Source of the DNA: a virus
Lineage: Duplodnaviria > Heunggongvirae > Uroviricota > Caudoviricetes
IMG/VR virus record: IMGVR_UViG_3300025389_000018
Direction: 5' to 3' (one strand)
DNA length: 64,000 bases
The notes under the pieces: generated by a model
Told to the model about the DNA's origin: nothing
The model's input: the letters and a program-made list of their open reading frames with translations, nothing else
Databases searched by the model: none
Part shown: positions 1 through 64,000 of the stretch, piece by piece
How the letters are laid out: every line of letters starts with the position of its first letter
How positions within the stretch are numbered: position 1 is the first letter of the stretch
Position numbers and translations under genes: made by a program

Positions 1-99
1 CTGCAGATGAGTCAGGAGAGTTGAAAAGTAAGTTATTAAATGCTCTAAATGAACGCGGGATAACGCCCTATCAAGAGTAATTACCTCTAAACTAGTGTC

Positions 100-1032
100 A
101 TGTTTAGGTCACTAGGAAGCACGGCTCAACCCATACACTTACAGGGTTCTCCTACCTCGTACTTCTCTGCCCCAGAACAAGAGTTAGACCCAGCCCTATT
201 TGACGGTACTAACCTCAAAGGCTGGGTTCGTAATGGATTATTGCATCTGTTGTTCGGATTCTTAAACGAAGTTTATCGTCATCCAGATATATGGTGCCAC
301 GTATGGATTGCTGGTTCAGGCGTGTCCTATCAATGGTCTGCTGCACGTCAGCCAGGCGACTTAGATGTGCTGATTGGCGTCAACTACATTCAGTTCCGTA
401 AAGCACACCCAGAATATGTTGGTTTGTCTGACGTCGAGATTAGCAAGATGTTAAATGAAGACTTCCGTACATACCTACAGCCCGACACAGAGGACTGGAA
501 CGGGTATGAAGTTACTTTCTATGTAAACCCAGGTGCCACTGATATTCGCACTATCAATCCTTACGCAGCCTACGACCTAACGCACAATGAATGGACTGTC
601 TTTCCTTCTAAAGAAGGTGCGCCAGAAAATCCTGTGTGGGAAGAACTGGCTAAAAAGGATTACAAGATGGCGGATGACATTGTTACACGATATACAGACG
701 CCTTAACTAGATTCCAACATGCAACCAATGATGCTGCCCGAAGAAACGCAGAGTTCAAGTTACAAGCAGCGCTAATGCAAGCATCTGCTCTGTACGACGA
801 TATACACCATGCAAGAACTTATGCCTTTGGACAAGGTGGCAAGGGTTATAGCGATTATTACAACTACCGGTGGCAAGCAGGAAAGAAATACGGGACTGTT
901 CCTACCTTGCGAAAGATGTCTGAGTTCTGGTCAGCATACAAAGCACAAGAAGCAGATGAGACCTATGGCGTTGAACTGCCAGACACTCAGACCCTAATTA
1001 GGAGAGCGGCTACATACCGAGCAAAAGGATAA
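100..1032 (+). CDS. Nucleotidyltransferase-fold protein (pol-beta/MNT-like GS...DxD motif)
   Basis: Motif IAGSGVSYQWSAARQPGDLDVLIGV matches the NTase G[SG]x9-13 Dh[DE]h signature. It is a 310-aa ORF with an alpha-helical C-terminal half. Confidence 0.5.
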   Translation: MFRSLGSTAQPIHLQGSPTSYFSAPEQELDPALFDGTNLKGWVRNGLLHLLFGFLNEVYRHPDIWCHVWIAGSGVSYQWSAARQPGDLDVLIGVNYIQFRKAHPEYVGLSDVEISKMLNEDFRTYLQPDTEDWNGYEVTFYVNPGATDIRTINPYAAYDLTHNEWTVFPSKEGAPENPVWEELAKKDYKMADDIVTRYTDALTRFQHATNDAARRNAEFKLQAALMQASALYDDIHHARTYAFGQGGKGYSDYYNYRWQAGKKYGTVPTLRKMSEFWSAYKAQEADETYGVELPDTQTLIRRAATYRAKG

Positions 1033-1048
1033 GACCATAAACATACTG

Positions 1049-1528
1049 TTGAATTTAGATGGAGTACTTAGTTCGGAACAAGGAGAACCAATCCGAGCAG
1101 GAGTGCAACTTTACTACGCCCTAAATAATGGTCATAGAGTCGCTCTTATGACTAGCCGTAATCAAGCGGATGCTGAGCATTGGTTAGCTTCTCATGGCAT
1201 TGTCGGTTATGACGACCTCATTGATTCTTCTTTTCATCTAGAGGGAGAAAACCTAAAGAAGCGTCAATTTACTCTCTCACGTTCACGGGCGCCAATCGAA
1301 CTCTATGTAGACTCCGACCCCCACATTTGTGCATGGGTATTTGAAGAACAACGAGTCCCAATTCTGATGTTTGGAAGTCCTGTTTACTCCAAAATTGAAA
1401 ATCGTCCTAGTGCACCTAGAAGTGTTCGTAAATGGAGCGAGATTGAAGAGTCTGTAACTAGAGTCAACCTAGCAAAGGTACGTGAGTACACCAAGACTGC
1501 CCCAGAATTGGGAGAGTGGAGTGACTAA
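1049..1528 (+). CDS. Hypothetical protein (TTG start; weak HAD-like N-terminal LDGVL with the nucleophile Asp missing)
   Basis: A 159-aa ORF with a non-ATG start. It is tightly packed between neighbouring genes. Confidence 0.35.
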   Translation: MNLDGVLSSEQGEPIRAGVQLYYALNNGHRVALMTSRNQADAEHWLASHGIVGYDDLIDSSFHLEGENLKKRQFTLSRSRAPIELYVDSDPHICAWVFEEQRVPILMFGSPVYSKIENRPSAPRSVRKWSEIEESVTRVNLAKVREYTKTAPELGEWSD

Positions 1529-1580
1529 ACTAATCTTCTCAGGGGCCGAGGTAGGCTCTAATCGCACTCTTTTAGAAGGA

Positions 1581-3026
1581 ATGAAAGTTGATACGATGGG
1601 ACTCAACTTTTATGCGTTGAAGAAGAGAGGTTTGCCTAAGACCAAAATCTGGCTTATCTCAGAGCATTTCACTGAGGACACTCAGGTAGTAATCGAGTCT
1701 GGAGTACAGCAGGCAGAACGAGATGGATTGTCTAAAGAAGAACTGATTTCTTTAGCAGCAGATTACCAAGAGTTTTTGGTCAATAATGCGGACAGAGCTG
1801 CAGCTTTTCTAGAGTTTGATTCCCAAGTATTAGGCTTAAAATGGGTGGAAGAACAACGCCCCTTTTTCAGTAACGACCCAAAATTATGGGTAGTGTGGCA
1901 TGAGGAATACGGCTTACCAGCCCTTAAAGCCCTCTCAGAAGCCTACGAGAACGTCGCCATACCCAACGATGAGATTGAGTCTGTAACAAGCCTCTCAGCC
2001 GTTACAAGGATACACCAGAGGACATACGGCACCCTTTTTCATGCACTTGGGTGTGCCAAGCCAGACAACCTCAGACAGATACCATTTGCAACAGCCAGCA
2101 CATTGTCATGGTTATCACCCATGCGTAGAGGTGAAACGATTGTGTGGGATGGGCAAAAGATAGTCCGTTACCCCAAGAAGATGAAAGACCAAGCCAGACC
2201 TCGGTACAAGGCAATTGTAGAGAAAGCTGGACTGGACTATTTGGCGTTTAAAGAAGATAGTACCCTCGAAGCGACTAGAGTAGCGGTCTGGTCATACAAG
2301 CAAATGGAGTCATCAATGGATAAAAAGAAGCCCGATTTACACCTCATTGAGGGTGGTAAAGACGACAAGTTATCTGATAACAGCACTGAATTGATGACAG
2401 GTTTAGGAGGATTTGACTTCCTCGATTCTGATAACAAGGGGGTAGAGACACGGAAAAAATCTGCACCTGAAGTGGTGCAAAGAGCCCCAGAAGATATCCA
2501 AAATCTCCCTGTTTTCGGGTTCAGGATGAAGACCATAGTTGACCAAGATGAGAATGGCAAGGATGTCCTGATGGATGTTCCAGTCGTTCACACTCAGCAA
2601 TCTTCTCTACGACAGTGCGATACATGCTTTGTTGCAGCAAACTGTCCTGCCTTCAAACCTCAAAATACCTGCGCCTTCAACCTTCCAATCGAAGTAAAAA
2701 CTAAAGACCAACTTAAGGCTTTGATGGTCTCGATGATTGAAATGCAGGGTCAAAGAGTCGCTTTTATGCGTTTTGCTGAAGAAATGAACGGTGGATACGC
2801 TGACCCAAATGTGTCTCAAGAAGTTGACCGCCTCATCAAAATGGTTAAAGAAGTTAACGACATGAACTCCGATAAAGAGTTCATTCAGATTACAGCTCAA
2901 CGTCAATCTGCTGGTGGAGTTCTGTCTGCCATCTTTGGGGACAAGGCTCAGGCTCTTCGTGAACTGCCAGATGCCCTGAAGGAAGATACAGTCACAAAAA
3001 TTATCCAAGATTCTATAGAAGAGTAG
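1581..3026 (+). CDS. Hypothetical protein with Cys cluster CDTCx5Cx8C (start ambiguous: 1482 or RBS-preceded ATG at 1581)
   Basis: Long ORF with aggaATG at 1581. The antisense ORFs inside it (2237-3008) are judged spurious. Confidence 0.6.
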   Translation: MKVDTMGLNFYALKKRGLPKTKIWLISEHFTEDTQVVIESGVQQAERDGLSKEELISLAADYQEFLVNNADRAAAFLEFDSQVLGLKWVEEQRPFFSNDPKLWVVWHEEYGLPALKALSEAYENVAIPNDEIESVTSLSAVTRIHQRTYGTLFHALGCAKPDNLRQIPFATASTLSWLSPMRRGETIVWDGQKIVRYPKKMKDQARPRYKAIVEKAGLDYLAFKEDSTLEATRVAVWSYKQMESSMDKKKPDLHLIEGGKDDKLSDNSTELMTGLGGFDFLDSDNKGVETRKKSAPEVVQRAPEDIQNLPVFGFRMKTIVDQDENGKDVLMDVPVVHTQQSSLRQCDTCFVAANCPAFKPQNTCAFNLPIEVKTKDQLKALMVSMIEMQGQRVAFMRFAEEMNGGYADPNVSQEVDRLIKMVKEVNDMNSDKEFIQITAQRQSAGGVLSAIFGDKAQALRELPDALKEDTVTKIIQDSIEE

Positions 3027-3187
3027 TTATCTGATAACAGCGGTTCTTAATGCCTGAAACAGGTGAGACACGCAAATGAGCTGGTTAGAGTTTTAACTGT
3101 TAGCAAGTGCATGGTAGGTTCTATACCTACATAATAGTCCTCCCCTATTAAGGGGTATTTTAACTTTTAGAGAAATGGTGGTCATAA

Positions 3188-5206
3188 ATGGGCTTGTTCT
3201 CCTTTGAACTAGCAAAAGATTTTGTAGATGGTTACGGCACAAAGAAGGCACCATTTGGGTATCGAGATGCTGCTGGAAATTCGGTAGGAGAGATTACCTT
3301 CTTACGTACCTATTCTCGCATAAAGCCAGATGGTACGAAAGAAACATGGGTAGATGTCTGCGAGCGTGTCATTAACGGCATGTACTCTTTGCAGAAAGAC
3401 CATGCCAAACTCAACCGACTTCCTTGGTCAGATGCCAAGGCAGCCGCTTCTGCTAAAGAAGCCTTTGACCGTCTTTTCAACTTAAAGTGGACTCCCCCAG
3501 GACGCGGTCTTTGGGTTATGGGTACTCCACTCGTCAATGAACAGCGAAACTCGGCAGCCTTGCAAAACTGTGCTTTTGTTTCAACAGGTTCTATGACCAA
3601 AGTTGACCCTGCCAAACCTTTTGCCTTTCTGATGGAAGCGTCAATGCTAGGTGTAGGTGTCGGCTTTGACGATAAAGGCGCTGATAAAGACTTCACAATT
3701 TACGAACCACAACAAGGAGAAATTTATGTCATTCCAGACACCCGCGAAGGATGGGTCGAGTCATTTGCCGCCATCCTCAATAGCTACCTTAAGCCAGATA
3801 CGAAGAGCCCAGTCTTTGATTATAGCCAAATCCGCCCAGAAGGAGAGCCCATCAAAACCTTCGGTGGAACAGCAGCAGGTCCGCAACCTCTAATTAAACT
3901 CCATAACGATATTCGCTCCATCTTTGATGGTAGGGCTGGTCAAAAACTTACTCGCACAAATATCGCTGACATCGGCAACCTCATTGGTGTCTGTGTTGTC
4001 TCTGGAAATGTACGCCGTAGTGCTGAACTTCTTATGGGTCGTATTGACGACCAAGACTTCCTAAACCTTAAGAACTATGACCTCAATCCACAGCGTGCAG
4101 GTCACGGTTGGCTATCCAATAACTCGGTTGAAGTGACTGTAGGCACTGATTTGTCCCCCATTCTTGAAGGTATTTCCCGTAATGGTGAGCCTGGGGTTAT
4201 TTGGATGGATGTATCCCGTAAGTATGGTCGCTTGGCTGACCCAGAGAACAACAAGGACTGGCGTATCGCTGGATACAATCCTTGTGCTGAACAGTCTCTT
4301 GAATCATACGAGTGTTGTACTCTGGTTGAAACTTACCTCAACCGCCATGAGAACTTGGAAGACTTCAAAAGAACATTGAAATTCGCTTACCTTTACGCTA
4401 AGACTGTTACTTTGCTTCCTACGCATTGGGAAGATACTAATGCCATTATGATTAGAAATAGACGCATTGGAACTTCTGTTTCGGGAGTAGCAAATTTTGC
4501 AGATAATAAAGGACTTCCTGCGCTACGACAATGGATGGATGATGGATACAAAGTTATTCAAAATTACGATAAAGGATACTCAGAATGGTTAGGAGTACGG
4601 GAGTCCATAAAAACCACAACGATTAAGCCTTCAGGAACAGTCTCTATCCTTGCTGGAGAATCTCCTGGGGTTCATTGGTCAGTAGGAGGTAGGTACTTCC
4701 TCCGAGCAATTCGTTTCCGTAATGAAGACCCTATGTTACCTTTGTTTAAGATGGCACAGTACACAGTTGAACCAGCAGCAGAAGACCCAGTCAATACTTC
4801 TGTTGTACTATTTCCAGTCAAGAGTGATGCAACTCGTTCTGAACAAGAAGTGTCTATTTATGAAAAAATTGCTCTTGCTGCAACTGCTCAAAGATATTGG
4901 AGCGACAACTCTGTGTCTGTTACGGTTTCTTTTGACCCAGATACTGAATCCGATACAATTGGCAAGGTACTACATATGTACGATGGTCAATTAAAGACTG
5001 TTTCATTCTTACCTATGATGAAAGGTGGTGCATATAAGCACATGCCTTACACTCAAATCACCGAAGAAGAGTATGAGGCTGAAAGCATGAAGTTGTTCCC
5101 TATTGACTTTGCTGGTGTCTATGCAGGTATGGCAGCGGACGCCGTTGGCGAAAATTACTGCACGACGGACGCATGTGAAGTTAAACTTATTAAGGACAAC
5201 CAGTGA
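3188..5206 (+). CDS. Ribonucleotide reductase, class II (adenosylcobalamin-dependent, monomeric RTPR-like)
   Basis: Contains FLRTYSR and the active-site NPCAEQSLESYECC (Cys-Glu), plus a C-terminal Cys pair (CTTDAC). There is no partner beta-subunit gene and no glycyl-radical motif. Confidence 0.6.
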   Translation: MGLFSFELAKDFVDGYGTKKAPFGYRDAAGNSVGEITFLRTYSRIKPDGTKETWVDVCERVINGMYSLQKDHAKLNRLPWSDAKAAASAKEAFDRLFNLKWTPPGRGLWVMGTPLVNEQRNSAALQNCAFVSTGSMTKVDPAKPFAFLMEASMLGVGVGFDDKGADKDFTIYEPQQGEIYVIPDTREGWVESFAAILNSYLKPDTKSPVFDYSQIRPEGEPIKTFGGTAAGPQPLIKLHNDIRSIFDGRAGQKLTRTNIADIGNLIGVCVVSGNVRRSAELLMGRIDDQDFLNLKNYDLNPQRAGHGWLSNNSVEVTVGTDLSPILEGISRNGEPGVIWMDVSRKYGRLADPENNKDWRIAGYNPCAEQSLESYECCTLVETYLNRHENLEDFKRTLKFAYLYAKTVTLLPTHWEDTNAIMIRNRRIGTSVSGVANFADNKGLPALRQWMDDGYKVIQNYDKGYSEWLGVRESIKTTTIKPSGTVSILAGESPGVHWSVGGRYFLRAIRFRNEDPMLPLFKMAQYTVEPAAEDPVNTSVVLFPVKSDATRSEQEVSIYEKIALAATAQRYWSDNSVSVTVSFDPDTESDTIGKVLHMYDGQLKTVSFLPMMKGGAYKHMPYTQITEEEYEAESMKLFPIDFAGVYAGMAADAVGENYCTTDACEVKLIKDNQ

Positions 5207-5802
5207 AGTACTTTCAGTACAGCAATAGTGAAGCAGGTCAAGAATCCTTCGTGCTGAACATGCTTGATGAAAAGCGCGAAGGGTACTACGTTGAGATTGG
5301 AGCCTTCGAGTCTCGTAAGACCAGCAACACTTACCTGCTCGAAGGCTTGTACGACTGGAAAGGTGTGGCTTTAGAGATTGTCCTAGAGCATGTCAGAGAG
5401 TACAACCAAAATAGGAGTAACCCTTGTATCTTGGCAGACGCAACGGAGTTTGATTACCTCGCGTATTTCATAGAGCATGACTTCCCTCGTCAAATTGACT
5501 ACTTGCAGCTTGATATAGAGCCAGCTAGTAGCACACTTGAAGCTCTAAAGAAACTTCCATTAAACCATTATCGTTTCTCAGTCATTACTTTCGAGCATGA
5601 CTTGTACTACGGCCCAGAAAACAAAGCAGTAAAAGAGGAGCAAAAAGAACTTCTAACTTCTTTAGGGTATGAATTGGCTGTGGAAAACGTGATGGTTGAT
5701 GCACCTGGATGGCCTCTACGAGAGTTTGAGGATTGGTGGGTTGACCCAAAGATTGTTTCTAAAGAAAAGTACAAAGACTTAAAACTTCGTTATATGGATT
5801 GA
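5203..5802 (+). CDS. FkbM-family SAM-dependent methyltransferase-like protein
   Basis: N-terminal GQESFVLNML...YYVEIGAFES..SNTYLLE..WKGVALE and a later IDYLQLDIEPAS pattern match Methyltransf_21 (FkbM). It overlaps the RNR stop by 4 nt. Confidence 0.5.
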   Translation: MKYFQYSNSEAGQESFVLNMLDEKREGYYVEIGAFESRKTSNTYLLEGLYDWKGVALEIVLEHVREYNQNRSNPCILADATEFDYLAYFIEHDFPRQIDYLQLDIEPASSTLEALKKLPLNHYRFSVITFEHDLYYGPENKAVKEEQKELLTSLGYELAVENVMVDAPGWPLREFEDWWVDPKIVSKEKYKDLKLRYMD

Positions 5803-5817
5803 TGTCTTTAGCCTAAC

Positions 5818-5855
5818 AAAAAGCCCCACTAATACTTGACTAGTGGGGCTTTTGC
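5818..5855. terminator. Bidirectional rho-independent terminator between convergent genes
   Basis: AAAAGCCCCACTA-atacttgac-TAGTGGGGCTTTT. It has a 9-bp GC stem with A- and T-runs on either side. Confidence 0.7.
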
Positions 5856-5867
5856 TATTGCTTTTGT

Positions 5868-6503
5868 TTATTTACTTGTTGCTACCTTGTTATGAGTAGG
5901 CTTAGTTAGGTTCATAGAACGTGGCTTTGCATAGTCTGCGTTCATTGTTTCCCCCTTATGTGTGAGGCTTACCGAACTCTTTGCTGTAGTTTGGTAAGGA
6001 TATTTTGACATGTAGTACTGGACTATAGGTTGGTTTGTACCTTTCCAATCATCCCAATTCTTCCCGCCATCGCTCATCTTGTAAGCAACTGTGGCGTTAA
6101 CAATAGGGTCGAACAACTGGTTGTTAGACTTTAGCCCGTAATAGGCACGTCTAGCAGGACCGAGTTCTCCAATCATGTTGATTTGGAATAGTCCGTAGGA
6201 GTGGTCTCCTGTGTACACATTTCCGTTGTAGTCTAAAGGACGACCTTGAGACTCTTTCTTTGCTATTGCCCATGCTTCTTTTAGGTGCTTTCCCTTAAAC
6301 CCAACTACCTTTAGTAGTTGAACAAGGCGTGTGTCAGAGAGGTATTTAACTCCTGCAAATGACTTGACCATAAGTGCGTGGGCTGGTTCGGGGGCTATTG
6401 CTGGCGTTGCTATTCCAAGTCCGATTACAAAAGCGAAAATCGGGCTTGTGAACATTGACGCTAGAACAACCTTTCCTCTTGTTGTTAGTTTCATAGTTAT
6501 CAC
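5868..6503 (-). CDS. Lytic transglycosylase (SLT/lysozyme-like domain) with N-terminal TM/signal
   Basis: Carries the KKESQG catalytic-Glu motif and GLFQIN, with a hydrophobic N-terminus. Confidence 0.65.
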   Translation of the reverse strand: MITMKLTTRGKVVLASMFTSPIFAFVIGLGIATPAIAPEPAHALMVKSFAGVKYLSDTRLVQLLKVVGFKGKHLKEAWAIAKKESQGRPLDYNGNVYTGDHSYGLFQINMIGELGPARRAYYGLKSNNQLFDPIVNATVAYKMSDGGKNWDDWKGTNQPIVQYYMSKYPYQTTAKSSVSLTHKGETMNADYAKPRSMNLTKPTHNKVATSK

Positions 6504-7834
6504 TACTCCAAATAGTCATTGACAACCTCGGCTGCCTTTGACTGCTGGTGACGTACTCGGTGTAAGTACCTTTCTGTCGTTGTGATTGACTGATGACCTA
6601 AACGCTCTTTGACTTCATGCACATCTACGCCATTCTTTAGAAGAATAGTGGCGTTAGCGTGTCTTAGGTCGTGCGTTTTGGGATACCAGCCAATACCTGA
6701 CGTGGTTATGGCTCCATTCCAAGTGGCTCTCCACCTGTCACGGGGCAGATAGTCCTCGCTTTTGCTAAGGCTTTGGCTTTTGCTTTCGCTTTTGCTAAGG
6801 CTTTCTGCTTTGCCTTTGGCTTTGTCCTTTCTGTATTGGTGGCGGTATTCCTTAACCGCTAATTGGCAGTCTACACACCTGCAACCACCCACATTGTAGG
6901 CATAGGTAGTTCCATGCTGGAAGGTTCTGCTTCCAACTGTGTAAGACTTCTTTCTCCCTGTCCTTTTGGTAGGGCTTCCTAGTTTACCTGGTGTTAAGAC
7001 TGTGTTCTTTGAAAAGACTAGGTCGTCTTTTGCTAAGGCTTTTACTGAGACAAATTTTTTTACCTCGGCTATGAGGTTTTCGCTTAGGACTACGGTTCGT
7101 TTGTTGCCATTCTTGGTCGCTTCAACCACCGCAAATCTTTTACCTCGGTTGAGTTCTTTGCCTATATCAGCAACTGTTCTTCTGACATAGACTTCTTTAG
7201 CAGAGAAGTTAAAGTCTTTAACTCTTAGTTCTGTGGCTTCTCCAAATCGCAACCCAGAACCTATGAGAAATCTGGCAAATAACTGTGCGCCTTCTGTTGG
7301 TAAGTTCTTTAAGATGGCTTGAAAGTCTTTAGGTTCTAGCGTGTACGTTGGGTCGGGTCTTTGTACGGGTGTCTTTATTCGGTGTGTGGGATTGGTTGGT
7401 ATCAACTCATCCTCTACGGCTTGTCTGAATAAGTAACCTAGTGCCGTCTTGAGGTGGGATAAATTAGATGGGCTTACGCCTTCCTTCTTTAAGGATTCAA
7501 GTAATTGGCGGATGTCTTGTCTCTTGATTGCGGAGATGCGTGTATCACCAACTTTAGGTAGGGCATACTTCTTTAGCAGAATGAGATATGTCTTTTTTGT
7601 GCTTAGGCGAACATCTGTTCTAGTCAATAAGTCTTTAGCGTAACTGTTTAGTGTAGGTTGATTATCCGGCAGCAATACGCTCTTTTTTGGTAGTGGTATA
7701 TCTGCGCCTTCTTCGGCTAATAGACCAGCCTGTAACGCCTTCGCTTTAGAGTTGAAAGTACCAGCAGACTTAACCTTGCCGTCTGCTCTGTAATAGCCTG
7801 TGTAGCGTTTATTGCGCTCTATTACATAAGCCAT
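6503..7834 (-). CDS. int: Tyrosine integrase (arm-binding N-domain plus catalytic domain) with an internal Ser/Lys-rich repeat insert
   Basis: C-terminal HDLRHANAT...LGHQSITTTERYLH (the R..H-R-Y tetrad region), LRFGEATELR box I, and an N-terminal AP2/arm-DNA-binding-like MAYVIERNKRYTGYYRADGK. Confidence 0.85.
   Translation of the reverse strand: MAYVIERNKRYTGYYRADGKVKSAGTFNSKAKALQAGLLAEEGADIPLPKKSVLLPDNQPTLNSYAKDLLTRTDVRLSTKKTYLILLKKYALPKVGDTRISAIKRQDIRQLLESLKKEGVSPSNLSHLKTALGYLFRQAVEDELIPTNPTHRIKTPVQRPDPTYTLEPKDFQAILKNLPTEGAQLFARFLIGSGLRFGEATELRVKDFNFSAKEVYVRRTVADIGKELNRGKRFAVVEATKNGNKRTVVLSENLIAEVKKFVSVKALAKDDLVFSKNTVLTPGKLGSPTKRTGRKKSYTVGSRTFQHGTTYAYNVGGCRCVDCQLAVKEYRHQYRKDKAKGKAESLSKSESKSQSLSKSEDYLPRDRWRATWNGAITTSGIGWYPKTHDLRHANATILLKNGVDVHEVKERLGHQSITTTERYLHRVRHQQSKAAEVVNDYLE
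6765..6835 (-). repeat. Degenerate tandem DNA repeat inside int encoding KGKAESLSKSESKSQSLSKSE
   Basis: Repeated units ttgctaaggctttggcttttgctttcgcttttgctaaggctttctgctttgcctttggctttg. Confidence 0.6.
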
Positions 7835-7855
7835 TATGGGTAACCCCCGTTTCCT

Positions 7856-7950
7856 ACTGGCGAGTAACTTACTGGTGAGTAACTTACCGTACTGGTGAGT
7901 AACTTGCGAACCGACACGCTACTGGCGAGTAAGTTACTGGCGAGTAACTT
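7856..7950. promoter_or_regulatory. Five direct 15-bp repeats ACTGGYGAGTAASTT upstream of int: candidate integrase arm-type sites / attP arm
   Basis: Copies at 7856, 7871, 7891, 7921 and 7936, immediately 5' of the int start. They are followed by the inverted repeat AGGGGCAG-17nt-CTGCCCCT (7975-8008). Confidence 0.6.
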
Positions 7951-8020
7951 AATGGACAAAAAAATAGGGGCAGATAGTCGGATTGACTACCTGCCCCTTA
8001 AAGAAGTTTATCCTTCTTTT

Positions 8021-8194
8021 TCAGTAACCGCCTAAGCACTCTTTACTCCTAGTGTGTTTAGGTATTGCTTTTTGTATCGTCTTTAGCGTGGGTGCGTATA
8101 GGTCATGCCCACAAGCAGAACACTTGAAGTAATACTCTTGACCTTCCTCTTGCCATTGAATACCAGCATGAATTGACTTAGTTAGAGTATTCAT
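8021..8194 (-). CDS. Small hypothetical protein with CSACGH zinc-knuckle (57 aa; not in ORF track)
   Basis: ATG preceded by AGAGGA. It lies between the int regulatory region and the WhiB gene. Confidence 0.3.
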   Translation of the reverse strand: MNTLTKSIHAGIQWQEEGQEYYFKCSACGHDLYAPTLKTIQKAIPKHTRSKECLGGY

Positions 8195-8300
8195 CGTAAG
8201 TCCTCTGTAATGCTTCTACTAAGAAACTAACTTCGATTTCATCCATACCTTCTACCATTCTTTCGTTTAGCACCCATATAAACCCATCATCACCAAACAT

Positions 8301-8578
8301 CTAAGCCACTTCCCTTTCTATAACTATTCCATTGGACACTACCGATATAGGGCTTTCATACCCTGTTCCATCGTACATCTTGCCACCCCATACCCCGTAT
8401 ATCCCTCTCTGAGTCTTGGCATAGTTGCTACACGCTTTTAGTAAGTGGCATTTCCTACATATACTTTTCGCTAATTTGATTTCTTCTTTACGCCTAAAGT
8501 TATTCTTTGGGAAGAATACTTCGGGGTCTGTCTGAGCGCATAGTTGAGTTCCGTCATACGGGCTGTCACCACTCATAG
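8301..8578 (-). CDS. whiB: WhiB-like Fe-S transcription factor
   Basis: Four Cys (C..CRKC..CHLLKAC) plus the signature GVWGG turn. The start is refined to an internal ATG with AAGGAGAG RBS (ORF-track start 8654). Confidence 0.7.
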
Positions 8579-8835
8579 TCTCTTGCCCTCTCCTTCCGTT
8601 CTTCTGACTTAGACTCCACTTCATCAAGTGAAACCACCTTAAAGATAAAGTCATAGTTCTCTTTGTTATTCATTTTTTCTAACTTTTTTGCTTCTGACTT
8701 TGCTTTCCTTTTAGTCTTAAATAGCCCATACCAGCAGAGACAATCGGGGTCTGAGAGAGCCGTTGTTATCTCTATACACCACTTGAATTTGCGCTTATAC
8801 ATTTGTATCCACCTCTTTGCTATTAGGTACTGCAT
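8566..8835 (-). CDS. Hypothetical basic protein
   Basis: Lies in the leftward operon with short overlaps to its neighbours. Confidence 0.45.
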   Translation of the reverse strand: MQYLIAKRWIQMYKRKFKWCIEITTALSDPDCLCWYGLFKTKRKAKSEAKKLEKMNNKENYDFIFKVVSLDEVESKSEERKERARDYEW

Positions 8836-9079
8836 GGTAGGTAATTTCTTTATGGATTATTATGGTGCGATAAGTAGCAGTTACTTCTTGCTTTATCTCT
8901 ACACCATTCTCCTTCTTAATAACATTGAAGTCTTTAGGGTTCTTTAAGGCTTCTGCTACTTGGCTTAACAATAGTTCTTTTTCTCTGTTGCTAATAACTC
9001 GGTCAGTATTAAACTCAATAGCCAACCTATATTTTCGTACACCTTGTTCTTTAACTATCTTTATTACTGTTTCAGACAT
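8795..9079 (-). CDS. Hypothetical protein
   Basis: Operon context. It starts MSET like the following gene. Confidence 0.5.
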   Translation of the reverse strand: MSETVIKIVKEQGVRKYRLAIEFNTDRVISNREKELLLSQVAEALKNPKDFNVIKKENGVEIKQEVTATYRTIIIHKEITYHAVPNSKEVDTNV

Positions 9080-9302
9080 TTATTTCATCTCCATTTTCGT
9101 CTAGAAATATAATTCCATATTGTGAATACGCTATATCTTCCCATGCTATTTCTTTAACATAGTCCATAAGCATTTCAAGAGTTACTTCGGATACTTCTAC
9201 TTCATAACACTCTGCTAACTCCTTCAGAAATTCATCATCAACTCTGTAAGTAATAGTTCGTTGAGCATTAACTTCTTTAGGAAGTGCGATTGTTTCAGAC
9301 AT
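9072..9302 (-). CDS. Hypothetical acidic protein
   Basis: Operon context. Confidence 0.5.
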   Translation of the reverse strand: MSETIALPKEVNAQRTITYRVDDEFLKELAECYEVEVSEVTLEMLMDYVKEIAWEDIAYSQYGIIFLDENGDEINV

Positions 9303-9315
9303 TTTGATTCTCCTT

Positions 9316-9555
9316 TTAATTTTCCCATAGTAAGTTTTCTAGTATTAAATCTCTTTCTCTTTCTATAAGCCAATCTTCTGCCGCTTTTTGTGCTTCTGCC
9401 TTTGTTCTGTATCTGTAATCATCTCCGTCTATGAAGTTGTCACTCTCGAAGTATTGCCATGCCCAGTTGCCTTCGCCATTTTTGTACACCCATACATCTT
9501 CTTTAGGAGAGGCATAGACACTTAGTCCATTTAGTTCTTTCTTATGAAACTTCAA
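9316..9555 (-). CDS. Hypothetical protein ending ...ENLLWEN (LW-tail family member)
   Basis: Its C-terminal LLWEN resembles the tails of the 21-23 kb cluster. Confidence 0.5.
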   Translation of the reverse strand: MKFHKKELNGLSVYASPKEDVWVYKNGEGNWAWQYFESDNFIDGDDYRYRTKAEAQKAAEDWLIERERDLILENLLWEN

Positions 9556-10177
9556 CTACTTCTCCTTCCCATAGACTTTTCTCCAACTCGTTTAATTCCT
9601 TTTCTTCTTTTGCGTTTTCTTCTGTGCAACTTCGGCATACATCAGGTGTCTCTGTACCTTCACATTCCACACTCTCATAGCACTCGTCACACCAATGGTG
9701 GTCTCCTTCAAGTTCTAGTCGCTTCTCACAAATAGCACTACTAAGTGAGCCATCTATGGCAGAAGTTTCCTTTCCATTTTTGTAAGTGTTTTCTCCCCAA
9801 TAGTCACTTCCACTCTCATAGTATTGGTAAAAGAGTTTCAATTTAGGATACTTAGTTGCGAGTGCTTCAATGACCTGTACAACAGGGCTCCAAGCGGTAT
9901 CGAAAGTGTAAATAAGCAAACCTTCTTCTAGCCAACTACTTTTTCTATCAACATCACATACATCCCACTTACTTCCCCAGTTTTCTATGCTCCACGAATA
10001 CCACTCACCATCTTTTTCAACTGGTCTAGGGATTATTCTTTGGCAGGAGAAAGGAGAGGCAGAGTGTTGTTCTGTTTCCTCACTTTGAGTGAGTTCTACA
10101 TACTTCATCAACTTAGTAAGTTCTCTAGGAGAACCTTCTATCTTTAAGAAGTTGTTACACCAATTTGGCATTTCCAT
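9542..10177 (-). CDS. Hypothetical protein with N-terminal MPNWCNNFL motif and C-terminal Cys cluster
   Basis: A 211-aa ORF with HHWCDECYESVECEGTETPDVCRSC. Confidence 0.55.
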   Translation of the reverse strand: MEMPNWCNNFLKIEGSPRELTKLMKYVELTQSEETEQHSASPFSCQRIIPRPVEKDGEWYSWSIENWGSKWDVCDVDRKSSWLEEGLLIYTFDTAWSPVVQVIEALATKYPKLKLFYQYYESGSDYWGENTYKNGKETSAIDGSLSSAICEKRLELEGDHHWCDECYESVECEGTETPDVCRSCTEENAKEEKELNELEKSLWEGEVVEVS

Positions 10178-10589
10178 CTCCTATAACTATTCCAGTTTTA
10201 AGAACCTCTTGAAGTCGTGGCGTTATTTCATTATCGAAATAGTCTCTGCCGTACTTCCATATACGGTCAGGAATTTGGTCTATAACTTCTTTAGTAATAA
10301 ATCCATTTACTAAAGAGGCTACTTTTGCACCTGCGTGTTTATCTCCTTTTAAGAAATAAACTCCACCAATTCTTGATAGACGTAATGCTTCTGTACTGCT
10401 ACCCCTCATGTCATAATCAAGTTCTTTAACTATGAATTTTCTAGTATCTAGTGGTGCGTGTTTCTGCCAATCCCATCCATGAGGGGCAGTGATAGTCACT
10501 TGTTCTAAATCAGGGATTGCTACACGAAAGAAGATAGTCTCCCACCCAGTTATTTCAACCTTTGTTTTTTCCAATAGATTACTGCTCAT
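10155..10589 (-). CDS. Hypothetical protein
   Basis: Operon context. Confidence 0.5.
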   Translation of the reverse strand: MSSNLLEKTKVEITGWETIFFRVAIPDLEQVTITAPHGWDWQKHAPLDTRKFIVKELDYDMRGSSTEALRLSRIGGVYFLKGDKHAGAKVASLVNGFITKEVIDQIPDRIWKYGRDYFDNEITPRLQEVLKTGIVIGDGNAKLV

Positions 10590-11169
10590 TTGTCTCTCTC
10601 TTTTCTAGGTAACTTATTTTCTTATAGACTTTTGATTTTCCTTCAGACGTTTTATAGCCGTACCGAACGAAACGTGACTCTAAGGCAGAAGTAGTTACTC
10701 CTAATGATTTTGCTAACGAATAGCAACTAACTCCTTTTTGCACCTGCTCCCACGCTAACTTAGTGAATAGTTCTGCTTCTTCTCGGTAATTGGTACTTGT
10801 GCTTCTTACTAACTGCGCTTTGTTACGAAGTTCTATTAGTTGTGCTAAAACTTCAGGTTCTACTTCTAACATCTTCCTGTCATAGATAGGAATAGAAGGC
10901 ACTTGCGGTACTCGGTACTTACCCAACACCTTCTCTCTAATTACAGGGTCATTAGCGATTGGCTCATTCACCAACTGTCGGATTCTTTCGCGTGTAACAC
11001 CTATCACATCAGCCATAGATTGAAGTGTCCAGCCTTCATCGCGTAGTGCCTTTAAGTAAGCCTTCTTCTCTTGTAAGTCTAGGTTCTGAATTACACCTAG
11101 TATTCCTTCAGGAAGTTTCATATCAGACTTCTTTTTCTTTGTTCCTACTTGCACTTTATGTATTGTCAT
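10579..11169 (-). CDS. DNA-binding protein with two HTH motifs (sigma-70 region-4-like)
   Basis: GWTLQSMADVIGVTRERIRQL resembles a region-4 HTH. A second HTH is YSLAKSLGVTTSALESRF. Confidence 0.5.
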   Translation of the reverse strand: MTIHKVQVGTKKKKSDMKLPEGILGVIQNLDLQEKKAYLKALRDEGWTLQSMADVIGVTRERIRQLVNEPIANDPVIREKVLGKYRVPQVPSIPIYDRKMLEVEPEVLAQLIELRNKAQLVRSTSTNYREEAELFTKLAWEQVQKGVSCYSLAKSLGVTTSALESRFVRYGYKTSEGKSKVYKKISYLEKRETNEQ

Positions 11170-11512
11170 TATTTTTTACCTCGGTATCCCATAGTTGTTC
11201 TTCGTTGTGTTCTAGTTCCTGTTGCTTTCGTAGCCAAGTATTCCATGTACTTAGTGTCGCATTTGCTATTGCAGTTCCGATTGCAGTGCTGTTGAATACA
11301 TCGTCAATTCTAATAAGTATTTCGTCTACGATTTTGTTAGGTAAGGAATTGGGAGATGGATATTTAGCGTGTAGTTCTTTATCATCAGTCATTTCAACTG
11401 TCGTATCGAATACGTCATTTTTATCTAGTATATGCACAGCAAGAAGTTCGTCTAAGTTATCTCCATACCATATATTGAGTCTTTCAATTAACTCCTTCGC
11501 TGTGTATATCAT
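11156..11512 (-). CDS. Hypothetical protein
   Basis: Operon context. Confidence 0.45.
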   Translation of the reverse strand: MIYTAKELIERLNIWYGDNLDELLAVHILDKNDVFDTTVEMTDDKELHAKYPSPNSLPNKIVDEILIRIDDVFNSTAIGTAIANATLSTWNTWLRKQQELEHNEEQLWDTEVKNNDNT

Positions 11513-11906
11513 CTTGTGTCTCCTTATCCCATAGTTCTTCTTCTTCTACTTCGTCTGCATTTCTTTTTTTGGATTCAGATATTTCAGTTGAGATGTAGTC
11601 GCTTTCAAGTTCATTGAACGCTTCATATAAATAATCCCAACTACTGTCGTAATTGAATTTTTGCATGACTTCCTTGAACATCTCTACTGTGTAGTCTTTT
11701 TTTGTAAAGTTATGTTCGTGATAACTTTCTTCTGCTTGTAGTGCTTGAGTTTCATAATCTGTCACTACTGCTATTGCAATTACTTCATCCTCTTTATAGT
11801 GTCGAGAGAGGAATTCTGTAACTTCTTTTCGCGTGTTGATATACATTTCATCCTCTCCTTCTTTGCGGTGTAAGTCGTTCCCAAGTAAGTCGTTTCCAAG
11901 CCACAC
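11484..11906 (-). CDS. Hypothetical acidic protein
   Basis: Operon context. Confidence 0.45.
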   Translation of the reverse strand: MWLGNDLLGNDLHRKEGEDEMYINTRKEVTEFLSRHYKEDEVIAIAVVTDYETQALQAEESYHEHNFTKKDYTVEMFKEVMQKFNYDSSWDYLYEAFNELESDYISTEISESKKRNADEVEEEELWDKETQDDIHSEGVN

Positions 11907-12083
11907 GAATTTTTGGTGAACGAGATGGGATTATGTAAGAGGGTTCTTTCCCATTTGTAGTGGTATATGTGTAGTACATTGGATAGATTGAAGGTACTGC
12001 TGTTTTTGTAATGCGTGTAGAACAATGGTGTTCTGACTCTCTATTCAGTTGTACCCCACACTCACAAGTAAAGTTCATACCCA

Positions 12084-12425
12084 TTATTTTTCTCCTATCA
12101 GTTTCGCTAATGCTTGACGAGTAGGGCAATACTGTGGCTCAAACTCTCCATTCTCAGGTATTAGTTCATATCCACATCCCCTGCATGACCAAAACTTATC
12201 TACTTCATCCCATGACCTGTCATGTATCTCAAAAATCTCTTGCAATACTAGAAGTTCAGAGACATGGGTTTCTATTTGACTTACTCTTTCATGTAGTTTT
12301 GCCAATTCAGATTCGGAATGTATTTCGTTGATACTTTGCTTAAATAAATCCACCAGTTCAGAACGAGTATTCTGTATTTTTGTTTCGAGTACTTTTCGTA
12401 GTTCATCTACTTTGGCGTTGTTCAT
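12084..12425 (-). CDS. Hypothetical coiled-coil protein with C-terminal zinc ribbon (CRGCGY...YCP)
   Basis: Operon context. Confidence 0.45.
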   Translation of the reverse strand: MNNAKVDELRKVLETKIQNTRSELVDLFKQSINEIHSESELAKLHERVSQIETHVSELLVLQEIFEIHDRSWDEVDKFWSCRGCGYELIPENGEFEPQYCPTRQALAKLIGEK

Positions 12426-12456
12426 TTGATTCTCCTTTGTTTATATTAAGGTTTTG

Positions 12457-12600
12457 TTATTGTTCCCATAACTGGTTCTCAATTAGTTCTAGTTCAATTT
12501 CCATAGCGTTTACCCAGTCATGGCTTTCGACAGTGCATACTTCGCACATTCCATCTATTAGGTTACGTGTAACCTTTCCGCACATATAGCACTTAGACAT
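12457..12600 (-). CDS. Small zinc-ribbon protein (CYMCG...CEVC) ending ...ENQLWEQ (LW-tail family; not in ORF track)
   Basis: ATG at 12600 preceded by TAAGGAGCAAT. It encodes 47 aa. Confidence 0.4.
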   Translation of the reverse strand: MSKCYMCGKVTRNLIDGMCEVCTVESHDWVNAMEIELELIENQLWEQ

Positions 12601-12617
12601 ATTGCTCCTTAGATTTT

Positions 12618-13124
12618 TTACTGCGGATATGTACTACTTAGTTTTGCCTGTTCGTGGATTCTTTCCGCATTTTCTATCGAAAGTCTAAGTAGCATTTCTC
12701 TTCTACGGTTAAGTAATCCTTCTTTTATTTTGTTTTCACGCTCCTCTTTTTCTTCTCTCTCTTTTGCTTTAGCCTTTTCTAAGGCTTCTTGGTTTTCTTT
12801 ATGTAGTTTCTTTATGTCTCTTATTTCTTTAGCAGTTACCTTCTGTAAAGGTACGACTTCATCTCCATAATCCGAATACACGCGAGAGTATCTACTTGAT
12901 TGTCTCCACCTTACATTTTGTCGTGCCTGTGCTTCTGCAAGTTCTTTTGTTCTATGGAACGAGCCATTCACTATTTGGTTAGGAAACTTAGGGTTAGTAG
13001 TGTTAGCAACTGCATGAGTGTATTTGTCTGCATTACTGCCTCTAATGACCTTCTGACCATTAGAGGCTACACCTACATAATAAACTCTTGGCTTTTTTTC
13101 ATACTTCACTTCATCAACTAACAT
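12618..13124 (-). CDS. Hypothetical protein with Lys/Glu-rich coiled-coil C-terminus
   Basis: Operon context. Confidence 0.55.
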   Translation of the reverse strand: MLVDEVKYEKKPRVYYVGVASNGQKVIRGSNADKYTHAVANTTNPKFPNQIVNGSFHRTKELAEAQARQNVRWRQSSRYSRVYSDYGDEVVPLQKVTAKEIRDIKKLHKENQEALEKAKAKEREEKEERENKIKEGLLNRRREMLLRLSIENAERIHEQAKLSSTYPQ

Positions 13125-13269
13125 CTTTAATCCTCTCCTTTGTTCTTTAGATATGATTGAAGTTCACTTACTTTGTGAGCCGACTCCCTAAACCCACTAG
13201 CGTTAAGCCATGATTTCTCACGACCTAACGCTTGTAGGATTAGTGCCAACTGTTCTGCCGACAGTTCCA

Positions 13270-13860
13270 TTATGCGTACACATCTTTTCCTTGATATGCC
13301 ATCTCAACTAATGTCTCAAACTCTGCGAGAGAGAGTGTTACTGTGGCTTGCAGTTCACGATTCATGTCGTAAGTAGTGCCTACTGTTACTCTAGCCTTAT
13401 CTCCTAATAGTTCTTTAGCAGTTATGGCTACTGTTGTTTCGGCTCTCTTTACATCATTCTCAACGGCTCTCTGTTTCGCAAGTTCTTTTTCCCTGCGCTC
13501 TTGCTCAGCACGCTGTCGTTCTAGTTCGGCTTGCTTGCTCGCTTCCCACTTAGGCTCTAAGTCAGCCCACAATGCAACTACATCTGCCAAACGTGAAGTC
13601 CAATAGACTTCTTTACCACCTTTATCAGTTGCTTTTACAAGTATTCCTACCGAACGATTACCAGCCTCAGCCTTGCGAAAGTCTGCGGGTTCCTCTGTTC
13701 TCCTTCCTGCTTCATACTCGTATTTCTCTAAGGAAACGATGGTTGCCTTCACTACATCGTTCTCCCTTGCCTTGTCAGGGTCACGACTTTCGCGTGAGGC
13801 GTAACTCCAACTAGGTACGATTGCGTAATCTTTTCCAAGTTCAACTTCTGACAGTTTCAT
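13270..13860 (-). CDS. Hypothetical protein with coiled-coil
   Basis: RBS AAGGAGAAT upstream. Confidence 0.55.
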   Translation of the reverse strand: MKLSEVELGKDYAIVPSWSYASRESRDPDKARENDVVKATIVSLEKYEYEAGRRTEEPADFRKAEAGNRSVGILVKATDKGGKEVYWTSRLADVVALWADLEPKWEASKQAELERQRAEQERREKELAKQRAVENDVKRAETTVAITAKELLGDKARVTVGTTYDMNRELQATVTLSLAEFETLVEMAYQGKDVYA

Positions 13861-13880
13861 TTATGTATTCTCCTTTTGAT

Positions 13881-15896
13881 TTATGAATTGGCTACTAGGT
13901 TTCGTGCGATTGCAATTCGTACAAGTTCCCGACCCAATATCGTGATGTCTTTTGCAGACTTGATTTGTGTCAGTAACTCAAACGAGTGGCGATAGTGTTC
14001 GAGATGTTGAGCAGAGATAGTTCCTTGCTCTAAGTAGGCTTGGCAAGTTAGAACGCCAGCATTACGCATTTCCGTAACTGCTTGCTCTCCTTCTTTTGAG
14101 TCCCACATTCCATCCGTAATCATAAATAGAATACGGATTGGCTTATCGGTTTCAGCGAGAACACGTTTCGCGTAGAGAATTGCTTCGTGAGGATTGGTTC
14201 CCCCGTCAGCACCAGCGTCACGAATTGAATTTCCAGCCTTATCCTCAGCACTGTAAAGAAGTGTCGTGTCATAATCGAATAAGCAGACAGTTGTTCGGGC
14301 TTCGACTTCTTCAAGTGCCTTCTTAATTGCCCACATACTTTGATATGCCATGTCTGCATTATTTCCTGCCATTGAACCCGACTTATCTAGCAAGATAACG
14401 GCTTCAATAGAAGTTACATCAGAACGACCTTCTTGCCATTCATCGAAACAAGTATCGAAATCCTCATTATTGAGATAACGATTGACATTCAAGCGACCTG
14501 TATCAACTTCTGACTCCCATGCAGGGTCAAACTTTGCGCGTAAGCGTTCGAGTTCACGACCAAACGCTTTAGAAGTTAGCACCAGTTCAGGATTAGCAGG
14601 TACTTCTCTGTGTCGGGCTTTAATTGGCGTAGTTACATTTCCGCCATTTAATCCAACATCAACACCCATCTGCTTTGCGATTTGATTTATCTCTTTAGAT
14701 AACTCGCGCAAGGCTTCATCCATAATGCCATCAAGTATTTGTGATACCTGTTGATTAGTGCCTGTTGTACCTTTATCTGTTCCTATTCCCTTTGCAGGAT
14801 TGGATGGAGAAGGTTCAAGGTCTAAGTCAATCTCTTCGTCATAGTCCCATTCCTCATCTTCCTCATCAAACGGCGATGGTGTAGTGCTGTCAGGATTTTT
14901 TACTGCGGATTTATCTTCTTTAGAAGTTTCCTCAGTTACATCTCCCTCAGTTACATCGCCATCAGTTGTATCAGTTGTATCTTCATCAGTTGCAGGAGAG
15001 AGTTCTATATCTACAACAAGAACGGGCTTTGGATTGTCCTTGCTCTTACTCCTTCCTAAGTCGCTCTCTTGCTGTGCGCGACTAACTGGTCGGACACTAC
15101 TGCTATCTACCCCTTGTGTTGGGCGAGTGCTATGACCCATAGGGTCACTAATGCGAACTATAACTGTCTGACCACCTTGACCATTACTACTGCTCTGTGT
15201 CGGTGCTAACTGCTTTATCAACTCGTCTAACTCTTTGATAAGTACCTTCGCTCTTTCCGTTGCTGTTCGTACTTCTTCAATAGAACCTACGAATATCAGT
15301 TGTCGGTATTCATCAACGATGTTATAGATTGCTTCTACATCTTGTGGTCGTTGGTAGTTATCAACTGCTAACTGTTGGATTTCAGTAGGCAGATACCTAC
15401 GACCAGTAATAAGAGGAAACGCTGTTGGTAGTGCTTCCTCGTTTTTAATGATGTAGTTAGTAACTACGGCTGTTAGCCACTTAGCAATACTTGGCAAGTA
15501 ACCGACTAACAAGGTTTCGATTCGGTTGTCCTCTAGCACGTTAAACGTATTCCATAGGTCATTCTGTTGTACCCATGCTATGAAAGGCGTACCAGTTCTA
15601 GGCGTATAGCGGAGATGTCCTAACTCATGGAAATCAAGTCCTTGCAGTTCCAAGATAGTTTCAGCAGTAATCTCGTCATGCAACTCAGCCAAGTTAAGCC
15701 ACATTTGCGTACTGCTTGACCATGCAGGAGATTCGATTAAAGGTTCATCTACTACACTTACCGAGATTTTTCGACCTGTCAAAACACTATTAGTGCGAGC
15801 GAATACACTCGCAAGTTTAGTGATGTGACTGCGCTTTAATTGCTGTAGTTCTTTTGCTTTGTCCTCTTGGCTTTGCTCTTTAATGAACGCTCTCAT
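13881..15896 (-). CDS. von Willebrand factor A domain protein (CobT-like partner of the MoxR ATPase)
   Basis: vWA MIDAS motif ILLDKSGSM near the C-terminus, with an acidic low-complexity linker (TDEDTTDTTDGDVTEGDVTEE). It sits adjacent to the AAA+ gene. Confidence 0.8.
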   Translation of the reverse strand: MRAFIKEQSQEDKAKELQQLKRSHITKLASVFARTNSVLTGRKISVSVVDEPLIESPAWSSSTQMWLNLAELHDEITAETILELQGLDFHELGHLRYTPRTGTPFIAWVQQNDLWNTFNVLEDNRIETLLVGYLPSIAKWLTAVVTNYIIKNEEALPTAFPLITGRRYLPTEIQQLAVDNYQRPQDVEAIYNIVDEYRQLIFVGSIEEVRTATERAKVLIKELDELIKQLAPTQSSSNGQGGQTVIVRISDPMGHSTRPTQGVDSSSVRPVSRAQQESDLGRSKSKDNPKPVLVVDIELSPATDEDTTDTTDGDVTEGDVTEETSKEDKSAVKNPDSTTPSPFDEEDEEWDYDEEIDLDLEPSPSNPAKGIGTDKGTTGTNQQVSQILDGIMDEALRELSKEINQIAKQMGVDVGLNGGNVTTPIKARHREVPANPELVLTSKAFGRELERLRAKFDPAWESEVDTGRLNVNRYLNNEDFDTCFDEWQEGRSDVTSIEAVILLDKSGSMAGNNADMAYQSMWAIKKALEEVEARTTVCLFDYDTTLLYSAEDKAGNSIRDAGADGGTNPHEAILYAKRVLAETDKPIRILFMITDGMWDSKEGEQAVTEMRNAGVLTCQAYLEQGTISAQHLEHYRHSFELLTQIKSAKDITILGRELVRIAIARNLVANS

Positions 15897-15909
15897 TTTT
15901 TTCTCCTTA

Positions 15910-17250
15910 TTAGTTTATGTCAGAAGTAACTGGTGATTGAAACTCTTGCTCTAGTTGCAAACGGTGTGCCTCAAACAGCAGGCGAACACTTGCGCGTTCT
16001 TCATCGTTAAAGTTCATCAACGCATTTTCCAATGCAAACTCAAACCCAAGTTCGTGAGCGAGTTCTTGGAAGTTCTTTAGCCAGCGTAATGAGATAGGCG
16101 TTGTATAAGTTCCCTTGATACTGTCTGCTCTCATGTCGTTAGCAATTTTCAGAAGTGTTGGTGACTTAATGATTTTCTTTTCGATAGTTGGGTCGTACTC
16201 AAACTTCAATTTGATACCGAAACGGTCTAGGAAGGCTTCATTCAACTTATTGCTTCCTCGGTATCCGTTGTTATATGTAGCGACCACCATGAAGTCAGGA
16301 TGTGCAGGTACTACTTCGCCACCATTCTCAATGATTGAGAGAGTGCGGTTTTGTAGTAAATCTTGAAGTCGTTGCAGGATTTTGGTAGGAGCGAAATCAA
16401 CTTCATCTAGGATAACAATGTCTCCACGCTTTACTGCTTGCGTGAGAACGCCATCTATCCAAACTGGCTTGCCAGTTTCAGAGTCAATGATTGTTTTACC
16501 AATAAACTGCCCAACTTCAATTCCCATCGAACAGGAGAACACATAAACGCCTTGACCTTCTTTATGCCCGAAGTTAAGTGCGCTAGTTGTTTTTCCTGTA
16601 CCAGCATGACCTTCGATAAGTACGAATTTCTTTAGTCGCTTAGCAGTTGAGAACATCTTGTGTTCAGTAACACCGCCAGCGAAAGTACGCTCAATGTAAT
16701 CTCCTACAAGTTCTTTAGAAGGAATACGGATTACATAACGACCAATGACTTCATCATCTAATTCCTCATAGCGTGGGGCTTGCGAAACTTCGATAGTGTC
16801 GTTGATTACTAGCGGATTTTTTACTGCGGTGGCACTCTTGTCACTTCTGCCATCACTACGGTATTTCGCTAGGGATTGTGGGTCTTGCTCTATCATGTCG
16901 TGTACCTCTTTCAGTAGTTCGGTTAGTGTTCGGTTGCTTGCTTCTTTATGGCGTAAGCCGTACTGCTTTGTTAGTTTTTGGATTAAAACATTTGGGCGTT
17001 GATTCTTTTGTAAAGAATATATGTCGTTATCAGTAAGTGGTGTAGAGAGAACCTCACCGACAATAACGTGTTCATCATGGATGGCGATTACTTCATCATA
17101 ATCAGAGTCAGTCCATGCGTTAGTCTCCCCACGTCCCCCATTAGTAGTGCGAGTCCATGCGTAGTTCTTACCTTCGTGAGTTGCTAGTAGTACCTGTCGA
17201 ACGGTATCTACTGTGTCGGTCTGCGCTGTGATTAGGATTGCTTGTGACAT
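15910..17250 (-). CDS. AAA+ ATPase, MoxR/CobS-like, with ~190-aa N-terminal extension
   Basis: Walker A IEGHAGTGKTT and Walker B IVILDEVDFAP. It pairs with the vWA gene. Confidence 0.8.
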   Translation of the reverse strand: MSQAILITAQTDTVDTVRQVLLATHEGKNYAWTRTTNGGRGETNAWTDSDYDEVIAIHDEHVIVGEVLSTPLTDNDIYSLQKNQRPNVLIQKLTKQYGLRHKEASNRTLTELLKEVHDMIEQDPQSLAKYRSDGRSDKSATAVKNPLVINDTIEVSQAPRYEELDDEVIGRYVIRIPSKELVGDYIERTFAGGVTEHKMFSTAKRLKKFVLIEGHAGTGKTTSALNFGHKEGQGVYVFSCSMGIEVGQFIGKTIIDSETGKPVWIDGVLTQAVKRGDIVILDEVDFAPTKILQRLQDLLQNRTLSIIENGGEVVPAHPDFMVVATYNNGYRGSNKLNEAFLDRFGIKLKFEYDPTIEKKIIKSPTLLKIANDMRADSIKGTYTTPISLRWLKNFQELAHELGFEFALENALMNFNDEERASVRLLFEAHRLQLEQEFQSPVTSDIN

Positions 17251-17254
17251 TTAT

Positions 17255-17593
17255 TTATTCCCCTTTGTTTTCGTTGTTTTCGTTGTCATTTGGTATTGAG
17301 AAGGATTGCTCTAGGGTTGAAATTTCTTTCAACTTATTGGTTGCCGATTCGATTGCTTGCTGTGAGATTCGTGCCAGCACTTCGATTGGTATTTCCGCGA
17401 TTAGAATTGACAAGTAATAGAACACCACCTGTTCTCTACTATCGAAGTCAGGGCGTGTAAATTCCAATGCGTTCAATGTAGCGACAGATATGAGGTCACG
17501 AATTTTCTGTTCATGTTCGGGGTTACTGCTATCTAGGTCATATCCACCGCCTTGTAACTTAACGATGTGTTTTTTGCGCCATTTGATTCTCAT
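17255..17593 (-). CDS. Hypothetical protein
   Basis: First gene of the leftward operon. Confidence 0.5.
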   Translation of the reverse strand: MRIKWRKKHIVKLQGGGYDLDSSNPEHEQKIRDLISVATLNALEFTRPDFDSREQVVFYYLSILIAEIPIEVLARISQQAIESATNKLKEISTLEQSFSIPNDNENNENKGE

Positions 17594-17901
17594 TTATTTA
17601 TTTTCCTTTTTTTATTCAGTAATGATTGAAGTTGAAAGTAATAGAGAACATCATCATCCACTAGAAGGGTGACACCGTTCTCGTCAATAGTTGCAATAGG
17701 TACGATAGGCATTTGTCATTCTCCTTTAGTTGTAGTTGATTATCTAGGGAATAGTAAATCTTTACAAAATTGGTTCATGTGACTTACTGGCACGTTGCAG
17801 ATATGAGGCGTTGTGATTTTGTTTAGCCAATAAATCAACGTGATAACAAGGATTGTCACAAGTATTGCGCGAACACGCTTTCCTCTTTTAGTTAGTGTCA
17901 T

Positions 17902-18099
17902 TTATTTAGCCTCTCTCTTTTCATCTAGGTATTGTTGAAACGTGCTTACACTCGCTACTAACTCATTAGCGATTTGACCGATTTCACTTGATTCGGAGAA
18001 GTCGGTAATTGTTTTATCTTTCAGTAGTTCATTTGCTCGTTGCATTAACTTCCGCGCATAAGCGAAGTCACTTCTTACTTCAGATTTTGTAGTCACCAT
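17902..18099 (-). CDS. Hypothetical small protein
   Basis: Isolated small ORF. Confidence 0.35.
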   Translation of the reverse strand: MVTTKSEVRSDFAYARKLMQRANELLKDKTITDFSESSEIGQIANELVASVSTFQQYLDEKREAK

Positions 18100-18549
18100 T
18101 TGTCCTTCTCCATTCGTTGTTGTTGATTACTCCCACCAAGTAATCACCACCACTTACCTGCTATACCTGCTCATAACAAGATGGCAAGTAAGTGATAGAA
18201 ACTATTTGCTGTTATTGAAATTGGTGTCGAAGATGTTTATTGCACTAGGCATAGACACGCAACTAATTGTTAGTTGCCACCAGTATCGCGTGTGAGTAAC
18301 TCATAGCCGTAACTATGAGTGTCACCTAATCACTTCACATTGTTGTAGTCATTTATTTTGTGATGTTAGTAGAAGTTGTTAGCGATGAATACGCGCTACT
18401 AATTGCACGACAGTTGTTATCTTGTGAAAGTGATTTTGTCAGATTCCAAACCGAAGGTTTTTCTGACCACCTGTCCGTAGAGGGCGATACGTGAGAATTA
18501 TATGGTTAAAGAAGATTGAAACGCAAGTACCCCACAAGTACCAATTATC

Positions 18550-18775
18550 GGCGTGTTTTGAGCGTGATTTGAGCGTGATTTGGGGGATTGCGCCCATAAC
18601 GGGGGCAGGAATAGGGGTAGAGATTGCCCCACCTAACCCACCTAGCCCACCTACCGATGGCAGAAGTGATAAAGATTTATTTTTCTTTTATTCAGTAACG
18701 ATTAACAAGTTCTTAATAGATAGAGAGATAGATAGATATAAGAGATAGATAGATACATCGTGATACATCGTGATT
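18550..18775. repeat. Cluster of short tandem repeats: TGAGCGTGATT x2 (18559-18580), CCCACCTAN x3 (18628-18654), GATAGATA-type repeats and ATACATCGTG x2 (18753-18773)
   Basis: Read directly in the ORF-free 18100-19238 region. Confidence 0.7.
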
Positions 18776-18910
18776 GTTAGATAAGTTCTTTATCATCATT
18801 GAACAATACTATTGACACTACATTCACATTGTTATGTATTAGAGATTTATTTATGTTTATTCATGTGAATAATGCTTAACACATAATCCAAGTGATAAAG
18901 AAGATTGAAT

Positions 18911-18970
18911 AGTAAATAGTTGATAACATCTCAGAGAGATAGTAAATAGTTGATAACATCTCAGAGAGAT
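18911..18970. repeat. Perfect 30-bp tandem duplication AGTAAATAGTTGATAACATCTCAGAGAGAT x2
   Basis: Exact adjacent copies. They contain TTGATAAC (DnaA-box-like / iteron-like). Confidence 0.8.
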
Positions 18971-19238
18971 GGCTGTCAGTCTGGTCATGCAAACACACAA
19001 GACATCCGATTAAACGACAGTAGCCGAAGTAATCGCGTGGTCTGCTATCAAAACTGCTATCAAACTATTTAATATCGCGTGATTCACGCGGAGATAGAAC
19101 AATAAATACAAGTGATAGAAACTTGTTGCGAGTGTAATCGCGTGATAATTCAACAACATTGTTGCGTGATAGGGGCACAGTTAAGTCAAAATCGCCTATG
19201 GAAGGGCCAGGTTTCAGGCATGGTTGAGGGTATTGGGG

Positions 19239-19799
19239 CTAGGCAGTAGCCGAAATAGCGGTTCCTTTAGCGAGATTGCACTTTGCATGGGCTATTTTGA
19301 CGTTTTCTAAGGTGTCATCTCCGCCTAGAGAGAGGGGAATGACATGTTCTACGTGTGGGTAGGTCTCCCAGCCTGGGTCCTTCATGTTGTGAGGGGCAGT
19401 TAAGTCAACAGGAGTGCCACAGAGGTAGCAATCGTAGCCATCACGGTCAAATATCTGTTGTCTGGTGTAGTAAGAGCGCTTATTGCCCCTATTTCTAGCG
19501 CGGTCTCGGTTATTTGGAGGGCGTTTATGTGGGTTTTTCTTGTAATACTCGCGCTCTGTAGCCTTGTACTTAGGGTCTTTATTCTTTTCTCGCATATACG
19601 CGGCAGCGATTGCTCGGCATGGGGCACATGCCACACCGTTATTTCTACGGCAACGGTCATAGTCGCCCCTTGAAACGCCATGTTGATTACGAAGAAGTTC
19701 TTTTTTCTCAGTATTGACCTTTTTCTTCATAGCCCGTATGAGACGACGCGTGAGAATGCCTCGTTCTATAGTCTCAACTCTTTGAGAAACCTCATCCAC
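19239..19799 (-). CDS. HNH endonuclease
   Basis: YPHVEHVIPLSLGGDDTLENVKIAHAKCN HNH core, with upstream Cys pairs. Confidence 0.75.
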   Translation of the reverse strand: MDEVSQRVETIERGILTRRLIRAMKKKVNTEKKELLRNQHGVSRGDYDRCRRNNGVACAPCRAIAAAYMREKNKDPKYKATEREYYKKNPHKRPPNNRDRARNRGNKRSYYTRQQIFDRDGYDCYLCGTPVDLTAPHNMKDPGWETYPHVEHVIPLSLGGDDTLENVKIAHAKCNLAKGTAISATA

Positions 19800-19914
19800 A
19801 GCAGAAGCATACCTCCCCTATCAAATAAGAGTTCAAACCTCAGAGATAAGGCAGTAGCCATAGAATCACCCTGACAGATTCGCTACCTGTTCAGCAAAGC
19901 CTCTCAGCAATGGG

Positions 19915-19930
19915 GGGCTTTGTGCTATCC
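19915..19930 (+). promoter_or_regulatory. Repeated element GGGCTTTGTGCTATCC, copy 1 (3' half of a hairpin with CAAAGCC at 19895-19901)
   Basis: Four copies lie within the ORF-free GC-richer region 19875-20990. Confidence 0.5.
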
Positions 19931-20405
19931 TTTAATAGCATGAAACTGCTCAATCCTCCGTACTGTCCAGAAATGCACTAGTACGGCAGCTTTAGGCCCC
20001 AAAAGAGTTTTAACCGTTTTCGCTGGACGTGTTGACTCCTTTGGGGCCTTCTGTTATTCTCTTACTATTGCCGTGACTAGCAATCGCTACCCTGAGCGTG
20101 ATAATGGGTGTAGGCATAGCTCCCGAATGAGTGCCTGTACTAAACCTTACAGATGTGTCCAGATAGAGGCACGTGGTTGCTCCTACTCGGAGGATTTAGG
20201 GTATAGAGTCGGTAAAGGGCGGACTAGTCATCCGCTGCTTTGCACCAACTGACTAGGCCGAACCTAGCAGTAGAACTTCATATGTTGCACTCTCAGGTTT
20301 GAGAATGCTGCATACGTCTTTCGAGTACAGGTCCCACTGCAAGAACCACACGTAGGCGCCGTATGGTGCACAGCGACGAAAGTTGCCAACAATACGTGCT
20401 TGAGT

Positions 20406-20422
20406 GGGACTTTGTGCTATCC
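20406..20422 (+). promoter_or_regulatory. Repeated element GGGACTTTGTGCTATCC(TGACAC), copy 2
   Basis: Same motif. The TGACAC extension is shared with copy 4. Confidence 0.5.
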
Positions 20423-20620
20423 TGACACCAAGGCCTGTTTTCTAGAGTGCGCGGGTCTTACCCATCCTATAAGGAGAAGAAAGAAATTTCTGAACCGTAT
20501 AGTGGTACCCTTGGGGTATCGTCTGAATGACAACGAATCTGACTGGCAAACGGTTAAGGTCGCTCCTGAGACACCAGTTAGCTGCCAAAGCCCTCGTAGG
20601 TACACTTGACCAATCTACGG

Positions 20621-20637
20621 GGGCTTTGTGCTAATAT
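20621..20637 (+). promoter_or_regulatory. Repeated element GGGCTTTGTGCTAATAT, copy 3 (hairpin partner CCAAAGCCC at 20586-20594)
   Basis: Variant tail. Confidence 0.45.
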
Positions 20638-20819
20638 AGAGCGATTCGGCACCGTATCGTAGATTGCATGGAAACATGCAGGTACTAACGCGGTATGCAG
20701 CATAGTCGACAATGACTGCACGGTTCCCAGAGAAATCAGGTCATAAATCTCTGAGCTACATTGCCCTCAATGTCTGCGTATGGAAACTTACGCACCCGCT
20801 CCGCGGCTTAAGCCATTGA

Positions 20820-20836
20820 GGGCTTTGTGCTATCCT
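20820..20836 (+). promoter_or_regulatory. Repeated element GGGCTTTGTGCTATCC(TGACAC), copy 4 (hairpin partner AAGCC at 20810-20814)
   Basis: Same motif. Confidence 0.5.
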
Positions 20837-20992
20837 GACACTGGTGGCAACAGGTACTACCTGGGCTCTCTCCGCAAGGACACGCCCTCACCCCACCGTT
20901 GGAGAGCGATTCTAGTTGCCAGATGCAAATAAGGCCTCCCGTCCTGGGCTCGACGTTAAAGGCGCCCATAACTTTTGTGATAACGTCTTCCT

Positions 20993-21298
20993 ATGAGCTT
21001 ACTTCCACCTGTAGTGGCTGTACTAGATGAGAAATTTAATCTTGGAATACCTGGCTCTTATGACGAGTGGTACAAGATAACTACGGATGTACTTAATGAG
21101 CCAAACGGGTACGTAGTGTGGCACTACCCGCCAGAAGATAAAGGCATGGGGAAGCCGTACAACACCTTCACTCTCTTACCAGGAATGGTAATGAGACTTG
21201 GAATGGGGACACTCCATCGGGAGGTAGTCTTCCGCCGTGGGTTTCCACTGGGGAAAGTGGTAACTTTAGAAGAAGAAGAAACTCTTTGGAACTCATAG
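20993..21298 (+). CDS. Small hypothetical protein ending ...EEEETLWNS (LW-tail family)
   Basis: First gene of the rightward early array. Confidence 0.5.
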   Translation: MSLLPPVVAVLDEKFNLGIPGSYDEWYKITTDVLNEPNGYVVWHYPPEDKGMGKPYNTFTLLPGMVMRLGMGTLHREVVFRRGFPLGKVVTLEEEETLWNS

Positions 21299-21310
21299 AA
21301 GGGGGAATAT

Positions 21311-21697
21311 ATGAACTCAAATTACAACGCACTACAGGGGTATAACGTAGTCACCTCTAATTCTTACATTAACTCTCCGCGCACTAGAAGAGTTATAGAA
21401 GTTACGTTAGATGAAGAGTTTGAAATACCGCAATACGGATTCTTTGTCCTTCAACTTTTGGTGGAGGAAGATGCGCACTACACACTCTCGCTTGTACAAC
21501 TCGCCGTCAATGTGCCTGCAGCAACACAAAAAGGCTCTTTTAATCTTGGTGTGTTTCCTGATGCCAAAGTTCTCTCTTGCTCAAGAATTCCAAAAGGGGT
21601 AGATAAGTACACCTTTTACATATGGGAGAACGCGATTGTATGTGACGTAAGTAGGTCGTCCTATGACACCTACGAAGGGATGTTGTGGCAGCAATGA
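21311..21697 (+). CDS. Small hypothetical protein ending CDVSRSSYDTYEGMLWQQ (LW-tail family, CD[LV][TS]xS subfamily)
   Basis: RBS GAAGGGGG. Confidence 0.5.
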   Translation: MNSNYNALQGYNVVTSNSYINSPRTRRVIEVTLDEEFEIPQYGFFVLQLLVEEDAHYTLSLVQLAVNVPAATQKGSFNLGVFPDAKVLSCSRIPKGVDKYTFYIWENAIVCDVSRSSYDTYEGMLWQQ

Positions 21698-21957
21698 GCC
21701 AATATAACCAAATGACAGTAAAGCTAGACGAGCCTTTTATTGTAGGTGTCTATACATGCACATTCAAGCTTCGTTACAAGCCAGATAATAAGAAAGCTCT
21801 CATATTAACAGTTATGCCAGATAAGCGGACTAGGTTCTGCTCACCAAAAAAAGATGCCACAACATACACAGTTGAAGTTAATGGGCAGCTTGTCACATGT
21901 GATTTAACCCAATCTGCAAATGATGACATAGATGCTCCATTATGGGATGTGATGTAA
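21694..21957 (+). CDS. Small hypothetical protein ending TCDLTQSANDDIDAPLWDVM (paralog of neighbours)
   Basis: ATGA overlap with the upstream stop. The ORF-track start at 21685 is GTG. Confidence 0.5.
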   Translation: MSQYNQMTVKLDEPFIVGVYTCTFKLRYKPDNKKALILTVMPDKRTRFCSPKKDATTYTVEVNGQLVTCDLTQSANDDIDAPLWDVM

Positions 21958-22256
21958 TGGCTATCTCAACCTACCAATACTCTTCTAGCTCTAGCTATTG
22001 GATAGAAAAAGATGTTCTTTTAGACCAGGGGTTTGATTTTGCTGGAGATAATGGACTCTATGTTTTCTCCAAAACAGTCTCTAATGACGGCACCACTGGT
22101 TTGAGGCTAGAAAACCTTCGTACCAAAAAAGTGGAGCTATATTCCATAACTAGAGACTCGGAGTTCTATGTGCTCCGTATAGGGTCTCATGCAGTTAGAT
22201 GCGACCTTACAAAGTCCACCTATGACAAATCAGAGAAAATTTTGTGGGAGTCATAA
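21957..22256 (+). CDS. Small hypothetical protein ending RCDLTKSTYDKSEKILWES (paralog)
   Basis: TAATG overlap. The ORF-track start is 21942. Confidence 0.5.
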   Translation: MAISTYQYSSSSSYWIEKDVLLDQGFDFAGDNGLYVFSKTVSNDGTTGLRLENLRTKKVELYSITRDSEFYVLRIGSHAVRCDLTKSTYDKSEKILWES

Positions 22257-22258
22257 AG

Positions 22259-22432
22259 ATGTGCTATGGTATATATACAAAGGCGGGAAGCTTCGAAAAC
22301 GGAAAACCTTTGTCGTCCTTGGGCCACGACGTAAAACTTGCTGACAGAGAAGTCTCCATGGGGTTCACTAAGTTGAAGCGAAATGGGGACTTCTCTTCTC
22401 ATTACCGAGAAAAAGGAATAGGTAATGATTGA
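22259..22432 (+). CDS. Small hypothetical protein (57 aa)
   Basis: GGGAG RBS 8 nt upstream of the ATG. Confidence 0.35.
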   Translation: MCYGIYTKAGSFENGKPLSSLGHDVKLADREVSMGFTKLKRNGDFSSHYREKGIGND

Positions 22433-22688
22433 CAATCCCGCGTTAGAACGACCCAATGTAAGTCTAAACGTATTGGAGTCTGGTCAGGTAGGACCGTTGT
22501 TCCACCATGTTTTTGCCTCTACTGGAACTATTCTCACTGCCTATAGTGCAGCAGAGTTCAGAGAACAACTCATGTACGAAGGACGGAAGTTAGCAGAAGC
22601 ATTTCAGGAGTGCTCAAGGCTACTGCTTGACCTGGAGTTAGAGAGGTCAGAAGAAGACCGGTTAGATGAAAAGTTATGGGAATCATGA
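22425..22688 (+). CDS. Small hypothetical protein ending ...RLDEKLWES (LW-tail family)
   Basis: RBS AGGAATAGG. Confidence 0.5.
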   Translation: MIDNPALERPNVSLNVLESGQVGPLFHHVFASTGTILTAYSAAEFREQLMYEGRKLAEAFQECSRLLLDLELERSEEDRLDEKLWES

Positions 22689-22704
22689 ATAACGGGAGGA
22701 AATC

Positions 22705-23046
22705 ATGAGGTTATTTGATGTACTAGACATTGTCAGCGCTATCGTGAGTTACATAGGTGTTGGAGCTATAGTCTTTAAGGAAACATTCCCAAAACGAGTG
22801 GCTTACCACAAGAGTAAGTTTAGATATCTAAAATGTGAAGATTACACAGCTGAATTCATCATTGAGTCAACAGTAGTTGCAGCATTCTGGCCTTTGGTTC
22901 TACCTGCAATTGGTGTTAAAAAAGCCTGGAAGTATCTAGGAAAAGTCCCAACAAAAAAGTTTAATCAATGGGCAGATAGTATCTACAACCCAGAATCCTC
23001 ATTAACCCAAGACGAGATGAACGAAAGGCTCCTCTGGTCAAGCTAG
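22705..23046 (+). CDS. Small membrane-associated hypothetical protein ending ...NERLLWSS (LW-tail family)
   Basis: RBS GGGAGGAAA, with hydrophobic segments. Confidence 0.5.
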   Translation: MRLFDVLDIVSAIVSYIGVGAIVFKETFPKRVAYHKSKFRYLKCEDYTAEFIIESTVVAAFWPLVLPAIGVKKAWKYLGKVPTKKFNQWADSIYNPESSLTQDEMNERLLWSS

Positions 23047-23125
23047 GCGTGTCGAGTTGTTATCAGATAGCAGGTGTAGTACGTTAAGGGGGTAGTTCGG
23101 AGAGTCTGAACTACAGGAGGGAAAA

Positions 23126-24034
23126 ATGATAGCTTGTATTTTTATCGTAGTGTTCGCACTACTTGGAATAACAGCATTTATCTTTGGCATTAAAGAGCCA
23201 TCTGACTCTGATGCAAAGAAGTTTTTACTTATCAGTGGAGCTGTAGTCTTTGTGCTTTCTTTGCTCGGACTATTTGGGATGACATTCACTGTAGTTCAAG
23301 CCACTGAGGTTGGAGTACCAGTCTCATTCGGTCACGTTGGCGCTCCACTCGACCCAGGTATTCACTTTGTAGCTCCTTGGACTAGTGTGGATTCATACCC
23401 AACTCGCCCTATAACTGTTCAGTTGGCAGGTGCGGATAAGGTAATCGCTCGAACCGCAGATGCTGGTCAAATGTCTGTAGAAATCGCGGCGCGGTGGCAC
23501 GTAGAGAAGCAAGATGCTTCAAAGCTTTACTATCAGTCGCGCACAGGTGACCTGAACTCTATTAGTGACAACATCGTACTTCCTAACTTGCGCCAAGCAG
23601 TTGGTCAGATTTACTCCGTAACAGGAAACCTAGATGCCATCTCTAACCGCGATAAAGTTGCCGAAGACATCCGTATCCAACTTAATAAGCAGTTGGTGCC
23701 TTATGGAATTGCAATTGATACGGTAAGTATGCGCTCAGTAGAGCCAGACGCCACAACAGCTGCCACCATCTCTCAGTACGCTAGCCAACAACAGGCTACC
23801 CGTATTGCTCAGGAGGCTACAAAGACCGCTACATATGAAGCACAGCGCCGCTTGATTGAAGCCAAAGGTCTTGAGGCTGCTGGTAAGGCTGCTGCTAATC
23901 TGACACCGTCACAGCTGGAGTCTGTATGTATCCAGGTTTGGCAACAGACAATCACTGCTGGAATCAAGGTTGGAGTACCTGTTTACACCAATCCTTGCGC
24001 TACAACCGCTCAAGTGATTGTAAACAGTAAGTGA
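23126..24034 (+). CDS. SPFH/band-7 (stomatin/HflK-C-like) membrane protein
   Basis: Two N-terminal TM helices followed by an SPFH-like core (EVGVPVSFGHVGAPLDPGIHFVAPW...). Confidence 0.65.
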   Translation: MIACIFIVVFALLGITAFIFGIKEPSDSDAKKFLLISGAVVFVLSLLGLFGMTFTVVQATEVGVPVSFGHVGAPLDPGIHFVAPWTSVDSYPTRPITVQLAGADKVIARTADAGQMSVEIAARWHVEKQDASKLYYQSRTGDLNSISDNIVLPNLRQAVGQIYSVTGNLDAISNRDKVAEDIRIQLNKQLVPYGIAIDTVSMRSVEPDATTAATISQYASQQQATRIAQEATKTATYEAQRRLIEAKGLEAAGKAAANLTPSQLESVCIQVWQQTITAGIKVGVPVYTNPCATTAQVIVNSK

Positions 24035-24300
24035 AAACCAGAATAAAGGTTCTAATCGCTGGGGCTGCTATTACGGCAGCCCTAGTATTAGGCTTTCTAG
24101 TTGTAAAGGGCGTAGAGGCTATATCTCATTGGATGAGCTATGAGAGCCCAACAATATGCGTGAAGTCTCACGACGTCGATAATTCTCATTGGGGCTATGG
24201 CTTAAAGATGGATGGCAAGTTTGGATTTGGTTGGATAATTGACATTCAAAATGTCTGCGACAAGACTGCACCTAATCCAAAATACAAAGGTAATCAATAA
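24031..24300 (+). CDS. Small single-pass membrane protein, 2 Cys, ends ...KGNQ
   Basis: GTGA overlap with the SPFH gene. It is a paralog-like match to 24750-25025. Confidence 0.45.
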   Translation: MKTRIKVLIAGAAITAALVLGFLVVKGVEAISHWMSYESPTICVKSHDVDNSHWGYGLKMDGKFGFGWIIDIQNVCDKTAPNPKYKGNQ

Positions 24301-24311
24301 AAGGGGGATAG

Positions 24312-24656
24312 ATGAACACAGGTTATATTGTTCTTATTGCATACATTATTGGCGCTCTACTTAGTTTTCCTAAGTTTTTCTACGTTTGGTTAGAAAACTT
24401 CTCTCTAGGTCAACCTGAGGCTGGGGACATCGTACTCTCCTTTTTATTTACGCTTCCTGTTGTCCTTTTCTACCCAATTATTTGGGTTAGTCTCCTTATC
24501 CACAAATTTGTTTTTCCCCCACTAGTCAGCCATGTAACTGACCGTTTAAATAAACGATATGAGCGCATCGCTAATGGTAGTGCGTACAACAAACCACTAA
24601 GCTATTTGAATAGAGTGTTTAAGGCAAAATCGGGAGGACTCAAAAATGAAATGTAG
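24312..24656 (+). CDS. Small polytopic membrane protein
   Basis: RBS AAAGGGGGA with two hydrophobic helices. Confidence 0.5.
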   Translation: MNTGYIVLIAYIIGALLSFPKFFYVWLENFSLGQPEAGDIVLSFLFTLPVVLFYPIIWVSLLIHKFVFPPLVSHVTDRLNKRYERIANGSAYNKPLSYLNRVFKAKSGGLKNEM

Positions 24657-24753
24657 ATGGTGTGGATGGGTGTCTACTTACGAGGCACTAGAGGAAAATG
24701 GTGGGGTACCTTATTGCTGCCGAGACGCAGAAGCAGCAGGGAGATTACGGTGA
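24646..24753 (+). CDS. Possible tiny zinc-ribbon ORF MKCRWCGW...YCCRD (35 aa, alternative frame)
   Basis: GGGAGGA RBS 7 nt upstream. It overlaps the annotated N-terminus of the next ORF. Confidence 0.3.
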   Translation: MKCRWCGWVSTYEALEENGGVPYCCRDAEAAGRLR

Positions 24754-25025
24754 TTAAAGACTATTTGGTGGAGGAAGAAAGTCGCAAGGAGACTATCCTA
24801 AAAAAGAGGTTCATCCGTGTCGGAATTTGGCTGATGGTTCTTGCAGTTATCGGGGCTTCGTTTTACGTTATCTGTACTACGAATCCTAAATTCCCTACCA
24901 ACCCGAAAGAGGGATGGGTACAGGTCTCTAACACCTCTGTTAGCAAGGCTTGTGACGGTACCACACTCCTTTACTCCAACGGCGGGGTAGTTGTAAATAG
25001 CCCAGAATGTCAGGGCAATCAATGA
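24750..25025 (+). CDS. Small single-pass membrane protein, 2 Cys, ends ...CQGNQ (start ambiguous: 24657 ATG or 24750 GTG)
   Basis: A TM helix (GIWLMVLAVIGASFYVI) and a C-terminal GNQ like 24031-24300. Confidence 0.4.
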   Translation: MIKDYLVEEESRKETILKKRFIRVGIWLMVLAVIGASFYVICTTNPKFPTNPKEGWVQVSNTSVSKACDGTTLLYSNGGVVVNSPECQGNQ

Positions 25026-25219
25026 GCCCCGACGAGGAGTTAGTGCTCGCTATTCGAACAGAGCTCCTTCGTGTGATAAGTCCTGAGAAACTTGAAAAGT
25101 GGTGGCACACGCCTCTTCCACATTTTGACAACTTAACTGGAGAAGAGCTCATCAATTACGATGAAGGGGAAGAGTTGTTAATGTACGTAAAGACCTACAC
25201 AGAATCGGACTTCTCATGA
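25022..25219 (+). CDS. Small acidic hypothetical protein
   Basis: ATGA overlap. Confidence 0.4.
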   Translation: MSPDEELVLAIRTELLRVISPEKLEKWWHTPLPHFDNLTGEELINYDEGEELLMYVKTYTESDFS

Positions 25220-25545
25220 CCAATATCTCAACTCTAACTCCAGAAGAAATAGTAGAAAAAGCTATAGCCATTATCGAGTATGAGCTCAAACAATGTGAGT
25301 CCATGTTAGCTACCTTAAAGGTATTTCATGAATTAGGCACTCTTAAGGGCGATACAAACCAAACTCAGAGATTCCTAAACTCATGGCGTGCACACAAAGA
25401 CTTTTTTGATAGGCATACAGGAAAGAGATATGATGGATTACTTCGTTGTTGGACTTGTTGGGCGGAAGGGGAGGGTGAGTTCACCAAGTACCCCTGCCCC
25501 GAACTACTTACCCAAGCCACAATTATCTTAGGAGGAGAAGAATAA
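25216..25545 (+). CDS. Small protein with C-terminal CWTCx9YPCPE zinc knuckle (CxxC-YPCP family)
   Basis: ATGA overlap. Confidence 0.45.
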   Translation: MTNISTLTPEEIVEKAIAIIEYELKQCESMLATLKVFHELGTLKGDTNQTQRFLNSWRAHKDFFDRHTGKRYDGLLRCWTCWAEGEGEFTKYPCPELLTQATIILGGEE

Positions 25546-25657
25546 TGGAAAGATTTCACCGAGGAATTGTTAAACTTTTCGGCATATCGCCAAAGCGTTT
25601 TTATATTCAAACTCTAGTTGGAGCCATTATCGGAATTATTTTAGGGCGTTTAGTCCC

Positions 25658-25942
25658 ATGACCGCACTCAACTACACCCATGAACAACGTATATCGCAAA
25701 TAAACAAATGGATTAAAGAGTGGCGCAAAGCAAGAAAATCTGCCGCAAAAATAAATAATGATGGCGACCAAATTGTTGATATGGACATCGTTATTGCCTC
25801 TCTCATAGCCAACCGTAATACGTTGGAGAAGCATAAAGTCGGAATAAACGAAGCCGAAAACCATTGTCGCGCTTGCCTAGATGAATTCCCATGCCCTACT
25901 TACCTATCCGTAGCCATACCTTTAGAGGAAGTGATGGAGTGA
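25658..25942 (+). CDS. Small protein with CRACx4FPCPT (CxxC-YPCP family)
   Basis: Preceded by a possible 38-aa membrane ORF at 25546-25662. Confidence 0.45.
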   Translation: MTALNYTHEQRISQINKWIKEWRKARKSAAKINNDGDQIVDMDIVIASLIANRNTLEKHKVGINEAENHCRACLDEFPCPTYLSVAIPLEEVME

Positions 25943-26089
25943 GTAACGATACCCTTACATTGCGCAATGTCACGGCTCCCTTACTTTGCGAGGTGATGAG
26001 GTGAGCCGTCGCTATAAATGGCTTATCAAGGGAAAGTTTGTAAGCCGCCACAGGTATTACTTTTACAGATTATTTCATTGGAGGACTAA

Positions 26090-26320
26090 ATGAACGAGGA
26101 CAATAACATGAGCGAAACCTCATTTGAAGAGCAAACAAAACAACGAGGAAAGTGGCAATGTGAAGGCTGCGACGCCACCTTTGAGGGTACCGCAGAAGAA
26201 GCCTTTAATAAGGGATGGGATATTCCCCCATACTTTAGCGTTCACATAATCTGTGAAAATTGTCCGATTACTTCCACTAACTGGTGGAGATTACTGCAAG
26301 CTCAGAAAGAGGCCCAATAA
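26090..26320 (+). CDS. Small zinc-ribbon protein (CEGCD...CENCP)
   Basis: Two Cys pairs. Confidence 0.45.
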   Translation: MNEDNNMSETSFEEQTKQRGKWQCEGCDATFEGTAEEAFNKGWDIPPYFSVHIICENCPITSTNWWRLLQAQKEAQ

Positions 26321-26596
26321 GTGGAAAAACATTACCTAGAGAATACCGATATAACTCTTGGTACTCACGACACGGATGATTGCTGGGGTGAGTTCTGCAC
26401 TATCCATAAACGCAGTGACCACCACATGCGCAGTTTTCCTCAGCACTTTAACTTCGACAGGTTTATCATGGAGCGAATATGCTCTCACGATATAGGGCAT
26501 CCCGACCCAGATGAAGTTCTTTTGCAGATTGGTCAGGACGACGGCGTCCATGGATGTGATGGGTGCTGTCTAGCCCCAGATGAGAGCTCCCTATGA
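26321..26596 (+). CDS. Small His/Cys-rich hypothetical protein
   Basis: GTG/ATG start adjacent to the upstream stop. Confidence 0.4.
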   Translation: MEKHYLENTDITLGTHDTDDCWGEFCTIHKRSDHHMRSFPQHFNFDRFIMERICSHDIGHPDPDEVLLQIGQDDGVHGCDGCCLAPDESSL

Positions 26597-26775
26597 AGTA
26601 CTACCTTTGGAGATTTAAGTGCCTATTAACCGACCATCTATGGGAAGAAAAGCCAGTCACACACTTGTTCTTGGCGTTACTGGGGCAGTGGCACCCTGAT
26701 GCTAAACTAGGGGATAGTTACCTTCTCTGTAAGAGATGCTACAAGATGAAGCTACAGAAAAGGAAAACCACATGA
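26593..26775 (+). CDS. Small Cys-containing hypothetical protein
   Basis: ATGA overlaps at both ends. Confidence 0.3.
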   Translation: MKYYLWRFKCLLTDHLWEEKPVTHLFLALLGQWHPDAKLGDSYLLCKRCYKMKLQKRKTT

Positions 26776-27104
26776 TTAGATACATCCCAACTCATTCTCT
26801 CCAAGAATACTTAGACTTCATTGACAGAGAAGTCGCCAGAGATGACAAGTTCTCTGTTGAAATGGGATTTCCTGACTTCATTACAGGGAACATTAAAAGA
26901 GCCGCGTTACTCTCTCTTAAAGAACTCTTGGAGCTTCATGCAGGGATGCCTGAGCCAAAGTACTACTCGCCAGGGTCTGTGTGCGTGGAATGCAATATGG
27001 TGCTTGTGATTAAAAAGGATGAAAGATTTATGGAGCCCATCCAATTTCCATGTGACACTTTTGTGGCTATAGCGAAAAGCTTAGATAGTGTCTATTATGG
27101 CTGA
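26772..27104 (+). CDS. Hypothetical protein (start refined to RBS-preceded ATG)
   Basis: AAAGGAAAA RBS. The ORF-track start is 26736. Confidence 0.45.
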   Translation: MIRYIPTHSLQEYLDFIDREVARDDKFSVEMGFPDFITGNIKRAALLSLKELLELHAGMPEPKYYSPGSVCVECNMVLVIKKDERFMEPIQFPCDTFVAIAKSLDSVYYG

Positions 27105-27138
27105 CCAATCCCGCTCACAACTAAGGAGAAAAGCAATT

Positions 27139-27483
27139 ATGAATGGTGAATCTTTGTCTGAAGAAAAATTAACCGAAATAGCTAACCAAGCTCCTTACTC
27201 AGAGCCTGTACGAGTGGAGGACATAGTTAAGGATAATGTCGAACACATTCAAGAATTGATTGCTATAGCAAAAGCCTTCCCTAATCATGAAGGTGAAGTT
27301 CTAGAGTTAGATGACAAGTTGAAACCTTGGCTAGCTCTTGAAGGCATTTTGTCGATAGAAAGATGGAATGAAGACCGAGTCTCTTTAGAAGACTGCTACA
27401 TAGCTGAGGGCGTTAATACTGCATTAGAAATGATACGTAGAGAATTAGCTTATATGTGGGGAATTGAGGAGCCCTCAAAATGA
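27139..27483 (+). CDS. Hypothetical acidic protein (start refined; AAGGAG RBS)
   Basis: ORF-track start is 27088. Confidence 0.45.
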   Translation: MNGESLSEEKLTEIANQAPYSEPVRVEDIVKDNVEHIQELIAIAKAFPNHEGEVLELDDKLKPWLALEGILSIERWNEDRVSLEDCYIAEGVNTALEMIRRELAYMWGIEEPSK

Positions 27484-27722
27484 CCAAAGAGGAACTGCTA
27501 GAAAAAGTGGATAAAGTTCTAGATGATGCTGAATACGCTAAAGCTTGCGATGGATGGGACAGTATTGCGCCTATTAAAGCCCTTCGCGCAGTGATAGAGC
27601 TGCATAGCCCTTGGACTAGCCCAACAGGTACTTGGTGTCAACATTGTGAGGATGTATTTGATGCTTCAGAGCGATACCCCTGCCCCACTATCCAAGCAAT
27701 TGAAAGGGAATTTAATGGATAA
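27480..27722 (+). CDS. Small protein with WCQHCx9YPCPT (CxxC-YPCP family)
   Basis: ATGA overlap. Confidence 0.45.
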   Translation: MTKEELLEKVDKVLDDAEYAKACDGWDSIAPIKALRAVIELHSPWTSPTGTWCQHCEDVFDASERYPCPTIQAIEREFNG

Positions 27723-28014
27723 CGATGAGGACGAGCTAACTTTTACTGAAGAAGAAGTAGAAGAAATAGCGGAAAAGCTTCGCGTTGCACGAGCTAGCGT
27801 TCCCGTATATTGCAGGCGGTGTAGGGCAAAGATTCCAAGGTTTCGCTTTTGGAACTTAAACGATGCTTTGCAAGTAACCCTTGAAGGGGGGTATGCAATG
27901 TTCATGGACGAGCCCGATTGGAAGTTCGCTCTCTGTAAGGTTTGCTGCTACGATTTAGTTCACTTTCTAAACATAGACATTGACGAACTGTCTGAGGAGT
28001 GGGGTAAGAAGTAG
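27715..28014 (+). CDS. Small zinc-ribbon protein (CRRC...CKVCC)
   Basis: Start refined to an ATG that overlaps the upstream stop. Confidence 0.45.
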   Translation: MDNDEDELTFTEEEVEEIAEKLRVARASVPVYCRRCRAKIPRFRFWNLNDALQVTLEGGYAMFMDEPDWKFALCKVCCYDLVHFLNIDIDELSEEWGKK

Positions 28015-28307
28015 TGAGTAGGTCATGGAAACAGGCCCCTTATTGGGTGCAGAAACTGCGCCATAAAGGTACTTGGTTTCCCTATTCATGCGGCTGTTGG
28101 ATGTGTACCTGGAACTCCCAAACAAAAAAGAGACAAGCCTTAAACAAAGCGACTAAAGATGATTATGAAGATAATTAGGCGCCTAAACATGGGGCTTAAA
28201 AGACACTCCATACTTACCGATGAACGGCATTACACTTCTGCGGAGTTCGTGCTAAAAGCGTATAGAGACAATGAGGTTTCTCCAGAAATAGCCACTCCTG
28301 GAGATTT

Positions 28308-28511
28308 ATGGGAGAAAATAAACAAATGGAACTAGAAACCCAGAAGGACAACTATCTCCTAGCTTGTGAGAAGATAGCTGAGGCAATAAAGCTTTTAGAC
28401 CCCTCTCTAAACGTTGACTTTATAAGCGGGCTATTTCTTGCCCCATTCGATGTAACGGAAGCAGGAACTACTGTGTATTGGTTTACAGCAGACATTGGAG
28501 TAAAAAAATGA
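28308..28511 (+). CDS. Small hypothetical protein
   Basis: Operon context. Confidence 0.4.
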   Translation: MGENKQMELETQKDNYLLACEKIAEAIKLLDPSLNVDFISGLFLAPFDVTEAGTTVYWFTADIGVKK

Positions 28512-28735
28512 ATGAAACCCCATTAGCCGTCTCGGAGATAGGCCCTGAAGTGCTAAGTCTGCTAGACCCTGAACTACTAAAGTTACTAGGAATAAACCCC
28601 TCACTCCCATGGGTGGTTGTAGATGACGACTTCTTCGAGTACATGGAAGAAGAGTCAATTGAGGAGATTTTAGACATTGATGAATTCTTGGTCTACTATT
28701 TGGACTGGGAAAAAGAGAACGTAGTAGAGGATTAA
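28508..28735 (+). CDS. Small highly acidic hypothetical protein
   Basis: ATGA overlap. Confidence 0.45.
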   Translation: MNETPLAVSEIGPEVLSLLDPELLKLLGINPSLPWVVVDDDFFEYMEEESIEEILDIDEFLVYYLDWEKENVVED

Positions 28736-28736
28736 C

Positions 28737-29147
28737 ATGAGAAATACTTGCGCTTTGTGTGGGCACAAAATAGATACTCTCTGTGGCTCGTCTTCAGTTA
28801 GGGATGTCTCTAATGAGATTTTGTACCTTTGCCATCCAGTAATAAGTGAGAATCATATGGATTGCTACCACCTATGGACGGTGTACAACAAGAGGCCTGT
28901 AGACTTAATAAATTTAGAGCCACGCTTAGAAGCCCCACCAGTTACTTATGCAGAGTTAGTGGCTTCTATAAATGAGACTGAGAGATTAGCACATGTTGTC
29001 TATACCTCTGCCGTTTTTGGGGCGATAAAAGCTGCCGTAAGACTTCATGCCCCAGAGATGTTCGAGGGCAGGTTATGCTGCCCTGAGTGTATGGGAACTG
29101 ACTACCCTTGCAACACCATCAGAGAATTTATGAGGGAAATGGGATGA
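28737..29147 (+). CDS. Cys-rich protein with CPECx4YPCNT (CxxC-YPCP family) and N-terminal CALCGH
   Basis: Several Cys pairs. Confidence 0.5.
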   Translation: MRNTCALCGHKIDTLCGSSSVRDVSNEILYLCHPVISENHMDCYHLWTVYNKRPVDLINLEPRLEAPPVTYAELVASINETERLAHVVYTSAVFGAIKAAVRLHAPEMFEGRLCCPECMGTDYPCNTIREFMREMG

Positions 29148-29252
29148 GAATCTCTTTAGACAACCACCTAACTACTTGGTAATGTTTGAGGCTGTACAGA
29201 CGAAGGCTTCTCCGTACTGGCATACACCTAACACTATAAATTGGAGATAGAA

Positions 29253-29417
29253 ATGAAATGCGATATTTGTTCTGAGAAGTCTGAAGACTTCCTTTTTGTA
29301 GTAGAAGAGTCCGATACGTTCAGTACTCCTACTAACTTCGAGTACTGCTGTGTACTCTGTGAAGATTGTGTAGAGGAGTTTGGCGGAATCCACATGATTG
29401 ACTACTATGTCAGCTAA
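29253..29417 (+). CDS. Small zinc-ribbon protein (CDICS...CVLCEDC; not in ORF track)
   Basis: GGAGATAG RBS. It encodes 54 aa. Confidence 0.4.
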   Translation: MKCDICSEKSEDFLFVVEESDTFSTPTNFEYCCVLCEDCVEEFGGIHMIDYYVS

Positions 29418-29757
29418 TACTTGCTCTCCTGGGAGTGTTCCTAATCCCTTAAACATTTCCCCCTACTACTTGAACCCAACTATCAACAACCCTTCTGTAT
29501 GGCATACAGGAGGAGGCGGTACCCCCACAAGCCCTGTAGGGGCAGGAGGAAGGGGTGGTCTCGTAACTACTACGACTAGCACTACTCCTTACACTGGGTA
29601 CGTCTACCCAAATACACCCACTATAACTACCTCTCCCAACACACTTTACCCAGTTACTAGCCCTATAACTAACGGATTCGACGTGAACGATGCCATGCGT
29701 ATAGCCAGAGAACAGATGGAAATTATTTTGGAAGAAGAAAAGCTGTGGAACAGCTAA
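29407..29757 (+). CDS. Thr/Pro-rich small protein ending ...EEEKLWNS (LW-tail family)
   Basis: Start refined to an internal ATG. Confidence 0.45.
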   Translation: MSANTCSPGSVPNPLNISPYYLNPTINNPSVWHTGGGGTPTSPVGAGGRGGLVTTTTSTTPYTGYVYPNTPTITTSPNTLYPVTSPITNGFDVNDAMRIAREQMEIILEEEKLWNS

Positions 29758-29915
29758 CTACACCGACACAGGGGCACAACATCCCTAATTGGGCTGTTAC
29801 CTCCTCGGAAGAATGTCTCCTACACCAAGTACGTGAAGCGACGGATAAACTCCGTATCTCCATTAGGGAAGACAAGGAAGACAAGCTCCTTGAACAGGAA
29901 CTGTGGAATAGTTAA
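29745..29915 (+). CDS. Possible small protein ending ...EQELWNS (LW-tail family; GTG start overlapping the previous LWNS codons)
   Basis: The open frame has no ATG. The GTG is preceded by GGAAGAAGAAAAG. Confidence 0.3.
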   Translation: MEQLTTPTQGHNIPNWAVTSSEECLLHQVREATDKLRISIREDKEDKLLEQELWNS

Positions 29916-30065
29916 AGATGCGTTAACTCTTTAACGATGTCACAATTAGGTCACTATGGCTAAATGTATTAAGTGTGACCACGACATCATCTCAGGAGTC
30001 TGCGAAGTAGACACCTGTAAGTGCATTTGCGAGATTCCAGTGACTGCGGAGTTTAGGGACGGGGC

Positions 30066-30242
30066 ATGAGCAAAGTACAGAGGGTTCAAGAGCTTCGCCG
30101 CTCTAATGCGGCTACACCTGTTCGCAATAAGACTCGCTATAACCGAACCGACTTCAAGCAAGAAATGCAATTGCTTCGTGAAGAGCAATTCCACGTAGGT
30201 GAGGCTCCAGAAGGAACCGTAGCTGGAGCAAGCAAGCAATGA
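30066..30242 (+). CDS. Small basic hypothetical protein (58 aa; not in ORF track)
   Basis: ATGA overlaps at both ends. Confidence 0.35.
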   Translation: MSKVQRVQELRRSNAATPVRNKTRYNRTDFKQEMQLLREEQFHVGEAPEGTVAGASKQ

Positions 30243-30460
30243 GTGCAGAGGATAACCTAGGGCTACAATGGCGTGGTACACGCACTACCGTAGGAACTAT
30301 CCATTCAATGTCTGCTACTCCTTACAATTACATCGCTCCAGTATGGCACGATAACAAGAAGCAGTGGAAAGTAATGGGAGGCTTAGGAGATGGCACTATC
30401 CACCCCACTTTGCGAGATGCCAAACAGCATGTTGAAAGCCTGCATAGGAGAAGTCAATGA
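30239..30460 (+). CDS. Small hypothetical protein
   Basis: ATGA overlap. Confidence 0.4.
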   Translation: MSAEDNLGLQWRGTRTTVGTIHSMSATPYNYIAPVWHDNKKQWKVMGGLGDGTIHPTLRDAKQHVESLHRRSQ

Positions 30461-30729
30461 CCCTGCCATCCAAGAAGAAAAAAGTGTACGGGCCGTACAA
30501 AGATAAGAACAAGGGCGGGCGTACAATGATGGTGGAGTATGACCCTAAGACTCAGAAGACTACCTCTACTCATGAAGCCCGTTACAAGAAAGAAAAATCT
30601 CTTGGGCGCAAACTTGGTAAAGATGAGCATGTTGACCATAAGGACAACAACAAGCACAACAACGGTTCGAAGAACCTTCAAGTGATGAAGGCATCGAAGA
30701 ATATCGGCAAAGGAAATAAGCACCGCTGA
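30457..30729 (+). CDS. Small HNH-motif nuclease-like protein
   Basis: EHVDHKDNNKHNNGSKNLQVM resembles the HNH core. Confidence 0.45.
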   Translation: MTLPSKKKKVYGPYKDKNKGGRTMMVEYDPKTQKTTSTHEARYKKEKSLGRKLGKDEHVDHKDNNKHNNGSKNLQVMKASKNIGKGNKHR

Positions 30730-30910
30730 TGAGCGAAGAGGCTGAAGAGACTAGCCGAGATATTGACTAGGCTTACGTGAACGAGCAGCATCGTATTTGG
30801 AAAGAAACTCACAAAGATGCACCAGCAGTATGGTGGAGCATCTAAATGGGTTGGCTCATTCTTGCTATCCCCTTATTTGTCCTGCTGGTAGTGAACGAAA
30901 GGTATAACAA

Positions 30911-31552
30911 GTGGTAGTAGATGTAGCCCTTCTAAACGAAGCCAACATTCCAGATGCTGACTTTAAGAAGTTGGTAGATGGGGCGCAGCAATTTGCCAAT
31001 CTTGTTGCAAAAGCCTGGGGTCTTCCTTTAACGATTGTCTCAGGTACCGCAAGCCAAGGGTCTTGGAACATCCACCTTTCAGAAGCAAACCGCCATGTAG
31101 GTGCGGCTGGCTATCACCAGATGGTAAACAACCTCCCTGTGGCGTGGTGCTCCCCTAAAGCAGCGGTTCAGACTTTTGGCACGTATTACCCTCCCCGAAA
31201 GCTCAGTCTTCTTAAGACAACTGCTCCCATTTATTCCATAGGGCTCATCACTGTTATTTGCCATGAATTGGCGGAGATGCTTTGCGACCCCGCTATACAG
31301 ACTCTTTCAGCAGTTGACAAGAAGCAGAGAAAGTGGCTAGTAGAGGTCTGCGACCATGTTTTCGGGGTTTACTTTCCAATGGTCGTAAATGGCCTCACAA
31401 TGGTGGTCCCAGACGTGACTACCCCTGCCTTCTACTCTTTGACTGCTAAAGGCCCTTATGACCTCCAGGAAGCCGTTAAAGCCCCTTTTACCCTAACCCC
31501 AAAGGGATATGGCTATTGGGAAGACGCTTCGGGACACCTCTTCCCCCTTTAA
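30911..31552 (+). CDS. Hypothetical protein (GTG start)
   Basis: GAAAGG RBS upstream. Confidence 0.5.
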   Translation: MVVDVALLNEANIPDADFKKLVDGAQQFANLVAKAWGLPLTIVSGTASQGSWNIHLSEANRHVGAAGYHQMVNNLPVAWCSPKAAVQTFGTYYPPRKLSLLKTTAPIYSIGLITVICHELAEMLCDPAIQTLSAVDKKQRKWLVEVCDHVFGVYFPMVVNGLTMVVPDVTTPAFYSLTAKGPYDLQEAVKAPFTLTPKGYGYWEDASGHLFPL

Positions 31553-31605
31553 TCCCAGAAATCTGATACCCTTCTCAGGACAGTGAACCATCTTTAGGAG
31601 GAATC

Positions 31606-32181
31606 TTGACCACAATCGCAGCAGTGCAAGGCGACGGATGGGTCGTAATGGGTGCAGACACCCAGGGGACCTATAACGAATACCGCAAAATTTTCATGAA
31701 AGATGACAAGGTCGTAGAAAATAACGGCATTCTAATTGCTGGTTGCGGTATTGGACGAGGCATGAATCTCCTACAGCGTGGCTGGAAAGCCCCTAAGCCT
31801 CGCACCAAGTTGAGTCCAGAGAAGTTAGATAATTGGATGGTCAACACCTTCCTGCCCCAGATGAGAGACGTATTCATCAAGGGCGGTTATGACATGAAGG
31901 ATGACGGAGACTATGCCAAGTACGAGAACGTCTTCCTAGTCGCTGTTCAAGGCCATGTATACATAATTGATGAGGACTACTCTATTGACAGGGACGCCAG
32001 AAACTATGTAACGTCTGGCAGTGGAGGAGACTTCGCACAAGGTTCCCTTTATAACCATGGACCTAAGCTATTTACTGACCTTGAGTTTGCGAAAGAAGCA
32101 ATGAAGATGGCTGTAGATGCAGCTAAAGAGTTTGACAGCAACTCAGGTGGAGAAACAAGAATTTACGTACAACTAGCCTAA
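31606..32181 (+). CDS. HslV-like Ntn-hydrolase peptidase (proteasome beta-subunit fold), TTG start
   Basis: N-terminal (M)[21 protein letters not shown] aligns to E. coli HslV [32 protein letters not shown] motif corresponds to HslV GSGGPYA. AGGAGG RBS. Confidence 0.7.
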   Translation: [191 protein letters not shown]

Positions 32182-32194
32182 TAAGGAATATTAA

Positions 32195-32491
32195 ATGTCA
32201 AAAAGACAAGAAAAAGTAGCACAAAAGAAAATGGAACAACAGGCTTACATCCTTCAAAGCGCACAGGAACGCGCTAAAGAGCGTTGGGAAAAAGCGCAGA
32301 TATCAGCAGCATCAGCGCAATCTGTGTTGGATTATGCCGTCGAACAATTTGAAGCACACAAAGAAGAATTAGAGCCAGAGATTATTACACAGACAGAGGA
32401 ACAGATTACTCTTCGTACAAAGCAAATTGAAGAGTTCATCATGACCGAAAAAGACCTTTACTTGGAGGCAATGGGAATACAGGCGGATTAA
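32195..32491 (+). CDS. Hypothetical coiled-coil protein
   Basis: RBS-preceded ATG. Confidence 0.5.
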   Translation: MSKRQEKVAQKKMEQQAYILQSAQERAKERWEKAQISAASAQSVLDYAVEQFEAHKEELEPEIITQTEEQITLRTKQIEEFIMTEKDLYLEAMGIQAD

Positions 32492-32664
32492 CCTCCTGTT
32501 TTGTAAAACCCTCCGCCTTTAAAGGTTATTCCAAAAGTGGAGTAAGAACGATTCATCTTGTACCCGCAGTTTTCGCAAATCGGCACTTCTTCTGTAGCGT
32601 GAATACTGCGGTCTATCTCAATAGTTGTATCGCAGTTCATGCAGGTGTACTCATACTTAGGCAT
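32489..32664 (-). CDS. FmdB-family zinc-ribbon protein (MPKYEYTCMNCD...CENCG; not in ORF track)
   Basis: The characteristic MPxYEYxCxxC start plus a second CxxC. Confidence 0.5.
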
Positions 32665-33175
32665 TTTCTAACACGAAATCCTTAACTGGGTGAAGTTGGT
32701 CTTGAGATACATACACATTTCCATCCTTTGTGGGAATAGCAATTTTACGTGCTTCCGCAACAGGAATTGCCCCCAACAAGTAAACAGTGTTCTCTTCGTC
32801 AGTATCCACACACCCAAGTACTGCGACTTTGTGGTGTGCATCTGTGTCTCGAATCGTTAGCTCTCCTTTAAGAGAACGACAGCGACGGACCTCAAAATGA
32901 GGCTCAACATCTGGCATATCCTTGTGTTCACTGTGGGTGGACAAATCCCAGTCTTCACTGTTCCAACGAGTTCCAAAATACTTTGAGACAGCCATCTCTA
33001 CTAAGCACCCTTTTATATCTCCTTGAAAAGCAGTGTCATAGGCTACAAATCTGTGGGTGGAAAATCTCTCTCCTGTTACAGGGTCCCTGTGTCTCCACTG
33101 TCGCTTAATGCCTGCAGTGTAGGCGCGAATCATTTCTTCTTGAGTAAGCTTAATTACTTCCATATTCTTCTCCAA
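32657..33175 (-). CDS. Hypothetical protein
   Basis: Operon context. Confidence 0.5.
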   Translation of the reverse strand: MEKNMEVIKLTQEEMIRAYTAGIKRQWRHRDPVTGERFSTHRFVAYDTAFQGDIKGCLVEMAVSKYFGTRWNSEDWDLSTHSEHKDMPDVEPHFEVRRCRSLKGELTIRDTDAHHKVAVLGCVDTDEENTVYLLGAIPVAEARKIAIPTKDGNVYVSQDQLHPVKDFVLENA

Positions 33176-33710
33176 TCGGTATCCCGTTTTTGTACTTCCA
33201 TCTCCAGCTATTTTGATGCTCAGCAGTTATACGCCGATGACAGTTGGCGCAACGAACTTCTCCCTTTTTGAACTCATCTTTTATTTTTTCTATTGGAATA
33301 ACGTTTCGTATAGCTGTATTTAAGTCAAACTCTTTGCCTGTTACGTGGTCGAACTCTAACACCAAGAGGTCTGTTTCTCCGCAATCCACACACGGATTGG
33401 CAGCATAAAAGTCTGCCAATAGCATCCTTATCTCATTTTTTCTTGCATTACGGGTTCCATAAACACCCTCTAAAAGGTCTTCTCTACGGCCTTCATAATT
33501 ACTTCTCTGGTATTCCCCTTGACAAGGTTTACAGTAAGGCTGGACGCTGGAGAGAGTCCCAGAGTTTCTTTTTTTATTGAACTCAGTTAAGGGTTTTTCT
33601 TTTTTGCATCTGTTGCAGACCTTCATCAGACACCTCTCCATTGACATAGCTTTCCAAATGCTTATGCTCACAATACCTTGCCAGAGAGGGAACCACAAAT
33701 AGAGTCCCAC
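33150..33710 (-). CDS. HNH endonuclease with N-terminal zinc finger
   Basis: CVDCGETDLLVLEFDHV...CANCHRRITAEH. Confidence 0.55.
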   Translation of the reverse strand: MGLYLWFPLWQGIVSISIWKAMSMERCLMKVCNRCKKEKPLTEFNKKRNSGTLSSVQPYCKPCQGEYQRSNYEGRREDLLEGVYGTRNARKNEIRMLLADFYAANPCVDCGETDLLVLEFDHVTGKEFDLNTAIRNVIPIEKIKDEFKKGEVRCANCHRRITAEHQNSWRWKYKNGIPIGEEYGSN

Positions 33711-33796
33711 ATTCTGAACATGAGTATCTTTGCTTGTAAGTGTCTATGGCACTATTATGCACGTACAGTTACCGAAAAAAGGGGCAAAATTAAGAC

Positions 33797-33994
33797 ATGA
33801 GTACAGCTGTTAAAGTTGAAGAACTAACTGCTCAAGACCGTTGCGACAAATGCTCTGCTAGAGCACTTATTAGAGCAAAATTTACAAGTGGGGAACTTCT
33901 GTTTTGTGGGCATCACGCTCGTGAACTTGAGGAGAAACTAACTGCACAAGCAGTCTCAGTGTTTGACCCAGAAGGTGTGTTCGATGCCAAATAA
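33797..33994 (+). CDS. Small zinc-binding protein CDKCSx14LFCGHH (paralog of 38637-38885)
   Basis: A-rich RBS. Confidence 0.5.
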   Translation: MSTAVKVEELTAQDRCDKCSARALIRAKFTSGELLFCGHHARELEEKLTAQAVSVFDPEGVFDAK

Positions 33995-34196
33995 CGAAAA
34001 GCAGATTGATATGACAACAACTGCTTACTACGACACTAAATCGCATCCGAACAGTATGTTCACTCCTGAGCAGTCGTATCAAATTGGTCAAGGGATGATG
34101 GGTGGTCCCAACGGAACTTACGGAAGATATCAAATGGGCCCTAATGAACAACGCAGTGACTTCAAGCAACCGAGACAGAGGCAAACAGGTGAATAG
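33984..34196 (+). CDS. Small Gly/Met/Gln-rich hypothetical protein
   Basis: ATG overlapping the upstream stop. Confidence 0.35.
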   Translation: MPNNEKQIDMTTTAYYDTKSHPNSMFTPEQSYQIGQGMMGGPNGTYGRYQMGPNEQRSDFKQPRQRQTGE

Positions 34197-34491
34197 TCTT
34201 TCTAGAGAGCAATTCGATGCAGCAGTGGCACTGGAGCATAAGCGTCGCAGAGAAATGGGACTTGGTCTCATGACAGGTAATGCTGCATTTGGTGCTTACC
34301 CTTATATAACTATGGGAATGGGCGCCGCACAAGTCGGAGATAACGAAGCAACCGAAGGTTACACAGGTGCAGGAGAATCTGCAGAAAACGCAACTCCTGA
34401 AGCAGGAGAAGTGTCAGGAGGTTCAGGGGAATCAGGTGCAGCAGCTTCAACTGCTGGAAGTTCAGCAGGAGGAGCGGGTGTTTCAGGATGA
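34189..34491 (+). CDS. Gly/Ala/Ser-rich hypothetical protein (GTG start proposed; ORF-track 34102)
   Basis: GAGG 7 nt upstream of the GTG. Confidence 0.35.
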   Translation: MNSLSREQFDAAVALEHKRRREMGLGLMTGNAAFGAYPYITMGMGAAQVGDNEATEGYTGAGESAENATPEAGEVSGGSGESGAAASTAGSSAGGAGVSG

Positions 34492-34778
34492 GCAGTTTAA
34501 ATAAGAAGCAACTCAAGGATGTAGAGAAGTACGAAGCACGTCAACGCGCTCGATATGGCCGTAAAAAAGAGAGTGGATACTCAGGGCAAAGGTACCAGCA
34601 AGCTTTGATGCCCTACGAGTTAGGAGCTATGGGCTCTGGTGTTGACCCAAGAAGCTCTACTACTGCTCGTTCTCCAGAATATGCTGTGAAGAAAAAGGCA
34701 ACTCGTAAAGGAAAGACAGTTCCAATGACCAATGGTATGAGTCAAGGTGGAACAATGACATCTGCGGTGGCGATGTAA
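34488..34778 (+). CDS. Small basic hypothetical protein
   Basis: ATGA overlap. Confidence 0.45.
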   Translation: MSSLNKKQLKDVEKYEARQRARYGRKKESGYSGQRYQQALMPYELGAMGSGVDPRSSTTARSPEYAVKKKATRKGKTVPMTNGMSQGGTMTSAVAM

Positions 34779-34993
34779 TGGGTAAACAACTTATCAGAAA
34801 GCCTTTGATGGTAAACCAACGCCGAAGCATACGCCAAGAGTTCGATTTCAATACCAACCTTGGGTTTAAATCTAAGGCTAATCCAAGTGTTGTTACCTGG
34901 GGTAATCGTGGAAGAGGAGTTGAAGGAGAGTCCACAAACTCCACCAATAACGCAGCCAACCAAATAGTGAACCGAAACTGGCGTCCAATTTAA
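34778..34993 (+). CDS. Small hypothetical protein
   Basis: TAATG overlap. Confidence 0.4.
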   Translation: MGKQLIRKPLMVNQRRSIRQEFDFNTNLGFKSKANPSVVTWGNRGRGVEGESTNSTNNAANQIVNRNWRPI

Positions 34994-35112
34994 TTTAACT
35001 ATACGTTCATTACGTTAGTAGTTTAAACTACTCGTACTCACACACTCAGTGGTACTGATACGGACAACCTTTACTGCATGTCGCTTTATACATCTCCAGT
35101 GAGGTTTACCAA

Positions 35113-35388
35113 ATGAGTGTCGCTAACTGGCTCCAATCAATTTCCGCTGCTTTAGCCATTATTGGAGGTTTAGGTATCGCTTTGCGTTGGCTTGTTAAAC
35201 ATTACCTTGCTGAGTTGAAGCCAAATCATGGCACTTCATTGAATGACAAAATTGTTTTGGAAGTCTTGCCGTTACTCCGTAAGTTGGACCGTCGGCAAGA
35301 TGAGATTAGAGAAGACATTACTGAAGTAAAAGTTGCTCAAGCACGTCTTGAAGGTCGCTTCGACCAACATGTAGAAGAAGGAGAATAA
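35113..35388 (+). CDS. Single-TM protein with coiled-coil tail
   Basis: N-terminal hydrophobic helix. Confidence 0.5.
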   Translation: MSVANWLQSISAALAIIGGLGIALRWLVKHYLAELKPNHGTSLNDKIVLEVLPLLRKLDRRQDEIREDITEVKVAQARLEGRFDQHVEEGE

Positions 35389-35822
35389 TGACAGAGGCTC
35401 ATTCCGAGCACCTTGCTATTCACCTCATAACAAACGTACCTTCTCACGAACCTCGTGAAACCGACCCACACTATCACCTGTTTAACCAAGCAAAGGCTCG
35501 CATTAAACGTCAAGGTCTTTGGAAGTGCATCATTGATGATGACCTTTGTTCTGGGACTCCAGAATTGCATCACAGTTATGTTGAATTCTCTCAGATAAAC
35601 AACACTGACCCAAAGAGAATAGAAAAAGCCTTTGGGCTGCATTTTGAAAGTGACGAAGACTTCCAAGAGTGGATTGAAAGTCCTGGAAATCTAGAGGTAC
35701 TTTGCACTGCTCATCACAGGACGAGATTCGGTATTCACGAGATACCAGGACCTTTGTGGGAAGCAATCCGCTTTAGAAACGCAAACTCTTCTCCAGCAGC
35801 GGAGGTGGACAATGGCGTATGA
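35388..35822 (+). CDS. HNH-like nuclease
   Basis: ELHH...GNLEVLCTAHH pattern. Confidence 0.45.
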   Translation: MTEAHSEHLAIHLITNVPSHEPRETDPHYHLFNQAKARIKRQGLWKCIIDDDLCSGTPELHHSYVEFSQINNTDPKRIEKAFGLHFESDEDFQEWIESPGNLEVLCTAHHRTRFGIHEIPGPLWEAIRFRNANSSPAAEVDNGV

Positions 35823-36294
35823 ACCACGTCCAGGAGATTATGGAGTTATAAAAACTAAAGGTGCGTTTGGAAAGCTCATACGTGTTGGGACGATGTCTCG
35901 TTGGAACCATGCGGTTGTTTATATCGGTGACGGGCTCATTATTGAAGCCAAGCCGACAGGAGTTTGCATCAGTAAAGCTTCTGATTATGACTTAATTGGG
36001 TGGAACCAGCATGAGGAGCTTACTGATGGGCAACGAGAAGTTATCGTAAATGAGGCACACCGTCTTATAGACAGGCCCTATGGATTCTTGGATATAGCTA
36101 ATCTAGCTTTGAGAATACTGGGATTAAAGCTTCTTGCTAATACTTCTCTCTTAGAGAAAATGTCTGAAAGATACGGAGTTATTTGCTCAGAACTAGTAGC
36201 ACTTTGCTATGACGCAGCAAAAATAGATTTGTGCAATAAACCTGCAAACATAGTTACGCCAGGAGATTTAGCAGAAAGGTTGATTTACCAGTGA
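35812..36294 (+). CDS. Permuted papain-like amidase (YiiX/YaeF, C92-like) - cell-wall hydrolase candidate
   Basis: His motif SRWNHAVVYIGDG precedes the Cys motif YGVICSELVALCYD, i.e. a permuted catalytic order. Confidence 0.55.
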   Translation: MAYEPRPGDYGVIKTKGAFGKLIRVGTMSRWNHAVVYIGDGLIIEAKPTGVCISKASDYDLIGWNQHEELTDGQREVIVNEAHRLIDRPYGFLDIANLALRILGLKLLANTSLLEKMSERYGVICSELVALCYDAAKIDLCNKPANIVTPGDLAERLIYQ

Positions 36295-37160
36295 CCAGTG
36301 GCTTAGATATCGTAAACATTGCTCGTACTCAAATTGGGTTTGTAGAAGGCCCTAACAATGAAAATCCATATGGAACTTGGTATGGAATTCCTAATGAGTC
36401 TTACTGCGCTATGGGAGTTTCATGGTGCTTTGCTCAAGCAAACGCCTCTCATCTAGTTGCCGCCCAAACCCCCAAAGGGTTTGCGTATTGCCCTGCTGGA
36501 CTGACTTGGTTTCAGAAGAACAAGCAGGTTGTGGATAAGTATTCCGCCCTGCCCGGAGACTTGGTGTTCTACTCATGGTCCGGTAATGGGGTCGCTGACC
36601 ACGTAGAGATTGTTGAGGCGGCCTCTAAAGACGGCATTACGGCTATTGGGTTTAACACTGGGCCTGAAAGCTACACAGGAAACCAAGCTAACGGTGATGG
36701 GTGCTACCGTCGCCATCGTCCTTATCTCTATGTTCTGGCAATTGTTCGTCCTGCGTACACAGCTAACTCTGCGCCTACAAAGTCTTTGGGGCAAAACAAG
36801 GGATTAGCAGCTGGTGTGGCCGGCGCTACCGCTTTAACTGGAGGAGGCGCTGCAGCCATACATACAGCAAACACCCCTGCTCCAATTCCTACAAAGGCGC
36901 CTACCGTTATTGTCGCTCCTCCATTTCCTGGTACATCAGCCTTTAAGGTTGGCGCTAAAGGAAAAGTGGAACTTGTTGTGGCAAAAGCTTTGGCTAATGC
37001 AGGGCTACTTCCAGCAAATCTAGTGAGCTCTATTTTGACTGAGCAGGATATGGCGCTAGTCCCAATATACCAAGGGTTGTACCCAGGGCTTAAAGCCTCT
37101 AAAGGTAAGGGAATTGATGCCGCTACTTACACCTCTATGGTAGCTAAGGCGAATGAATGA
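36291..37160 (+). CDS. CHAP-domain peptidase endolysin with Ala/Gly/Pro-rich C-terminal region
   Basis: CAMGVSWCF catalytic-Cys context and a downstream His (DHVEIV). GTGA overlap. Confidence 0.65.
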   Translation: MTSGLDIVNIARTQIGFVEGPNNENPYGTWYGIPNESYCAMGVSWCFAQANASHLVAAQTPKGFAYCPAGLTWFQKNKQVVDKYSALPGDLVFYSWSGNGVADHVEIVEAASKDGITAIGFNTGPESYTGNQANGDGCYRRHRPYLYVLAIVRPAYTANSAPTKSLGQNKGLAAGVAGATALTGGGAAAIHTANTPAPIPTKAPTVIVAPPFPGTSAFKVGAKGKVELVVAKALANAGLLPANLVSSILTEQDMALVPIYQGLYPGLKASKGKGIDAATYTSMVAKANE

Positions 37161-37483
37161 AGAACTTTCAGAAAATATCTGACTGGTGCTCCGTTGCTTT
37201 TGGTTCACCGTGGTTCTTAATTTCTCACATGATTTTTTGGACTATCTGGATGACCTTTGCGGCGTTTGACCCTTACCCCTTTAATCTACTGACTCTTACA
37301 GTTTCCTTAGAGTCAATCCTGCTTTCTGGCCTTCTTTTGAACGCAACTAACCGTTCTGGGGATGAAGACAGGCGTATTATTACTAAAGACCTAAAGCTAG
37401 ACCAAGAGACTCATAATCATATTGAGGAACTTCGTAGGCATGTAAACGAGATATTGGAGCACGCTCGTGGGAATAAAGCTTAA
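37157..37483 (+). CDS. Membrane protein (2 TM; DUF1003-like), holin candidate
   Basis: FLISHMIFWTIWMTFAAF and LLTLTVSLESILLSGLLL helices, directly after the endolysin. Confidence 0.45.
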   Translation: MKNFQKISDWCSVAFGSPWFLISHMIFWTIWMTFAAFDPYPFNLLTLTVSLESILLSGLLLNATNRSGDEDRRIITKDLKLDQETHNHIEELRRHVNEILEHARGNKA

Positions 37484-37694
37484 CTTTGACAGTCCAGTCC
37501 ATCTTACGATTGCTGGCACTGCTGCCCTAGGTACTTGGGCGGCTACAGGTTACTCTACTGACCCAAAACACCTCGCTGCAGTTGCAACAGCAGCCCTAGC
37601 AGGTGTATCGTCTCATACACCAAACTCGTCGTCACCTAATGTCTCGGCCGAGTCCCATATCGTAACTCCATACGCAAACAACATAGAGGAATAG
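37467..37694 (+). CDS. Small hypothetical protein
   Basis: Lysis-cassette context. Confidence 0.35.
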   Translation: MGIKLNFDSPVHLTIAGTAALGTWAATGYSTDPKHLAAVATAALAGVSSHTPNSSSPNVSAESHIVTPYANNIEE

Positions 37695-37696
37695 AG

Positions 37697-38014
37697 ATGA
37701 AGCTAAGCGCAAAAACAAAAGTAATTATCGAGCACTACCTATATGGTCTTTTTATCGCTGTCGTAGCTAACGTAGTTAAGACTCTTACAACTAAGGGCGC
37801 CCACAACTACACGACTGTATTTTGGTCTGTAGTAGAAGGTGTTCTTCTTCCAATCGTTATTAAGGCTAACCCAAAGAGCCTTTACAACAAGGTAGCAAAG
37901 ACCACTGGCCTACCAGAGTCAGTTGTGGCAAATGTCGGAGCTAAGGCAATCAATGAGGTTGTCGATACTGTCGAAAAGGAAGCTTCTACAGTGGCTCCTG
38001 ACCAAACTAAGTAA
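37697..38014 (+). CDS. Small 2-TM membrane protein, holin-like
   Basis: Two hydrophobic helices and a charged C-terminus. Confidence 0.5.
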   Translation: MKLSAKTKVIIEHYLYGLFIAVVANVVKTLTTKGAHNYTTVFWSVVEGVLLPIVIKANPKSLYNKVAKTTGLPESVVANVGAKAINEVVDTVEKEASTVAPDQTK

Positions 38015-38030
38015 CCTTAATTACCTCAAG

Positions 38031-38068
38031 AAAGGCCCCCATATTAAAAGTGGGGGTTTTTTCTTTTG
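38031..38068 (+). terminator. Rho-independent terminator
   Basis: GGCCCCCA-tattaaaag-TGGGGGTTTTTTCTTTTG. Confidence 0.8.
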
Positions 38069-38109
38069 TTTAGCACCAACAATCCACTCCAATAAGAGAC
38101 CATTTATCC

Positions 38110-38622
38110 ATGGAATTGGCTAACTTAAACAACAGTAACGCATCTGACGTTTTTGGTTCGATGTCTGGCGGTATTAAAAAGAGACTGTCAAGTGTGAATG
38201 GCCTTATGCACCAACAGTTGGCATTCCAACATGCGTCTGCACTAAACCAACAGAACCATGAAAATCTTATGCAACATGCTGGAGTTGTACATGCTCACAA
38301 TGTAGAGCTTGAAAATGTAAGACACCAGAACGTGTCACAGCTCTCCGCACAAGAACACGCCCAGACTTTAGAGCAGGGGAATGCTGCTCATGGTCGGCAA
38401 ATGGAGTTTATCGGTGCACTTAGAAAGCACGCTGAACCAGGTACAGAGATGTCCTTACAGCATGGAGATGTAAAAGCAAACTTTACTTTAAAGAACAAAA
38501 CACGACGAGCCCCTAAAGCTGCTGCAGAACAAGTAGCTCCTGAGATGACACCAGAGAAGAAAACTGGACCTTCAGTGACTCGTGACCCTAAGACTGGACG
38601 AATTCGTTCCCTAAAAAAGTAA
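38110..38622 (+). CDS. Hypothetical protein
   Basis: An ORF after the terminator. Confidence 0.5.
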   Translation: MELANLNNSNASDVFGSMSGGIKKRLSSVNGLMHQQLAFQHASALNQQNHENLMQHAGVVHAHNVELENVRHQNVSQLSAQEHAQTLEQGNAAHGRQMEFIGALRKHAEPGTEMSLQHGDVKANFTLKNKTRRAPKAAAEQVAPEMTPEKKTGPSVTRDPKTGRIRSLKK

Positions 38623-38636
38623 CATCGGAGAAACAA

Positions 38637-38885
38637 ATGAAATGTGCCAATTGCGATAGCCCTGCGCTATTCATATACGAAATAACACCTGAAGTAAGCA
38701 TCAAGTATTGCAACAACCATCTCCCTAGATTTTTAGAGGCTAGGAAGAAAGCTGGAACACTAAAGACTACGGAAGAGTGGCAAAAAGGTCTGGATGAAAT
38801 CTCCAAGACGCTAGGAGTTCGGGCTCCTGCTATAGAGGAGTCCGCACCGATAAAGAAGAAGACAGTTAAAAAGACGGCAAAATAA
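38637..38885 (+). CDS. Small zinc-binding protein CANCDSx14KYCNNH (paralog of 33797-33994)
   Basis: GGAGAAACAA RBS. Confidence 0.5.
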   Translation: MKCANCDSPALFIYEITPEVSIKYCNNHLPRFLEARKKAGTLKTTEEWQKGLDEISKTLGVRAPAIEESAPIKKKTVKKTAK

Positions 38886-39119
38886 ATGGCCTTAATTCGC
38901 AAGTTCGCGGTGCAGGGTCATGCTGTACCATCAGTAGCGCACAGCCCTAGAGGACCGTTTCCACCTGAAGTTCTAGCCCAACCCAAGATGGAATACGAGG
39001 ACCACCATTCGGACTCTCTACATGTAGGTTTAGATAATGTACGTTTCTTCAGATGTCGCGACTGCGAAGAAATACTTCTAGAGACTGAACTCGACAATCA
39101 TGATTGTGAAAGGATATAA
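38886..39119 (+). CDS. Small protein with C-terminal zinc ribbon (CRDCEE...HDC)
   Basis: TAAATG junction. Confidence 0.45.
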   Translation: MALIRKFAVQGHAVPSVAHSPRGPFPPEVLAQPKMEYEDHHSDSLHVGLDNVRFFRCRDCEEILLETELDNHDCERI

Positions 39120-39785
39120 ATGGCTACCAACAATGACGGTCATCTCCTCGATTCCGCTGGGAACGTTGTAGTTGACTTTGTATGGGGTAACTTCCCACTG
39201 CAACCTAACGATGTTCGTACAGCAAACGGCGGTTCAGACTTGAACTACGCTCTTGATACGCATGACATCGCAGAGACTGGTTGGAATGGATACCCACTCT
39301 ACACACCTAACACCACAGGCTCACAGTCTGGCGGAGTTGACTATGTTCTCGTTCCTAGCGTTATAGGTCTGACAACAGTTCTCGCTACAGATGCTCTCAA
39401 TGACACAGAGTTGACACCTACAACTGCATCTTCTGCAACCAACACACCTATCTCAATTACTGCTGCTGCTCGTACCTCTGGTTCAGCAACCGCAACAGTT
39501 ACTGCTACAGGTGCTGGTGCAGCATTCCCAGTTGGAGCAAGCATCACAATTGCTGGTCTTGCAGATTCAACTACGACAGAACTCAATGGCACATGGGTAG
39601 TTACAGCAAACGCTACGAACACCGTATCGTTCGTCTCTAACAACACCACAGCTATTGCTGTCGCATCTCCTACAGGTACTCCTACAGTTAAGGGAACCTC
39701 TGGAACCATCAAGACTCAGTCAATCGCTGCAGGTGCTTCGAGCATCGCAGTGGGCGCTGCTATCACTATTACGCCTTACGCCTAA
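39120..39785 (+). CDS. Thr/Ala/Ser-rich protein, probable minor virion protein
   Basis: Low-complexity beta-rich sequence at the head of the structural module. Confidence 0.5.
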   Translation: MATNNDGHLLDSAGNVVVDFVWGNFPLQPNDVRTANGGSDLNYALDTHDIAETGWNGYPLYTPNTTGSQSGGVDYVLVPSVIGLTTVLATDALNDTELTPTTASSATNTPISITAAARTSGSATATVTATGAGAAFPVGASITIAGLADSTTTELNGTWVVTANATNTVSFVSNNTTAIAVASPTGTPTVKGTSGTIKTQSIAAGASSIAVGAAITITPYA

Positions 39786-39795
39786 TAGGGTTTAA

Positions 39796-40614
39796 ATGGC
39801 AATTTCTCGTGCAGGCGGTGGGTCTACAGGTGGGCGCAAGATGGCCCAACCGTCTGCACAGGAATTGCAACGCGCAATTGGCGCAGGCCGTATGCTTGGC
39901 TACACAAAAGCACAGGCCACAGGGTTATTCAATGCTGGGTTAACAAATCCTTTCGCTAACGTTCCTACTGCTGCATCAAAAGGCGCGTTTAATGATTTCA
40001 TTGATTTAAGTGAAGACACCAGCATCCTTAGTTATTACAACCCCCAAACTTTTAGGACTGCCCAATCTCGTAACCAAGCAGGAGAAGCAATTGCTACTGG
40101 TGTGGACACTGGTTTAGGCTACTTTGATTCTGCTGGAAATCCAGTTGACCGCTCCTCTTACCGTCAATCTTATGACGAAGACATAGATACGGGAGAGTTG
40201 ATAATTCCAGGTCTAAAGGGGCCACAAGCTGATGAAGGAAGAGGTCCTGCTCCTATCACTATGGTTCCTACTTCAACAAGTGACCCAGACCGTCCACGAA
40301 CTGTAGCTGCAGGGTATGATTCAGGGCGCGAAGTCCTTACTGTCGTTTTCCGTGATGGTACCTTCTACAACTACTATGAAGTAAACCCAAATGAGTGGCA
40401 GGAATTTAAGAGAACAAACTCAAAGGGCGTCTATATTTATTCAGTATTGGACTACCATCCTCGTGGCCCAGCAACTTTAGGTGACGTTAGCCCACAAGTT
40501 CGTGAAAATCTTTATAGGATTGCTCGCGCTGTACAGATTCAGAAAAAGGGCAAGAATTTCTATGCCCAACGTAAGAAAGCTACAGCAAAAAGGACTACTC
40601 CAAAGAAAAGGTAG
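39796..40614 (+). CDS. Hypothetical protein with basic C-terminal tail
   Basis: Structural-module context. Confidence 0.5.
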   Translation: MAISRAGGGSTGGRKMAQPSAQELQRAIGAGRMLGYTKAQATGLFNAGLTNPFANVPTAASKGAFNDFIDLSEDTSILSYYNPQTFRTAQSRNQAGEAIATGVDTGLGYFDSAGNPVDRSSYRQSYDEDIDTGELIIPGLKGPQADEGRGPAPITMVPTSTSDPDRPRTVAAGYDSGREVLTVVFRDGTFYNYYEVNPNEWQEFKRTNSKGVYIYSVLDYHPRGPATLGDVSPQVRENLYRIARAVQIQKKGKNFYAQRKKATAKRTTPKKR

Positions 40615-40616
40615 AG

Positions 40617-41015
40617 ATGCCAAGGACGCATAACTTCGGACCCACATTTGTTCAAGTAACTAAATTCCCATATGACTGGGGGAAAAAAGTAATTGTCAGA
40701 GGTTGGACCCAAGAAATCGAAGAACCATTTAGGACCTCTAAACCTTTCATAGTACGATTACCTAAATACAAGGCATTAGTCCTTGGTTATTGGACAGGAA
40801 CAACACATGAAGAAGATGCCCTCACCAAAGCGGTGGATGGCAGGGAAGCGACTTACGATGATTTCACTGAAGAAGCGGGATGGACACCGCCCCCAGCAAA
40901 CACGGATACAGAAGAGAGTCTCAATGCTCTCCACTCCAGACTTGCTGCAATGGATGGAACAGTCGATGTATACGATTGGAAAGATGTCTACCGTTTGGCA
41001 AAAGAATCCGAATAA
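40617..41015 (+). CDS. Hypothetical protein
   Basis: Lies immediately upstream of the terminase. Confidence 0.5.
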   Translation: MPRTHNFGPTFVQVTKFPYDWGKKVIVRGWTQEIEEPFRTSKPFIVRLPKYKALVLGYWTGTTHEEDALTKAVDGREATYDDFTEEAGWTPPPANTDTEESLNALHSRLAAMDGTVDVYDWKDVYRLAKESE

Positions 41016-41133
41016 AGATGTTGCCGAAGAGATGGTTATGGGTGCAGAAGTTTTTTACGAAATCACAAAAGAATTGAGGCGACGCACAGAATCTATGCTA
41101 TGATTCTCTTGCTTCACCTCTCTCTCCAGGTCT

Positions 41134-41160
41134 AGCGAGCCCACTTCGGTGGGCTTCGCT
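41134..41160 (+). promoter_or_regulatory. Stable hairpin GCGAGCCCAC-ttcg-GTGGGCTTCGC immediately upstream of the terminase ATG
   Basis: A 10-bp stem with a tetraloop, 17 nt before the start codon. Confidence 0.45.
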
Positions 41161-41176
41161 GTCTAGATAGGTACAC

Positions 41177-43513
41177 ATGGAAAACTACGACGAAGAAAAA
41201 TTTGAAGAGATAAATCCTGACTTTTATCTCCAGGATGAAGAACCTGTTGTAGAAGAGCAGGAAGAAGAGTTAGATGAGCTTTCTCAACAATTTGTAAATA
41301 AACTCATCGAAAAAATTATGGACTTTTTAGTAGTCCTTGTTGGGCACGATTTACACCCTTACCAAAAACCTTTAGCTAGACGGATAATTGAGTCCGTAAT
41401 CATCAATGATGGTGAAGAAATAACTGCTCTTGCATCTCGTCAGTCAGGTAAATCTGAAACAGTAGCTGATGTCGTAGCAACATTGATGGTTCTTTTACCT
41501 CGGCTTGCAAAGCTGTATCCAGACCTTCTTGGAAAATTTAAAGATGGGTTATGGGTAGGACTCTTTGCTCCTACAGAATCACAGGCCGAAACTCTGTTCG
41601 GGAGAGCAGTGACTCGTCTTACGTCTGAGCGTGCTATTGAAATCATGGATGACCCAGAGATTGACGATAGCACAGCTCGTGTGGGTGGAGTTACTCGGCA
41701 GATTAAGCTTAAAAAATCAGGCTCTACTATCACTATGATGACTGCTAACCCTCGTGCAAAGATTGAATCTAAGTCGTTCCACTTGGTAGTTATTGATGAG
41801 TGCCAAGAAGCGGATGACTTCGTAGTATCCAAATCAATCTCTCCTATGTTGGCTTACTACGCAGGAACGATGGTAAAAACAGGTACACCAACAACAAGCA
41901 AAAACAACTTTTACAGAAGTATTCAACTCAACCGTCGTCGTCAAACTGGGCGTAATTCACGGCAAAATCATTTCCAATGGGACTGGAAAGAAGTCGCGAA
42001 AGTCCAACCTAATTACGAAAAATTTATTCGAAAAGAGATGCTTCGTATCGGTGAAGATTCCGATGAATTTCAGATGTCGTACAACTGCCTTGTTCCAACT
42101 ACTAAAGTCCTTACTTCAGACCTTCAGTATGTGGAGATTGGGTCTGTAAAAGTTGGAGATACTCTCGTAGGATTCGACGAAGAACCAACTACTAAAGGTG
42201 CTCATAGAAAAATACGGAAAACAACTGTAACTAAAGCGGAGCGCATACTTCGTCCTACTTACAATATAGCCCTGTCAGACGGCACAGTTGTGGGCTCATC
42301 AGATGGACATTTATGGCTAGTATCAACAGCTGGTCGTAGAACAGTGTGGAAACGCACAGACGAGCTACTTACTACAGACCGTATTTTTAAAATATTAGAT
42401 ACTTGGGAGAGTGCAGAAGATTATAGAACAGGGTATCTAGCGGCTGCATTTGATGGGGAGGGGCACTTCTCTCGTCAAGCAATGCTCGGATTCTCTCAGA
42501 GAGATAATGTCATGCTTTCAAAGGTAAGGAAGTATCTGACTGAGTTGGGATTTAAGTATTGGGAACGGCATGACACAGGTACTAATGGCGATGTAACTGT
42601 TCTCCATATAGCAGGCGGACGTGCGAGCATGTCTAGATTCTTGGGACAAATACGTCCAGAACGATTACTTAAGAAAGTGAACTTGGATGAGTTCGGGTCT
42701 ATAGGCCGTCATGATTTCGTCGGACAAGACTTTGAACACCCTCTAGTTGTTTCAGTGGAGTATGTTGGTGAGCAAGAGGTTGTAGCTCTTGAAACAACGA
42801 CGAAAACCTTTATCGCAGAAGGATTAGCTTCTCATAACTGCAAATGGTTGTTAGAAAGAGGTATGTTCGTCACTTCTACAGTCATGGATGAGTTAGGAGA
42901 CACTTCGCAAGAGGTCGTAAGAGCATGGCATAAAACTCCCGTAGTAGTGGGAATTGACCCAGCTCGTAAGACTGACTCAACAGTAGTCACTGTTGTTTGG
43001 GTTGACTGGGATAGGCCAGACGAGTTCGGCTACTTCGACCATCGAGTGTTGAACTGGTTGGAACTTCAAGGAGAAGATTGGGAAGAACAATACTTTCAGA
43101 TTGTAAACTTCTTAGAGAATTATGACGTGCTTGCTATAGGGGTAGATGCTAACGGTGTAGGAGACGCAGTAGCCCAACGTCTAAAGCTTCTAATGCCTCG
43201 CGCTGAAGTAACTGCTCTTACCTCCAGTCCATCAGAACAATCGAAGAGGTGGAAACACTTACAGGCATTGATTCAGAGAAAAATGATTAGTTGGCCTGCA
43301 CATGCAAAGGTTCGCAGAGGAAGAACTTTTAGGCGTTTTTATCAGCAGATGACGGATGCCGAAGTTACGTTTAAAGGCCCTAACTACATGGTTGCAGCCC
43401 CCGATGAAGCCCATGCCCACGATGACTTTGTGGATTCACTCTCTATTGCTTGCAGCCTTACCCAGAACCTTGTTATGCCGGAAGTAGTTGCTTCTAGTAA
43501 TCCCTTCTTTTAA
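41177..43513 (+). CDS. Terminase large subunit (ATPase + nuclease) interrupted by an intein
   Basis: Walker A ASRQSGKSE and Walker B HLVVIDECQEADD. The host protein remains in frame around the intein. Confidence 0.8.
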   Translation: MENYDEEKFEEINPDFYLQDEEPVVEEQEEELDELSQQFVNKLIEKIMDFLVVLVGHDLHPYQKPLARRIIESVIINDGEEITALASRQSGKSETVADVVATLMVLLPRLAKLYPDLLGKFKDGLWVGLFAPTESQAETLFGRAVTRLTSERAIEIMDDPEIDDSTARVGGVTRQIKLKKSGSTITMMTANPRAKIESKSFHLVVIDECQEADDFVVSKSISPMLAYYAGTMVKTGTPTTSKNNFYRSIQLNRRRQTGRNSRQNHFQWDWKEVAKVQPNYEKFIRKEMLRIGEDSDEFQMSYNCLVPTTKVLTSDLQYVEIGSVKVGDTLVGFDEEPTTKGAHRKIRKTTVTKAERILRPTYNIALSDGTVVGSSDGHLWLVSTAGRRTVWKRTDELLTTDRIFKILDTWESAEDYRTGYLAAAFDGEGHFSRQAMLGFSQRDNVMLSKVRKYLTELGFKYWERHDTGTNGDVTVLHIAGGRASMSRFLGQIRPERLLKKVNLDEFGSIGRHDFVGQDFEHPLVVSVEYVGEQEVVALETTTKTFIAEGLASHNCKWLLERGMFVTSTVMDELGDTSQEVVRAWHKTPVVVGIDPARKTDSTVVTVVWVDWDRPDEFGYFDHRVLNWLELQGEDWEEQYFQIVNFLENYDVLAIGVDANGVGDAVAQRLKLLMPRAEVTALTSSPSEQSKRWKHLQALIQRKMISWPAHAKVRRGRTFRRFYQQMTDAEVTFKGPNYMVAAPDEAHAHDDFVDSLSIACSLTQNLVMPEVVASSNPFF
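42086..42838 (+). mobile_element. Intein (Hint domain with LAGLIDADG homing-endonuclease motif) within the terminase large subunit
   Basis: N-terminal splice junction YN|CLVPTT, LAGLIDADG-like GYLAAAFDGEGHF, and C-terminal ...LASHN|C (His-Asn plus +1 Cys). Confidence 0.7.
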
Positions 43514-43591
43514 CAACAAAAAGGCTCCAAAAGGGTGGAAACTATTCCCAAGGAATAGGCCTTCCTATCAACACATCCTTAAGGAGTAAGA

Positions 43592-43987
43592 ATGACAATT
43601 TCACCAGCACCCCGTTTTCCAGAGCGTGCTCCACAAGTCTACGAAATGAAGGGTGCAGGCAACGCAACACGCCGTGGACCACTCCGTTTCGAAGAGGGTA
43701 TTGCTACTGATACCGATGTTCCAACTGATTTTCAGAAGGGTATGCAACAGGGCTTGATTCCTGCTGCTGGTCGCCCAAACCGCAATGCTAACGTATTCGA
43801 AAAGCCTGCTGCTGAGACACTCTCAGAGCGTGCCCACGTCGGTTCAGCATCTTGGATTGAAGGACCAGAGTTCCTCGGTGAGTTCGCTCATGGAACCATG
43901 AACGATTACTCAGCAGCGAAAATCGAAGAAGTAGCTCGTTCAGGCGGACGTACACAACGTCAATCTGCAACTGTAGTTAACGACTAG
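43592..43987 (+). CDS. Hypothetical protein
   Basis: AAGGAG RBS. Confidence 0.5.
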   Translation: MTISPAPRFPERAPQVYEMKGAGNATRRGPLRFEEGIATDTDVPTDFQKGMQQGLIPAAGRPNRNANVFEKPAAETLSERAHVGSASWIEGPEFLGEFAHGTMNDYSAAKIEEVARSGGRTQRQSATVVND

Positions 43988-44053
43988 TTTATAGAGACAT
44001 ACCTTTGCCCCCGCATTAGTGTGGGGGCAATAGGGTATTGAGAGGAGTACGAA

Positions 44054-44314
44054 ATGGCAGTAAAGCCAGCTAATCAGAAAATGTGGGACATGATTGTCGC
44101 CCAGGCAAAAGCAAAGTACTCGACCTACCCAAATCCAGGTGCATCACACTGGGTTCGTAAGACATACACCGAGCATGGTGGAAGATTTATAGAGACAAGC
44201 GAAGAAGACCGTCGTAAAGGTCTTGAGAAGAAAAAAGCTGAGAACAAGAAAAAGCAAGAAGCAGCTACTGACAAAAAGAAGTCTTCTAAAAAAGATAAGA
44301 AAGAAAAAAAGTAA
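44054..44314 (+). CDS. Small Lys-rich protein
   Basis: GAGAGGAG RBS. Confidence 0.45.
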   Translation: MAVKPANQKMWDMIVAQAKAKYSTYPNPGASHWVRKTYTEHGGRFIETSEEDRRKGLEKKKAENKKKQEAATDKKKSSKKDKKEKK

Positions 44315-44635
44315 CTTATATGAGTCGTTCGAAGAACGAAAATGCTGACGCAGTGCGGGCATCACGCACTCAACAGACACATACCAAGTCTGTCACGGAC
44401 GGATTGGAGGTGATTTAGCGCATGTCATTCCTAGACTTTTCTCCTCCGTCTTATCGCGCAGCCTCGTCAGACCTAACAATCTCCATTTCCCCATTGGGAC
44501 TTGTAGAATTGGCTGACGAGGAATAGCCCCGAATTCGAGGTACATGGACCGCGCTTAAACAGGTACTCGCTCAATTGGGCGATGTACCTGGGTTGAATAG
44601 GTCATCACTGGGGTTACCGTCGTGAGACGGGCGAA

Positions 44636-46180
44636 ATGCAAATTGCGGTAAATTACTACCGTGCATTCAATGACTTTTTAGCACGCTTTACCTTTGGTAA
44701 AGGCGTGCACTTCCGTTCCCCTAAAGCAACTGAAGCTATTGTCCCTGACCGCTTAGAGCGTGTATGGGAAGTAGATAATGACAAGATGCGTGTGCTACTT
44801 GAGATGGCACAACAAGGTGGAATTACTGGCGACGTGTTCGTAAAGGTCGCGTATGAAGAGCCTTGGGACGATTCCGCAGGTGGCTTCCACCCAGGTCGTG
44901 TTCGTATTCTTCCTATGAACTCCTCCTTTTGTTTCCCTGAGTTTCACCCACATGACCGTACACGGTTACTGAGATTTAAACAGAAATATCGTTTCTGGGG
45001 CACATCTTTAGAGGGTACACGACAGGTATTTACTTACACTGAAATCCTTACTGACGATGTTATCGAAGAGTACATCAACGATGAGCTCATTGATTCACGG
45101 CCTAATCCACTAGGTGTAATCCCTGTAGTTCACATTCCTAACGTACCTGTATCAGGTTCCCCATGGGGACTTGCAGATGCTCATGACATCATCACCATTA
45201 ACCGTGCTTACAACGAAATCTCAACAGATGTAGCAGACATTATTAACTACCACGCTTCCCCTGTGACAGTTATTATCGGTGCTAAAGCATCTAACCTTGA
45301 AAAAGGCGCAAAGAAAGTTTGGGGCGGTCTTCCAAAAGACTCTCAGGTTTTCAACCTTGAAGGAGGAGCGTCAGGAATTGATGGAGCTCTAAAGTACTTA
45401 GAACTCTTAAAGCGCTCAATGCACGAAATCATGAACATCCCAGAGACTGCTCTAGGACAAGTTCAGCCAATTTCAAACACGTCAGGTGTTGCGCTTTCTA
45501 TTCAGTATCAACCTTTGATGAATCGTTACAGCCAAAAGGTTGCTCAATACGGAAAAGGTATTGAGAAGATTAACGAACTGATTCTTCGTAACCTTGCTTT
45601 CAAAGAACCACAAACTTTCCTTTATAACCCAGAGAGTGATGGCCCAATCAAACCAGGCCAACTAACTCAGCTTGACCCTAATGACCCAATTACCTACATG
45701 AACTATGTTCAATTCCCTCCTCCATTGCCTTTGGATAAGCTGATTCTTCTTAACGAAATCCAGACTAAATTGGGAATGGGACTTGAGTCTAAGGAAGGCG
45801 CTCTCCGTACTCTTGGCGAGGAATTCCCAGAGGAGAAATTGGAAGAGATTCGCCAAGAGCTTATTGCTGATGCAACGGCTGATGGAGCTCTACAGTTAGT
45901 AAAGATTCAGATTCAGAAAGAAATCATGGATATGACAGGCATGATGCCTGGTCCAGATGGAAACTCTGCTATTCCTATAACTCCCCAGGAGTTAGGTGAC
46001 GGTGACGTACTGGGAGATGGAATTCAGGGACCTGAAAGTCCTGACAACATTGACAGCCCTGAAAACCAAGCGGCATCAATGATGGAAGACCAATCTGAGA
46101 ACTCACTTCGTGAGGCTCTACTAACCCAAGCTTACGGAACAAAGATTCCACAAAGAAGAACGGTAGAAAAAGATAACTAA
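44636..46180 (+). CDS. Portal protein
   Basis: A 514-aa ORF lying between the terminase and the scaffold/capsid genes. Confidence 0.65.
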   Translation: MQIAVNYYRAFNDFLARFTFGKGVHFRSPKATEAIVPDRLERVWEVDNDKMRVLLEMAQQGGITGDVFVKVAYEEPWDDSAGGFHPGRVRILPMNSSFCFPEFHPHDRTRLLRFKQKYRFWGTSLEGTRQVFTYTEILTDDVIEEYINDELIDSRPNPLGVIPVVHIPNVPVSGSPWGLADAHDIITINRAYNEISTDVADIINYHASPVTVIIGAKASNLEKGAKKVWGGLPKDSQVFNLEGGASGIDGALKYLELLKRSMHEIMNIPETALGQVQPISNTSGVALSIQYQPLMNRYSQKVAQYGKGIEKINELILRNLAFKEPQTFLYNPESDGPIKPGQLTQLDPNDPITYMNYVQFPPPLPLDKLILLNEIQTKLGMGLESKEGALRTLGEEFPEEKLEEIRQELIADATADGALQLVKIQIQKEIMDMTGMMPGPDGNSAIPITPQELGDGDVLGDGIQGPESPDNIDSPENQAASMMEDQSENSLREALLTQAYGTKIPQRRTVEKDN

Positions 46181-46296
46181 GTTTCTGATAAAAAATCAGA
46201 ATATAACGAGACAAAAGCCTTTAAATGATATGCAATTGTCTCACATAACCAAGTGGCACGCCGTAAGGCATTCGGACAATAACCCAAGAAAGATAA

Positions 46297-47076
46297 GTGA
46301 TTGATATGGAAACCCAACAAGAAAACATCGGAGACACCTTAATGGGACATCTCATTGACGGTGCAATTAACACTCCAGCACAGTCAAACCCAAATGAGGG
46401 AGCTATGGGATACACCGCAGACGACCTTGCTAAAGCTCGTGAACAAGAGAAAGCAAAGTTGTATCCTCAGTTGGAAAAGATGAGAGAAGAACTCGCCTCT
46501 CTTAAGAGAGAGCGCGAAGAGGAAGCAGCAAACCGTGCAGCGGCTATCGCTGCAAAAGAAGCGGCTGAAGCTGCTGCTCTTAGAGCAAAAGAAGAAGAAG
46601 AACTTTCCGCAAAGGAACTCCTCGCTAAGAAGGAGCAAGAATGGAATGCTCGTTTAGAGCAAGAAAGTCTTGAAAGAGAACGCGCCTTTGCTCTCCTAGA
46701 GAAAGAGCGCAAGTTCCAAGAAGTGATGAACTACCGTGCATTCAGAATTGAAGAAGAGCGCGAAACAATCGCCCCTCAACTTCTAGATATGATTTCAGGT
46801 AATTCAGAAGAAGAAATTGAACAAAGCATCAGCTTGTTGAAAGAAAAGACTGCACTAATCATGCAAGATGTTCAACAGACTGTGCTTAATCAAAGGCAAC
46901 AAATGGTGGGAGCACGCATTACCGCTCCTGCATCAGGACCCCTCGATAACGAATCGGACCAACATATCGCTACTCCTGACTCAGTCAGGGACATGTCATT
47001 GGCAGACTATGCGAAGAACCGAGCCAAGTTGCTTGGCAGCGCTGCATCTAATAGAGGCCAGGGTCTCTTCGGTTAA
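46297..47076 (+). CDS. Scaffolding protein (coiled-coil, Glu/Ala/Lys-rich)
   Basis: Its position before the capsid gene and strongly helical low-complexity sequence. Confidence 0.55.
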   Translation: MIDMETQQENIGDTLMGHLIDGAINTPAQSNPNEGAMGYTADDLAKAREQEKAKLYPQLEKMREELASLKREREEEAANRAAAIAAKEAAEAAALRAKEEEELSAKELLAKKEQEWNARLEQESLERERAFALLEKERKFQEVMNYRAFRIEEERETIAPQLLDMISGNSEEEIEQSISLLKEKTALIMQDVQQTVLNQRQQMVGARITAPASGPLDNESDQHIATPDSVRDMSLADYAKNRAKLLGSAASNRGQGLFG

Positions 47077-47113
47077 TACCCCCTCAACCAACTAAGAAAG
47101 GACTTGACCTCAG

Positions 47114-48238
47114 ATGGCAAGTGCAATTACAGGTACTGGACAACTCGCCAGTGCACCTACAGCTTACTCAGGCTCCAACTCAAGCCTGAACCAAGCAATT
47201 CAGACAATCTGGTCCAAGGAAATCTTGTTCCAGGCTATGCCAATCCTTCGCTTCGAACAGTTCGCTGTTAAGAAGACAGAACTCGGCGTTGCTCCAGGTC
47301 TCCGCGTTAACTTCTTGCGTTACAAGAACTTCGCAGTAGACCCAACACCTCTTACAGAAGGTGTTCGTATGACCACCAACGCTCTCACAGCAGAGCAAAT
47401 TGCAATCACAGTTGCAGAAAACGGTTATGCCGTTGCTGTTTCTGAGTTGCTCTTGAACGCTTCCTTCGATGACGTTATGGCTTCTGCTTCACGTCTTCTT
47501 GGTCGCCACATGGCTCAGTACCTCGATACACAGGCTCGTAACACTCTCTCTGCTGCAACATCAGCAGTGTTTGGTTATGACCGCTCAGGTATCCAGGGCA
47601 TCAACGACTGGTACGTAGAAGGTACAGTCGGAACTTCCATCTCAGGCTTGACAGGTAACTTCAAGCTGACCACAGGCGCTGTTAAGGATGCTGCGCTTAC
47701 CCTTGCTGGTAAGAACATCCCTCGCTTGGGCGAGACCTACGTACAATTCGTACACCCTAAGCAATCTCGTGACCTTCGTTCGAACCCAGAGTTCATCGAA
47801 GTAACGAAGTACGCTGCTCCAGGTAACTTCATGCTTGGTGAAATCGGACGTTTGTACGACGTAGTCTTCATCGAAACCACTCAGGTTAAGTCTTTCGCTT
47901 CTTCAAGCGTCATCGACTACACCTCTTCTGTCGGAACTGTTGCAGACCAAACCTCTGTCCCTGTAAAGGCTAACACTGGTCCAGGTCTTGGCGGTAACCC
48001 AGAAAACGCTGGTGCAACAGCTTATCCAAACGGTGGTTCAAGCAACACAACTGCTGCAACCGTTTATGAGTCCATCATGATTGGTGACAACGCTTTTGGT
48101 CACGCAATCTCTCTCCCAGTCGAACTTCGTGATGGTGGCGTTCTTGACTTCGGTCGTGAACACGCTCTTGCTTGGTACGCAATCTGGGGTCTCGGTGTAA
48201 TCACCGACCAATCTATCGTCAAGGTTTACACAAACTAA
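47114..48238 (+). CDS. Major capsid protein
   Basis: A 374-aa ORF after the scaffold, followed by a strong terminator. Confidence 0.6.
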   Translation: MASAITGTGQLASAPTAYSGSNSSLNQAIQTIWSKEILFQAMPILRFEQFAVKKTELGVAPGLRVNFLRYKNFAVDPTPLTEGVRMTTNALTAEQIAITVAENGYAVAVSELLLNASFDDVMASASRLLGRHMAQYLDTQARNTLSAATSAVFGYDRSGIQGINDWYVEGTVGTSISGLTGNFKLTTGAVKDAALTLAGKNIPRLGETYVQFVHPKQSRDLRSNPEFIEVTKYAAPGNFMLGEIGRLYDVVFIETTQVKSFASSSVIDYTSSVGTVADQTSVPVKANTGPGLGGNPENAGATAYPNGGSSNTTAATVYESIMIGDNAFGHAISLPVELRDGGVLDFGREHALAWYAIWGLGVITDQSIVKVYTN

Positions 48239-48250
48239 GACACCTCGTGC

Positions 48251-48281
48251 CTGGGGGCCATACTCTTTCTTTGGCCCCCAG
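48251..48281 (+). terminator. Terminator hairpin after the capsid gene
   Basis: CTGGGGGCCA-11nt-TGGCCCCCAG. Confidence 0.6.
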
Positions 48282-48316
48282 TCACTTTAACAAATCTAAC
48301 AAGGAGAATAAACACC

Positions 48317-48688
48317 GTGGCAAACACACCAACAAGTCCGCTTGACGCAACAGGTCGTGCAGCGGAACAAGCAGCTAAGAAAAACGCAAAACTTCTTCAA
48401 GAACGTAAAGATGAGATTTCAATTGCGGCACAGATTGAGCAAGAGTCTCTTAAGAACGATGTCTTTGACCCAAAGCAACCCGATGCACCTCTCGTACTAG
48501 ATGAGATTGAAAACGTAGGAGTTTCAACCGCTAATGACGCAGTGATTATCCGCACAATCACTGATATCGAGGATATGACATTTGGAGTAGGAAACCACTA
48601 CAGCTTTAAAGCAGGAGTCAAATACCGTGTGCCTGCACAACTTGCCAGTTACTTGGAACAACTAGGTTACATTTGGCGGCCTAATTAA
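48317..48688 (+). CDS. Hypothetical head protein (decoration/completion candidate)
   Basis: AAGGAGAAT RBS. Confidence 0.5.
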   Translation: MANTPTSPLDATGRAAEQAAKKNAKLLQERKDEISIAAQIEQESLKNDVFDPKQPDAPLVLDEIENVGVSTANDAVIIRTITDIEDMTFGVGNHYSFKAGVKYRVPAQLASYLEQLGYIWRPN

Positions 48689-48700
48689 CCGTCACAAGTA

Positions 48701-48762
48701 GTCCAACTTCCAACTGGTACCCAGCCCTCCTCCCAGTTGGGAGTTGGACCTTTTTCTTTTGT
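48701..48762 (+). terminator. Strong rho-independent terminator
   Basis: A 17-bp stem GTCCAACTTCCAACTGG / CCAGTTGGGAGTTGGAC followed by TTTTTCTTTT. Confidence 0.8.
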
Positions 48763-48818
48763 GCTTACTAATTTGAAGATACAAGAGATAATGCTCTAAA
48801 CATTATTACGGAGGTTTC

Positions 48819-49868
48819 GTGGCTACAGTAAGTTCGTTAGCAGCCCGTTTAAGAACTGAATTAGGCGATATGGGCAAGTCTTTCGTCTATTCATTCATGG
48901 CAGACGGAACCACTAATAGATTTTTAATCCCTTATTCACCTCTTCAGGGGACTACCCTAGCTATTCATCAGAACTCTACTGATGTTTCCAGTTCAGTCGA
49001 AGTAGAGGAAGAGACTGGTTACATCACTTTTGACACTACCCCAACTGCAGGGGACAGCATTGTTGTAGCTGGGTTTTACTTTAGGTATTTTACGGATACT
49101 GAAATAAACACTTTTGTTTGCGATGCTTTTGCTCAACATACTCTGAATCACACTGACCCTTATGGTCGTACAGTTACCATAGAGAATTTACCACAGGTAG
49201 AAGAGTATCCAGTAGCAGTATACGCAGCTACTTTAGCGCTTTACACTCTCGCTACCGATTCTTCTTTTGATATTGATATCACAGCTCCAGACGGAGTAAT
49301 GATTCCTCGTTCTGAGCGGTATCGCCAACTAATGCTCATGGTTGATGCTAGAAAAGAACAATACCGTGAACTATGCTCACAGCTTGGTATTGGCCTTTAC
49401 AAGATTGACGTATTTTCTTTGCGCCGTATCTCAAAGACAACCAACCAATACGTGCCTATCTTTGTACCACAAGAAGTGGATGACATTTCCGCACCTCAAC
49501 GTGTTTTGTTGCCTATTCCAACCTATGGTGCTTCTCCTACTCCGTCTACAGTGCCAAACTACGACATAAGCATGTACCAAGGAGACTCGTTCTACATTGA
49601 GCTTGATTTTACATTTGATGTTACACAGTATGAATGGCGTTCAGACATCGTCGTACTACCTGGTTATGCAACTCCTCTTACTTCGTTCACCATTGCAACC
49701 GTATCAGGGTCAACTACAAAACTTGGTCTTTCTTTGACCAGTGACCAAACATCACTTCTGCCACAACGTTGTTACTGGGATATCCAAGCAAAGTCGGTGA
49801 CTGACTCAAGTTACGAGCAAACCTACATGAAGGGTATGGTCTTCGTAACAACACAGGTGACTGAATGA
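48819..49868 (+). CDS. Structural protein (tail/fibre-associated)
   Basis: Lies upstream of the fibre genes. Confidence 0.5.
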
Positions 49869-51109
49869 CAAACAGCCATCCTACTAATTGCGGCTGTTAT
49901 TCTTGCGGCTCTATAACTGTACAAGTACCTAACCCTATTGTTGTACAGGTAACTACTCCTACTGGAGCTCAAGGAGTACAGTCGCCTATCCAAGTTCTTC
50001 CTGGACAAGGAGGCGCAGTAGGTGCGCAGGGAACACAAGGTCTACAAGGCACAACTGGTGTACAAGGTATTCCTGGAGCACAAGGCACACAAGGTATTCA
50101 AGGTGTACAAGGCTCTGCAGGAGTTCAAGGCGCTGTTGGTACTCAAGGCACACAAGGCACACAAGGCACACAAGGTATTCAAGGTATTCAAGGTATTCAA
50201 GGTGTACAGGGTGCTCAAGGAATACAAGGTGTACAAGGAACTCAAGGTACGCAAGGCGTACAAGGCATCTCTGTCCAAGGAGTTCAAGGGACTCAAGGGA
50301 CTCAAGGGACCCAAGGCATTCAAGGTAATCAAGGACTGCAGGGTATTCAAGGAAACATTGGAGCTCAAGGAACTACAGGAACCACAGGAGCCCAAGGTAT
50401 TCAGGGTGTTCAAGGAAACCAAGGCACTACTGGTACACAAGGAAACACTGGCTTACAAGGTATTCAGGGCGTACAAGGTCTACAAGGTTTTAGAGGAATA
50501 GTAGTAGCCTCTACAGCTCCTTCAGACACTACTGTTCTTTGGGAAGATACCTCCTCAACTGCTTTTGGCCCAAGTCAAACAGTCCCTCTATATCAATTTC
50601 CAGTCAGGTCTGGAAACTATATGACTACCCCTGGGTATGCTGGGTCTGGTCTAACACAGGTATTGAATCAGTTATATTTCTACCCGATTTTTATTACTTC
50701 AACCACTACATTTAAAGCTTTAGCTCTTAACTGCAGTACTGCTCAAGCCTCTACCACAGTCCGAATGGGTATCTACAATAACAATGGGGTTGATTCTCCT
50801 TCTACCCTAATTTTAGACGCTGGAACCGTAGATACGTCAACTATTGGAAATAAGTCCATTACAATTAGTACTACCCTTACTCCAGGCATTTACTGGCTAT
50901 GCCATGTTTGGCAAGGGGGGTCTACCTCTCCTACTTTATTTGGCATCTCCTATACTCAAGCCCTTATCACTACCGCTAACCTTTCAAGCCCATCCTATTT
51001 AGGTTGGTATCAAACCTCCGTGACTGGAGCTTTACCTTCTACGGTGGGAACATTAACTGGAAACATTAACACTGGGCAAATTGGTGTAGCAAAGTTGCAG
51101 GCAAACTAA
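49865..51109 (+). CDS. Collagen-like repeat (G-x-Q triplets) fibre protein with C-terminal beta domain
   Basis: About 65 consecutive GxY triplets ([10 protein letters not shown]...). The C-terminal domain is homologous to that of 51210-54413. Confidence 0.7.
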
Positions 51110-51210
51110 TGATTACATACACACGCTACGGTATAGGAGGCTATGACCCCTCTAAGCCAAATAACAACATAGTTGAAGAGTACGAGATTCCAGATGAGGT
51201 GAGTGAGTAA
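51109..51210 (+). CDS. Tiny [33 protein letters not shown] (33 aa), paralog of 54413-54517
   Basis: TAATG overlaps both flanking fibre genes. Confidence 0.35.
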
Positions 51211-54200
51211 TGGCACAGCTTAAATACTACGACTCTGGCGCTGCTGCATGGCTTCCCGCTGTTATGGGGGCTCAAGGAACTACAGGCCCACAAGGCACAA
51301 CTGGTATTCAAGGAGTCCAAGGCGTACAAGGATTTGGATACGCTCAACTTCAGGGGACTCAAGGTACTACAGGAACGCAAGGCGCTACAGGGACTCAAGG
51401 CGCTGTTGGTACTCAAGGTACTACAGGAATCCAAGGCACTACAGGAATTCAAGGAAGTACAGGAACTCAAGGGTTTGTAGGAGCCCAAGGAGCCATTGGC
51501 ATTCAAGGAGCCCAAGGAACACTTGGCGTCCAAGGCGTTCAAGGTTTACAAGGAGGCACTGGGCTACAAGGTATACAAGGTACAGCTAGCGATAAATACC
51601 AAACTACATCAACAACCTCCTTTACATTGAGTAATACTGGCTCAACAACAATCACTGTTGGGGCTAATCTAAATTACTCTGTTGGTCAAAACCTTGTGGT
51701 ATCTAACTCTATTATCGCCATTCAGTATGGAACAGTAAGCGCTTACAACTCTTCTACCGGCTCACTCACTTTTACTAATGACCGCGCTGTTGGTTCAGGA
51801 ACATTTGCATCTTGGTCAGTAAATCTTGACGGCGCAGTTGGTATTCAAGGAACGACTGGTACTCAAGGCACAACTGGTTCACAAGGAACTACAGGTATTC
51901 AAGGTGTTCAAGGATACACAGGTACTCAAGGTACTACAGGTCCCCAAGGCACTACAGGAACGCAAGGCGCTACAGGGACTCAAGGCGCTGTTGGTACTCA
52001 AGGTACTACAGGAATCCAAGGCACTACTGGTATTCAAGGGTCTACTGGTACTCAAGGCACTCAAGGTATCCAAGGAGCGCAGGGAGCTGTCGGCGGAGTA
52101 AATCTTTCGTTTGTTTCTTTTACGGGTTCAACTGCTTCGTCTACTAACCAATTTAACTTTAATAACGCCAATCCCTCCTCTGTTACTACTGTTTACATAA
52201 ACAACGCTGCAGCTTCAGCATTAGCTGTTGGGGACCAGATATTCCTTTCTCTTGGAACTACTTACGCACAGTTTCAAGTTTCAGGTGCAACATCAGTCTA
52301 CTTTGGCATATACACAATTCCAGTAACTTATCAAGCATCATCTGGGACCTTTACTGCTGGAGTTACATATAGTTTTACTCAATCTAACATTGGAACTCAA
52401 GGAGCTACGGGTACTCAAGGTACTCAAGGCATTCAAGGGTCTCAGGGAACTACAGGAATCCAAGGCACTACTGGTATTCAGGGAACACAAGGGTCTGTAG
52501 GTATTCAAGGGTCAACAGGCGCTCAAGGAACTACAGGGACTCAAGGGTCTACTGGTACTCAAGGAGCTGCGGGTCTACAAGGCATAACTGGCTCTCAAGG
52601 AACAACTGGCACCCAAGGAACTCAGGGCATTCAAGGAGTTCAGGGGATTCAAGGTGTAGTTGGCGCCCAAGGAGTTCAAGGCGTTACAGGTATTCAGGGC
52701 GTTCAAGGCACTCAAGGCATTCAAGGTATTCAGGGCATTTCTGTACAAGGTGTTCAAGGAACGCAAGGTGTCCAAGGATACGGATACTCTCAAGCTCAAG
52801 GTGTTCAGGGAATTTCTGGTTTGCAAGGTGTTCAGGGGATTTCTGGTTTGCAAGGTGCTGGTGGGGCGCTTGCGTATTATGGCTCGTTCTACGACACTAC
52901 AAACCAAACTGCGTCGTCTACAACAACCGCTTATGTAGTCAATATCGGTTCGCAGTTTGAGGCTAACGGTGTTGGCTACGATAGCGGAACTAAAATCGTG
53001 TTTACCAACGCTGGAACTTACAACCTCCAATACTCAATTCAGTTTACTAATTCTGACGCTAACTCAGATAACGTGGATGTTTGGATACGTAAAAACGGCA
53101 CAGATGTCGCTGATTCAAACTCTATTTTTAATATCCCTGGCACGTCCCATGGTGGTTCTGGTGCCTTAATCGCAGCGGTTAATTACGTCATCACACTTGC
53201 TGCTGGCGACTATATTCAACTAATGTGGGCGGTATCTGCCACAACCATCGAAATCACGACATTTTCAGCTCAAACAGGCCCAACAGTCCCTGTAACACCT
53301 GGCGTAATTTTTACTGCCACACAGGTTATGTACACATTACAGGGTACACAAGGTACACAAGGTACGACTGGTACTCAAGGTACTGCTGGCACTAACGGAG
53401 CAACTGGCGCCCAAGGTACTACTGGACCGCAAGGTATAACAGGTACTCAAGGAACTTCTGGTACTAACGGAACAAATGGCATTCAAGGCACTACGGGCGC
53501 TCAAGGTTCGACAGGCGCTAACGGTTCTAATGGTGCACAAGGAACGATAGGTTCTCAAGGGACAACAGGGCTTCAAGGTCCTACTGGTTTACAGGGCACT
53601 AACGGAACTCAAGGTATTCAGGGTATTCAGGGTATTCAGGGTATTACTGGTACTAATGGAGCTCAGGGTACTACAGGTACTACTGGCACAACTGGAGCTC
53701 AAGGAACCACAGGAACTCAAGGAACTACTGGCACAACTGGAGCTCAAGGAACCACTGGTACACAGGGAACTACTGGCACTGCTGGAGCACAAGGAACCAC
53801 AGGAACTCAAGGAACTACTGGCACAACTGGAGCTCAAGGAACCACAGGAACTCAAGGAACTACTGGTGGAATACTTTCTGTAAAACTAGTTAGCGGTTCA
53901 AGCTATAGAAGTCTTGGTTCAATTCTCACAGCCACTGTTCCAGCAACTCAGACTTTCTTTACCCCGTTCTTTATTCCAAACTCAGTGACGCTAAATCAGA
54001 TTGGCGTGATTACTGCCTCAACATTCTCAGGTACAGCCAGCTTTAGACTTGGAATCTACAATGATAACAACGGTGTGCCAGGAACGGTGTTATTGGATTC
54101 GGGCACAGTTTCTTGTACTTCTGCTATAACACTCTACAACATAACTATCTCTCAAGCGTTAAGCGTGGGTACAGTTTACTGGTTGGCTGCAAACTGCATA

Positions 54201-54413
54201 ACAGCAGCAACTACCAACACTTTTGCTGGTTTAGGTCTTGCTGCAGCTAACCAAGTCCCAGGGATGCCAGTCGTCTCGACACTTAACTTAAACAACGGAA
54301 CTTCTTGGGCTTACTCCCAGTCGGTTAACGCCACAAGTGGCTTTTCAACAGCAAGCTCGCTCAGCATAGTTTCTACAAGCATAGTTCCAATCGTTCAGGT
54401 AAGGGTACAGTAA
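51210..54413 (+). CDS. Large collagen-like repeat tail fibre protein (several GxQ blocks separated by beta-rich domains)
   Basis: A 1067-aa ORF with four collagen-like blocks and internal near-identical ~110-nt and ~60-nt DNA repeats. Confidence 0.75.
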
Positions 54414-54517
54414 TGGCTAAAATAATTACTTATGGGTTGGGCGGCTACGATGAGACCAAGCCCAATAACAACATTATTGAAGAGCAAGACGTTCCAGATG
54501 AGCCTACGCCTAGCTAA
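54413..54517 (+). CDS. Tiny [33 protein letters not shown] (34 aa), paralog of 51109-51210
   Basis: TAATG overlap with the fibre gene stop. Confidence 0.35.
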   Translation: MAKIITYGLGGYDETKPNNNIIEEQDVPDEPTPS

Positions 54518-54523
54518 TCTTTG

Positions 54524-55096
54524 TTACTTGTCTATATTGGCTAAGTTTCGTTCACAAGATTGGATGTAATCGTCAGTCATCTTGTACTTTTTAAGAAGAT
54601 GATTGAATAGATATTTACTTTCTTCGGGACGACCAATCCACCATGCACTTACTGCTTTCTCAAACAGTAAGCAGTACTTACCTTTGTACTCAACATCTGC
54701 TGGCAAACCTTTCATCTCTACTAGTCTATGCTCTTCGGCATGTAGGCCCATGACTGCCCAGGAATATGTCTCTTGCCATTGTCCAGCTCTTTCAAAGTAT
54801 TGGGACATTTTGAAATAGGCTTCAGGACGTTCAGGTAAGACTGTAATTGCCTGGAGTAGGGCGTTTGTGACGCTTTGTTCCCTTCCCTTTTGGTCGTTAA
54901 AGCAATGCGCCATTTTTAACAGTGAAGTGTACATAACCTCTTTATCATCTTCGGTTCCGTACTCAACTGCTCTTAAGTAAAACGAAACAGCGGAAGCTGT
55001 TTGGTTAATTTTCTCGTACTCTACAGCAGCATCAAAGTTTTTCCTAGAATTAAAAGGGTCCTTTGAGAGTTCTACTATAAGTTCCTCAATTGCCAT
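54524..55096 (-). CDS. TPR-like repeat protein
   Basis: Helical repeat pattern. It is convergent to the fibre genes. Confidence 0.45.
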   Translation of the reverse strand: MAIEELIVELSKDPFNSRKNFDAAVEYEKINQTASAVSFYLRAVEYGTEDDKEVMYTSLLKMAHCFNDQKGREQSVTNALLQAITVLPERPEAYFKMSQYFERAGQWQETYSWAVMGLHAEEHRLVEMKGLPADVEYKGKYCLLFEKAVSAWWIGRPEESKYLFNHLLKKYKMTDDYIQSCERNLANIDK

Positions 55097-56084
55097 AGTT
55101 CAATGCCTCTTCTACTAGCTCATCAATTATTGCTCCTGGTGTCCTAAGAACAAAAGCAGCGTTATCTTGAAAGCCCCAAGAGATTAGCAAGTCTCCATTG
55201 TGGACTGCTGCTCCTACGCAAAACTCAATCAATCCATCTAAGAACTTAAACTGCTTTGATATTCCTATTAGGCTGAAGTTATCATCCCATACTAAGACTC
55301 TATGAAAATAATGACCATCTTTCTGGTTCAGGTAGTTCTTAAATAAATGTACATCATGGCTTATTGAGATGTACTTGTCTTTCCAACGGATAAGATGAGA
55401 GCTTCCACGTTGGTCTAGTGGAGGTACCAATCCAGGCCTCAAGTCTACCTGAGTGCATTTAGGCGTATCTTTGTTGGCTTTTACAATCTCTACTGGGGAA
55501 GCCCATTTAATAAAATGATAAGGCTTATCTAAAATAGGTACCCAGTTTTTCTCACAATAAGAGTCATCTGGAAATGGTGCAGGAATTCGCACTCTTTTTG
55601 TTTCAGTAACAGTCCATTTAGCTTTATCAAGAGTCACGTGGGAGTACTCCATACGTCCTACCCCATTATTGGTTGTATCTCGTCGTACTCCTATCAGGAA
55701 GTATTGACCTTCCCATTGAACTAAACGGCAGTCTTCCAGTCCTACAAACTCCCAAAGAGGAGTATGTAAATCCAACATCTCCACATGAGAGTAGTCGGTC
55801 ATAACTAAGTCTTCGTTAAGACGACAAACATAGTTCTCCGTCACTAGTCTTTGGTCTTTTTCTGGATGAAGATACGCCAGTGGTCCCCATCTAGAGGGGA
55901 ATAGTTGCTTATTCTCTGAGTGATACAGGGAGTAATTGACGTGGCGCAAATTAACCAGGATATCCCCGTCATCATCTATAAATATAGAAGGATTCATAAG
56001 CCCTGTTCCAGAGGTTAAACCTTGAGGTATCACTAGAGGGGCCAGTTTTCCGCCTTGTAAAACGGACCGTTGGACTAGGTTCAT
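55086..56084 (-). CDS. Beta-propeller glycosidase-like protein (GH130/DUF377-like)
   Basis: N-terminal LMNPSIFIDDDGD and GLEDCRLV, resembling the NPx / EDPR motifs of 5-bladed propeller glycosidases. Confidence 0.4.
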   Translation of the reverse strand: MNLVQRSVLQGGKLAPLVIPQGLTSGTGLMNPSIFIDDDGDILVNLRHVNYSLYHSENKQLFPSRWGPLAYLHPEKDQRLVTENYVCRLNEDLVMTDYSHVEMLDLHTPLWEFVGLEDCRLVQWEGQYFLIGVRRDTTNNGVGRMEYSHVTLDKAKWTVTETKRVRIPAPFPDDSYCEKNWVPILDKPYHFIKWASPVEIVKANKDTPKCTQVDLRPGLVPPLDQRGSSHLIRWKDKYISISHDVHLFKNYLNQKDGHYFHRVLVWDDNFSLIGISKQFKFLDGLIEFCVGAAVHNGDLLISWGFQDNAAFVLRTPGAIIDELVEEALNYGN

Positions 56085-56151
56085 AGGGGCAACCTATCAC
56101 AGTTTACTGGTACAGATGGCTTACTAGTCGGGATAATTTCAATACCACTTC

Positions 56152-56505
56152 TTGAAGGAGTCATCTTTGGCAACCTCTTACCTTATCCTAGGTCAAGCAC
56201 AAGCAGGAACTTCTGCTACTCTTCTTTACTCTGTGCCGACTTCTACTAGCGCTGTAGTGTCCACTATTGTTATTTGCAACACCACTAATACGGCAGAGAC
56301 AATCAGCCTCTTTGCTAATAAAGCAGGCACCACCAGTGCTGCTCCTAATGCCCTGATTTACCAGCAAACTATTCCAGCTTACACGACCCAGACTTACACA
56401 CTAGGTATCACTCTTACAAACACAGGAACTGCGGACACTCTTTACATTCAGAGTAACGCCGCAACTGCTATCACAGTCACAGCATTTGGAAGCCAGATAT
56501 CCTAA
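56152..56505 (+). CDS. Thr/Ala-rich structural protein
   Basis: Tail-module context. Confidence 0.5.
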   Translation: MKESSLATSYLILGQAQAGTSATLLYSVPTSTSAVVSTIVICNTTNTAETISLFANKAGTTSAAPNALIYQQTIPAYTTQTYTLGITLTNTGTADTLYIQSNAATAITVTAFGSQIS

Positions 56506-57146
56506 TGGCTCAAAATAACCAACCAGGGGCTTACGTTAAGACCGACTCTCAAGCAGGGACTCGGATATTCGTAGGTACTTCCACTCCTTCTTACCCAGTT
56601 CCTGGAGACTTGTGGATTGACAACTCCCAAGGAAATAATGCCATCCAGGGAACTCAGGGCGTTCAAGGACCGATGGGAACCACGACTCGCATCGCTGCTA
56701 TCACCTCCTCTAATGGGTACACAGGAACTTCAGAGGCATCCATCGCCTCTGCAACGATAGCTGCAAATGCAATGGTTGCTGGAACTACGTACCGAGTCTC
56801 AGCATGGGGTGTACGAACAGGCACCACTTCTTCGACAGGTATTGGGCGCCTCCGTATTGGTACTACTACCCTATCTGGAAGCATCGCAGCTACTAACACG
56901 ATTGCAGGCTCTGCAACTGCAAGCACTTTTTATTTTGAAGGTCTAGCCACAATTCTGACAACTGGCTCTTCTGGAACAACTCTTGGAGCGATGCAAAGCA
57001 CTTATGGCACTACAGTCCTTTTGAACCAAGTAACTTCAACAGTGGCAGTTAACACTACTGTTTCAAATGTGGTCGAGTTTACTTTTCAGGCAGGAACCAC
57101 AGGAGATACTTGGACTTTCTACAACGTTTTAATCGAGCAATTGTAA
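56505..57146 (+). CDS. Structural protein (short GxQ stretch, Thr/Ala/Ser-rich)
   Basis: ATGG overlap. Confidence 0.5.
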   Translation: MAQNNQPGAYVKTDSQAGTRIFVGTSTPSYPVPGDLWIDNSQGNNAIQGTQGVQGPMGTTTRIAAITSSNGYTGTSEASIASATIAANAMVAGTTYRVSAWGVRTGTTSSTGIGRLRIGTTTLSGSIAATNTIAGSATASTFYFEGLATILTTGSSGTTLGAMQSTYGTTVLLNQVTSTVAVNTTVSNVVEFTFQAGTTGDTWTFYNVLIEQL

Positions 57147-57192
57147 AAAGTATTACCCTGTAATTTCTTATTAGAACTGAGAGAATAGATAA

Positions 57193-57645
57193 ATGGCAGT
57201 CAAAAGATACGATGGTACCCAGTGGGTGCTCTATGCGGGAGCTGGTGCTCAAGGTATCCAGGGCACCGCAGGACTTGGAACCCAAGGCATTCAAGGAACC
57301 CAAGGACTGCAGGGTAATCAGGGAACACTAGGTAGTCAAGGAACTGTAGGTTCTTCTGGGCAATTTCCTGCCAGCACTGTTAGTGGAAACATCTCTCTAG
57401 CAGCGTTCAATGCTTACATGGTAGATACCTCTGCAGCTCGTACCTTGACTCTGCCTTCAAGCCCTTCTATTGGAAATGAAATCCACATTTTTGATGCAAC
57501 AGGTAGTGCCGCTACAAATAACATTACTGTAAACAACAACGGTTCGAGCATAGATGGACAGGCAACCACATTGCTGATTGACAAAAACTACGCAGGCGTA
57601 GTCCTAATTTATGTAGGTTCATCCTACGGATGGAGAGTCTCCTAA
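57193..57645 (+). CDS. Short collagen-like repeat protein
   Basis: [39 protein letters not shown]. Confidence 0.5.
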   Translation: MAVKRYDGTQWVLYAGAGAQGIQGTAGLGTQGIQGTQGLQGNQGTLGSQGTVGSSGQFPASTVSGNISLAAFNAYMVDTSAARTLTLPSSPSIGNEIHIFDATGSAATNNITVNNNGSSIDGQATTLLIDKNYAGVVLIYVGSSYGWRVS

Positions 57646-58154
57646 TGTCTATTAGTTACACGTCCTTAACGACTCCAGCGTCAGTACCTAACTGGCAGCT
57701 CGTTTCTTCTCAGTCCCCTTCAGGCACCTCTTCTGTTACTTTTTCAAGTCTTAGTGGCTACTCTAAATACCGTCTAATGAGCTCAAATTTAACTATTGCT
57801 GTCGGTACTCAAAACATCTTCTTATCTTGTAATGGGGACTTTGGAAGTAATTACTCCAGGGTTGGACTTTCTCCGGCCGTAAGTACACTTGTGGCGGGAA
57901 CGGGACCTACATCTTCGTTCAACCTTTTTAGTTTAACTACTTCTGTGGCTGAATTGTTTATCATAGATATAGAGGGAGCTTTGCTACTAGCTCCTAAAGT
58001 AGTATCTCTAAACTATTGGAGCAGCTCTGCAAACAACGGACTATCTAGTGGTATAGGTATGTACCAAACCACCTCTGCTTTAACCTCACTGACTCTCACT
58101 CTAGGTGGCAGTACTTTTAACGGCGGAAGCGTCTATCTTCTAGGAGCTAACTAA
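57630..58154 (+). CDS. Structural protein
   Basis: Tail-module context. Confidence 0.5.
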   Translation: MESLLMSISYTSLTTPASVPNWQLVSSQSPSGTSSVTFSSLSGYSKYRLMSSNLTIAVGTQNIFLSCNGDFGSNYSRVGLSPAVSTLVAGTGPTSSFNLFSLTTSVAELFIIDIEGALLLAPKVVSLNYWSSSANNGLSSGIGMYQTTSALTSLTLTLGGSTFNGGSVYLLGAN

Positions 58155-58300
58155 TGGATACTTTTAACCCTCCTTACAAAGTCGACATCGACGTCAGCAC
58201 CGGTGTTGAGACTTTCTTTAATGCAGAAGGCGCGGTTGTGGAAAAGGCTGAGGTTGATGCCTATGCAGCAAGCCTTCCTGTAGAAGCTCCAGAGAACTAA
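58154..58300 (+). CDS. Small acidic ORF (48 aa; not in ORF track)
   Basis: TAATG overlap. Confidence 0.35.
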   Translation: MDTFNPPYKVDIDVSTGVETFFNAEGAVVEKAEVDAYAASLPVEAPEN

Positions 58301-58314
58301 CTTAGGAGAAGCCC

Positions 58315-58848
58315 ATGCGCGGCAATCAACTTCAAGGGCGGTTTAAAATCGAATACGAGACCAAATCAATGGATGAAGGTATCGTAGAGGATTTGCGCAC
58401 TCCTGTTGGAACTACAGTCTCCTGGTGGATTTGGGACGAAGCCTACTTCGAGGCTAATCCAACTGAAGTACTAGACGACATCTACGATGTCTCTAACCAA
58501 GGTTATGGTCTAGGGCGTAGATGGCAGGACCCCTTTGACTTGCCAGTCATTATGGCTCGTCAAACTCGTGGCTCGTCTTCTCCTAATGAGCGAGGCTTCT
58601 ACGTTACAGACACTCTTACACTGACCGTAGCTGTTGCGGACATCAATCGTCTTTTGCCAGCGATGATGACTACTCCTGAAGTCCACATTAAGGACCGCAT
58701 TCTCTTCCAGAATACTGTTTTTTATCCTGGTAGAGTTTTGCCACAAGGAAGGTACGCTGAAAGGTATTCTGTAGTCTCAATGGATTGCTACATGGTTAAT
58801 CCAGAAGAACTCCAGAACGACCCACAGTTTCAGCAATACGCTAACTAA
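58315..58848 (+). CDS. Hypothetical structural protein
   Basis: TTAGGAGAAGCCC RBS. Confidence 0.5.
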   Translation: MRGNQLQGRFKIEYETKSMDEGIVEDLRTPVGTTVSWWIWDEAYFEANPTEVLDDIYDVSNQGYGLGRRWQDPFDLPVIMARQTRGSSSPNERGFYVTDTLTLTVAVADINRLLPAMMTTPEVHIKDRILFQNTVFYPGRVLPQGRYAERYSVVSMDCYMVNPEELQNDPQFQQYAN

Positions 58849-58857
58849 GGAGCTAGC

Positions 58858-58986
58858 ATGTCATTTGAAGAGGAAATTAACCCCGACCTTTTTGATGAAG
58901 ACTTTGAACCAGAAGACTCTGAACTTGAAGATATTGACCTTGATATTGAGAGTGAAGATTGGGATGAAGTGGATGAGGACGAATAA
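58858..58986 (+). CDS. Tiny highly acidic ORF (42 aa)
   Basis: AAGGAG RBS. Confidence 0.35.
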   Translation: MSFEEEINPDLFDEDFEPEDSELEDIDLDIESEDWDEVDEDE

Positions 58987-59138
58987 TGCCTTTTCTCTCT
59001 GAAGCGCAGAGAAAATGGATGTGGGTTAACCATCCAGAAATGGCTAGAAAGTGGGAGGCTCATACTCCTCCAGGAAAATTACCAGAGAAAGTCAATACTG
59101 AGAAAAAAGGAAATAAAAAATGGCAAAGGCAAAACTAG
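58986..59138 (+). CDS. Small Trp/Lys-rich ORF (50 aa)
   Basis: TAATG overlap. It overlaps the next ORF by 19 nt. Confidence 0.3.
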   Translation: MPFLSEAQRKWMWVNHPEMARKWEAHTPPGKLPEKVNTEKKGNKKWQRQN

Positions 59139-59287
59139 GAACAGGTTCTCGCTTCAAGAAGGTTGAAGAAGAGGCTAAAAAGTCTGGCGCTAAGAATCCT
59201 GCTGCTGTTGCAGCTGCTGCTGGCATTAAGAAGTACGGTGTAAAGAAGATGGAAAAGATGGCGCAAGCAGGAAAGAAAAAGAAGTAA
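59120..59287 (+). CDS. Tiny Lys-rich protein MAKAKLGTGSRFKK... (55 aa)
   Basis: Purine-rich leader. Part of a cluster of small basic proteins. Confidence 0.4.
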   Translation: MAKAKLGTGSRFKKVEEEAKKSGAKNPAAVAAAAGIKKYGVKKMEKMAQAGKKKK

Positions 59288-59508
59288 TGGCTAAGAAAGC
59301 AGAGACTCCAGCATTTGTAGAAGCAGGTGGAAAAGGTCACCGAGTGTACAAACGCAAAGATGGAGATGTAATTGTCGACCATGTTGGAAAAAGTAACTCT
59401 AAATGGGACAAGATTGATTTAACCGATAAAGCAGGAGTTAAGACTGTTAAGCAAGGAGTGCTTTCAGTAAAGCAATGGCACAAGTCTCATGGAGGACACG
59501 GTAAATAA
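59287..59508 (+). CDS. Small basic protein
   Basis: TAATG overlap. Confidence 0.45.
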   Translation: MAKKAETPAFVEAGGKGHRVYKRKDGDVIVDHVGKSNSKWDKIDLTDKAGVKTVKQGVLSVKQWHKSHGGHGK

Positions 59509-59509
59509 C

Positions 59510-59812
59510 ATGACAGCAGCATGGCAGAAAAAAGAAGGACAGAATAAAAAAGGAGGACTCAACGCTAAGGGGCGTGCCTCTTACCACAAAGAGACTGGTG
59601 GAACACTGAAGGCCCCCGTTAAGTCAGGCGACAATCCTCGCCGTGCGTCATTCCTAGCACGTATGGGTAATGCCCCTGGACCAGAGCACAAGCCAAACGG
59701 CGAGCCAACTCGACTACTCCTATCACTCCAAGCATGGGGTGCATCATCTAAGGCAGACGCTAAGAAAAAAGCTGCTGCCATCTCAAAGAGAAATAAAAAG
59801 AGTGGCAAGTAA
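59510..59812 (+). CDS. Small basic protein (start refined; ORF-track 59489)
   Basis: TAACATG junction. Confidence 0.4.
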   Translation: MTAAWQKKEGQNKKGGLNAKGRASYHKETGGTLKAPVKSGDNPRRASFLARMGNAPGPEHKPNGEPTRLLLSLQAWGASSKADAKKKAAAISKRNKKSGK

Positions 59813-59967
59813 ACCTATCTGGGAAAAGAAAAACCCAAAGAAGAAGTCCACTCCTCTGTCTGACGGACAGAAGGCGTCGGCTAAGGCTCGCGCTGAAAAG
59901 GCGGGTCGTCCCTATCCAAATGCTGTCGATAATATTTGGGCAGCAAAAAACTCGAAAGGTAAATAAC

Positions 59968-60097
59968 TATGTGCGTCTCATGTGGATGTGGAAAGAAGAA
60001 GGGCGAAGCAGGGTACGGAAAAGGCCCAAAGGCTGGCGCTAAGAAAGCTACTGCTATGCCAAAGGCTGCTATGAAGAAAATGGGCAAAAAGAAGTAA
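59968..60097 (+). CDS. Tiny Cys/Lys-rich protein MCVSCGCGKKKG... (42 aa)
   Basis: Cluster context. Confidence 0.35.
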
Positions 60098-60286
60098 ATG
60101 GCTGTTAAGCGATTAACTGCTAAAGAAGACGCTAAAGCAGATAAGAAATTCATGAAGGGCATGACCCCAAAGCAAAAGGCCGCTTTTGAAAAGGCCGATA
60201 AGAAGATGGATGCTAAGAAGCCATCAGCTAAAGAAGATGCCAAGATGGATAAGGCTCTAGCCGCAAAGATAAAAAAGTCTAAGTAA
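60098..60286 (+). CDS. Small Lys/Ala-rich protein
   Basis: TAAATG junction. Confidence 0.45.
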   Translation: MAVKRLTAKEDAKADKKFMKGMTPKQKAAFEKADKKMDAKKPSAKEDAKMDKALAAKIKKSK

Positions 60287-60296
60287 GTAATAAAGC

Positions 60297-60330
60297 AATT
60301 GGCCCCCCAATTAGGGGGCCTTTTGTTTAT
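60297..60330 (+). terminator. Rho-independent terminator
   Basis: GGCCCCCC-aatta-GGGGGCC followed by TTTTGTTT. Confidence 0.8.
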
Positions 60331-60339
60331 ACTTATTAC

Positions 60340-60696
60340 ATGGGAAAACACATTCATCTTCTTTCTGACATTAACACGGACTCAAGAACTGGAATCTGCT
60401 CTAACTGTGGCCCAGTAAAAATAAAAACTAAAGGCGTAAACAGGTGGGGTTGTGCTAAGGCTAAATGGGCGCAACGCAGTCCTTGGCTAAAGCACAGGAA
60501 AGAAGTTTGCGAAAGGTGCGGCTTTGTGCCTGAGCATGAATGCCAACTAGATGTAGACCACATAGACGGCAACAAAAACAACAATTCCTTGGATAATCTA
60601 AAAACTCTATGTGCAAACTGCCATAGGCTAAAGACGTATCAAAACAAAGACTGGGAAAACAAAGTTATCGAAGTTAACCCTTCCGAAATCCCTTAA
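60340..60696 (+). CDS. HNH endonuclease
   Basis: CSNCG...HIDGNKNNNSLDNLKTLCANCH. Confidence 0.7.
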   Translation: MGKHIHLLSDINTDSRTGICSNCGPVKIKTKGVNRWGCAKAKWAQRSPWLKHRKEVCERCGFVPEHECQLDVDHIDGNKNNNSLDNLKTLCANCHRLKTYQNKDWENKVIEVNPSEIP

Positions 60697-60774
60697 GTTC
60701 TTTATCATTACCTTAACGGTAACTCGCTGCGAGCCCGTGCAGGACCCACTGCTTGCGATGAAAAGGGGACTTTA

Positions 60775-60951
60775 ATGGCTCATGTACCTTGGTACATCCG
60801 CATCACGGAGTTGGACACTCAAACCGAACGCGATGAATTTATGCGCGGTGTGTTTGGGTTTCGTCCAAAAGAAGATAAGAACATCGTCGCAGCTCTCATC
60901 GCAGGATATGTTGGTGGAAAAGTTGCGTCGAAAGCGAAAAAGAAGAAGTGA
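60775..60951 (+). CDS. Small hypothetical protein (58 aa; alternative to ORF-track 60782-60985)
   Basis: AAAAGGGGA RBS 7 nt upstream. It is followed by a GTGA-overlapping next gene. Confidence 0.4.
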   Translation: MAHVPWYIRITELDTQTERDEFMRGVFGFRPKEDKNIVAALIAGYVGGKVASKAKKKK

Positions 60952-61265
60952 AGCAACTAAGCCAAATTCAAAAAGCCCTTCATAAAGCTACCCAAGAAAC
61001 TACCCACTACATGACTGCCCATGTGCAGGAAGAAGCTCGTACTGCTGGTTGGCCTGACCACTTAGTGAACAATCTTCGCGTTACCCATGACAATGACGGC
61101 TTTAACACAGTCGTCGATGAGTCTCTGCACTCTGAGGCTTTGGATTGGGAGTACGGAACTCCAGGTCGTCAACCTACTGCTGCAATTCGCCGAGTGAATA
61201 ACCAGATGGGCCAAGCCAATGAATTCCTCCTTGGTCGTCTATCAGAGCATGTAGGTGAGCTATGA
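60948..61265 (+). CDS. Hypothetical protein (GTG start)
   Basis: Tail-module context. Confidence 0.45.
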   Translation: MKQLSQIQKALHKATQETTHYMTAHVQEEARTAGWPDHLVNNLRVTHDNDGFNTVVDESLHSEALDWEYGTPGRQPTAAIRRVNNQMGQANEFLLGRLSEHVGEL

Positions 61266-61924
61266 CATTTCTTCTTTCGGAAGATAAAGCTATTCGTGAA
61301 CTTCTTTTAGGTATGACTGTAACTGACCAAAAATCAGACTCAACAGGCACAGCTACTCGTAACGTTGGGGTTTTCTTTGGTCAACCTGACCAGGAACTGC
61401 GTGAACAAAAGTACCCCTATATCACCATTGACATGATTGATATAAACGAAGACTTCTCTCGTGCGCATCGCGGTTTAGTTAAGCCTATCTATCTTCCTGA
61501 CCCAGAGACTATGGCGGATAGTGGCGCAACATATAACCCTGACACTAACAGCTGGGAAATTCATTACCCTATCCCCGTCAATATTGACTATCAGATTACA
61601 ACCTACTCACGTCAGCCACGTCATGACCGTGAGATTCTGGCAACAATACTCTATGCAAAGATTCCTTTTCGATTCGCTGTACTAGAGCCCGACGACAACA
61701 CAGTGCGTCGCCTTAATCTTCTGGACGTCTCAAAAAGAGACATAACAGAGGCAGGAAAGCGTTTATTCGTAAACGCCTTTACCGTTCGCGTCTCAAGTGA
61801 GATTGCTGCGGAAACATACAACGAACTATACAAAGCGCTTGAGGTCAATGTCTCAGGCACAACTGACAATCCAGTTATTGGTCGTGGAACGTTCACGCCA
61901 GTCTCGTTCACTATTTCGGAATAA
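61262..61924 (+). CDS. Hypothetical tail protein
   Basis: ATGA overlap, preceding the sheath gene. Confidence 0.5.
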   Translation: MTFLLSEDKAIRELLLGMTVTDQKSDSTGTATRNVGVFFGQPDQELREQKYPYITIDMIDINEDFSRAHRGLVKPIYLPDPETMADSGATYNPDTNSWEIHYPIPVNIDYQITTYSRQPRHDREILATILYAKIPFRFAVLEPDDNTVRRLNLLDVSKRDITEAGKRLFVNAFTVRVSSEIAAETYNELYKALEVNVSGTTDNPVIGRGTFTPVSFTISE

Positions 61925-61956
61925 CACGGCACCTACCTACAATCTAAGGAGAAACA

Positions 61957-63513
61957 ATGTCATACGCACGTCCTGGCGTTTACTTAAGTGAGCGCTTACT
62001 GCCACCTTCACTACCACAAGGTGGAACAGCGAATGCTGCTGGTGCTGTTGTCGCCCCATTCCAGGGTGGACCAGAAGCAGTAACCCTAGTCACCTCATGG
62101 TATCAATTCACTCAAATCTTCGGTGGATACAATGCCTCATTCCCAGCCACTTTTGAAGTTGGCGCATTCTTCCAAAATGGTGGACGCGAGCTCTATGTAA
62201 AGCGTCTTCTTCATTACGATTCAACCCACTCACCTTCTGCTGCGACTGTTTCTCTTGTAACGTCTTCAAGCGCAGTAGTGGCTACAGTCACTGCTCTTAA
62301 CGCAGGTGCAGACGGAAATAACCTTCGGGTAACTTCTGAAGCTGGAACTGTCTCTGGAACTTACATACTGACTGTCTATCGTGAGGGTGTTGCTGGAACT
62401 TCGTCAGATGTCAGTAACGATATTCTTCTTGAGCGTTATGAGAATCTTGTTTTCTCAGACTCGACCTCAACAAGCTACGGAGTTTCAGTAGTTAACTCTT
62501 TGTCTTCTTACATCAAGTTGACAATTGGAGCTTCACCTTCAGGTGCAATCACTCCTGCAGTCTACCCACTCACAGGTGGTAACGATGGGCTCACAGTTAC
62601 TTGCGCAGACTACATCAACTACAAGGCTGACGATGTTAGCCCGTTTGATGAGCTGAACGCAACAAACCGTGCGCTTGTTCTTTTCATTCCAGGACTTTGG
62701 TCTTTGCCAACAGGTATCGATACTGATGGAACAACTACTCTTGCTCAGACAGATGTGCTCTTAGCTGCAAGCTCTTGGGCTTCAGCTAATGGTGGATTCC
62801 TAGTTGCAGATGCAGCAACAGGACAGACCGTTACTAATGTTAAGTCCTTGGCTACGACTTTGAGCGGATACAGCACCACCGCTCTCTACTACCCAAATAC
62901 TTACATTGCAGACCCAGTCGGACGTAGCAGCAGCGCTCTTCGTCTCATCGGTTGCTCTGGTTCGGTTGCTGGGCTTTATCTTGCAACAGATAACCAAACA
63001 GGTCCTTTCAAGGCTCCTGCTGGAATCCAAACTGCTCTTAAGGGAGTAGTTGCACTCGAATCAGTTCTTGCTCCAGCAGATTTGGACACATTGAACTCTG
63101 GTTCTAACCCTGTAAATGCCATCCGTCAGATTCCTGGTGCTGGCTTTGCAGTCATGGGTGCTCGTACTCTCCTCCAAGATGGTACAGCAAACAAGTACGT
63201 AAACATGCGTCGCTCTCTTATCTACATCGAGCGTGAACTCAAGAACTTGACCGAGTTTGCCATCTTTGAAAATAACGACGAAAAGTTGTGGTCAAAGTTG
63301 AACACTGTAATTGGTTCGTTTCTCAATGAGTACCGTAACCAAGGCGGTCTTCGTGGAGCTACAGCAGCACAGGCTTACTTTGTACGCTGTGATGCAACCA
63401 ACAACACATACACAACCATCGCTAATGGTGAAGTACATATTCAAGTCGGTGTAGCTCTTCAGTACCCTGCAGAGTTCGTCGTCATTAACCTTTCTCAGTC
63501 AACCCTAAGTTAA
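61957..63513 (+). CDS. Tail sheath protein
   Basis: N-terminal MSYARPGVYLSE is typical of contractile-tail sheath N-termini. It is 518 aa and is followed by a tube-like gene. Confidence 0.65.
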   Translation: MSYARPGVYLSERLLPPSLPQGGTANAAGAVVAPFQGGPEAVTLVTSWYQFTQIFGGYNASFPATFEVGAFFQNGGRELYVKRLLHYDSTHSPSAATVSLVTSSSAVVATVTALNAGADGNNLRVTSEAGTVSGTYILTVYREGVAGTSSDVSNDILLERYENLVFSDSTSTSYGVSVVNSLSSYIKLTIGASPSGAITPAVYPLTGGNDGLTVTCADYINYKADDVSPFDELNATNRALVLFIPGLWSLPTGIDTDGTTTLAQTDVLLAASSWASANGGFLVADAATGQTVTNVKSLATTLSGYSTTALYYPNTYIADPVGRSSSALRLIGCSGSVAGLYLATDNQTGPFKAPAGIQTALKGVVALESVLAPADLDTLNSGSNPVNAIRQIPGAGFAVMGARTLLQDGTANKYVNMRRSLIYIERELKNLTEFAIFENNDEKLWSKLNTVIGSFLNEYRNQGGLRGATAAQAYFVRCDATNNTYTTIANGEVHIQVGVALQYPAEFVVINLSQSTLS

Positions 63514-63532
63514 TCTGAAGGAGATATAACTA

Positions 63533-64000
63533 ATGGCAACAATAACAAACAATCGGTCCAGTCTAATCACTGACCCATTACGTAACTTTAGGTTCCTGGT
63601 TACGTTTAAGCCCCTTGCTAACGGGAGTGCTGCTCTAAAGGCTCTCTCTTCAGTTACATTTGGGTTCACCTCTGTATCGGGGCTGTCTGTTACAACAGCT
63701 TCAATCCCTTACCGTGAAGGCGGATACAACACCACTGTTCACCAGATTCCTGGGCAAACAACTTTTGCTCCTCTGACTTTGCAACGTGGTGTTCTCTTGG
63801 GAAGCCCAGAGAACATGAACTGGATGAAGAACTTGTTCGCAACTGTACAAGGTGGCGGAACAACTCGCGGAGTTTCTGAGAACTTCCGTTGCGATGTTGA
63901 AATCCAAGTTCTTGCTCATCCAATCCCAAGCGGTGCAAATGCTGTGGGTGACACTAACAACCCAGCACAAACAGCTTCTGGAAGCGACGTAGTCGCTATG
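63533..64000 (+). CDS. Tail tube protein (partial, runs off window end)
   Basis: GAAGGAGAT RBS. It contains NFRFLVTFKP and lies immediately after the sheath. Confidence 0.5.
   Translation, partial: MATITNNRSSLITDPLRNFRFLVTFKPLANGSAALKALSSVTFGFTSVSGLSVTTASIPYREGGYNTTVHQIPGQTTFAPLTLQRGVLLGSPENMNWMKNLFATVQGGGTTRGVSENFRCDVEIQVLAHPIPSGANAVGDTNNPAQTASGSDVVAM

Follow-up and report, generated by a model that had tools for sequence, protein, structure and literature searches.

A conserved C-terminal Leu-Trp tail on small early proteins of freshwater actinophages and its possible docking to a MoxR/vWA machine

Introduction

Eukaryotic viruses are well known to use shared peptide tags that connect many proteins to a single hub, and a few phage systems do so too. 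In bacteriophage T4, gp43, gp33, and gp55 carry C-terminal tails that bind gp45. Clamp-binding peptides follow the consensus QL[SD]LF, and mycobacterial ImuB carries QLPLWG. The SSB tip (DDDIPF) and the tails of T7 gp2.5 and gp4 also bind hubs, through an acidic run followed by a hydrophobic or aromatic end. To our knowledge, such tags have seldom been noted in uncultured phages, in which most early genes lack a recognisable function.

N-terminal domains of AAA+ ATPases often bind short C-terminal peptides, as ClpX does with the XB motif of SspB and the Vps4 MIT domain with the MIM of ESCRT-III. The MIDAS sites of vWA domains bind an acidic ligand residue, and those of MoxR/vWA pairs engage an acidic residue of the client. 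We know of no such peptide tag for a MoxR/AAA_5-type ATPase, nor of a MoxR/vWA pair with a client family marked by a common peptide. Motifs of Trp and acidic residues are read by kinesin light chain. In McdB, an invariant C-terminal Trp motif (R(V/I)WPD, or acidic residues plus W) docks the adaptor onto carboxysomes (PMC11321042).

Here we analyse a C-terminal Leu-Trp (LW) tail encoded in a viral DNA stretch of 64,000 nucleotides (the window). No published description of this tail was found. Like the T4 tails and the QL[SD]LF peptides, it places one short acidic/hydrophobic end on unrelated phage proteins, and its putative hub is ring-shaped. However, it has 13 carriers rather than 3-5, and they are small proteins without assigned function, whereas the T4 carriers are replication and transcription factors. 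As in McdB, the sole feature that divergent proteins all keep is a hydrophobic-Trp-acidic peptide close to the C-terminus, and in McdB it binds one partner assembly. McdB is a single family of autotrophic bacteria with WPD, whereas LW[DEN] occurs on many phage families, and microcompartment genes are absent from the window. SSB and T7 tails need a terminal aromatic residue and a free carboxylate, whereas the LW Trp is followed by 1-19 residues. In addition, the SSB-type peptide sits on the hub, whereas the LW peptide sits on many proteins.

The window also encodes a MoxR ATPase and a vWA partner of the same kind as CbbQ/CbbO, NorQ/NorD, RavA/ViaA, and the pairs of the ATV virus and jumbo phages. 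The window pair may have the same architecture as the jumbo-phage pairs of MoxR with a metallopeptidase-vWA (HExxH-vWA) protein (PMC7824862). The window MoxR differs from the known pairs in its clade-specific N-terminal domain. The MIT-MIM and SspB XB-ClpX tethers, in which a short C-terminal helical peptide with an acidic start and regularly spaced hydrophobic residues binds an AAA+ N-domain, may serve as a working model for this domain, although the LW tail has no sequence similarity to MIM1 or XB (LRVVK).

Results

The window is part of a WhiB-encoding actinophage genome of ~99 kb, a phage seen only in freshwater metagenomes. The WhiB gene identifies it as an actinobacteriophage, and its portal protein has 52% identity to the portal of Streptomyces phage BRock. 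A search of 185,579 species genomes returned no prophage relatives.

Small early ORFs on two divergent arms of the window end with the consensus [DE]-x-x-L-W-[DENQS], mostly 2-3 residues before the stop codon (Table 1). A preliminary description had listed four of them, with the tails ENLLWEN, ENQLWEQ, EEEKLWNS, and EQELWNS, and had put the number of carriers on both early arms at ten or more. Inspection of the sequence confirms all four. A six-frame scan adds three members on the minus strand (9542-10177, 11156-11512, and 11484-11906). With the six ORFs at 20993-23046 on the plus strand, the count comes to 13. The residues that end the tails are polar or charged (EN, EQ, NS, ES, SS, and KE).

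Table 1 Features of the window
Feature	Position	Strand	Tail or profile match	Motif codons	Remarks
WhiB-family Fe-S regulator	8301-8654	-	PF02467, 7.2e-14		GVWGG turn present
LW-tail ORF, 79 aa	9316-9555	-	...LILENLLWEN	9322-9339	AAGGAG-type SD; identical product encoded on 99,450-bp public contig
LW-tail ORF, 211 aa	9542-10177	-	DUF1281_C (PF18406, 2e-11) + Zn ribbons + ...EKSLWEGEVVEVS	9566-9583	8 aa after LW
LW-tail ORF, 118 aa	11156-11512	-	...EEQLWDTEVKNNDNT	11186-11203	10 aa after LW
LW-tail ORF, 140 aa	11484-11906	-	...EEELWDKETQDDIHSEGVN	11526-11543	14 aa after LW; alternative start ATG at 11846 gives 120 aa; product 99% identical to public protein P0037
LW-tail ORF, 47 aa, Zn ribbon CxxC...CxxC	12457-12600	-	...IENQLWEQ	12463-12480	Strong SD; orthologues in L098 and L103 end ...TLWKE and ...ELWKQ
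HExxH-vWA partner	13881-15896	-	Pfam VWA_2, VWA		Alternative candidate tag receptor
MoxR-type AAA+ ATPase (AAA_5)	15910-17250	-	PF07728, 7.6e-25		Candidate tag receptor
LW-tail ORF, 101 aa	20993-21298	+	...EEEETLWNS	21275-21292	Gene call in public contigs
LW-tail ORF, 128 aa	21311-21697	+	...YEGMLWQQ		First of three paralogues
LW-tail ORF, 87 aa	21694-21957	+	...IDAPLWDVM		Paralogue of 21311 and 21957 ORFs
LW-tail ORF, 99 aa	21957-22256	+	...SEKILWES		Paralogue of 21311 and 21694 ORFs
LW-tail ORF, 87 aa	22425-22688	+	...LDEKLWES		Identical protein in 17 public contigs
LW-tail ORF, 113 aa	22705-23046	+	...NERLLWSS		Hydrophobic N-terminal segments
LW-tail ORF, 116 aa, Pro/Thr/Gly-rich	29407-29757	+	...EEEKLWNS	29734-29751	In 9 public contigs; alternative TTG start at 29398 gives 119 aa
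Predicted LW-tail ORF, 56 aa, GTG start	29745-29915	+	...LEQELWNS	29892-29909	13-nt overlap with preceding gene
Proteasome-beta/HslV-like Ntn peptidase	31606-32181		PF00227, 25.9 bits (gathering score 22.4)

The strict pattern LW[DENQS]x-stop occurs nine times in the window, whereas 200 local shuffles average 0.115 occurrences (at most 2) and the reversed sequence has none. Therefore, chance is excluded as the source of the tails. In accordance, [DE]xxLW[..] is found 11 times in ~3,200 tail residues of a greedy gene set and once in ~17,000 internal residues.

The Leu of LW is encoded by six different synonymous codons among the window ORFs, indicating that the signal lies at the protein level. 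An element of the nucleic acid (a ribosome-binding site or start, a terminator, or a recoding signal) with the peptide as by-product would find one case in its favour, the GTG start of ORF 29745-29915, which lies inside the CTG-TGG codons of the preceding gene. Besides the Leu codons, which contradict it, neighbouring codons are variable, the stop codon and the next start follow at distances between the 13-nt overlap and tens of bases, and in relatives the motif lies up to 19 codons before the stop. We consider this explanation extremely improbable.

ORF 29745-29915 had been noted for its GTG start and an open frame without ATG, both of which we confirm, with translational coupling or recoding as the alternatives. 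Recoding finds no support, as the overlap reads without an X_XXY_YYZ slippery heptamer. A GTG start with a short overlap is ordinary, and coupling is the simpler reading. Its product is a paralogue of the C-terminal half of the 29407-29757 protein (blastp 2e-5), and two of four identical public contigs list the ORF as a 56-aa gene of its own. It is a predicted, probably translationally coupled gene.

The carriers had also been described as otherwise unrelated in sequence, which is accurate in part. ORFs 21311, 21694, and 21957 form one paralogue set, 11156/11484 and 29407/29745 are paralogue pairs, and ORFs 12457 and 9542 have a Zn-ribbon plus tail module in common. The 13 carriers are therefore not all mutually unrelated, but they reduce to about eight independent families, which include a membrane protein and a low-complexity protein.

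Strong purifying selection acts on the motif. L and W are the sole invariant columns in an alignment of 55 sequences, and L, W, and D are the sole invariant columns in an alignment of eight. Among the best 89 homologues, 88 keep the motif, with LW 3-22 residues from the C-terminus, and some of the extensions after it are conserved as well (e.g. SPATKITGEQNDNA). DUF1281 orthologues of 37-40% identity keep LW even though its position has moved by seven residues. In an exhaustive search of the DUF1281 family (8,999 hits), the tail is present in 17 of the 21 closest cluster representatives and in none of 137 more distant ones. The tail is thus confined to the clade orthologues within this family, indicating that it is a clade-specific add-on. 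The LW-tail motif as a whole is restricted to one phage clade and one habitat.

Paralogy and the common Zn-ribbon module leave room for a tail that has no common partner, either a relic that duplication and the shuffling of modules have spread or a cap by which each protein stabilises its own last helix; in addition, the tail is predicted to be helical. However, a relic should decay, whereas L and W stay invariant amid divergence, and the motif is kept when it shifts between orthologues and recurs on about eight unrelated N-terminal folds. As for a cap, the distant DUF1281 relatives fold without the motif. In the AF2 model of the best-sampled family (mean pLDDT 67), LW falls in a short terminal helix that follows a break, and the tail is not confidently packed. 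The low confidence there (pLDDT ~50) fits an exposed peptide. A tail without a partner is very unlikely. Taken with the codon data, the invariant L and W, their retention in homologues, and the DUF1281 pattern strongly support the earlier proposal of a functional protein-level tag, as opposed to a by-product of tandem duplication, and the LW tail is very probably a functional shared tag.

The spacing of the motif (polar residue at position 1, Leu at 4, and aromatic residue at 5) and its C-terminal site resemble, by analogy, clamp-binding peptides (QL[SD]LF or QLxLxL). L-W is invariant at positions 4 and 5 in the window ORFs and the family alignments. Position 1, three residues before Leu, is D or E in all 13 window ORFs and never the Gln of the clamp motif; this comparison rests on the window ORFs, since the pattern applied to relatives demanded D/E there. 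The window showed no clamp gene. The tail might instead dock onto a hub of the freshwater actinobacterial host, such as the beta sliding clamp, RNA polymerase/sigma-A region 4, or some other reader of acidic-hydrophobic peptides, with the early proteins localised to, or competing at, one host site during takeover. WhiB7 uses an acidic tryptophan motif, EPW, to bind sigma-A region 4. Tagged proteins that are early, small, and diverse are as expected for host-takeover factors, and a motif of one clade and one habitat would fit a host-lineage-specific receptor. Besides the residue at position 1, which speaks against the clamp, position 2 is polar rather than hydrophobic. Moreover, a second clade of ~40-kb phages from similar samples has no LW tails within 10 kb on either side of the query gene. 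A host hub is rather unlikely.

Other short motifs also differ from the tail. No window tail has the Pro-Phe terminus of SSB-Ct-like tips. Only the D/E-x-x-L part is in common with MIM1, (D/E)xxLxxRLxxL(K/R), and RLxxL(K/R) is absent. Trp takes the place of the Tyr of the HbYX proteasome-docking motif, with at least two residues after it in 124 of 125 tails. The non-polar extreme C-terminus of an ssrA-type degron is not seen either, the ends being polar or charged and the motif lying 1-19 residues from them.

A C-terminal tag common to unrelated proteins is the classic layout of a degron, and a proteasome-family Ntn peptidase is among the products of the same early region. In one relative, the peptidase gene and an LW gene are 1.3 kb apart. 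The product has Thr after the initiator Met (fM-TTIAAV), D17, and GAD and DSNSGG motifs, and its matches to PDB sequences are weak. The tagged proteins could thus be destroyed on schedule by a protease other than a MoxR partner, namely this proteasome-beta/HslV-like peptidase or host Clp, Lon, or FtsH. Against this, the motif is not bound to the free C-terminus, some of the extensions after it being conserved, and its strongly acidic context and polar terminal residues are unlike known bacterial C-degrons, such as ssrA (...LAA). In addition, the 68 viral loci with a homologue of the peptidase, which include the second phage clade, contain only two LW ORFs in 850 kb. A degron of this kind is unlikely.

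The MoxR protein has, in addition to its AAA_5 domain, a basic, clade-specific N-terminal domain of ~175 aa with eight invariant basic residues in the alignment. Alignments to MoxR homologues outside the clade start at residue 176, and no relative of known structure was detected for the N-domain. The partner consists of an N-terminal HExxH region, an acidic linker, and a C-terminal vWA domain (PF13519, 27.6 bits; cut-off 27). It contains HELGH at residue 90 followed by LEDNR, and a MIDAS formed by DKSGS at residue 504, GGTNP, and ITDGMWD. HELGH, LEDxR, and the MIDAS are conserved in five homologues, yet the first 260 aa match no Pfam model.

LW tails cluster around the MoxR/vWA genes. The 45 loci collected solely via MoxR queries (551 kb) contain 101 LW-tail ORFs, or 1.8 per 10 kb, and each of the 28 loci of at least 10 kb has at least one. 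Control loci of the proteasome-like gene contain one LW ORF in 266 kb and one in 584 kb, a density of 0.02-0.04 per 10 kb, and Streptomyces phage BRock has none in 113 kb. Tail-bearing ORFs come after MoxR/vWA and share their strand, except for one on the divergent arm. In the window, the opposite arm carries eight tagged ORFs, at 4-13 kb from MoxR. Loci with the most divergent N-domain have one LW ORF each. Gordonia and Brevibacterium phages, in which MoxR has no such N-domain, lack an LW-tail family in the 25-41 kb analysed. One ORF of Cantare matches the LW pattern, which we take as chance.

Discussion

We propose that the LW tail, [DE]-x-x-L-W-[DEN]-x, is a short linear motif under selection that ends an acidic, probably helical C-terminal segment, and that it was grafted onto about eight unrelated small early protein families in one clade of ~100-kb freshwater actinophages. 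The acidic residue and Leu-Trp would lie on one face of the helix (i, i+3, i+4) and insert into a common receptor. The tail would most likely act as a docking handle that brings many different early proteins to one machine. The best candidate for this machine is the MoxR ATPase with its HExxH-vWA partner, probably co-transcribed, at the point where the two arms diverge. The receptor site might be the basic MoxR N-domain or the metal-binding MIDAS of the vWA domain; sites of both kinds bind acidic peptide ligands. The machine may then remodel, assemble, or clip the tagged proteins. We hold the assignment of the receptor to MoxR/vWA as tentative, and the explanation as a whole, a docking tag read by this machine, as possible, somewhat short of probable.

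The MoxR N-domain and the LW tails mark the same clade, and no independent gain or loss of either was seen, so that their co-occurrence is phylogenetically confounded. The proximity of the tags to MoxR may merely reflect shared early-gene status. MoxR/HExxH-vWA pairs are also common in phages without LW tails (PMC7824862), indicating that the pair has a function for which no tag is needed.

A private tag-and-hub system, in which MoxR has a dedicated N-terminal reader for the LW tag encoded on a dozen unrelated early proteins and directs their scheduled assembly, relocation, or destruction, is conceivable but doubtful. The HExxH-vWA partner would join MoxR, possibly feeding the proteasome-like peptidase of the phage. 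Such a system would be a viral counterpart of MIT-MIM or adaptor-tethering degrons and the first defined client-recognition code of a MoxR protein. With a docking tag read by MoxR/vWA, the tagged proteins become candidate clients of viral MoxR/vWA pairs. If the receptor is instead a host hub, the tag points to a central vulnerability of uncultured or unidentified hosts.

For an abundant group of freshwater actinophages, the six-residue motif gives a lead to the function of 4-13 otherwise uncharacterised genes in each genome. The motif is also useful for annotation, supporting the 47-aa and 56-aa ORFs as likely genes.

The LW tail on the two early arms

The preliminary description had placed the LW tail, a C-terminal acidic Leu-Trp peptide, on four further ORFs (9316, 12457, 29407 and 29745), and all four are present with the endings that it reported. 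The six-frame scan that it proposed reveals a larger family, with three extra ORFs on the minus arm (9542, 11156 and 11484) and a total of 13. The refined consensus of the 13 is [DE]-x-x-L-W-[DENQS], and an acidic residue is found three positions before the Leu in 13/13. This residue and the Leu-Trp pair are spaced i, i+3 and i+4, as on one helix face.

Features of the window discussed in the text, with their positions and strands
Feature	Position	Strand	Remarks
LW-tail ORF	9316-9555	-	end ENLLWEN
LW-tail ORF	9542-10177	-	LW followed by 8 further residues
LW-tail ORF	11156-11512	-	LW followed by 10 further residues
LW-tail ORF	11484-11906	-	LW followed by 14 further residues
LW-tail ORF	12457-12600	-	47 aa; CxxC...CxxC; strong Shine-Dalgarno; end ENQLWEQ
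LW-tail ORFs, six	within 20993-23046	+	counted toward the total of 13
LW-tail ORF	29398/29407-29757	+	end EEEKLWNS
LW-tail ORF	29745-29915	+	GTG start; no in-frame ATG; end EQELWNS
Example 15-mer LW tail			EQMEIILEEEKLWNS
vWA partner	13881-15896	-	671 aa; directly downstream of MoxR; C-terminal vWA domain
MoxR-type AAA+ ATPase	15910-17250	-	AAA_5, 8e-25
Proteasome-beta/HslV-like Ntn peptidase	31606-32181	+	191 aa; PF00227, 25.9 bits against a gathering cut-off of 22.4
[YF]PC[PDN]T-module ORFs	25216-25545, 25658-25942, 26736-27104, 27480-27722, 28737-29147	+	weak paralogy, blastp 1e-4 to 6e-4

The pattern LW[DENQS]x-stop occurs nine times, against a mean of 0.115 (maximum 2) in 200 local shuffles and 0 in the reversed sequence, and an equal frequency in such controls can be set aside. 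In a greedy gene set, the motif is found 11 times in ~3,200 tail residues and once in ~17,000 internal residues. The Leu is encoded by six codons (CTA, TTA, CTT, TTG, CTC and CTG), and the codons on either side differ too, as do the spacings to the stop and to the next start, indicating that conservation acts on the protein, not on DNA or RNA. A nucleic-acid signal as the cause of the conservation is therefore ruled out by the synonymous variation, and we give it practically no credence.

All-against-all BLAST and profile alignment reveal kinship among the 13 ORFs: a paralogous trio (21311, 21694 and 21957), two paralogous pairs (11156/11484 and 29407/29745), and a Zn-ribbon plus tail module common to 12457 and the C-terminus of 9542. 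The carriers, which the preliminary description called otherwise unrelated, thus fall into about eight independent families, but several of the 13 are paralogous or share a module. Among the families are a DUF1281_C protein, a Pro/Thr/Gly-rich one and one with hydrophobic segments at its N-terminus. The profile of the family at 11156-11906 also matches the public protein P0090 (2e-11), whose C-terminus resembles that of a 196-aa protein (13270-13860, minus strand), which has no LW tail. An N-terminal 'MKxSEL' domain seems to be common to the latter protein and the LW family, in one operon, with and without the tag.

Conservation of the LW tail in relatives

The relatives carry 4-7 LW-tail ORFs per orthologous arm. 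When eight sequences of two paralogous families, 10-30% identical, are aligned, only the L, W and D columns are invariant; in the 55-sequence alignment, this holds for L and W alone. A profile search retrieves 95 proteins. LW[DEK] ends 88 of the best 89, at a distance of 3-22 residues from the C-terminus (LWD, LWEA, LWKE, LWDKE, LWDSPATKITGEQNDNA). DUF1281 orthologues at 37-40% identity retain the motif, shifted by seven residues. Displacement with retention is the kind of turnover that characterises short linear motifs.

An exhaustive HMMER search with 9542-10177 yields 8,999 family members. The tail is present in 17 of the 21 closest cluster representatives of the DUF1281 family, which are clade orthologues, and in 0 of 137 more distant ones, indicating that it is a clade-specific add-on. 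A word-indexed homologue search with 9316-9555 and 9542-10177 finds nothing beyond the phage's own population. In IMG/VR, a DNA pattern scan for EExLWNS-TAA reveals no second clade with the tag: of its 25 matches, seven belong to the clade and three are probably ORFs that end so by chance; the others lie away from ORF ends.

The AlphaFold2 model of the homologue P0046, from the best-sampled LW family, has a mean pLDDT of 67; in it, QLWD lies beyond a break, within a short helix at the end of the chain. The local pLDDT at QLWD is ~50, so the model does not confidently pack the tail against the domain. The model finds no fold match in the PDB, and that of 11156-11512 is poor (pLDDT 48).

These data bear on the reading of the tail as a relic or an intramolecular cap. 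L and W stay invariant amid divergence, the motif shifts position between orthologues, and it is absent from distant family members, all of which make that reading very improbable. The tail is protein-level, strongly selected, clade-specific and borne by unrelated early proteins; very probably it is a functional shared tag, as the preliminary description argued against simple tandem duplication.

The plus arm has a second recurrent C-terminal module, in which a short helix comes after CxxC ... [YF]PC[PDN]T. A relative (L139, 4349-4639) ends ...VPYPCPTIQAIEKELG.

Association with the MoxR/vWA pair

The LW tails are clustered physically with the MoxR/vWA operon, and this gene pair lies in the region from which the two arms diverge. 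The vWA partner has a conserved HELGH...LEDxR near its N-terminus and an intact MIDAS (DKSGS); its linker is acidic/aromatic (..DEEDEEWDYDEE..). In jumbo phages, the architecture of MoxR with a metallopeptidase-vWA protein has been described as a chaperone/co-chaperone pair (PMC7824862).

The pair is also found in Gordonia phage Chidiebere and Brevibacterium phage Cantare, in neither of which the LW-tail family is found; that any MoxR/vWA pair implies LW tails is thereby ruled out. HExxH and MIDAS are conserved in Chidiebere gp73 and Cantare gp56, both annotated as hypothetical only, and the ATPases of the two pairs are annotated 'porphyrin biosynthesis'. The MoxR homologues of both phages align with the window MoxR from residue 176 only. 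MoxR of the clade has an extra N-terminal domain of ~175 residues, with 72% mean column identity and eight invariant Arg/Lys, and a profile of this domain finds no relative among PDB sequences.

An IMG/VR search with the N-domain alone retrieves 27 loci, down to 41% identity. Those of at least 10 kb all have LW-tail ORFs, 4-7 where N-domain identity is at least 46% and a single one in the group that diverges most. When only the loci obtained through MoxR queries are counted, 551 kb hold 101 LW-tail ORFs, or 1.8 per 10 kb, and each of the 28 loci of 10 kb or more has at least one. As controls, close-clade loci fetched for the proteasome-like gene hold one in 266 kb, loci of a second clade with that gene one in 584 kb, and the 113-kb BRock genome none. 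The N-domain and the tag both define one single clade, and their association is without independent replication.

The tail is most likely a docking peptide that would bring many early proteins to one receptor. We tentatively prefer the MoxR machine as the candidate, a possible rather than a probable assignment. AAA+ N-domains typically read short C-terminal peptides (ClpX with the SspB XB; Vps4 MIT with the ESCRT-III MIM), and the clade-specific basic N-domain of MoxR is a possible site. MIDAS sites coordinate an acidic ligand residue, so the MIDAS of the vWA partner could be an alternative site. Docked proteins might then be remodelled, assembled or clipped, the last by the putative HExxH domain.

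Docking on a host hub is unlikely. The Leu-aromatic pair and the C-terminal position are as in clamp-binding peptides, but position 1 of the tail is always acidic and never Gln.

The phage-encoded peptidase

The phage also encodes a proteasome-beta/HslV-like Ntn peptidase, as would suit a degron read by another protease. The peptidase sequence begins fM-TTIAAV, with an N-terminal Thr, and contains D17 and DSNSGG. A survey of proteasome homologues found no Actinobacteria-specific phages encoding the AAH family (PMC8665760); we place the window peptidase at the PF00227 level only. Its homologues occupy 68 IMG/VR loci in two phage clades (60-87% and 37-44% identity), and these loci are almost entirely without LW tails. 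The peptidase is therefore neither sufficient for the tag nor locally linked to it. Further, the motif needs no free C-terminus, and its context is acidic and polar. A degron is thus improbable. Upstream of the peptidase, 30911-31552 is a 213-aa ORF with a CHELAEM motif.

Expression of ORF 29745-29915

This ORF lies in the -1 frame relative to 29407-29757, with a 13-nt overlap. Translational coupling and recoding had been put forward as alternatives. A coupled GTG start would be the simple reading of the sequence; frameshifting is unsupported, and direct reading of the overlap (GAA GAA GAA AAG CTG TGG AAC AGC TAA) finds no X_XXY_YYZ heptamer. The predicted product, which keeps its own LW tail, is a paralogue of the upstream protein's C-terminal half (2e-5; 34% identity across 59 residues). 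The ORF is annotated in two of four public contigs; the four copies are identical and hence hold no dN/dS or selection information.

Comparison with known docking peptides

In principle, the closest analogues are the gp45-binding tails of T4 gp43, gp33 and gp55, SspB-XB with ClpX, MIM with MIT, the SSB tip and the C-terminal Trp motif that is invariant in McdB (PMC11321042). The LW tail lacks the defining sequence features of each, and our literature search finds no description of the motif, indicating that it is a motif of its own among shared C-terminal docking peptides. The principle is known; the motif appears to be new, with a receptor that is a candidate only.

Phage identity and other genes

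The window derives from a tailed phage, with recognisable genes for an integrase, a tail sheath, a collagen-repeat fibre and an SPP1-type portal (52% identity to that of Streptomyces phage BRock). The WhiB gene at 8301-8654 marks the predicted host as actinobacterial. BRock, the nearest cultured relative by portal similarity, has no LW-tail family in its whole 113-kb genome. Megablast and tblastn find no close relatives among GenBank phages, and two scans of 185,579 species genomes find no prophage relatives that would identify the host. A 99,450-bp public contig encodes proteins identical to those of the window. The relatives, with a G+C of 0.38-0.45, are all metagenome or virome sequences; a freshwater origin is suggested by the contig identifiers and by the UFOVP name.

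An HNH endonuclease gene (19239-19799, minus strand) lies alone in the ~3-kb region between the divergent arms, and at the same place in the near-identical public contigs L109-L111. In the large terminase (41177-43513, plus strand; 778 aa), a LAGLIDADG_3 domain separates the ATPase domain from the nuclease domain, which points to either an intein or a homing endonuclease insertion. Directly after the plus-arm LW cluster is an SPFH/Band 7 protein (23126-24034, plus strand; PF01145, 3e-26), followed by three small ORFs. Two plus-strand regions, 1482-5206 and 51210-54413, encode a queuine tRNA-ribosyltransferase-like gene (phrog_887, 8e-58) that adjoins a class II (B12-dependent) ribonucleotide reductase, and a 1,067-aa protein that contains eight collagen-repeat stretches.

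Follow-up and report, generated by a model that had tools for sequence, protein, structure and literature searches.

A conserved, repeat-rich non-coding gap as a probable divergent early control region of freshwater actinobacterial phages

The repeat-rich 1.1-kb gap at positions 18100-19238 of the 64-kb stretch of phage DNA analysed here (the window) is probably the divergent early control region of a freshwater actinobacterial phage. The original prediction had proposed either a replication origin or partition site, or an operator hub next to a divergent early region. It is the latter that gains support, as the gap holds a leftward and at least one rightward promoter-like site at positions that are conserved across lineages. 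Comparison with relatives divides the region into four parts, namely a leader (18100-18490), a predicted leftward promoter P_L (18497-18526), a spacer (18650-18940), and a block of high conservation (18940-19252). In the arrangement that we propose, the left third would comprise P_L, a conserved CACGCTCA site just upstream of it, and a structured leader RNA of ~390 nt with two hairpins at its end, ahead of the first gene. The middle (18650-18940), upstream of both predicted promoters and probably untranscribed, would be loosely constrained and gather local tandem duplications. The right third (18940-19252) would be an array of DNA-level protein-binding sites ending in a predicted rightward promoter, P_R, which would start near-leaderless early genes. 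Recombination at a repeated promoter core, GGCAGTAGCC, would swap gene cassettes in and out of this position, the HNH endonuclease gene included. From the sequence we infer that the hexamers described below are used as promoters and that the short motifs bind regulators, for which the WhiB-like protein of the phage or its HTH protein (10579-11169) would be candidates.

The phage looks like an uncultured, contractile-tailed, actinobacterial virus from freshwater with a genome of roughly 96-100 kb and a tail-sheath gene. Encoded in the window are a tyrosine integrase (6503-7834), a WhiB-like protein (8301-8654), a CobS-like AAA_5 ATPase (15910-17250) with its CobT-like VWA partner (13881-15896), and a class II ribonucleotide reductase. 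Structural genes are represented by a large terminase with a LAGLIDADG insert, an SPP1-type portal, a capsid protein, and a tail sheath. This capsid protein shares 63% identity with its counterpart in the Streptomyces phage BRock group, and the assignment to an actinobacterial host is based on the WhiB-like protein together with these capsid relatives. For phages that encode whiB, RNA data are available from Rotsee Lake (PMC10914622). A 99-kb lake metagenome contig carries a segment identical to the window. Neither megablast nor blastn found a match to the region or its flanks in the reference phage collection, and a tRNA scan of the 64-kb window returned none. Bacterial and archaeal genomes scanned with the neighbouring AAA protein yielded distant CobS-like genes only, with no prophage or host among them.

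Relatives were collected through this AAA protein and through DNA patterns, so that about 35 related phage sequences could be compared. They come from viral and freshwater metagenome collections, and several of their contigs measure 96-100 kb. A further 44 loci were fetched with a pattern that contains the P_R hexamers, and their conservation at those hexamers is therefore by construction. Altogether the element was met in many samples, on 44 viral and 18 metagenome contigs. In every lineage examined, the leftward operon and the rightward genes are set apart by an ORF-poor gap of 1.07-1.57 kb, the GC profile of which is alike in the seven lineages examined in detail. Only the right-hand ~310 nt (18940-19252) can be aligned across lineages; elsewhere the similarity is limited to short islands.

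The region is non-coding. A gene caller did propose an 85-aa ORF with a GTG start at 18491-18748, the product of which is of low complexity and not conserved in relatives. Translated similarity between lineages was absent outside the DNA-conserved block and appeared inside it in several frames on both strands, a pattern that rules out hidden small protein genes. The gap had also been described as lying at a strand switch, which does not hold as worded. The HNH gene (19239-19799; Pfam HNH match) lies on the minus strand, as does the leftward operon, whose first gene occupies 17902-18099 with its start codon at 18099. The region is thus flanked by a leftward gene on either side, and the change of coding strand does not take place here; protein-coding genes on the plus strand begin only at 20993. 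If the mobile HNH gene is left out of account, the gap is flanked by the leftward operon and, opposite, by rightward genes.

The repeat content of the gap is far above chance. All repeats listed by the original prediction are present, as established by reading the sequence, with a repeat finder, and with Tandem Repeats Finder, although some of the positions given for them were 2-17 nt off. Tandem Repeats Finder reported eight rows that correspond to seven arrays inside about 520 nt. The largest is a perfect 30-bp tandem duplication on the plus strand (18909-18970; 2.1 copies, 100%), each copy of which carries the conserved core TGATAACATC. The GCGTGATTTGA / TGAGCGTGATT repeat (18551-18582, plus strand; 2.9 copies) is a candidate regulator site upstream of P_L, and the CTGCTATCAAAA repeat with its 12-bp phase (19042-19064, plus strand; 1.9 copies) is a candidate tandem protein-binding site. 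To these are added CCCACCTAA (18628-18653; 2.9 copies), GATACATCGT (18752-18774; 2.3 copies), and an (ATAG)n / 17-mer tract (18716-18755). The palindrome CGCGTGATTCACGCG is found at 19076-19090 instead of 19066, the two copies of AAGTGATAGAAAC at 18190 and 19110 instead of 18183 and 19103, and the two copies of AAGAAGATTGAA at 18510 and 18899 instead of 18493 and 18893. The hexamer CGTGAT, counted at least seven times in the original prediction, occurs exactly 7 times, with every copy on the plus strand; the other 63 kb hold 13 copies on both strands, and 0.24 would be expected in the region. Similarly, GATAGA is present 8 times against 0.36 expected, and four 8-mers, each in 4 copies, are confined to the region within the 64-kb window. 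The paired CTATCAAA site has its single occurrence in the window here, where shuffled sequences lead one to expect 0.

Among the results that would speak against it, the original prediction had named the absence of these repeats from related phages. This applies to most of them; the 12-bp CTATCAAA pair and the TATC tract alone are kept as repeats across relatives. What the lineages do share is the placement and direction of short motifs. CACGC is strongly biased in orientation in every lineage, with 8 forward against 2 reverse copies in the window and, in the relatives, 2-5 against 0-2. Together with TCTATC and the CTATCAAA pair, it belongs to a set of orientation-biased motifs that lie at conserved places around both promoter-like sites.

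The strongest conservation is found in the right-hand block. Between lineages its nucleotide identity reaches 66-83%, compared with 58-71% identity for the AAA protein and 41% for the HNH protein of the same phages. A search for a conserved RNA fold in 35 distinct sequences found none, with consensus energies of -6.6 and -2.8 kcal/mol for the two strands. With values this near to zero a structured RNA can be ruled out for the block, and the lack of conserved RNA structure on either strand identifies it as a DNA-level element. At its right end lies the predicted promoter P_R (19224-19252, plus strand), composed of a -35 hexamer TTGAGG (19224-19229), a spacing of N17, and a -10 hexamer TAGCCG (19247-19252). 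Neither hexamer varies among the 8 lineages that had not been selected for them. In relatives that lack the HNH gene, a rightward ORF of at least 40 aa starts no more than 30 nt from the -10-like hexamer in 22 of 39 distinct contexts, and in 17 of those 22 it starts exactly 12 nt after the P_R -10; the encoded proteins are mutually unrelated. Near-leaderless mRNAs are common in Actinobacteria, and the geometry of P_R fits a promoter for such transcripts.

The promoter core GGCAGTAGCC is not confined to this position. Every relative holds 2-3 copies in a single orientation, with a gene starting after them, and the one or two rightward cassettes that follow are each preceded by the motif as well; the window has a further copy beyond the HNH gene. 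Within the block, an upstream core copy, GACAGTAGCCG, lies on the plus strand at 19016-19026, about 210 nt upstream of the P_R core. Such a second GGCTACTG copy, which the search pattern did not include, is seen 194-228 nt from the first and in the same orientation in 34 of 35 distinct sequences. No -35-like hexamer was found at this upstream copy. The CTGCTATCAAAA/CTATCAAA pair is present in two copies in all of the first lineages and in 21 of 35 distinct sequences overall, and CACGC sites occupy conserved positions in the block. A conserved segment, ATAGAACAATAAATACAAGTGATAGAAACTTGTTGCGAGTGTAAT (19094-19138, plus strand), which includes the dyad ACAAGT-N7-ACTTGT, is nearly invariant in 8 lineages. 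The ~300 bp of conserved motifs upstream of P_R exceed the needs of a simple promoter.

The position of the HNH gene offers a view on how genes at this site are exchanged. Its cassette (19239-19859, minus strand) has direct GGCTACTGCC copies at 19242-19251 and 19850-19859, and the last codons of the HNH ORF fall inside the promoter-core motif. Of two close relatives (L003 and L021) with flanks that are 99-100% identical, one has a 557-bp HNH insertion that the other lacks, and the 17-nt repeat CGGCTACTGCCTAACCT bounds this insertion. Judged from this comparison, the HNH gene is a mobile cassette that was inserted exactly at the promoter-core repeat. The neighbouring stretch 19860-20992 contains hairpin-plus-promoter units of the composite terminator/promoter kind, in which, at 19894-20836, a hairpin is paired with CTTTGTGCTATCCT. 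The exact 19-mer of the GC-rich promoter motif had no match in viral contigs.

In T4-type phages, promoter-early stem-loop (PeSL) cassettes are promoter/terminator units that mediate gene shuffling (PMC2839356, PMC4122927). The region described here resembles them in that a short conserved early-promoter motif is repeated in one orientation among small variable early genes, and in that insertions and deletions between close relatives have their junctions exactly at this motif, as with the HNH cassette. Furthermore, unrelated genes start at the fixed distance of 12 nt from the motif, and units that join a hairpin to a promoter are found next door. The two systems differ in phage group, host phylum, and motif sequence, and as the window phage is not of the T4 type (its capsid is BRock-like) the likeness is one of analogy only. 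In addition, GGCAGTAGCC has no stem-loop of its own, the genes that follow it are near-leaderless, and recombination at the motif is inferred here from comparisons between relatives.

On the opposite side of the gap, the first ~390 nt form the predicted untranslated leader of the leftward operon (18100-18490, minus strand), with a predicted start near 18490 and the Shine-Dalgarno sequence of the first gene, GGAGAAGG, at 18104-18111 on the same strand. The minus-strand fold of this leader is more stable than that of shuffled sequences (z = -4.49). In sliding windows the z-scores range from -3.5 to -2.3 on the minus strand and from -1.6 to -1.9 on the plus strand. The consensus fold of five relatives reaches -73.2 kcal/mol on the leftward strand, compared with -57.6 on the other, and compensatory changes affect 26 of its 114 pairs. 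Two hairpins stand out. Hairpin 1 (18147-18201, minus strand) has a stem of 20-25 bp and a conserved tip, TTGTTATGAGC (TTATGAG, 18170-18176); in at least 12 lineages the tip is constant and the stems are different yet complementary, with compensatory change at 9 of 16 pairs in an alignment of 12 sequences. The AAGTGATAGAAAC copy that had been listed at 18183 is the base of this hairpin. Hairpin 2, formed by TGATTACT / AGTAATCA (18124-18146, minus strand; inverted repeat I8), lies directly upstream of the Shine-Dalgarno sequence and shows compensatory changes at two stem positions in six lineages. Since the helices are local inverted repeats, the covariation in the leader shows on either strand, and the reading as RNA consequently depends on the asymmetry in energy and on U-G pairs, several of which, by direct reading of the hairpin 1 stems, form only on the leftward strand. 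On these grounds the leader hairpins may act at the RNA level, in processing, stability, or antitermination.

Early leaders of lambdoid and T7-type phages carry RNA elements such as the nut/boxB hairpins and RNase III sites. The parallel consists in conserved hairpins within the untranslated leader of an early operon, here with a conserved tip on a variable, covarying stem. There is, however, no relation in sequence or in Rfam, the stem is much longer than that of boxB, no N-like protein was identified here, and cleavage and antitermination are only candidate roles. Rfam returned nothing at the gathering score for the whole window, and at E <= 1 the sole match within 17000-21500 was a chance snoRNA hit.

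The significant structure and covariation in the left 400 nt, together with the conserved length of the gap, could also be taken to mean that the whole region is occupied by one or more genes for long non-coding RNAs and is not a control region at all. We consider this improbable, since the structure is restricted to the part downstream of the predicted P_L and leads straight into the first gene's Shine-Dalgarno sequence, in the manner of a leader, a conserved fold is lacking in the right-hand block, and no Rfam family matches.

The predicted promoter from which this leader would start, P_L (18497-18526, minus strand), consists of a -35 hexamer TTGCGT (18526-18521), a spacing of N18, and a -10 hexamer TATAAT (18502-18497). 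An arrangement of the form TTGCnn-N16-18-TAnnnT/AATAAT is found at the equivalent place in all 7 of the first 7 lineages, 427-497 nt from the first gene. A strict pattern recovers it in 13 of 21 additional distinct contexts, several others having a near-canonical -10 variant. Both P_L and P_R are predictions from the consensus; the -35 of P_L has only 3 of 6 matches to it, and a generic promoter scan flagged neither of the two. Just upstream of P_L lies the TGAGCGTG motif of the original prediction, which reads CACGCTCA on the minus strand. Of 24 lineages, 14 have this motif, with a median distance of 743 nt to the start of the block and usually 9-21 nt before the -35; it is normally single-copy in relatives, and its tandem multiplication is found in this window only. 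The TTGATA repeats were also tried as leftward -35 elements and were ruled out, as the aligned sequences have no conserved -10 at the right distance. Further into the gap, a GC-rich hairpin GGGGCA...TGCCCC is followed by three copies of CCCACCTAN (18602-18653, plus strand), and relatives show GGGGGC-TTCG-GCCCCC followed by CCCCCACC at a similar place in the opposite orientation. As a guess, this hairpin might serve as a bidirectional insulator or terminator.

Between the two predicted promoters extends a hypervariable AT-rich spacer (18654-18939) with (GATA)n tracts and tandem duplications that are specific to the window. Its GC content is 25-28% over 18700-18899, against about 44% for the window, and the relatives are likewise AT-rich. 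No similarity could be aligned in the spacer across lineages, and 28 lineages proved too divergent for global alignment. TATC-rich direct repeats with a period of 13-17 do recur at the matching relative position in relatives. The 30-mer, 11-mer, 10-mer, and 9-mer arrays are lineage-specific, and relatives have single-copy cores or different repeats of their own; in the case of the 30-bp duplication, they carry one copy of GATGTWATCA.

Assemblies tend to end in this part of the genome. Two independent contigs with 100% identity to the window begin by the 30-bp repeat, at 18994 and 18970. The motif is carried by 27 complete contigs, of which 14 stop no more than 1300 nt away on this side and 1 does so on the other, and the positions of these ends are scattered. 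This points to assembly breaks that reflect heterogeneity in the population and not a fixed genome end. A fixed physical end was ruled out, as the contig ends spread over about 1.2 kb, and an attP site is unlikely, the integrase lying 11 kb away with its own repeats beside it.

The same contig ends, the two window-identical contigs that begin at the 30-bp repeat, and the replacement of the 30-, 11-, 10-, and 9-mer arrays by single copies or by other tandem repeats in relatives would all fit with window-specific repeats that are neutral by-products of slippage or recombination in a loosely constrained spacer, such that only the conserved single-copy cores matter. We rate this explanation slightly below an even chance. 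Three of the duplicated units hold motifs conserved across lineages (TGAGCGTG, TGATAACATC, and TATC), so that their duplication multiplies likely binding sites and could be selected, and the overall length of the spacer is conserved.

Direct repeats next to an AT-rich stretch are also a feature of the iteron origins of plasmids and phage lambda, which the region resembles in this respect. In the form given, the original prediction of an iteron-rich origin nevertheless gains no support. Classical iterons would appear as at least three near-identical direct repeats of ~17-22 bp in helical phase; here at least six unrelated families of 9-30 bp are present in 2-3 copies each, with periods of 9, 10, 11, 12, 17, and 30 bp, and most are single-copy in relatives. 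An adjacent AT-rich stretch of the kind associated with unwinding is present. A cluster of DnaA boxes is absent, as TTWTNCACA occurs once in the region and 5 times in the window against 6.7 expected. A scan of the neighbouring and larger ORFs, which took in only a minority of the small ORFs between 21 and 41 kb, revealed no replication initiator, and the suggested partition site finds no support either, as no ParA/ParB-like gene appeared among the ORFs scanned. A classical iteron origin, or a partition or centromere site, in which arrays of identical direct repeats bind a phage initiator or a ParB-like protein, would be in keeping with the many short direct repeats, the seven CGTGAT copies on one strand, and the phased 12-bp pair. 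It is very improbable in view of the heterogeneity of the repeats, their poor conservation as repeats, and the missing initiator, ParA, and ParB genes among the window ORFs scanned, while the integrase points to integration rather than to plasmid-like maintenance.

A different type of origin deserves consideration. In the c2 group (Ceduovirus) the origin is non-coding and lies between divergent modules, and a non-coding transcript from the first of two early promoters of the same direction helps to start replication beside an AT-rich stretch (PMC7150918). The gap shares with these origins the non-coding location between divergent modules, boundaries that in our case may be formed by the first two same-direction early promoters, the lack of ORFs and ribosome-binding sites, and a sequence that varies strongly between types although the layout is kept (PMC7150918). 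It is thus possible, if unlikely, that the region acts as a transcription-primed origin like that of lactococcal phage c2, or includes one, which would be compatible with its reading as a control region. The two core copies, 194-228 nt apart in the same direction in 34 of 35 sequences and separated by non-coding DNA only, the 25-28% GC stretch that comes next, and the orientation bias of the short motifs are in line with this idea. The check for a shift in GC skew suggested by the original prediction gave a mixed answer. Turning points, a GC-skew minimum at 16767 and an AT-skew minimum at 20321, do bracket the region, which speaks for an origin, but they coincide with the change in gene orientation. 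Against such an origin, moreover, stand the lack of a -35 at the upstream core copy, of a conserved fold between the core copies, of an adjacent replication gene, and of a DnaA-box cluster. No sequence similarity links the region to any phage of the reference collection, and blastn found no match to the c2, bIL67, or 923 origin types in the phage collection. The segment between the promoter copies is the best conserved one here and the most variable one in c2 phages, and the origin activity of our region is only a candidate function.

Taken a step further, the block with the AT-rich spacer might be a transcription-primed origin and, at the same time, leader hairpin 1 a new cis-acting RNA element for processing or antitermination that controls the CobS/CobT-like early operon. 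This is a speculative combination that we hold to be rather unlikely; if true, either the origin or the RNA element would be the first of its kind described in this phage group.

The reading as a divergent early control region has consequences for the biology of these viruses. Phages with the element are common in lakes and probably infect abundant, hard-to-culture freshwater Actinobacteria, and a repeat-rich gap is conserved in this widespread uncultured group. The region provides a concrete map of their early transcription starts, as predicted, and draws attention to a short motif as the probable site of exchange of early genes, a homing endonuclease among them. It also accounts for the tendency of assemblies of these phages to break here. 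In addition, the conserved RNA hairpin is a candidate regulatory element, and a defined fragment is now available as an origin candidate.

The HNH endonuclease gene (19239-19799, minus strand) is a presence/absence cassette, as seen when the related-phage loci L003 and L021 are compared; its insertion point is a repeat, 17 nt long, of the promoter-core motif, the repeated core of the predicted rightward promoter that ends the conserved block 18940-19252. A second copy of this motif is found on the far side of the gene, and the cassette with its flanking copies occupies window positions 19239-19859. Where HNH is present, the predicted rightward promoter of the block faces antisense into it.

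Beyond the cassette lies a second non-coding stretch (19860-20992) of approximately 50% GC, in which the element directly 3' of the hairpins is either CTTTGTGCTATCCT, found exactly three times and once more as CTTTGTGCTAATAT, or TGTTATTCT. We read these elements as putative extended -10 promoters (TGnTAnnnT), and a degenerate copy, TGATAACGT, is located 6 nt upstream of the ATG at 20993. Local folds reach z-scores down to -4.6, and searches of the stretch returned neither an Rfam nor a tRNA match. A homologue is absent from the relatives and from the phage collection. Taken as a whole, the stretch resembles small units of promoter, structured RNA and hairpin arrayed in tandem. In relatives, the rightward early region carries tRNA-Gln and tRNA-Gly genes (L020, 1011-1082; L025, 1498-1647), located 0.5-1.8 kb past the last promoter-core motif; unlike these two loci, the window has no tRNA genes.

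Within the non-coding gap 18100-19238, the public assembly calls an 85-aa ORF on the plus strand (18491-18748, GTG start). It spans the repeats, its product is of low complexity and conservation in the relatives was not found; the ORF is probably a false gene call. The GC hairpin with its C-rich tract (18602-18653) is oriented opposite to its counterparts in L001 and L015-L025, which occupy a similar place in the spacer. On the integrase side, two arrays of the 15-mer TACTGGCGAGTAACT (7855-7887, 2.2 copies; 7920-7955, 2.4 copies) directly adjoin the integrase gene and are candidate arm-type sites of the integrase, that is, a candidate attP.

One segment of a 99,260-bp lake metagenome contig (L034; ENA ERZ27271999 k141_141704) is identical to the window. 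The coordinates reported for it, however, leave no room for all 64 kb of the window in either orientation, and the window therefore probably derives from an assembly of this phage that is either permuted differently or separate.

Two large ORFs at 49865-54413, probably tail fibres, contain long collagen-like (Gly-X-Y) repeat arrays, which give rise to the majority of the window's tandem-repeat calls. In the large terminase (41177-43513), a LAGLIDADG domain separates the N-terminal half from the C-terminal half, an arrangement suggestive of an intein. Adjoining the ribonucleotide reductase, ORF 1482-3026 matches, at E = 8e-58, the phage family that carries the annotation queuine tRNA-ribosyltransferase. 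Its predicted product is DpdA-like, suggesting that the phage modifies its DNA with 7-deazaguanines.

Follow-up and report, generated by a model that had tools for sequence, protein, structure and literature searches.

A gene-free 1.2-kb phage region probably divided into short non-coding RNA units

Results

A gene-free stretch within a phage control region

The window analyzed here, a 64,000-nt stretch of DNA, derives from a phage that, judging from its sequence, is probably roughly 100 kb long and infects Actinobacteria. An actinobacterial host is indicated because the phage carries a WhiB gene (Pfam, 52.5 bits), and WhiB serves as a marker for Actinobacteria (PMC10202952). Positions 19800–20992 (1193 nt) contain no ORF of at least 70 aa in the ORF list for the window, and their GC content is 0.50 as against 0.443 for the window as a whole, which bears out the original prediction of an ORF-free, GC-richer region of 1.1 kb. 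ORFs of 50–69 aa do occur inside it.

This stretch is part of a 2.9-kb control region (18100–20992) that is split by an HNH homing-endonuclease gene on the minus strand (19239–19799; Pfam HNH, E 7e-8, with PHROG matches to HNH/endonuclease VII), inserted at the first rightward promoter. In the related phage locus L231, a homologous HNH gene is bordered by 19-nt direct repeats (GGCAGTAGCCAAAAGTCTG), and relatives L233–L237 have no HNH gene at the corresponding place. The AT-rich block at 18100–19238 is packed with CGTGAT(A) repeats and is conserved in six relatives.

To the right of the HNH gene, the plus strand retains a likely remnant of an early-gene 3′ end and its downstream spacer (19809–19849), recognizable by its likeness to L231: positions 19809–19862 match L231 362–309 at 83% identity, the L231 segment comprising a gene end plus a downstream motif, and the gene in question encodes 168 aa in L231. 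It is followed by a putative conserved early promoter, P0 (plus strand, 19850–19866; GGCAGTAGCC-A-TAGAAT; predicted start ~19873), which had previously been overlooked. The module GGCAGTAGCC-N-TA(A/G)A(C/A)T, followed by 6–7 nt and ATG, heads leaderless genes in L231, L233, L234, and L236, and GGCAGTAGCC is a candidate operator.

At the other end of the stretch lies the first rightward ORF (plus strand, 20993–21298; 101 aa), predicted to be leaderless with 6 nt between its −10 hexamer and the ATG. Among 5.8 billion proteins, this ORFan has no homologue but itself, and the neighboring 128-aa ORF is likewise an ORFan. All contigs that exactly match the two ORFs are >99.9% identical to the window and therefore offer no variation for covariation analysis. 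Because the region is 100% identical across six independent assemblies (ENA, JGI, and Logan samples), it is not an assembly artifact, and the sequencing or assembly error once raised as something that might hide an ORF is highly unlikely. The six assemblies may represent one recent clone, in which case their identity is weak evidence for retention.

Four exact and two diverged copies of a motif

We scanned the window for the repeated motif CTTTGTGCTA and found exactly four sites, at 19918, 20410, 20624, and 20823, all on the plus strand and with none elsewhere in the 64 kb; allowing 1 mismatch yields four matches elsewhere in the 64 kb, which is the chance level. The count and the irregular spacing (492, 214, and 199 nt) agree with what had been reported, as does the identical continuation of copies 2 and 4 (TATCCTGACAC). 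A CRISPR array is ruled out by that spacing. Two diverged copies had been missed: TCTGTTATTCT at 20050–20060, directly 3′ of a long hairpin, and TTTGTGATAACGT at 20974–20986, which lies 6 nt upstream of the ATG at 20993.

We refer to the promoter halves of the six copies, all on the plus strand, as P1 to P6. P1 (copy 1, 19918–19931) consists of CTTTGTGC plus TATCCT, with the hexamer at 19926–19931 and a predicted start at ~19938. The same composition is found in P3 (copy 2, 20410–20423), which has no terminator hairpin, and in P5 (copy 4, 20823–20836), for which we predict starts at ~20430 and ~20843, respectively. P4 (copy 3, 20624–20637) joins CTTTGTGC to TAATAT and would start at ~20644. 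P2 (20032–20060), the diverged fifth copy (GGGGCCTTCTGTTATTCT), has TTGACT-17 nt-TATTCT with a TG and a predicted start at ~20067; in a consensus scan, it was the sole full sigma-70-type match in 19200–21400. P6 (20974–20986) is a sixth copy of the promoter half, at leaderless distance from the ATG at 20993.

Hairpins preceding the motif resemble plus-strand terminators

Part of the motif had been described as the 3′ arm of a hairpin in every copy, with CAAAGCC[C] as the 5′ arm. The hairpin is present at copies 1, 3, and 4 and absent from copy 2, where our fold test detected no significant structure (z +0.05) and there is no partner arm; at copy 4, the 5′ arm is CCCTCAATG instead. The hairpins ending in GGGCTTTG comprise 13 bp at copy 1 (−20.1 kcal/mol, z −3.0) and 16 bp at copy 3 (−31.7 kcal/mol, z −6.2), and that of copy 4 is branched (−36.2 kcal/mol, z −4.7). 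The long imperfect hairpin placed at 19993–20046 is also real and spans 19994–20049 (−32.7 kcal/mol when 19985–20060 is folded, z −4.8).

As plus-strand elements, we designate these hairpins T1 (copy 1, 19894–19923; flagged as terminator-like), T2 (the long hairpin, which by folding closes the predicted unit RNA-A), T4 (copy 3, 20586–20628), and T5 (copy 4, 20758–20830). Folding energies for the plus versus the minus strand are −19.6 and −10.0 kcal/mol for T1, −24.4 and −18.3 kcal/mol for T4, and −32.0 and −29.4 kcal/mol for T5. The hairpins contain G·U pairs, and T1 and T4 are more stable as plus-strand RNA. Terminators acting on the minus strand are ruled out, as that strand folds more weakly and has no U-tract. 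The tails after the stems read UUUGUGCUAU or UUCUGUUAUU, with about 4–6 U in 9–10 nt; copy 1 passes a terminator consensus scan, and the U runs of canonical terminators at other sites in the phage are longer. Given these poor U-tracts, termination may be partial.

Copy 1 and its 5′ hairpin are 87% (L006) and 79% (L139) identical to sequence directly after the stop codon of an Hsp20 gene, the homologues of copy 1 lying 20–30 nt past that codon. Two further relatives, L140 and L141, have textbook terminators at the homologous position, with a separate TGTGCTAGTCT or TATGTTAGTCT ~20 nt further on. The −10 is present in L006 together with an extra unit of ~125 nt that has its own terminal hairpin, and L139 has neither. 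A small hairpin in front of T1 (plus strand, 19873–19891; GACAG-AUUCGCUAC-CUGUU, found by folding) recurs in the Hsp20 3′ UTR of L006, L139, and L140, and the changes in its stem (A-U to G·U, G·U to G-C) preserve pairing. The window has no Hsp20 gene, and a pattern search for this UTR in viral contigs found nothing beyond L006 and L139. The same fusion of terminator and promoter occurs once more in the window, at 60292–60340 (GGGGGCCTTTTGTT-TATACT-6 nt-ATG). The hairpins thus fit predicted plus-strand RNA terminators, copy 1 being homologous to the post-Hsp20 terminator of related phages, and the earlier suggestion of a repeated terminator/promoter cassette fits as well, with copy 1 the positional homologue of canonical terminators.

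The same features bear on whether the repeats act as DNA, for example, as iterons or operators of a replication origin or repressor with the hairpins as inverted-repeat binding sites. Irregularly spaced direct repeats in a large non-coding region between divergent operons would suit such a role, and in copies 1 and 3 the arms CAAAGCC/GGCTTTG make up an inverted repeat of 7 bp with no mismatch. However, the arms pair through G·U, a pairing that has no meaning in double-stranded DNA, the loops vary in length between 4 and 35 nt, and the partner arm is missing from copy 2 and different in copy 4. From its sequence, the AT-rich block at 18100–19238 appears to be a far better candidate for an origin or operator than the repeats at 19900–20900, and we consider a DNA-level role for the latter very improbable.

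Searches with the motif returned little beyond these loci. An exact 16-mer scan of viral contigs gave 11 loci, with L006 as the only true relative and L009 a marginal one, and the longer motif TTTGTGCTATCCTGACA had no match in viral contigs. In genome contigs, the 16-mer scan gave at least 120 loci from all phyla, which are chance matches or generic AAAGCCC...GGGCTTT terminators; there, the tail is not a promoter, because the base after TATCC shows no preference for T.

The downstream half of the motif matches an extended −10 promoter

The promoter halves read TGTGC-TATCCT (three times), TGTGC-TAATAT, CTGT-TATTCT, and TGTGA-TAACGT and vary only where a −10 hexamer tolerates change. T1, A2, and T6 of the hexamer are present in all copies and in the TAGAAT of P0. 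A TG lies one base 5′ of the hexamer: five copies read TGTGC or TGTGA, the sixth reads CTGT, and P0 has no TG. TRTG is the Gram-positive form of the extended −10 TG element, and promoters of this type do not need a −35 box. Since copy 2 keeps the motif with no hairpin, termination does not explain the motif's conservation.

Of the 64 XYnTAnnnZ patterns, none is more depleted outside the region than TGnTAnnnT (82 observed versus 157 expected; ratio 0.52, z −7.5). Inside, it occurs 7 times on the plus strand and once on the minus strand, with no plus-strand occurrence between 20061 and 20414. TGTGA-TAACGT is followed by 6 nt and the ATG at 20993, and TGTGA-TAGGTT by 6 nt and an ATG at 56084; TAnnnT plus 6 nt plus a start codon occurs further at 100, 60340, and 19799. 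In Mycobacterium smegmatis, SigA uses TANNNT as its −10 element and leaderless transcripts make up ~24% of the total (PMC6448022), and in Mycobacterium tuberculosis TANNNT is depleted in all frames of genes (PMC10653884). TGTGnTAnnnT therefore fits a predicted extended −10 promoter of the actinobacterial SigA type, in agreement with the original prediction, given the retained T-A-n-n-n-T, the depletion elsewhere, and the leaderless distance from two starts. Bacteroidota-type promoters were rejected because Shine-Dalgarno sites precede other phage genes and because the phage carries WhiB.

The proposal that these promoters are recognized together with the sigma-region-4-like protein encoded at 10579–11169 found no support. 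Its Sigma70_r4/HTH match is below threshold (22.2 bits against a cut-off of 24.1), and the gene is part of a leftward operon that is conserved in relatives lacking the array. Extended −10 promoters are recognized through sigma regions 2 and 3 and do without contact between region 4 and a −35 element.

The region might instead hide coding capacity, either for small proteins, such as a leaderless 23-codon ORF from GTG 20844, or as a gene broken by a sequencing error. That GTG sits 7 nt past the copy 4 −10, and the 50–69-aa ORFs would be further candidates. Against this, the five longest ORFs in the region have no Pfam family match, the region has no translated similarity to any locus compared, the borders of the units are promoter and terminator signals with no ribosome-binding sites, and the six assemblies agree; we judge hidden coding to be highly unlikely. 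The same lack of translated similarity led us to reject the remains of a pseudogene.

RNA-B has a structured homologue in a viral tRNA array

Between P2 and P3, positions 20067–20245 of the plus strand correspond to RNA-B, a predicted conserved structured RNA of ~178 nt with hairpins H1, H2, Hc, Hd, Hx, He, and Hf. RNA-B aligns over ~180 nt with positions 14199–14378 of L198, the spacer between tRNA-Trp and tRNA-Leu in an array of 10 tRNAs, at 76% identity (85% in the core). L198 is otherwise unrelated to the phage; the only strongly shared protein is Band_7 (62% protein identity, ~67% DNA identity). RNAalifold applied to the pair identified 5 base pairs with compensatory double changes, two sequences being too few for a statistical covariation test. 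Stem Hd reads CUGUA/UACAG in RNA-B and CGCCA/UGGCG in L198, and a C-G pair in H2 is A-U in L198. The stems thus change with compensation and the loops stay constant, and local folds agree in both sequences. Of the structured RNAs originally envisaged for this region, RNA-B is the one unit for which the idea finds support.

The boundaries of the two homologues also correspond. The start predicted from P2, 20067, lies 1 nt before helix H1, and tRNA-Trp of L198 ends 1–2 nt before H1, an agreement that lends indirect support to the predicted start. As the L198 homologue exactly fills the tRNA spacer, it is presumably released by tRNA processing. Several stem-loops of RNA-B resemble anticodon arms, with a stem of 5 bp and a loop of 7 nt whose second position is U, and two invariant loops, GUGACUA and UAGUCA, are mutually complementary. 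Over its whole length, RNA-B folds no better than shuffles (z +0.2 and −0.8), and its 3′ hairpin is followed by CUUUGCACC only. A long-range helix suggested by folding a single sequence was discarded, as RNA-B and L198 pair it in different registers.

Neither RNA-B nor the L198 spacer matches Rfam. Two block patterns run over viral contigs recovered only the contig of L198, a stem-tolerant pattern run over metagenome contigs gave 25 chance matches with zero homologues by nhmmer, and nhmmer across all loci compared found no further homologue. Based on this alignment, RNA-B, with two known members, is a candidate for a conserved RNA of several hairpins that has its own function. Our best guess is that it would be an early, stable RNA that targets the translation apparatus or tRNA machinery of the host, or else a defense aimed at that machinery. 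A bolder version, which we regard as improbable, is that RNA-B and perhaps its neighbors are a new structured-RNA family tied functionally to viral tRNA arrays, an early “RNA arsenal” mimicking or decoying tRNA-directed host factors (e.g., anticodon nucleases), with the fused junctions serving as recombination joints that move RNA genes between phages.

The remaining units and the dispensability of the array

RNA-A (plus strand, 19938–20058) is predicted to span ~120 nt with two hairpins and is strongly structured (minimum free energy −44.3 kcal/mol, z −4.7; none of 200 shuffled sequences was as stable). RNA-C (20430–20635, ~205 nt) and RNA-D (20644–20835, ~190 nt), both on the plus strand with bounds drawn from P3 and T4 and from P4 and T5, respectively, fold marginally better than shuffles (z −1.3 and −1.7). 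The promoter-less plus-strand stretch at 20246–20409 has four small hairpins, including a GAAA-tetraloop hairpin at 20373–20386 (fold z −1.6), and may extend the RNA-B transcript at its 3′ end. The leader at 20843–20992 is not unusually structured (z +1.2). RNA-A, RNA-C, and RNA-D have no homologues in any database or locus searched and therefore show no sign of selection. The units share nothing except the junction element, which rules out tandem paralogous small RNAs. Rfam had no match at gathering thresholds across the whole window and two irrelevant ones at E up to 10 in 19700–21100, and ARAGORN found no tRNA or tmRNA.

Using Band_7 and a CobS-like protein as anchors, we located relatives of the phage, none of which has the array. 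Six of them have the same flanking architecture and keep the adjacent AT-rich control region, yet the whole array is absent, so it is dispensable for this phage group.

These observations bear on whether the region is simply a regulatory leader, in which stacked promoters and leaky terminators control and insulate how strongly or when the rightward genes are transcribed, perhaps by serving as targets of an antiterminator or of the phage WhiB, and the RNAs other than RNA-B are by-products. All elements face the rightward operon, the array sits directly behind the conserved early promoter, the U-tracts are weak, and no terminator follows the last two promoters, with none between the predicted start of P5 and the ORF at 20993. 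The modest structure and lack of conservation of RNA-C and RNA-D would also be expected of by-products. However, the relatives drive the same operon from the same promoter without such a leader, RNA-B is conserved in L198, where it is unconnected with any leader, RNA-A is strongly structured, and profile searches found no antiterminator gene. We consider a leader alone unlikely.

The array might instead be a recombination scrapyard, in which pieces of other phages (an Hsp20 3′ UTR, a tRNA-array RNA, spare junctions) were joined at similar terminator-promoter ends after HNH insertion and early-gene loss, the parts working singly with no joint function. The remnant of a deleted gene at 19809–19849, an Hsp20 3′ UTR at copy 1 of a window that lacks the gene, the sharing of RNA-B with an otherwise unrelated phage, the ORFan status of the downstream ORFs, and the gain or loss of units between L006 and L139 all suit this account. 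Contrary to decay, five or six promoter motifs are intact with their key bases kept, and the unchanged region in six assemblies from different samples argues weakly in the same direction, as these may be one recent clone. The account also describes an origin and is compatible with function; as a sufficient explanation, we find it rather improbable.

Discussion

A proposed chain of short transcription units

With moderate confidence, we favor reading the region as a chain of short rightward units transcribed by a SigA-type host polymerase, with fused terminator/promoter junctions, non-coding RNAs, and a leaderless first ORF, the starts and stops being predictions. Host RNA polymerase with the housekeeping sigma factor would read the plus-strand units. 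The hairpin plus CUUUGUGCU would form the intrinsic terminator of the upstream unit and TGTGnTAnnnT the extended −10 promoter of the downstream one, so that the U-rich terminator tail doubles as the TRTG element of the promoter. Entering from P0 (GGCAGTAGCC-TAGAAT), transcription would be stopped and restarted four or five times, giving products of ~55, 120, 180 (possibly up to ~340), 205, and 190 nt. P5 and P6 would feed the rightward gene block, with its first ORF carried on a leaderless mRNA. Our data show the sequence features, how far they are conserved, and the depletion of the motif, whereas the positions at which transcription begins and ends, and any role of RNAs other than RNA-B, are what we infer from these signals.

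Relation to known systems and significance

In cluster A mycobacteriophages (L5, D29, StarStuff), a non-coding region downstream of Pleft yields very abundant stable small RNAs; in L5, these are several species of ~100–500 nt with unknown function, and the sequence varies among relatives (PMC5712189). Our region resembles that of L5 in belonging to an actinobacteriophage and in being an ORF-free stretch of several hundred nt that runs from an early promoter with a conserved regulator-type motif to the first gene of an operon, here from P0 to the ORF at 20993 with no family-matching ORF between them. It differs in sequence, a blastn search of INPHARED (50,697 phage records, E up to 5) returning no match. 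It also differs in organization: L5 has one promoter and its RNAs arise by processing, whereas our region alternates five or six internal promoters with terminators, and its RNAs are predicted only. The L5 stoperator/operator repeats (PMC5712189) are likewise short, asymmetric, intergenic, and in one orientation relative to transcription, and are a better fit for GGCAGTAGCC than for CTTTGTGCTA; unlike them, our motif is found only within a 1.1-kb stretch, includes a −10 hexamer, and comes after RNA hairpins.

The promoter halves share with SigA extended −10 promoters and leaderless mRNAs (PMC6448022, PMC10653884) the TAnnnT, the TG one base 5′, the lack of a conserved −35, starts 6–7 nt on, and depletion in genes. 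In contrast, the shared block (C)TTTGTGC occurs specifically in this phage and its relatives, where it also serves as the tail of a terminator; promoter activity is predicted, and the host is inferred to be a low-GC (~44%) lineage, not Mycobacterium. The terminators have the usual GC-rich RNA hairpin and U-rich tail, and one copy stands where homologous loci have a canonical terminator; unlike the standard form, one copy has no hairpin and the tail is interrupted (UUUGUGCUAU) because of the overlapping promoter.

Small stable RNAs occur in phage tRNA gene clusters, for example, two non-tRNA species of the phage T4 tRNA region. The L198 homologue is similarly placed among tRNAs, whereas RNA-B has no sequence or Rfam relationship to those RNAs and, in the window, has its own predicted promoter and no tRNA neighbors. 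To our knowledge, phage non-coding RNAs are poorly known beyond a few model phages, and we know of none described for phages of uncultured low-GC Actinobacteria.

If the favored chain of units is correct, the region would supply a compact collection of five or six natural promoter/terminator junctions suited to such hosts and would illustrate clearly how entire RNA genes come and go in the form of promoter-RNA-terminator modules. It would also add a candidate new structured RNA linking a stand-alone RNA island to viral tRNA arrays. If the RNAs are by-products, the locus would be an ordinary but unusually dense regulatory leader. Depletion of TGnTAnnnT, together with TAnnnT plus 6 nt plus ATG, would offer an inexpensive way of locating promoters and leaderless genes in the genomes of this phage group.

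Public annotation of one matching contig seems to have called a feature running from copy 1 to copy 3 (L133 711–1435, “23 residues”), which is probably a false repeat-array call.

An ORF-free region built on a repeated motif

Between an HNH endonuclease gene (19239-19799, minus strand) and a 101-aa ORF (20993-21298, plus strand), positions 19800-20992 contain no ORF of at least 70 aa and have a GC content of 0.50 versus 0.443 for the window, bearing out the ORF-free, GC-richer stretch first proposed here. Six independent assemblies (from ENA, JGI, and Logan samples) agree on this stretch at every base, so it is not an assembly artefact; by the same token, they offer zero variation for comparison. 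That the region encodes hidden small proteins seems very improbable to us; Pfam has no match for the five longest small ORFs, and translated comparison of the region with every retrieved locus finds no similarity.

Exact copies of CTTTGTGCTA number four in the 64 kb, each on the plus strand: at 19918, 20410, 20624, and 20823. Besides these four anticipated copies, two diverged plus-strand copies had been overlooked: TGTGA-TAACGT (20974-20986) and CTGT-TATTCT (20050-20060), the latter with a TTGACT box 17 nt upstream, which makes it the only full sigma-70-type match in 19200-21400. The original prediction placed a hairpin at every copy; strong hairpins do end in copies 1, 3, and 4 (z -3.0, -6.2, and -4.7), but copy 2 has none (z +0.05). 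The additional hairpin at 19994-20049 is confirmed (z -4.8). In the public annotation of L133, a contig whose positions 711-1435 equal window 19910-20634, a "gene" with a "23-residue product" runs from copy 1 to copy 3; the motif has probably been mistaken for a CRISPR-like repeat array.

We consider it rather probable that the host polymerase would transcribe this region as a chain of units yielding short non-coding RNAs early in the rightward programme, and that one of them, RNA-B, would be a bona fide structured RNA.

The motif combines a predicted promoter and a predicted terminator

When parsed as TGTGn-TAnnnT, three of the four copies give TGTGC-TATCCT and the other gives TGTGC-TAATAT; nowhere among the copies does variation touch the hexamer's T, A, or last T. 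Outside the region, TGnTAnnnT is the rarest relative to expectation of the 64 XYnTAnnnZ patterns (82 observed, 157 expected; z -7.5), a depletion that extends to all patterns ending in TAnnnT and for which, by our estimate, stop-codon avoidance accounts only in part, about half. Inside the 1.2 kb, the pattern occurs seven times on the plus strand and once on the minus strand. Mycobacteria use TANNNT as the SigA -10 element and make about one-quarter of their transcripts leaderless (PMC6448022); the hexamer is underrepresented there in every reading frame (PMC10653884). The same leaderless geometry appears here as TAACGT, 6 nt, and the ATG at 20993 and as TGTGA-TAGGTT, 6 nt, and the ATG at 56084 (minus strand); TAnnnT also lies 6 nt before the start codons at 100, 60340, and 19799 (minus strand). 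These five ORF first-starts, each exactly 6 nt past TAnnnT, are predicted to begin leaderless mRNAs, and since other genes have clear Shine-Dalgarno sites (e.g., one at 21311), both modes appear to be mixed in this phage. Conservation of the hexamer, its depletion elsewhere, and its spacing to starts thus support the proposed TGnTAnnnT-type extended -10, and we predict that the repeated motif is such a promoter. The suggested link to the sigma-region-4-like protein (10579-11169) finds no support in a profile search of that protein or in established promoter biology.

The hairpins, in turn, are predicted plus-strand RNA terminators. Together with a small stem-loop upstream of it (GACAG-AUUCGCUAC-CUGUU), copy 1 is 87% identical to the sequence directly 3' of the Hsp20 stop codon in L006, a related phage by tblastx, and 79% identical to the block in L139. 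At the matching position, L140 and L141 carry textbook terminators (e.g., AAAGCCCCGCC-GTTA-GGCGGGGTTTTGCTTTTTTT), and TGTGCTAGTCT or TATGTTAGTCT stands apart from them, about 20 nt farther on. The window instead fuses the two signals: the terminator tail CUUUGUGCU would double as the TRTG part of the promoter. The same fusion recurs at 60292-60340 (GGGGGCCTTTTGTT-TATACT-6 nt-ATG). G.U pairs occur in the stems, and folding is more stable for RNA from the plus strand than for RNA from the other strand (-19.6 versus -10.0 kcal/mol for T1, the copy 1 hairpin; -24.4 versus -18.3 kcal/mol for T4, that of copy 3), which favors an RNA role over a DNA role. Repeats acting as a DNA-level origin or operator are accordingly a highly unlikely account, and a better candidate for such a role is the AT-rich stretch 18100-19238 with its CGTGAT(A) repeats.

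The two halves are separable, because copy 2 is a motif without a hairpin and the 3' hairpin of RNA-B lacks the motif. In L006 the -10 is accompanied by an additional unit of some 125 nt, which ends in a hairpin of its own. L139 has neither, and its sequence is collinear again past this point; the two phages thus differ by a complete promoter-RNA-terminator module, which L006 has and L139 does not.

At 5818-5852, 38028-38065, 60292-60327, and about 7935-7967 (minus strand) there are canonical terminators, bidirectional or L-shaped, with GC-rich stems and long U runs; the textbook type is thus normal in this phage, and the short interrupted tails of the array stand out. UCGCUACC, with UGAC a few nucleotides upstream, occurs at 19880-19887 and 20084-20091 and in L006, L139, L140, and L198, either in the loop of the small Hsp20 3' UTR hairpin (four phages) or near the RNA-B 5' end (two phages); a common site for protein binding or processing is one possibility, chance recurrence another.

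RNA-B has a homologue within a phage tRNA array

Positions 20064-20246, spanning RNA-B (20067-20245), align with 14199-14378 of a second phage contig, L198, over about 180 columns at 65% identity counting gaps; the tool's mean column identity is 76%, rising to 85% in the core (20174-20240). In an array of 10 tRNAs, the homologue takes up exactly the spacer that separates tRNA-Trp (14130-14201) from tRNA-Leu(tag) (14376-14450). Otherwise the two phages have in common only a Band_7 protein (62% aa, about 67% DNA identity) and one other gene, and RNA-B is therefore at least as conserved as the best shared gene, in a different context. Stems differ with compensation between window and L198 while loops are fixed: H1 is UUGC/GCAA versus GUGUA/UACAC around GUGACUA, Hd is CUGUA/UACAG versus CGCCA/UGGCG around CUAA(A)CCU, and He is CUCC/GGAG versus CUAC/GUAG around UACUC. 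H2, whose loop varies, is UACCC/GGGUG versus UACCAUUA/UAAUGGUG, and both sequences end in a 3' terminal hairpin, Hf, with the loop (C/U)UAGUCA. Because the invariant H1 and Hf loops are complementary over 6 nt, a kissing interaction is possible. The start predicted from promoter P2 (20032-20060), at 20067, falls 1 nt before H1, and the L198 tRNA ends 1-2 nt before H1, a coincidence that provides an independent check on the promoter assignment. The family has two known members; RNA-B matches no Rfam family, no further member appears in any collection searched, and as a whole it folds no better than shuffles.

The L198 array has two other long spacers, 14451-14569 (119 nt, closed by a 9-bp stem, GGCGUAUCC...GGAUACGCC) and 14743-14817 (75 nt), which are candidate non-tRNA RNAs embedded in the tRNA array. 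Within this array, ahead of tRNA-Asn, there is also TATGCTATACT, which resembles an extended -10.

Among the remaining predicted units, RNA-A (19938-20058) is strongly structured (z -4.7), RNA-C (20430-20635) and RNA-D (20644-20835) are marginally so (z -1.3 and -1.7), and the final leader (20843-20992) has no excess structure (z +1.2). None of the four has a homologue, and any function for them is unsupported. A leader with a regulatory role only, made up of stacked promoters and leaky terminators, is an unlikely alternative to the chain of RNA-producing units. AAUCCUCCGU in RNA-A (19950-19960) and CACCUCCC in the extra L006 unit (about 12310-12320, minus strand) both resemble the anti-Shine-Dalgarno end of 16S rRNA, hinting that some units may pair with ribosome-binding sites.

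The array is an accessory insertion behind a conserved, predicted early promoter

Relatives found via the CobS-like protein (L231, 82% identity; L232 and L233, 72%; L234-L237, about 60%) all share an AT-rich control region homologous to window 18061-19257. In them it closes with a conserved GGCAGTAGCC block, then TAAACT or TAATAT, 6-7 nt, and the ATG of the first rightward gene. In the window, the HNH gene (19239-19799) sits exactly at this first rightward promoter and disrupts it; the homologous HNH gene of L231 (902-1549) is flanked by 19-nt direct repeats of promoter sequence (GGCAGTAGCCAAAAGTCTG), and L233-L237 have no HNH gene there. The gene thus looks like a mobile homing cassette targeting the first rightward promoter. 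To its right, only the last approximately 20 nt of an early gene are kept (remnant 19809-19849, 83% identical to L231), followed by its downstream plus-strand module P0, GGCAGTAGCC-A-TAGAAT (19850-19866). After this module comes a leaderless gene in L231 and GACAG..., the array start, in the window; P0, conserved and predicted to act as an early promoter, would now direct transcription into non-coding sequence.

None of six relatives (0/6) has homology to 19863-20992; the array is an accessory, mosaic insertion. That it is a recombination scrapyard without joint function we regard as doubtful, and as less likely than the regulatory leader.

GGCAGTAGCC lies at 19242-19251 and 19850-19859 (near-copy at 19016-19025), three times each in L231, L232, and L233, and at 1185-1194 in L139, directly upstream of first rightward promoters in the phage group and without exception on the transcribed strand; at the first site it comes after some 50 nt of conserved sequence (GCCAGGTGAGAG...GGTTGAGG...). 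Reminiscent of the operator/stoperator sites of L5, it is a candidate operator for a phage early-gene regulator. Positions 18100-19238 form a second ORF-poor stretch (GC about 0.37-0.38) with dense CGTGAT(A/T)-type short repeats, AAGTGATAGAAAC twice, AGAGATAGATAGATA repeats, and an exact 30-nt tandem duplication (18909-18968). An 85-aa ORF there (18491-18748) has no family match and looks spurious. Because six relatives have a homologous divergent intergenic region of 1.3-1.8 kb, this stretch is a conserved control region, probably an origin and/or operator field.

Host and known counterparts

The phage genome is roughly 95-100 kb (longest contig of the phage itself, 99 kb; relatives' contigs, 95.8-99.6 kb) and carries an integrase, a class II ribonucleotide reductase, a CobS/CobT-like pair, an intein-bearing terminase, and a collagen-like tail fibre. 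It also encodes a WhiB-family protein at 8301-8654 (Pfam 52.5 bits, cut-off 23.6); WhiB is held to be exclusive to Actinobacteriota and a marker of their phages (PMC10202952). Given this gene and a GC content of 44.3%, beside 44.8% in isolated "Ca. Planktophila" phages (PMC10202952), we infer a low-GC actinobacterial host.

The nearest known parallel, alike in position and phage type, comes from mycobacteriophages L5, D29, and StarStuff, where about 500 bp free of ORFs follow the early promoter Pleft and yield very abundant stable small RNAs (PMC5712189). The Pleft region has no sequence relation to the array and no internal promoters, however, and the RNAs of the array are predicted from sequence. 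The building blocks are ordinary (SigA extended -10 promoter, intrinsic terminator, leaderless start); what is unusual is how densely they are packed, that they are fused into one reusable junction, and that one RNA here is otherwise known from a tRNA array. The intein of the terminase large subunit (41177-43513) contains a LAGLIDADG homing-endonuclease domain (Pfam Terminase_6N/6C, LAGLIDADG_3, and Intein_splicing).
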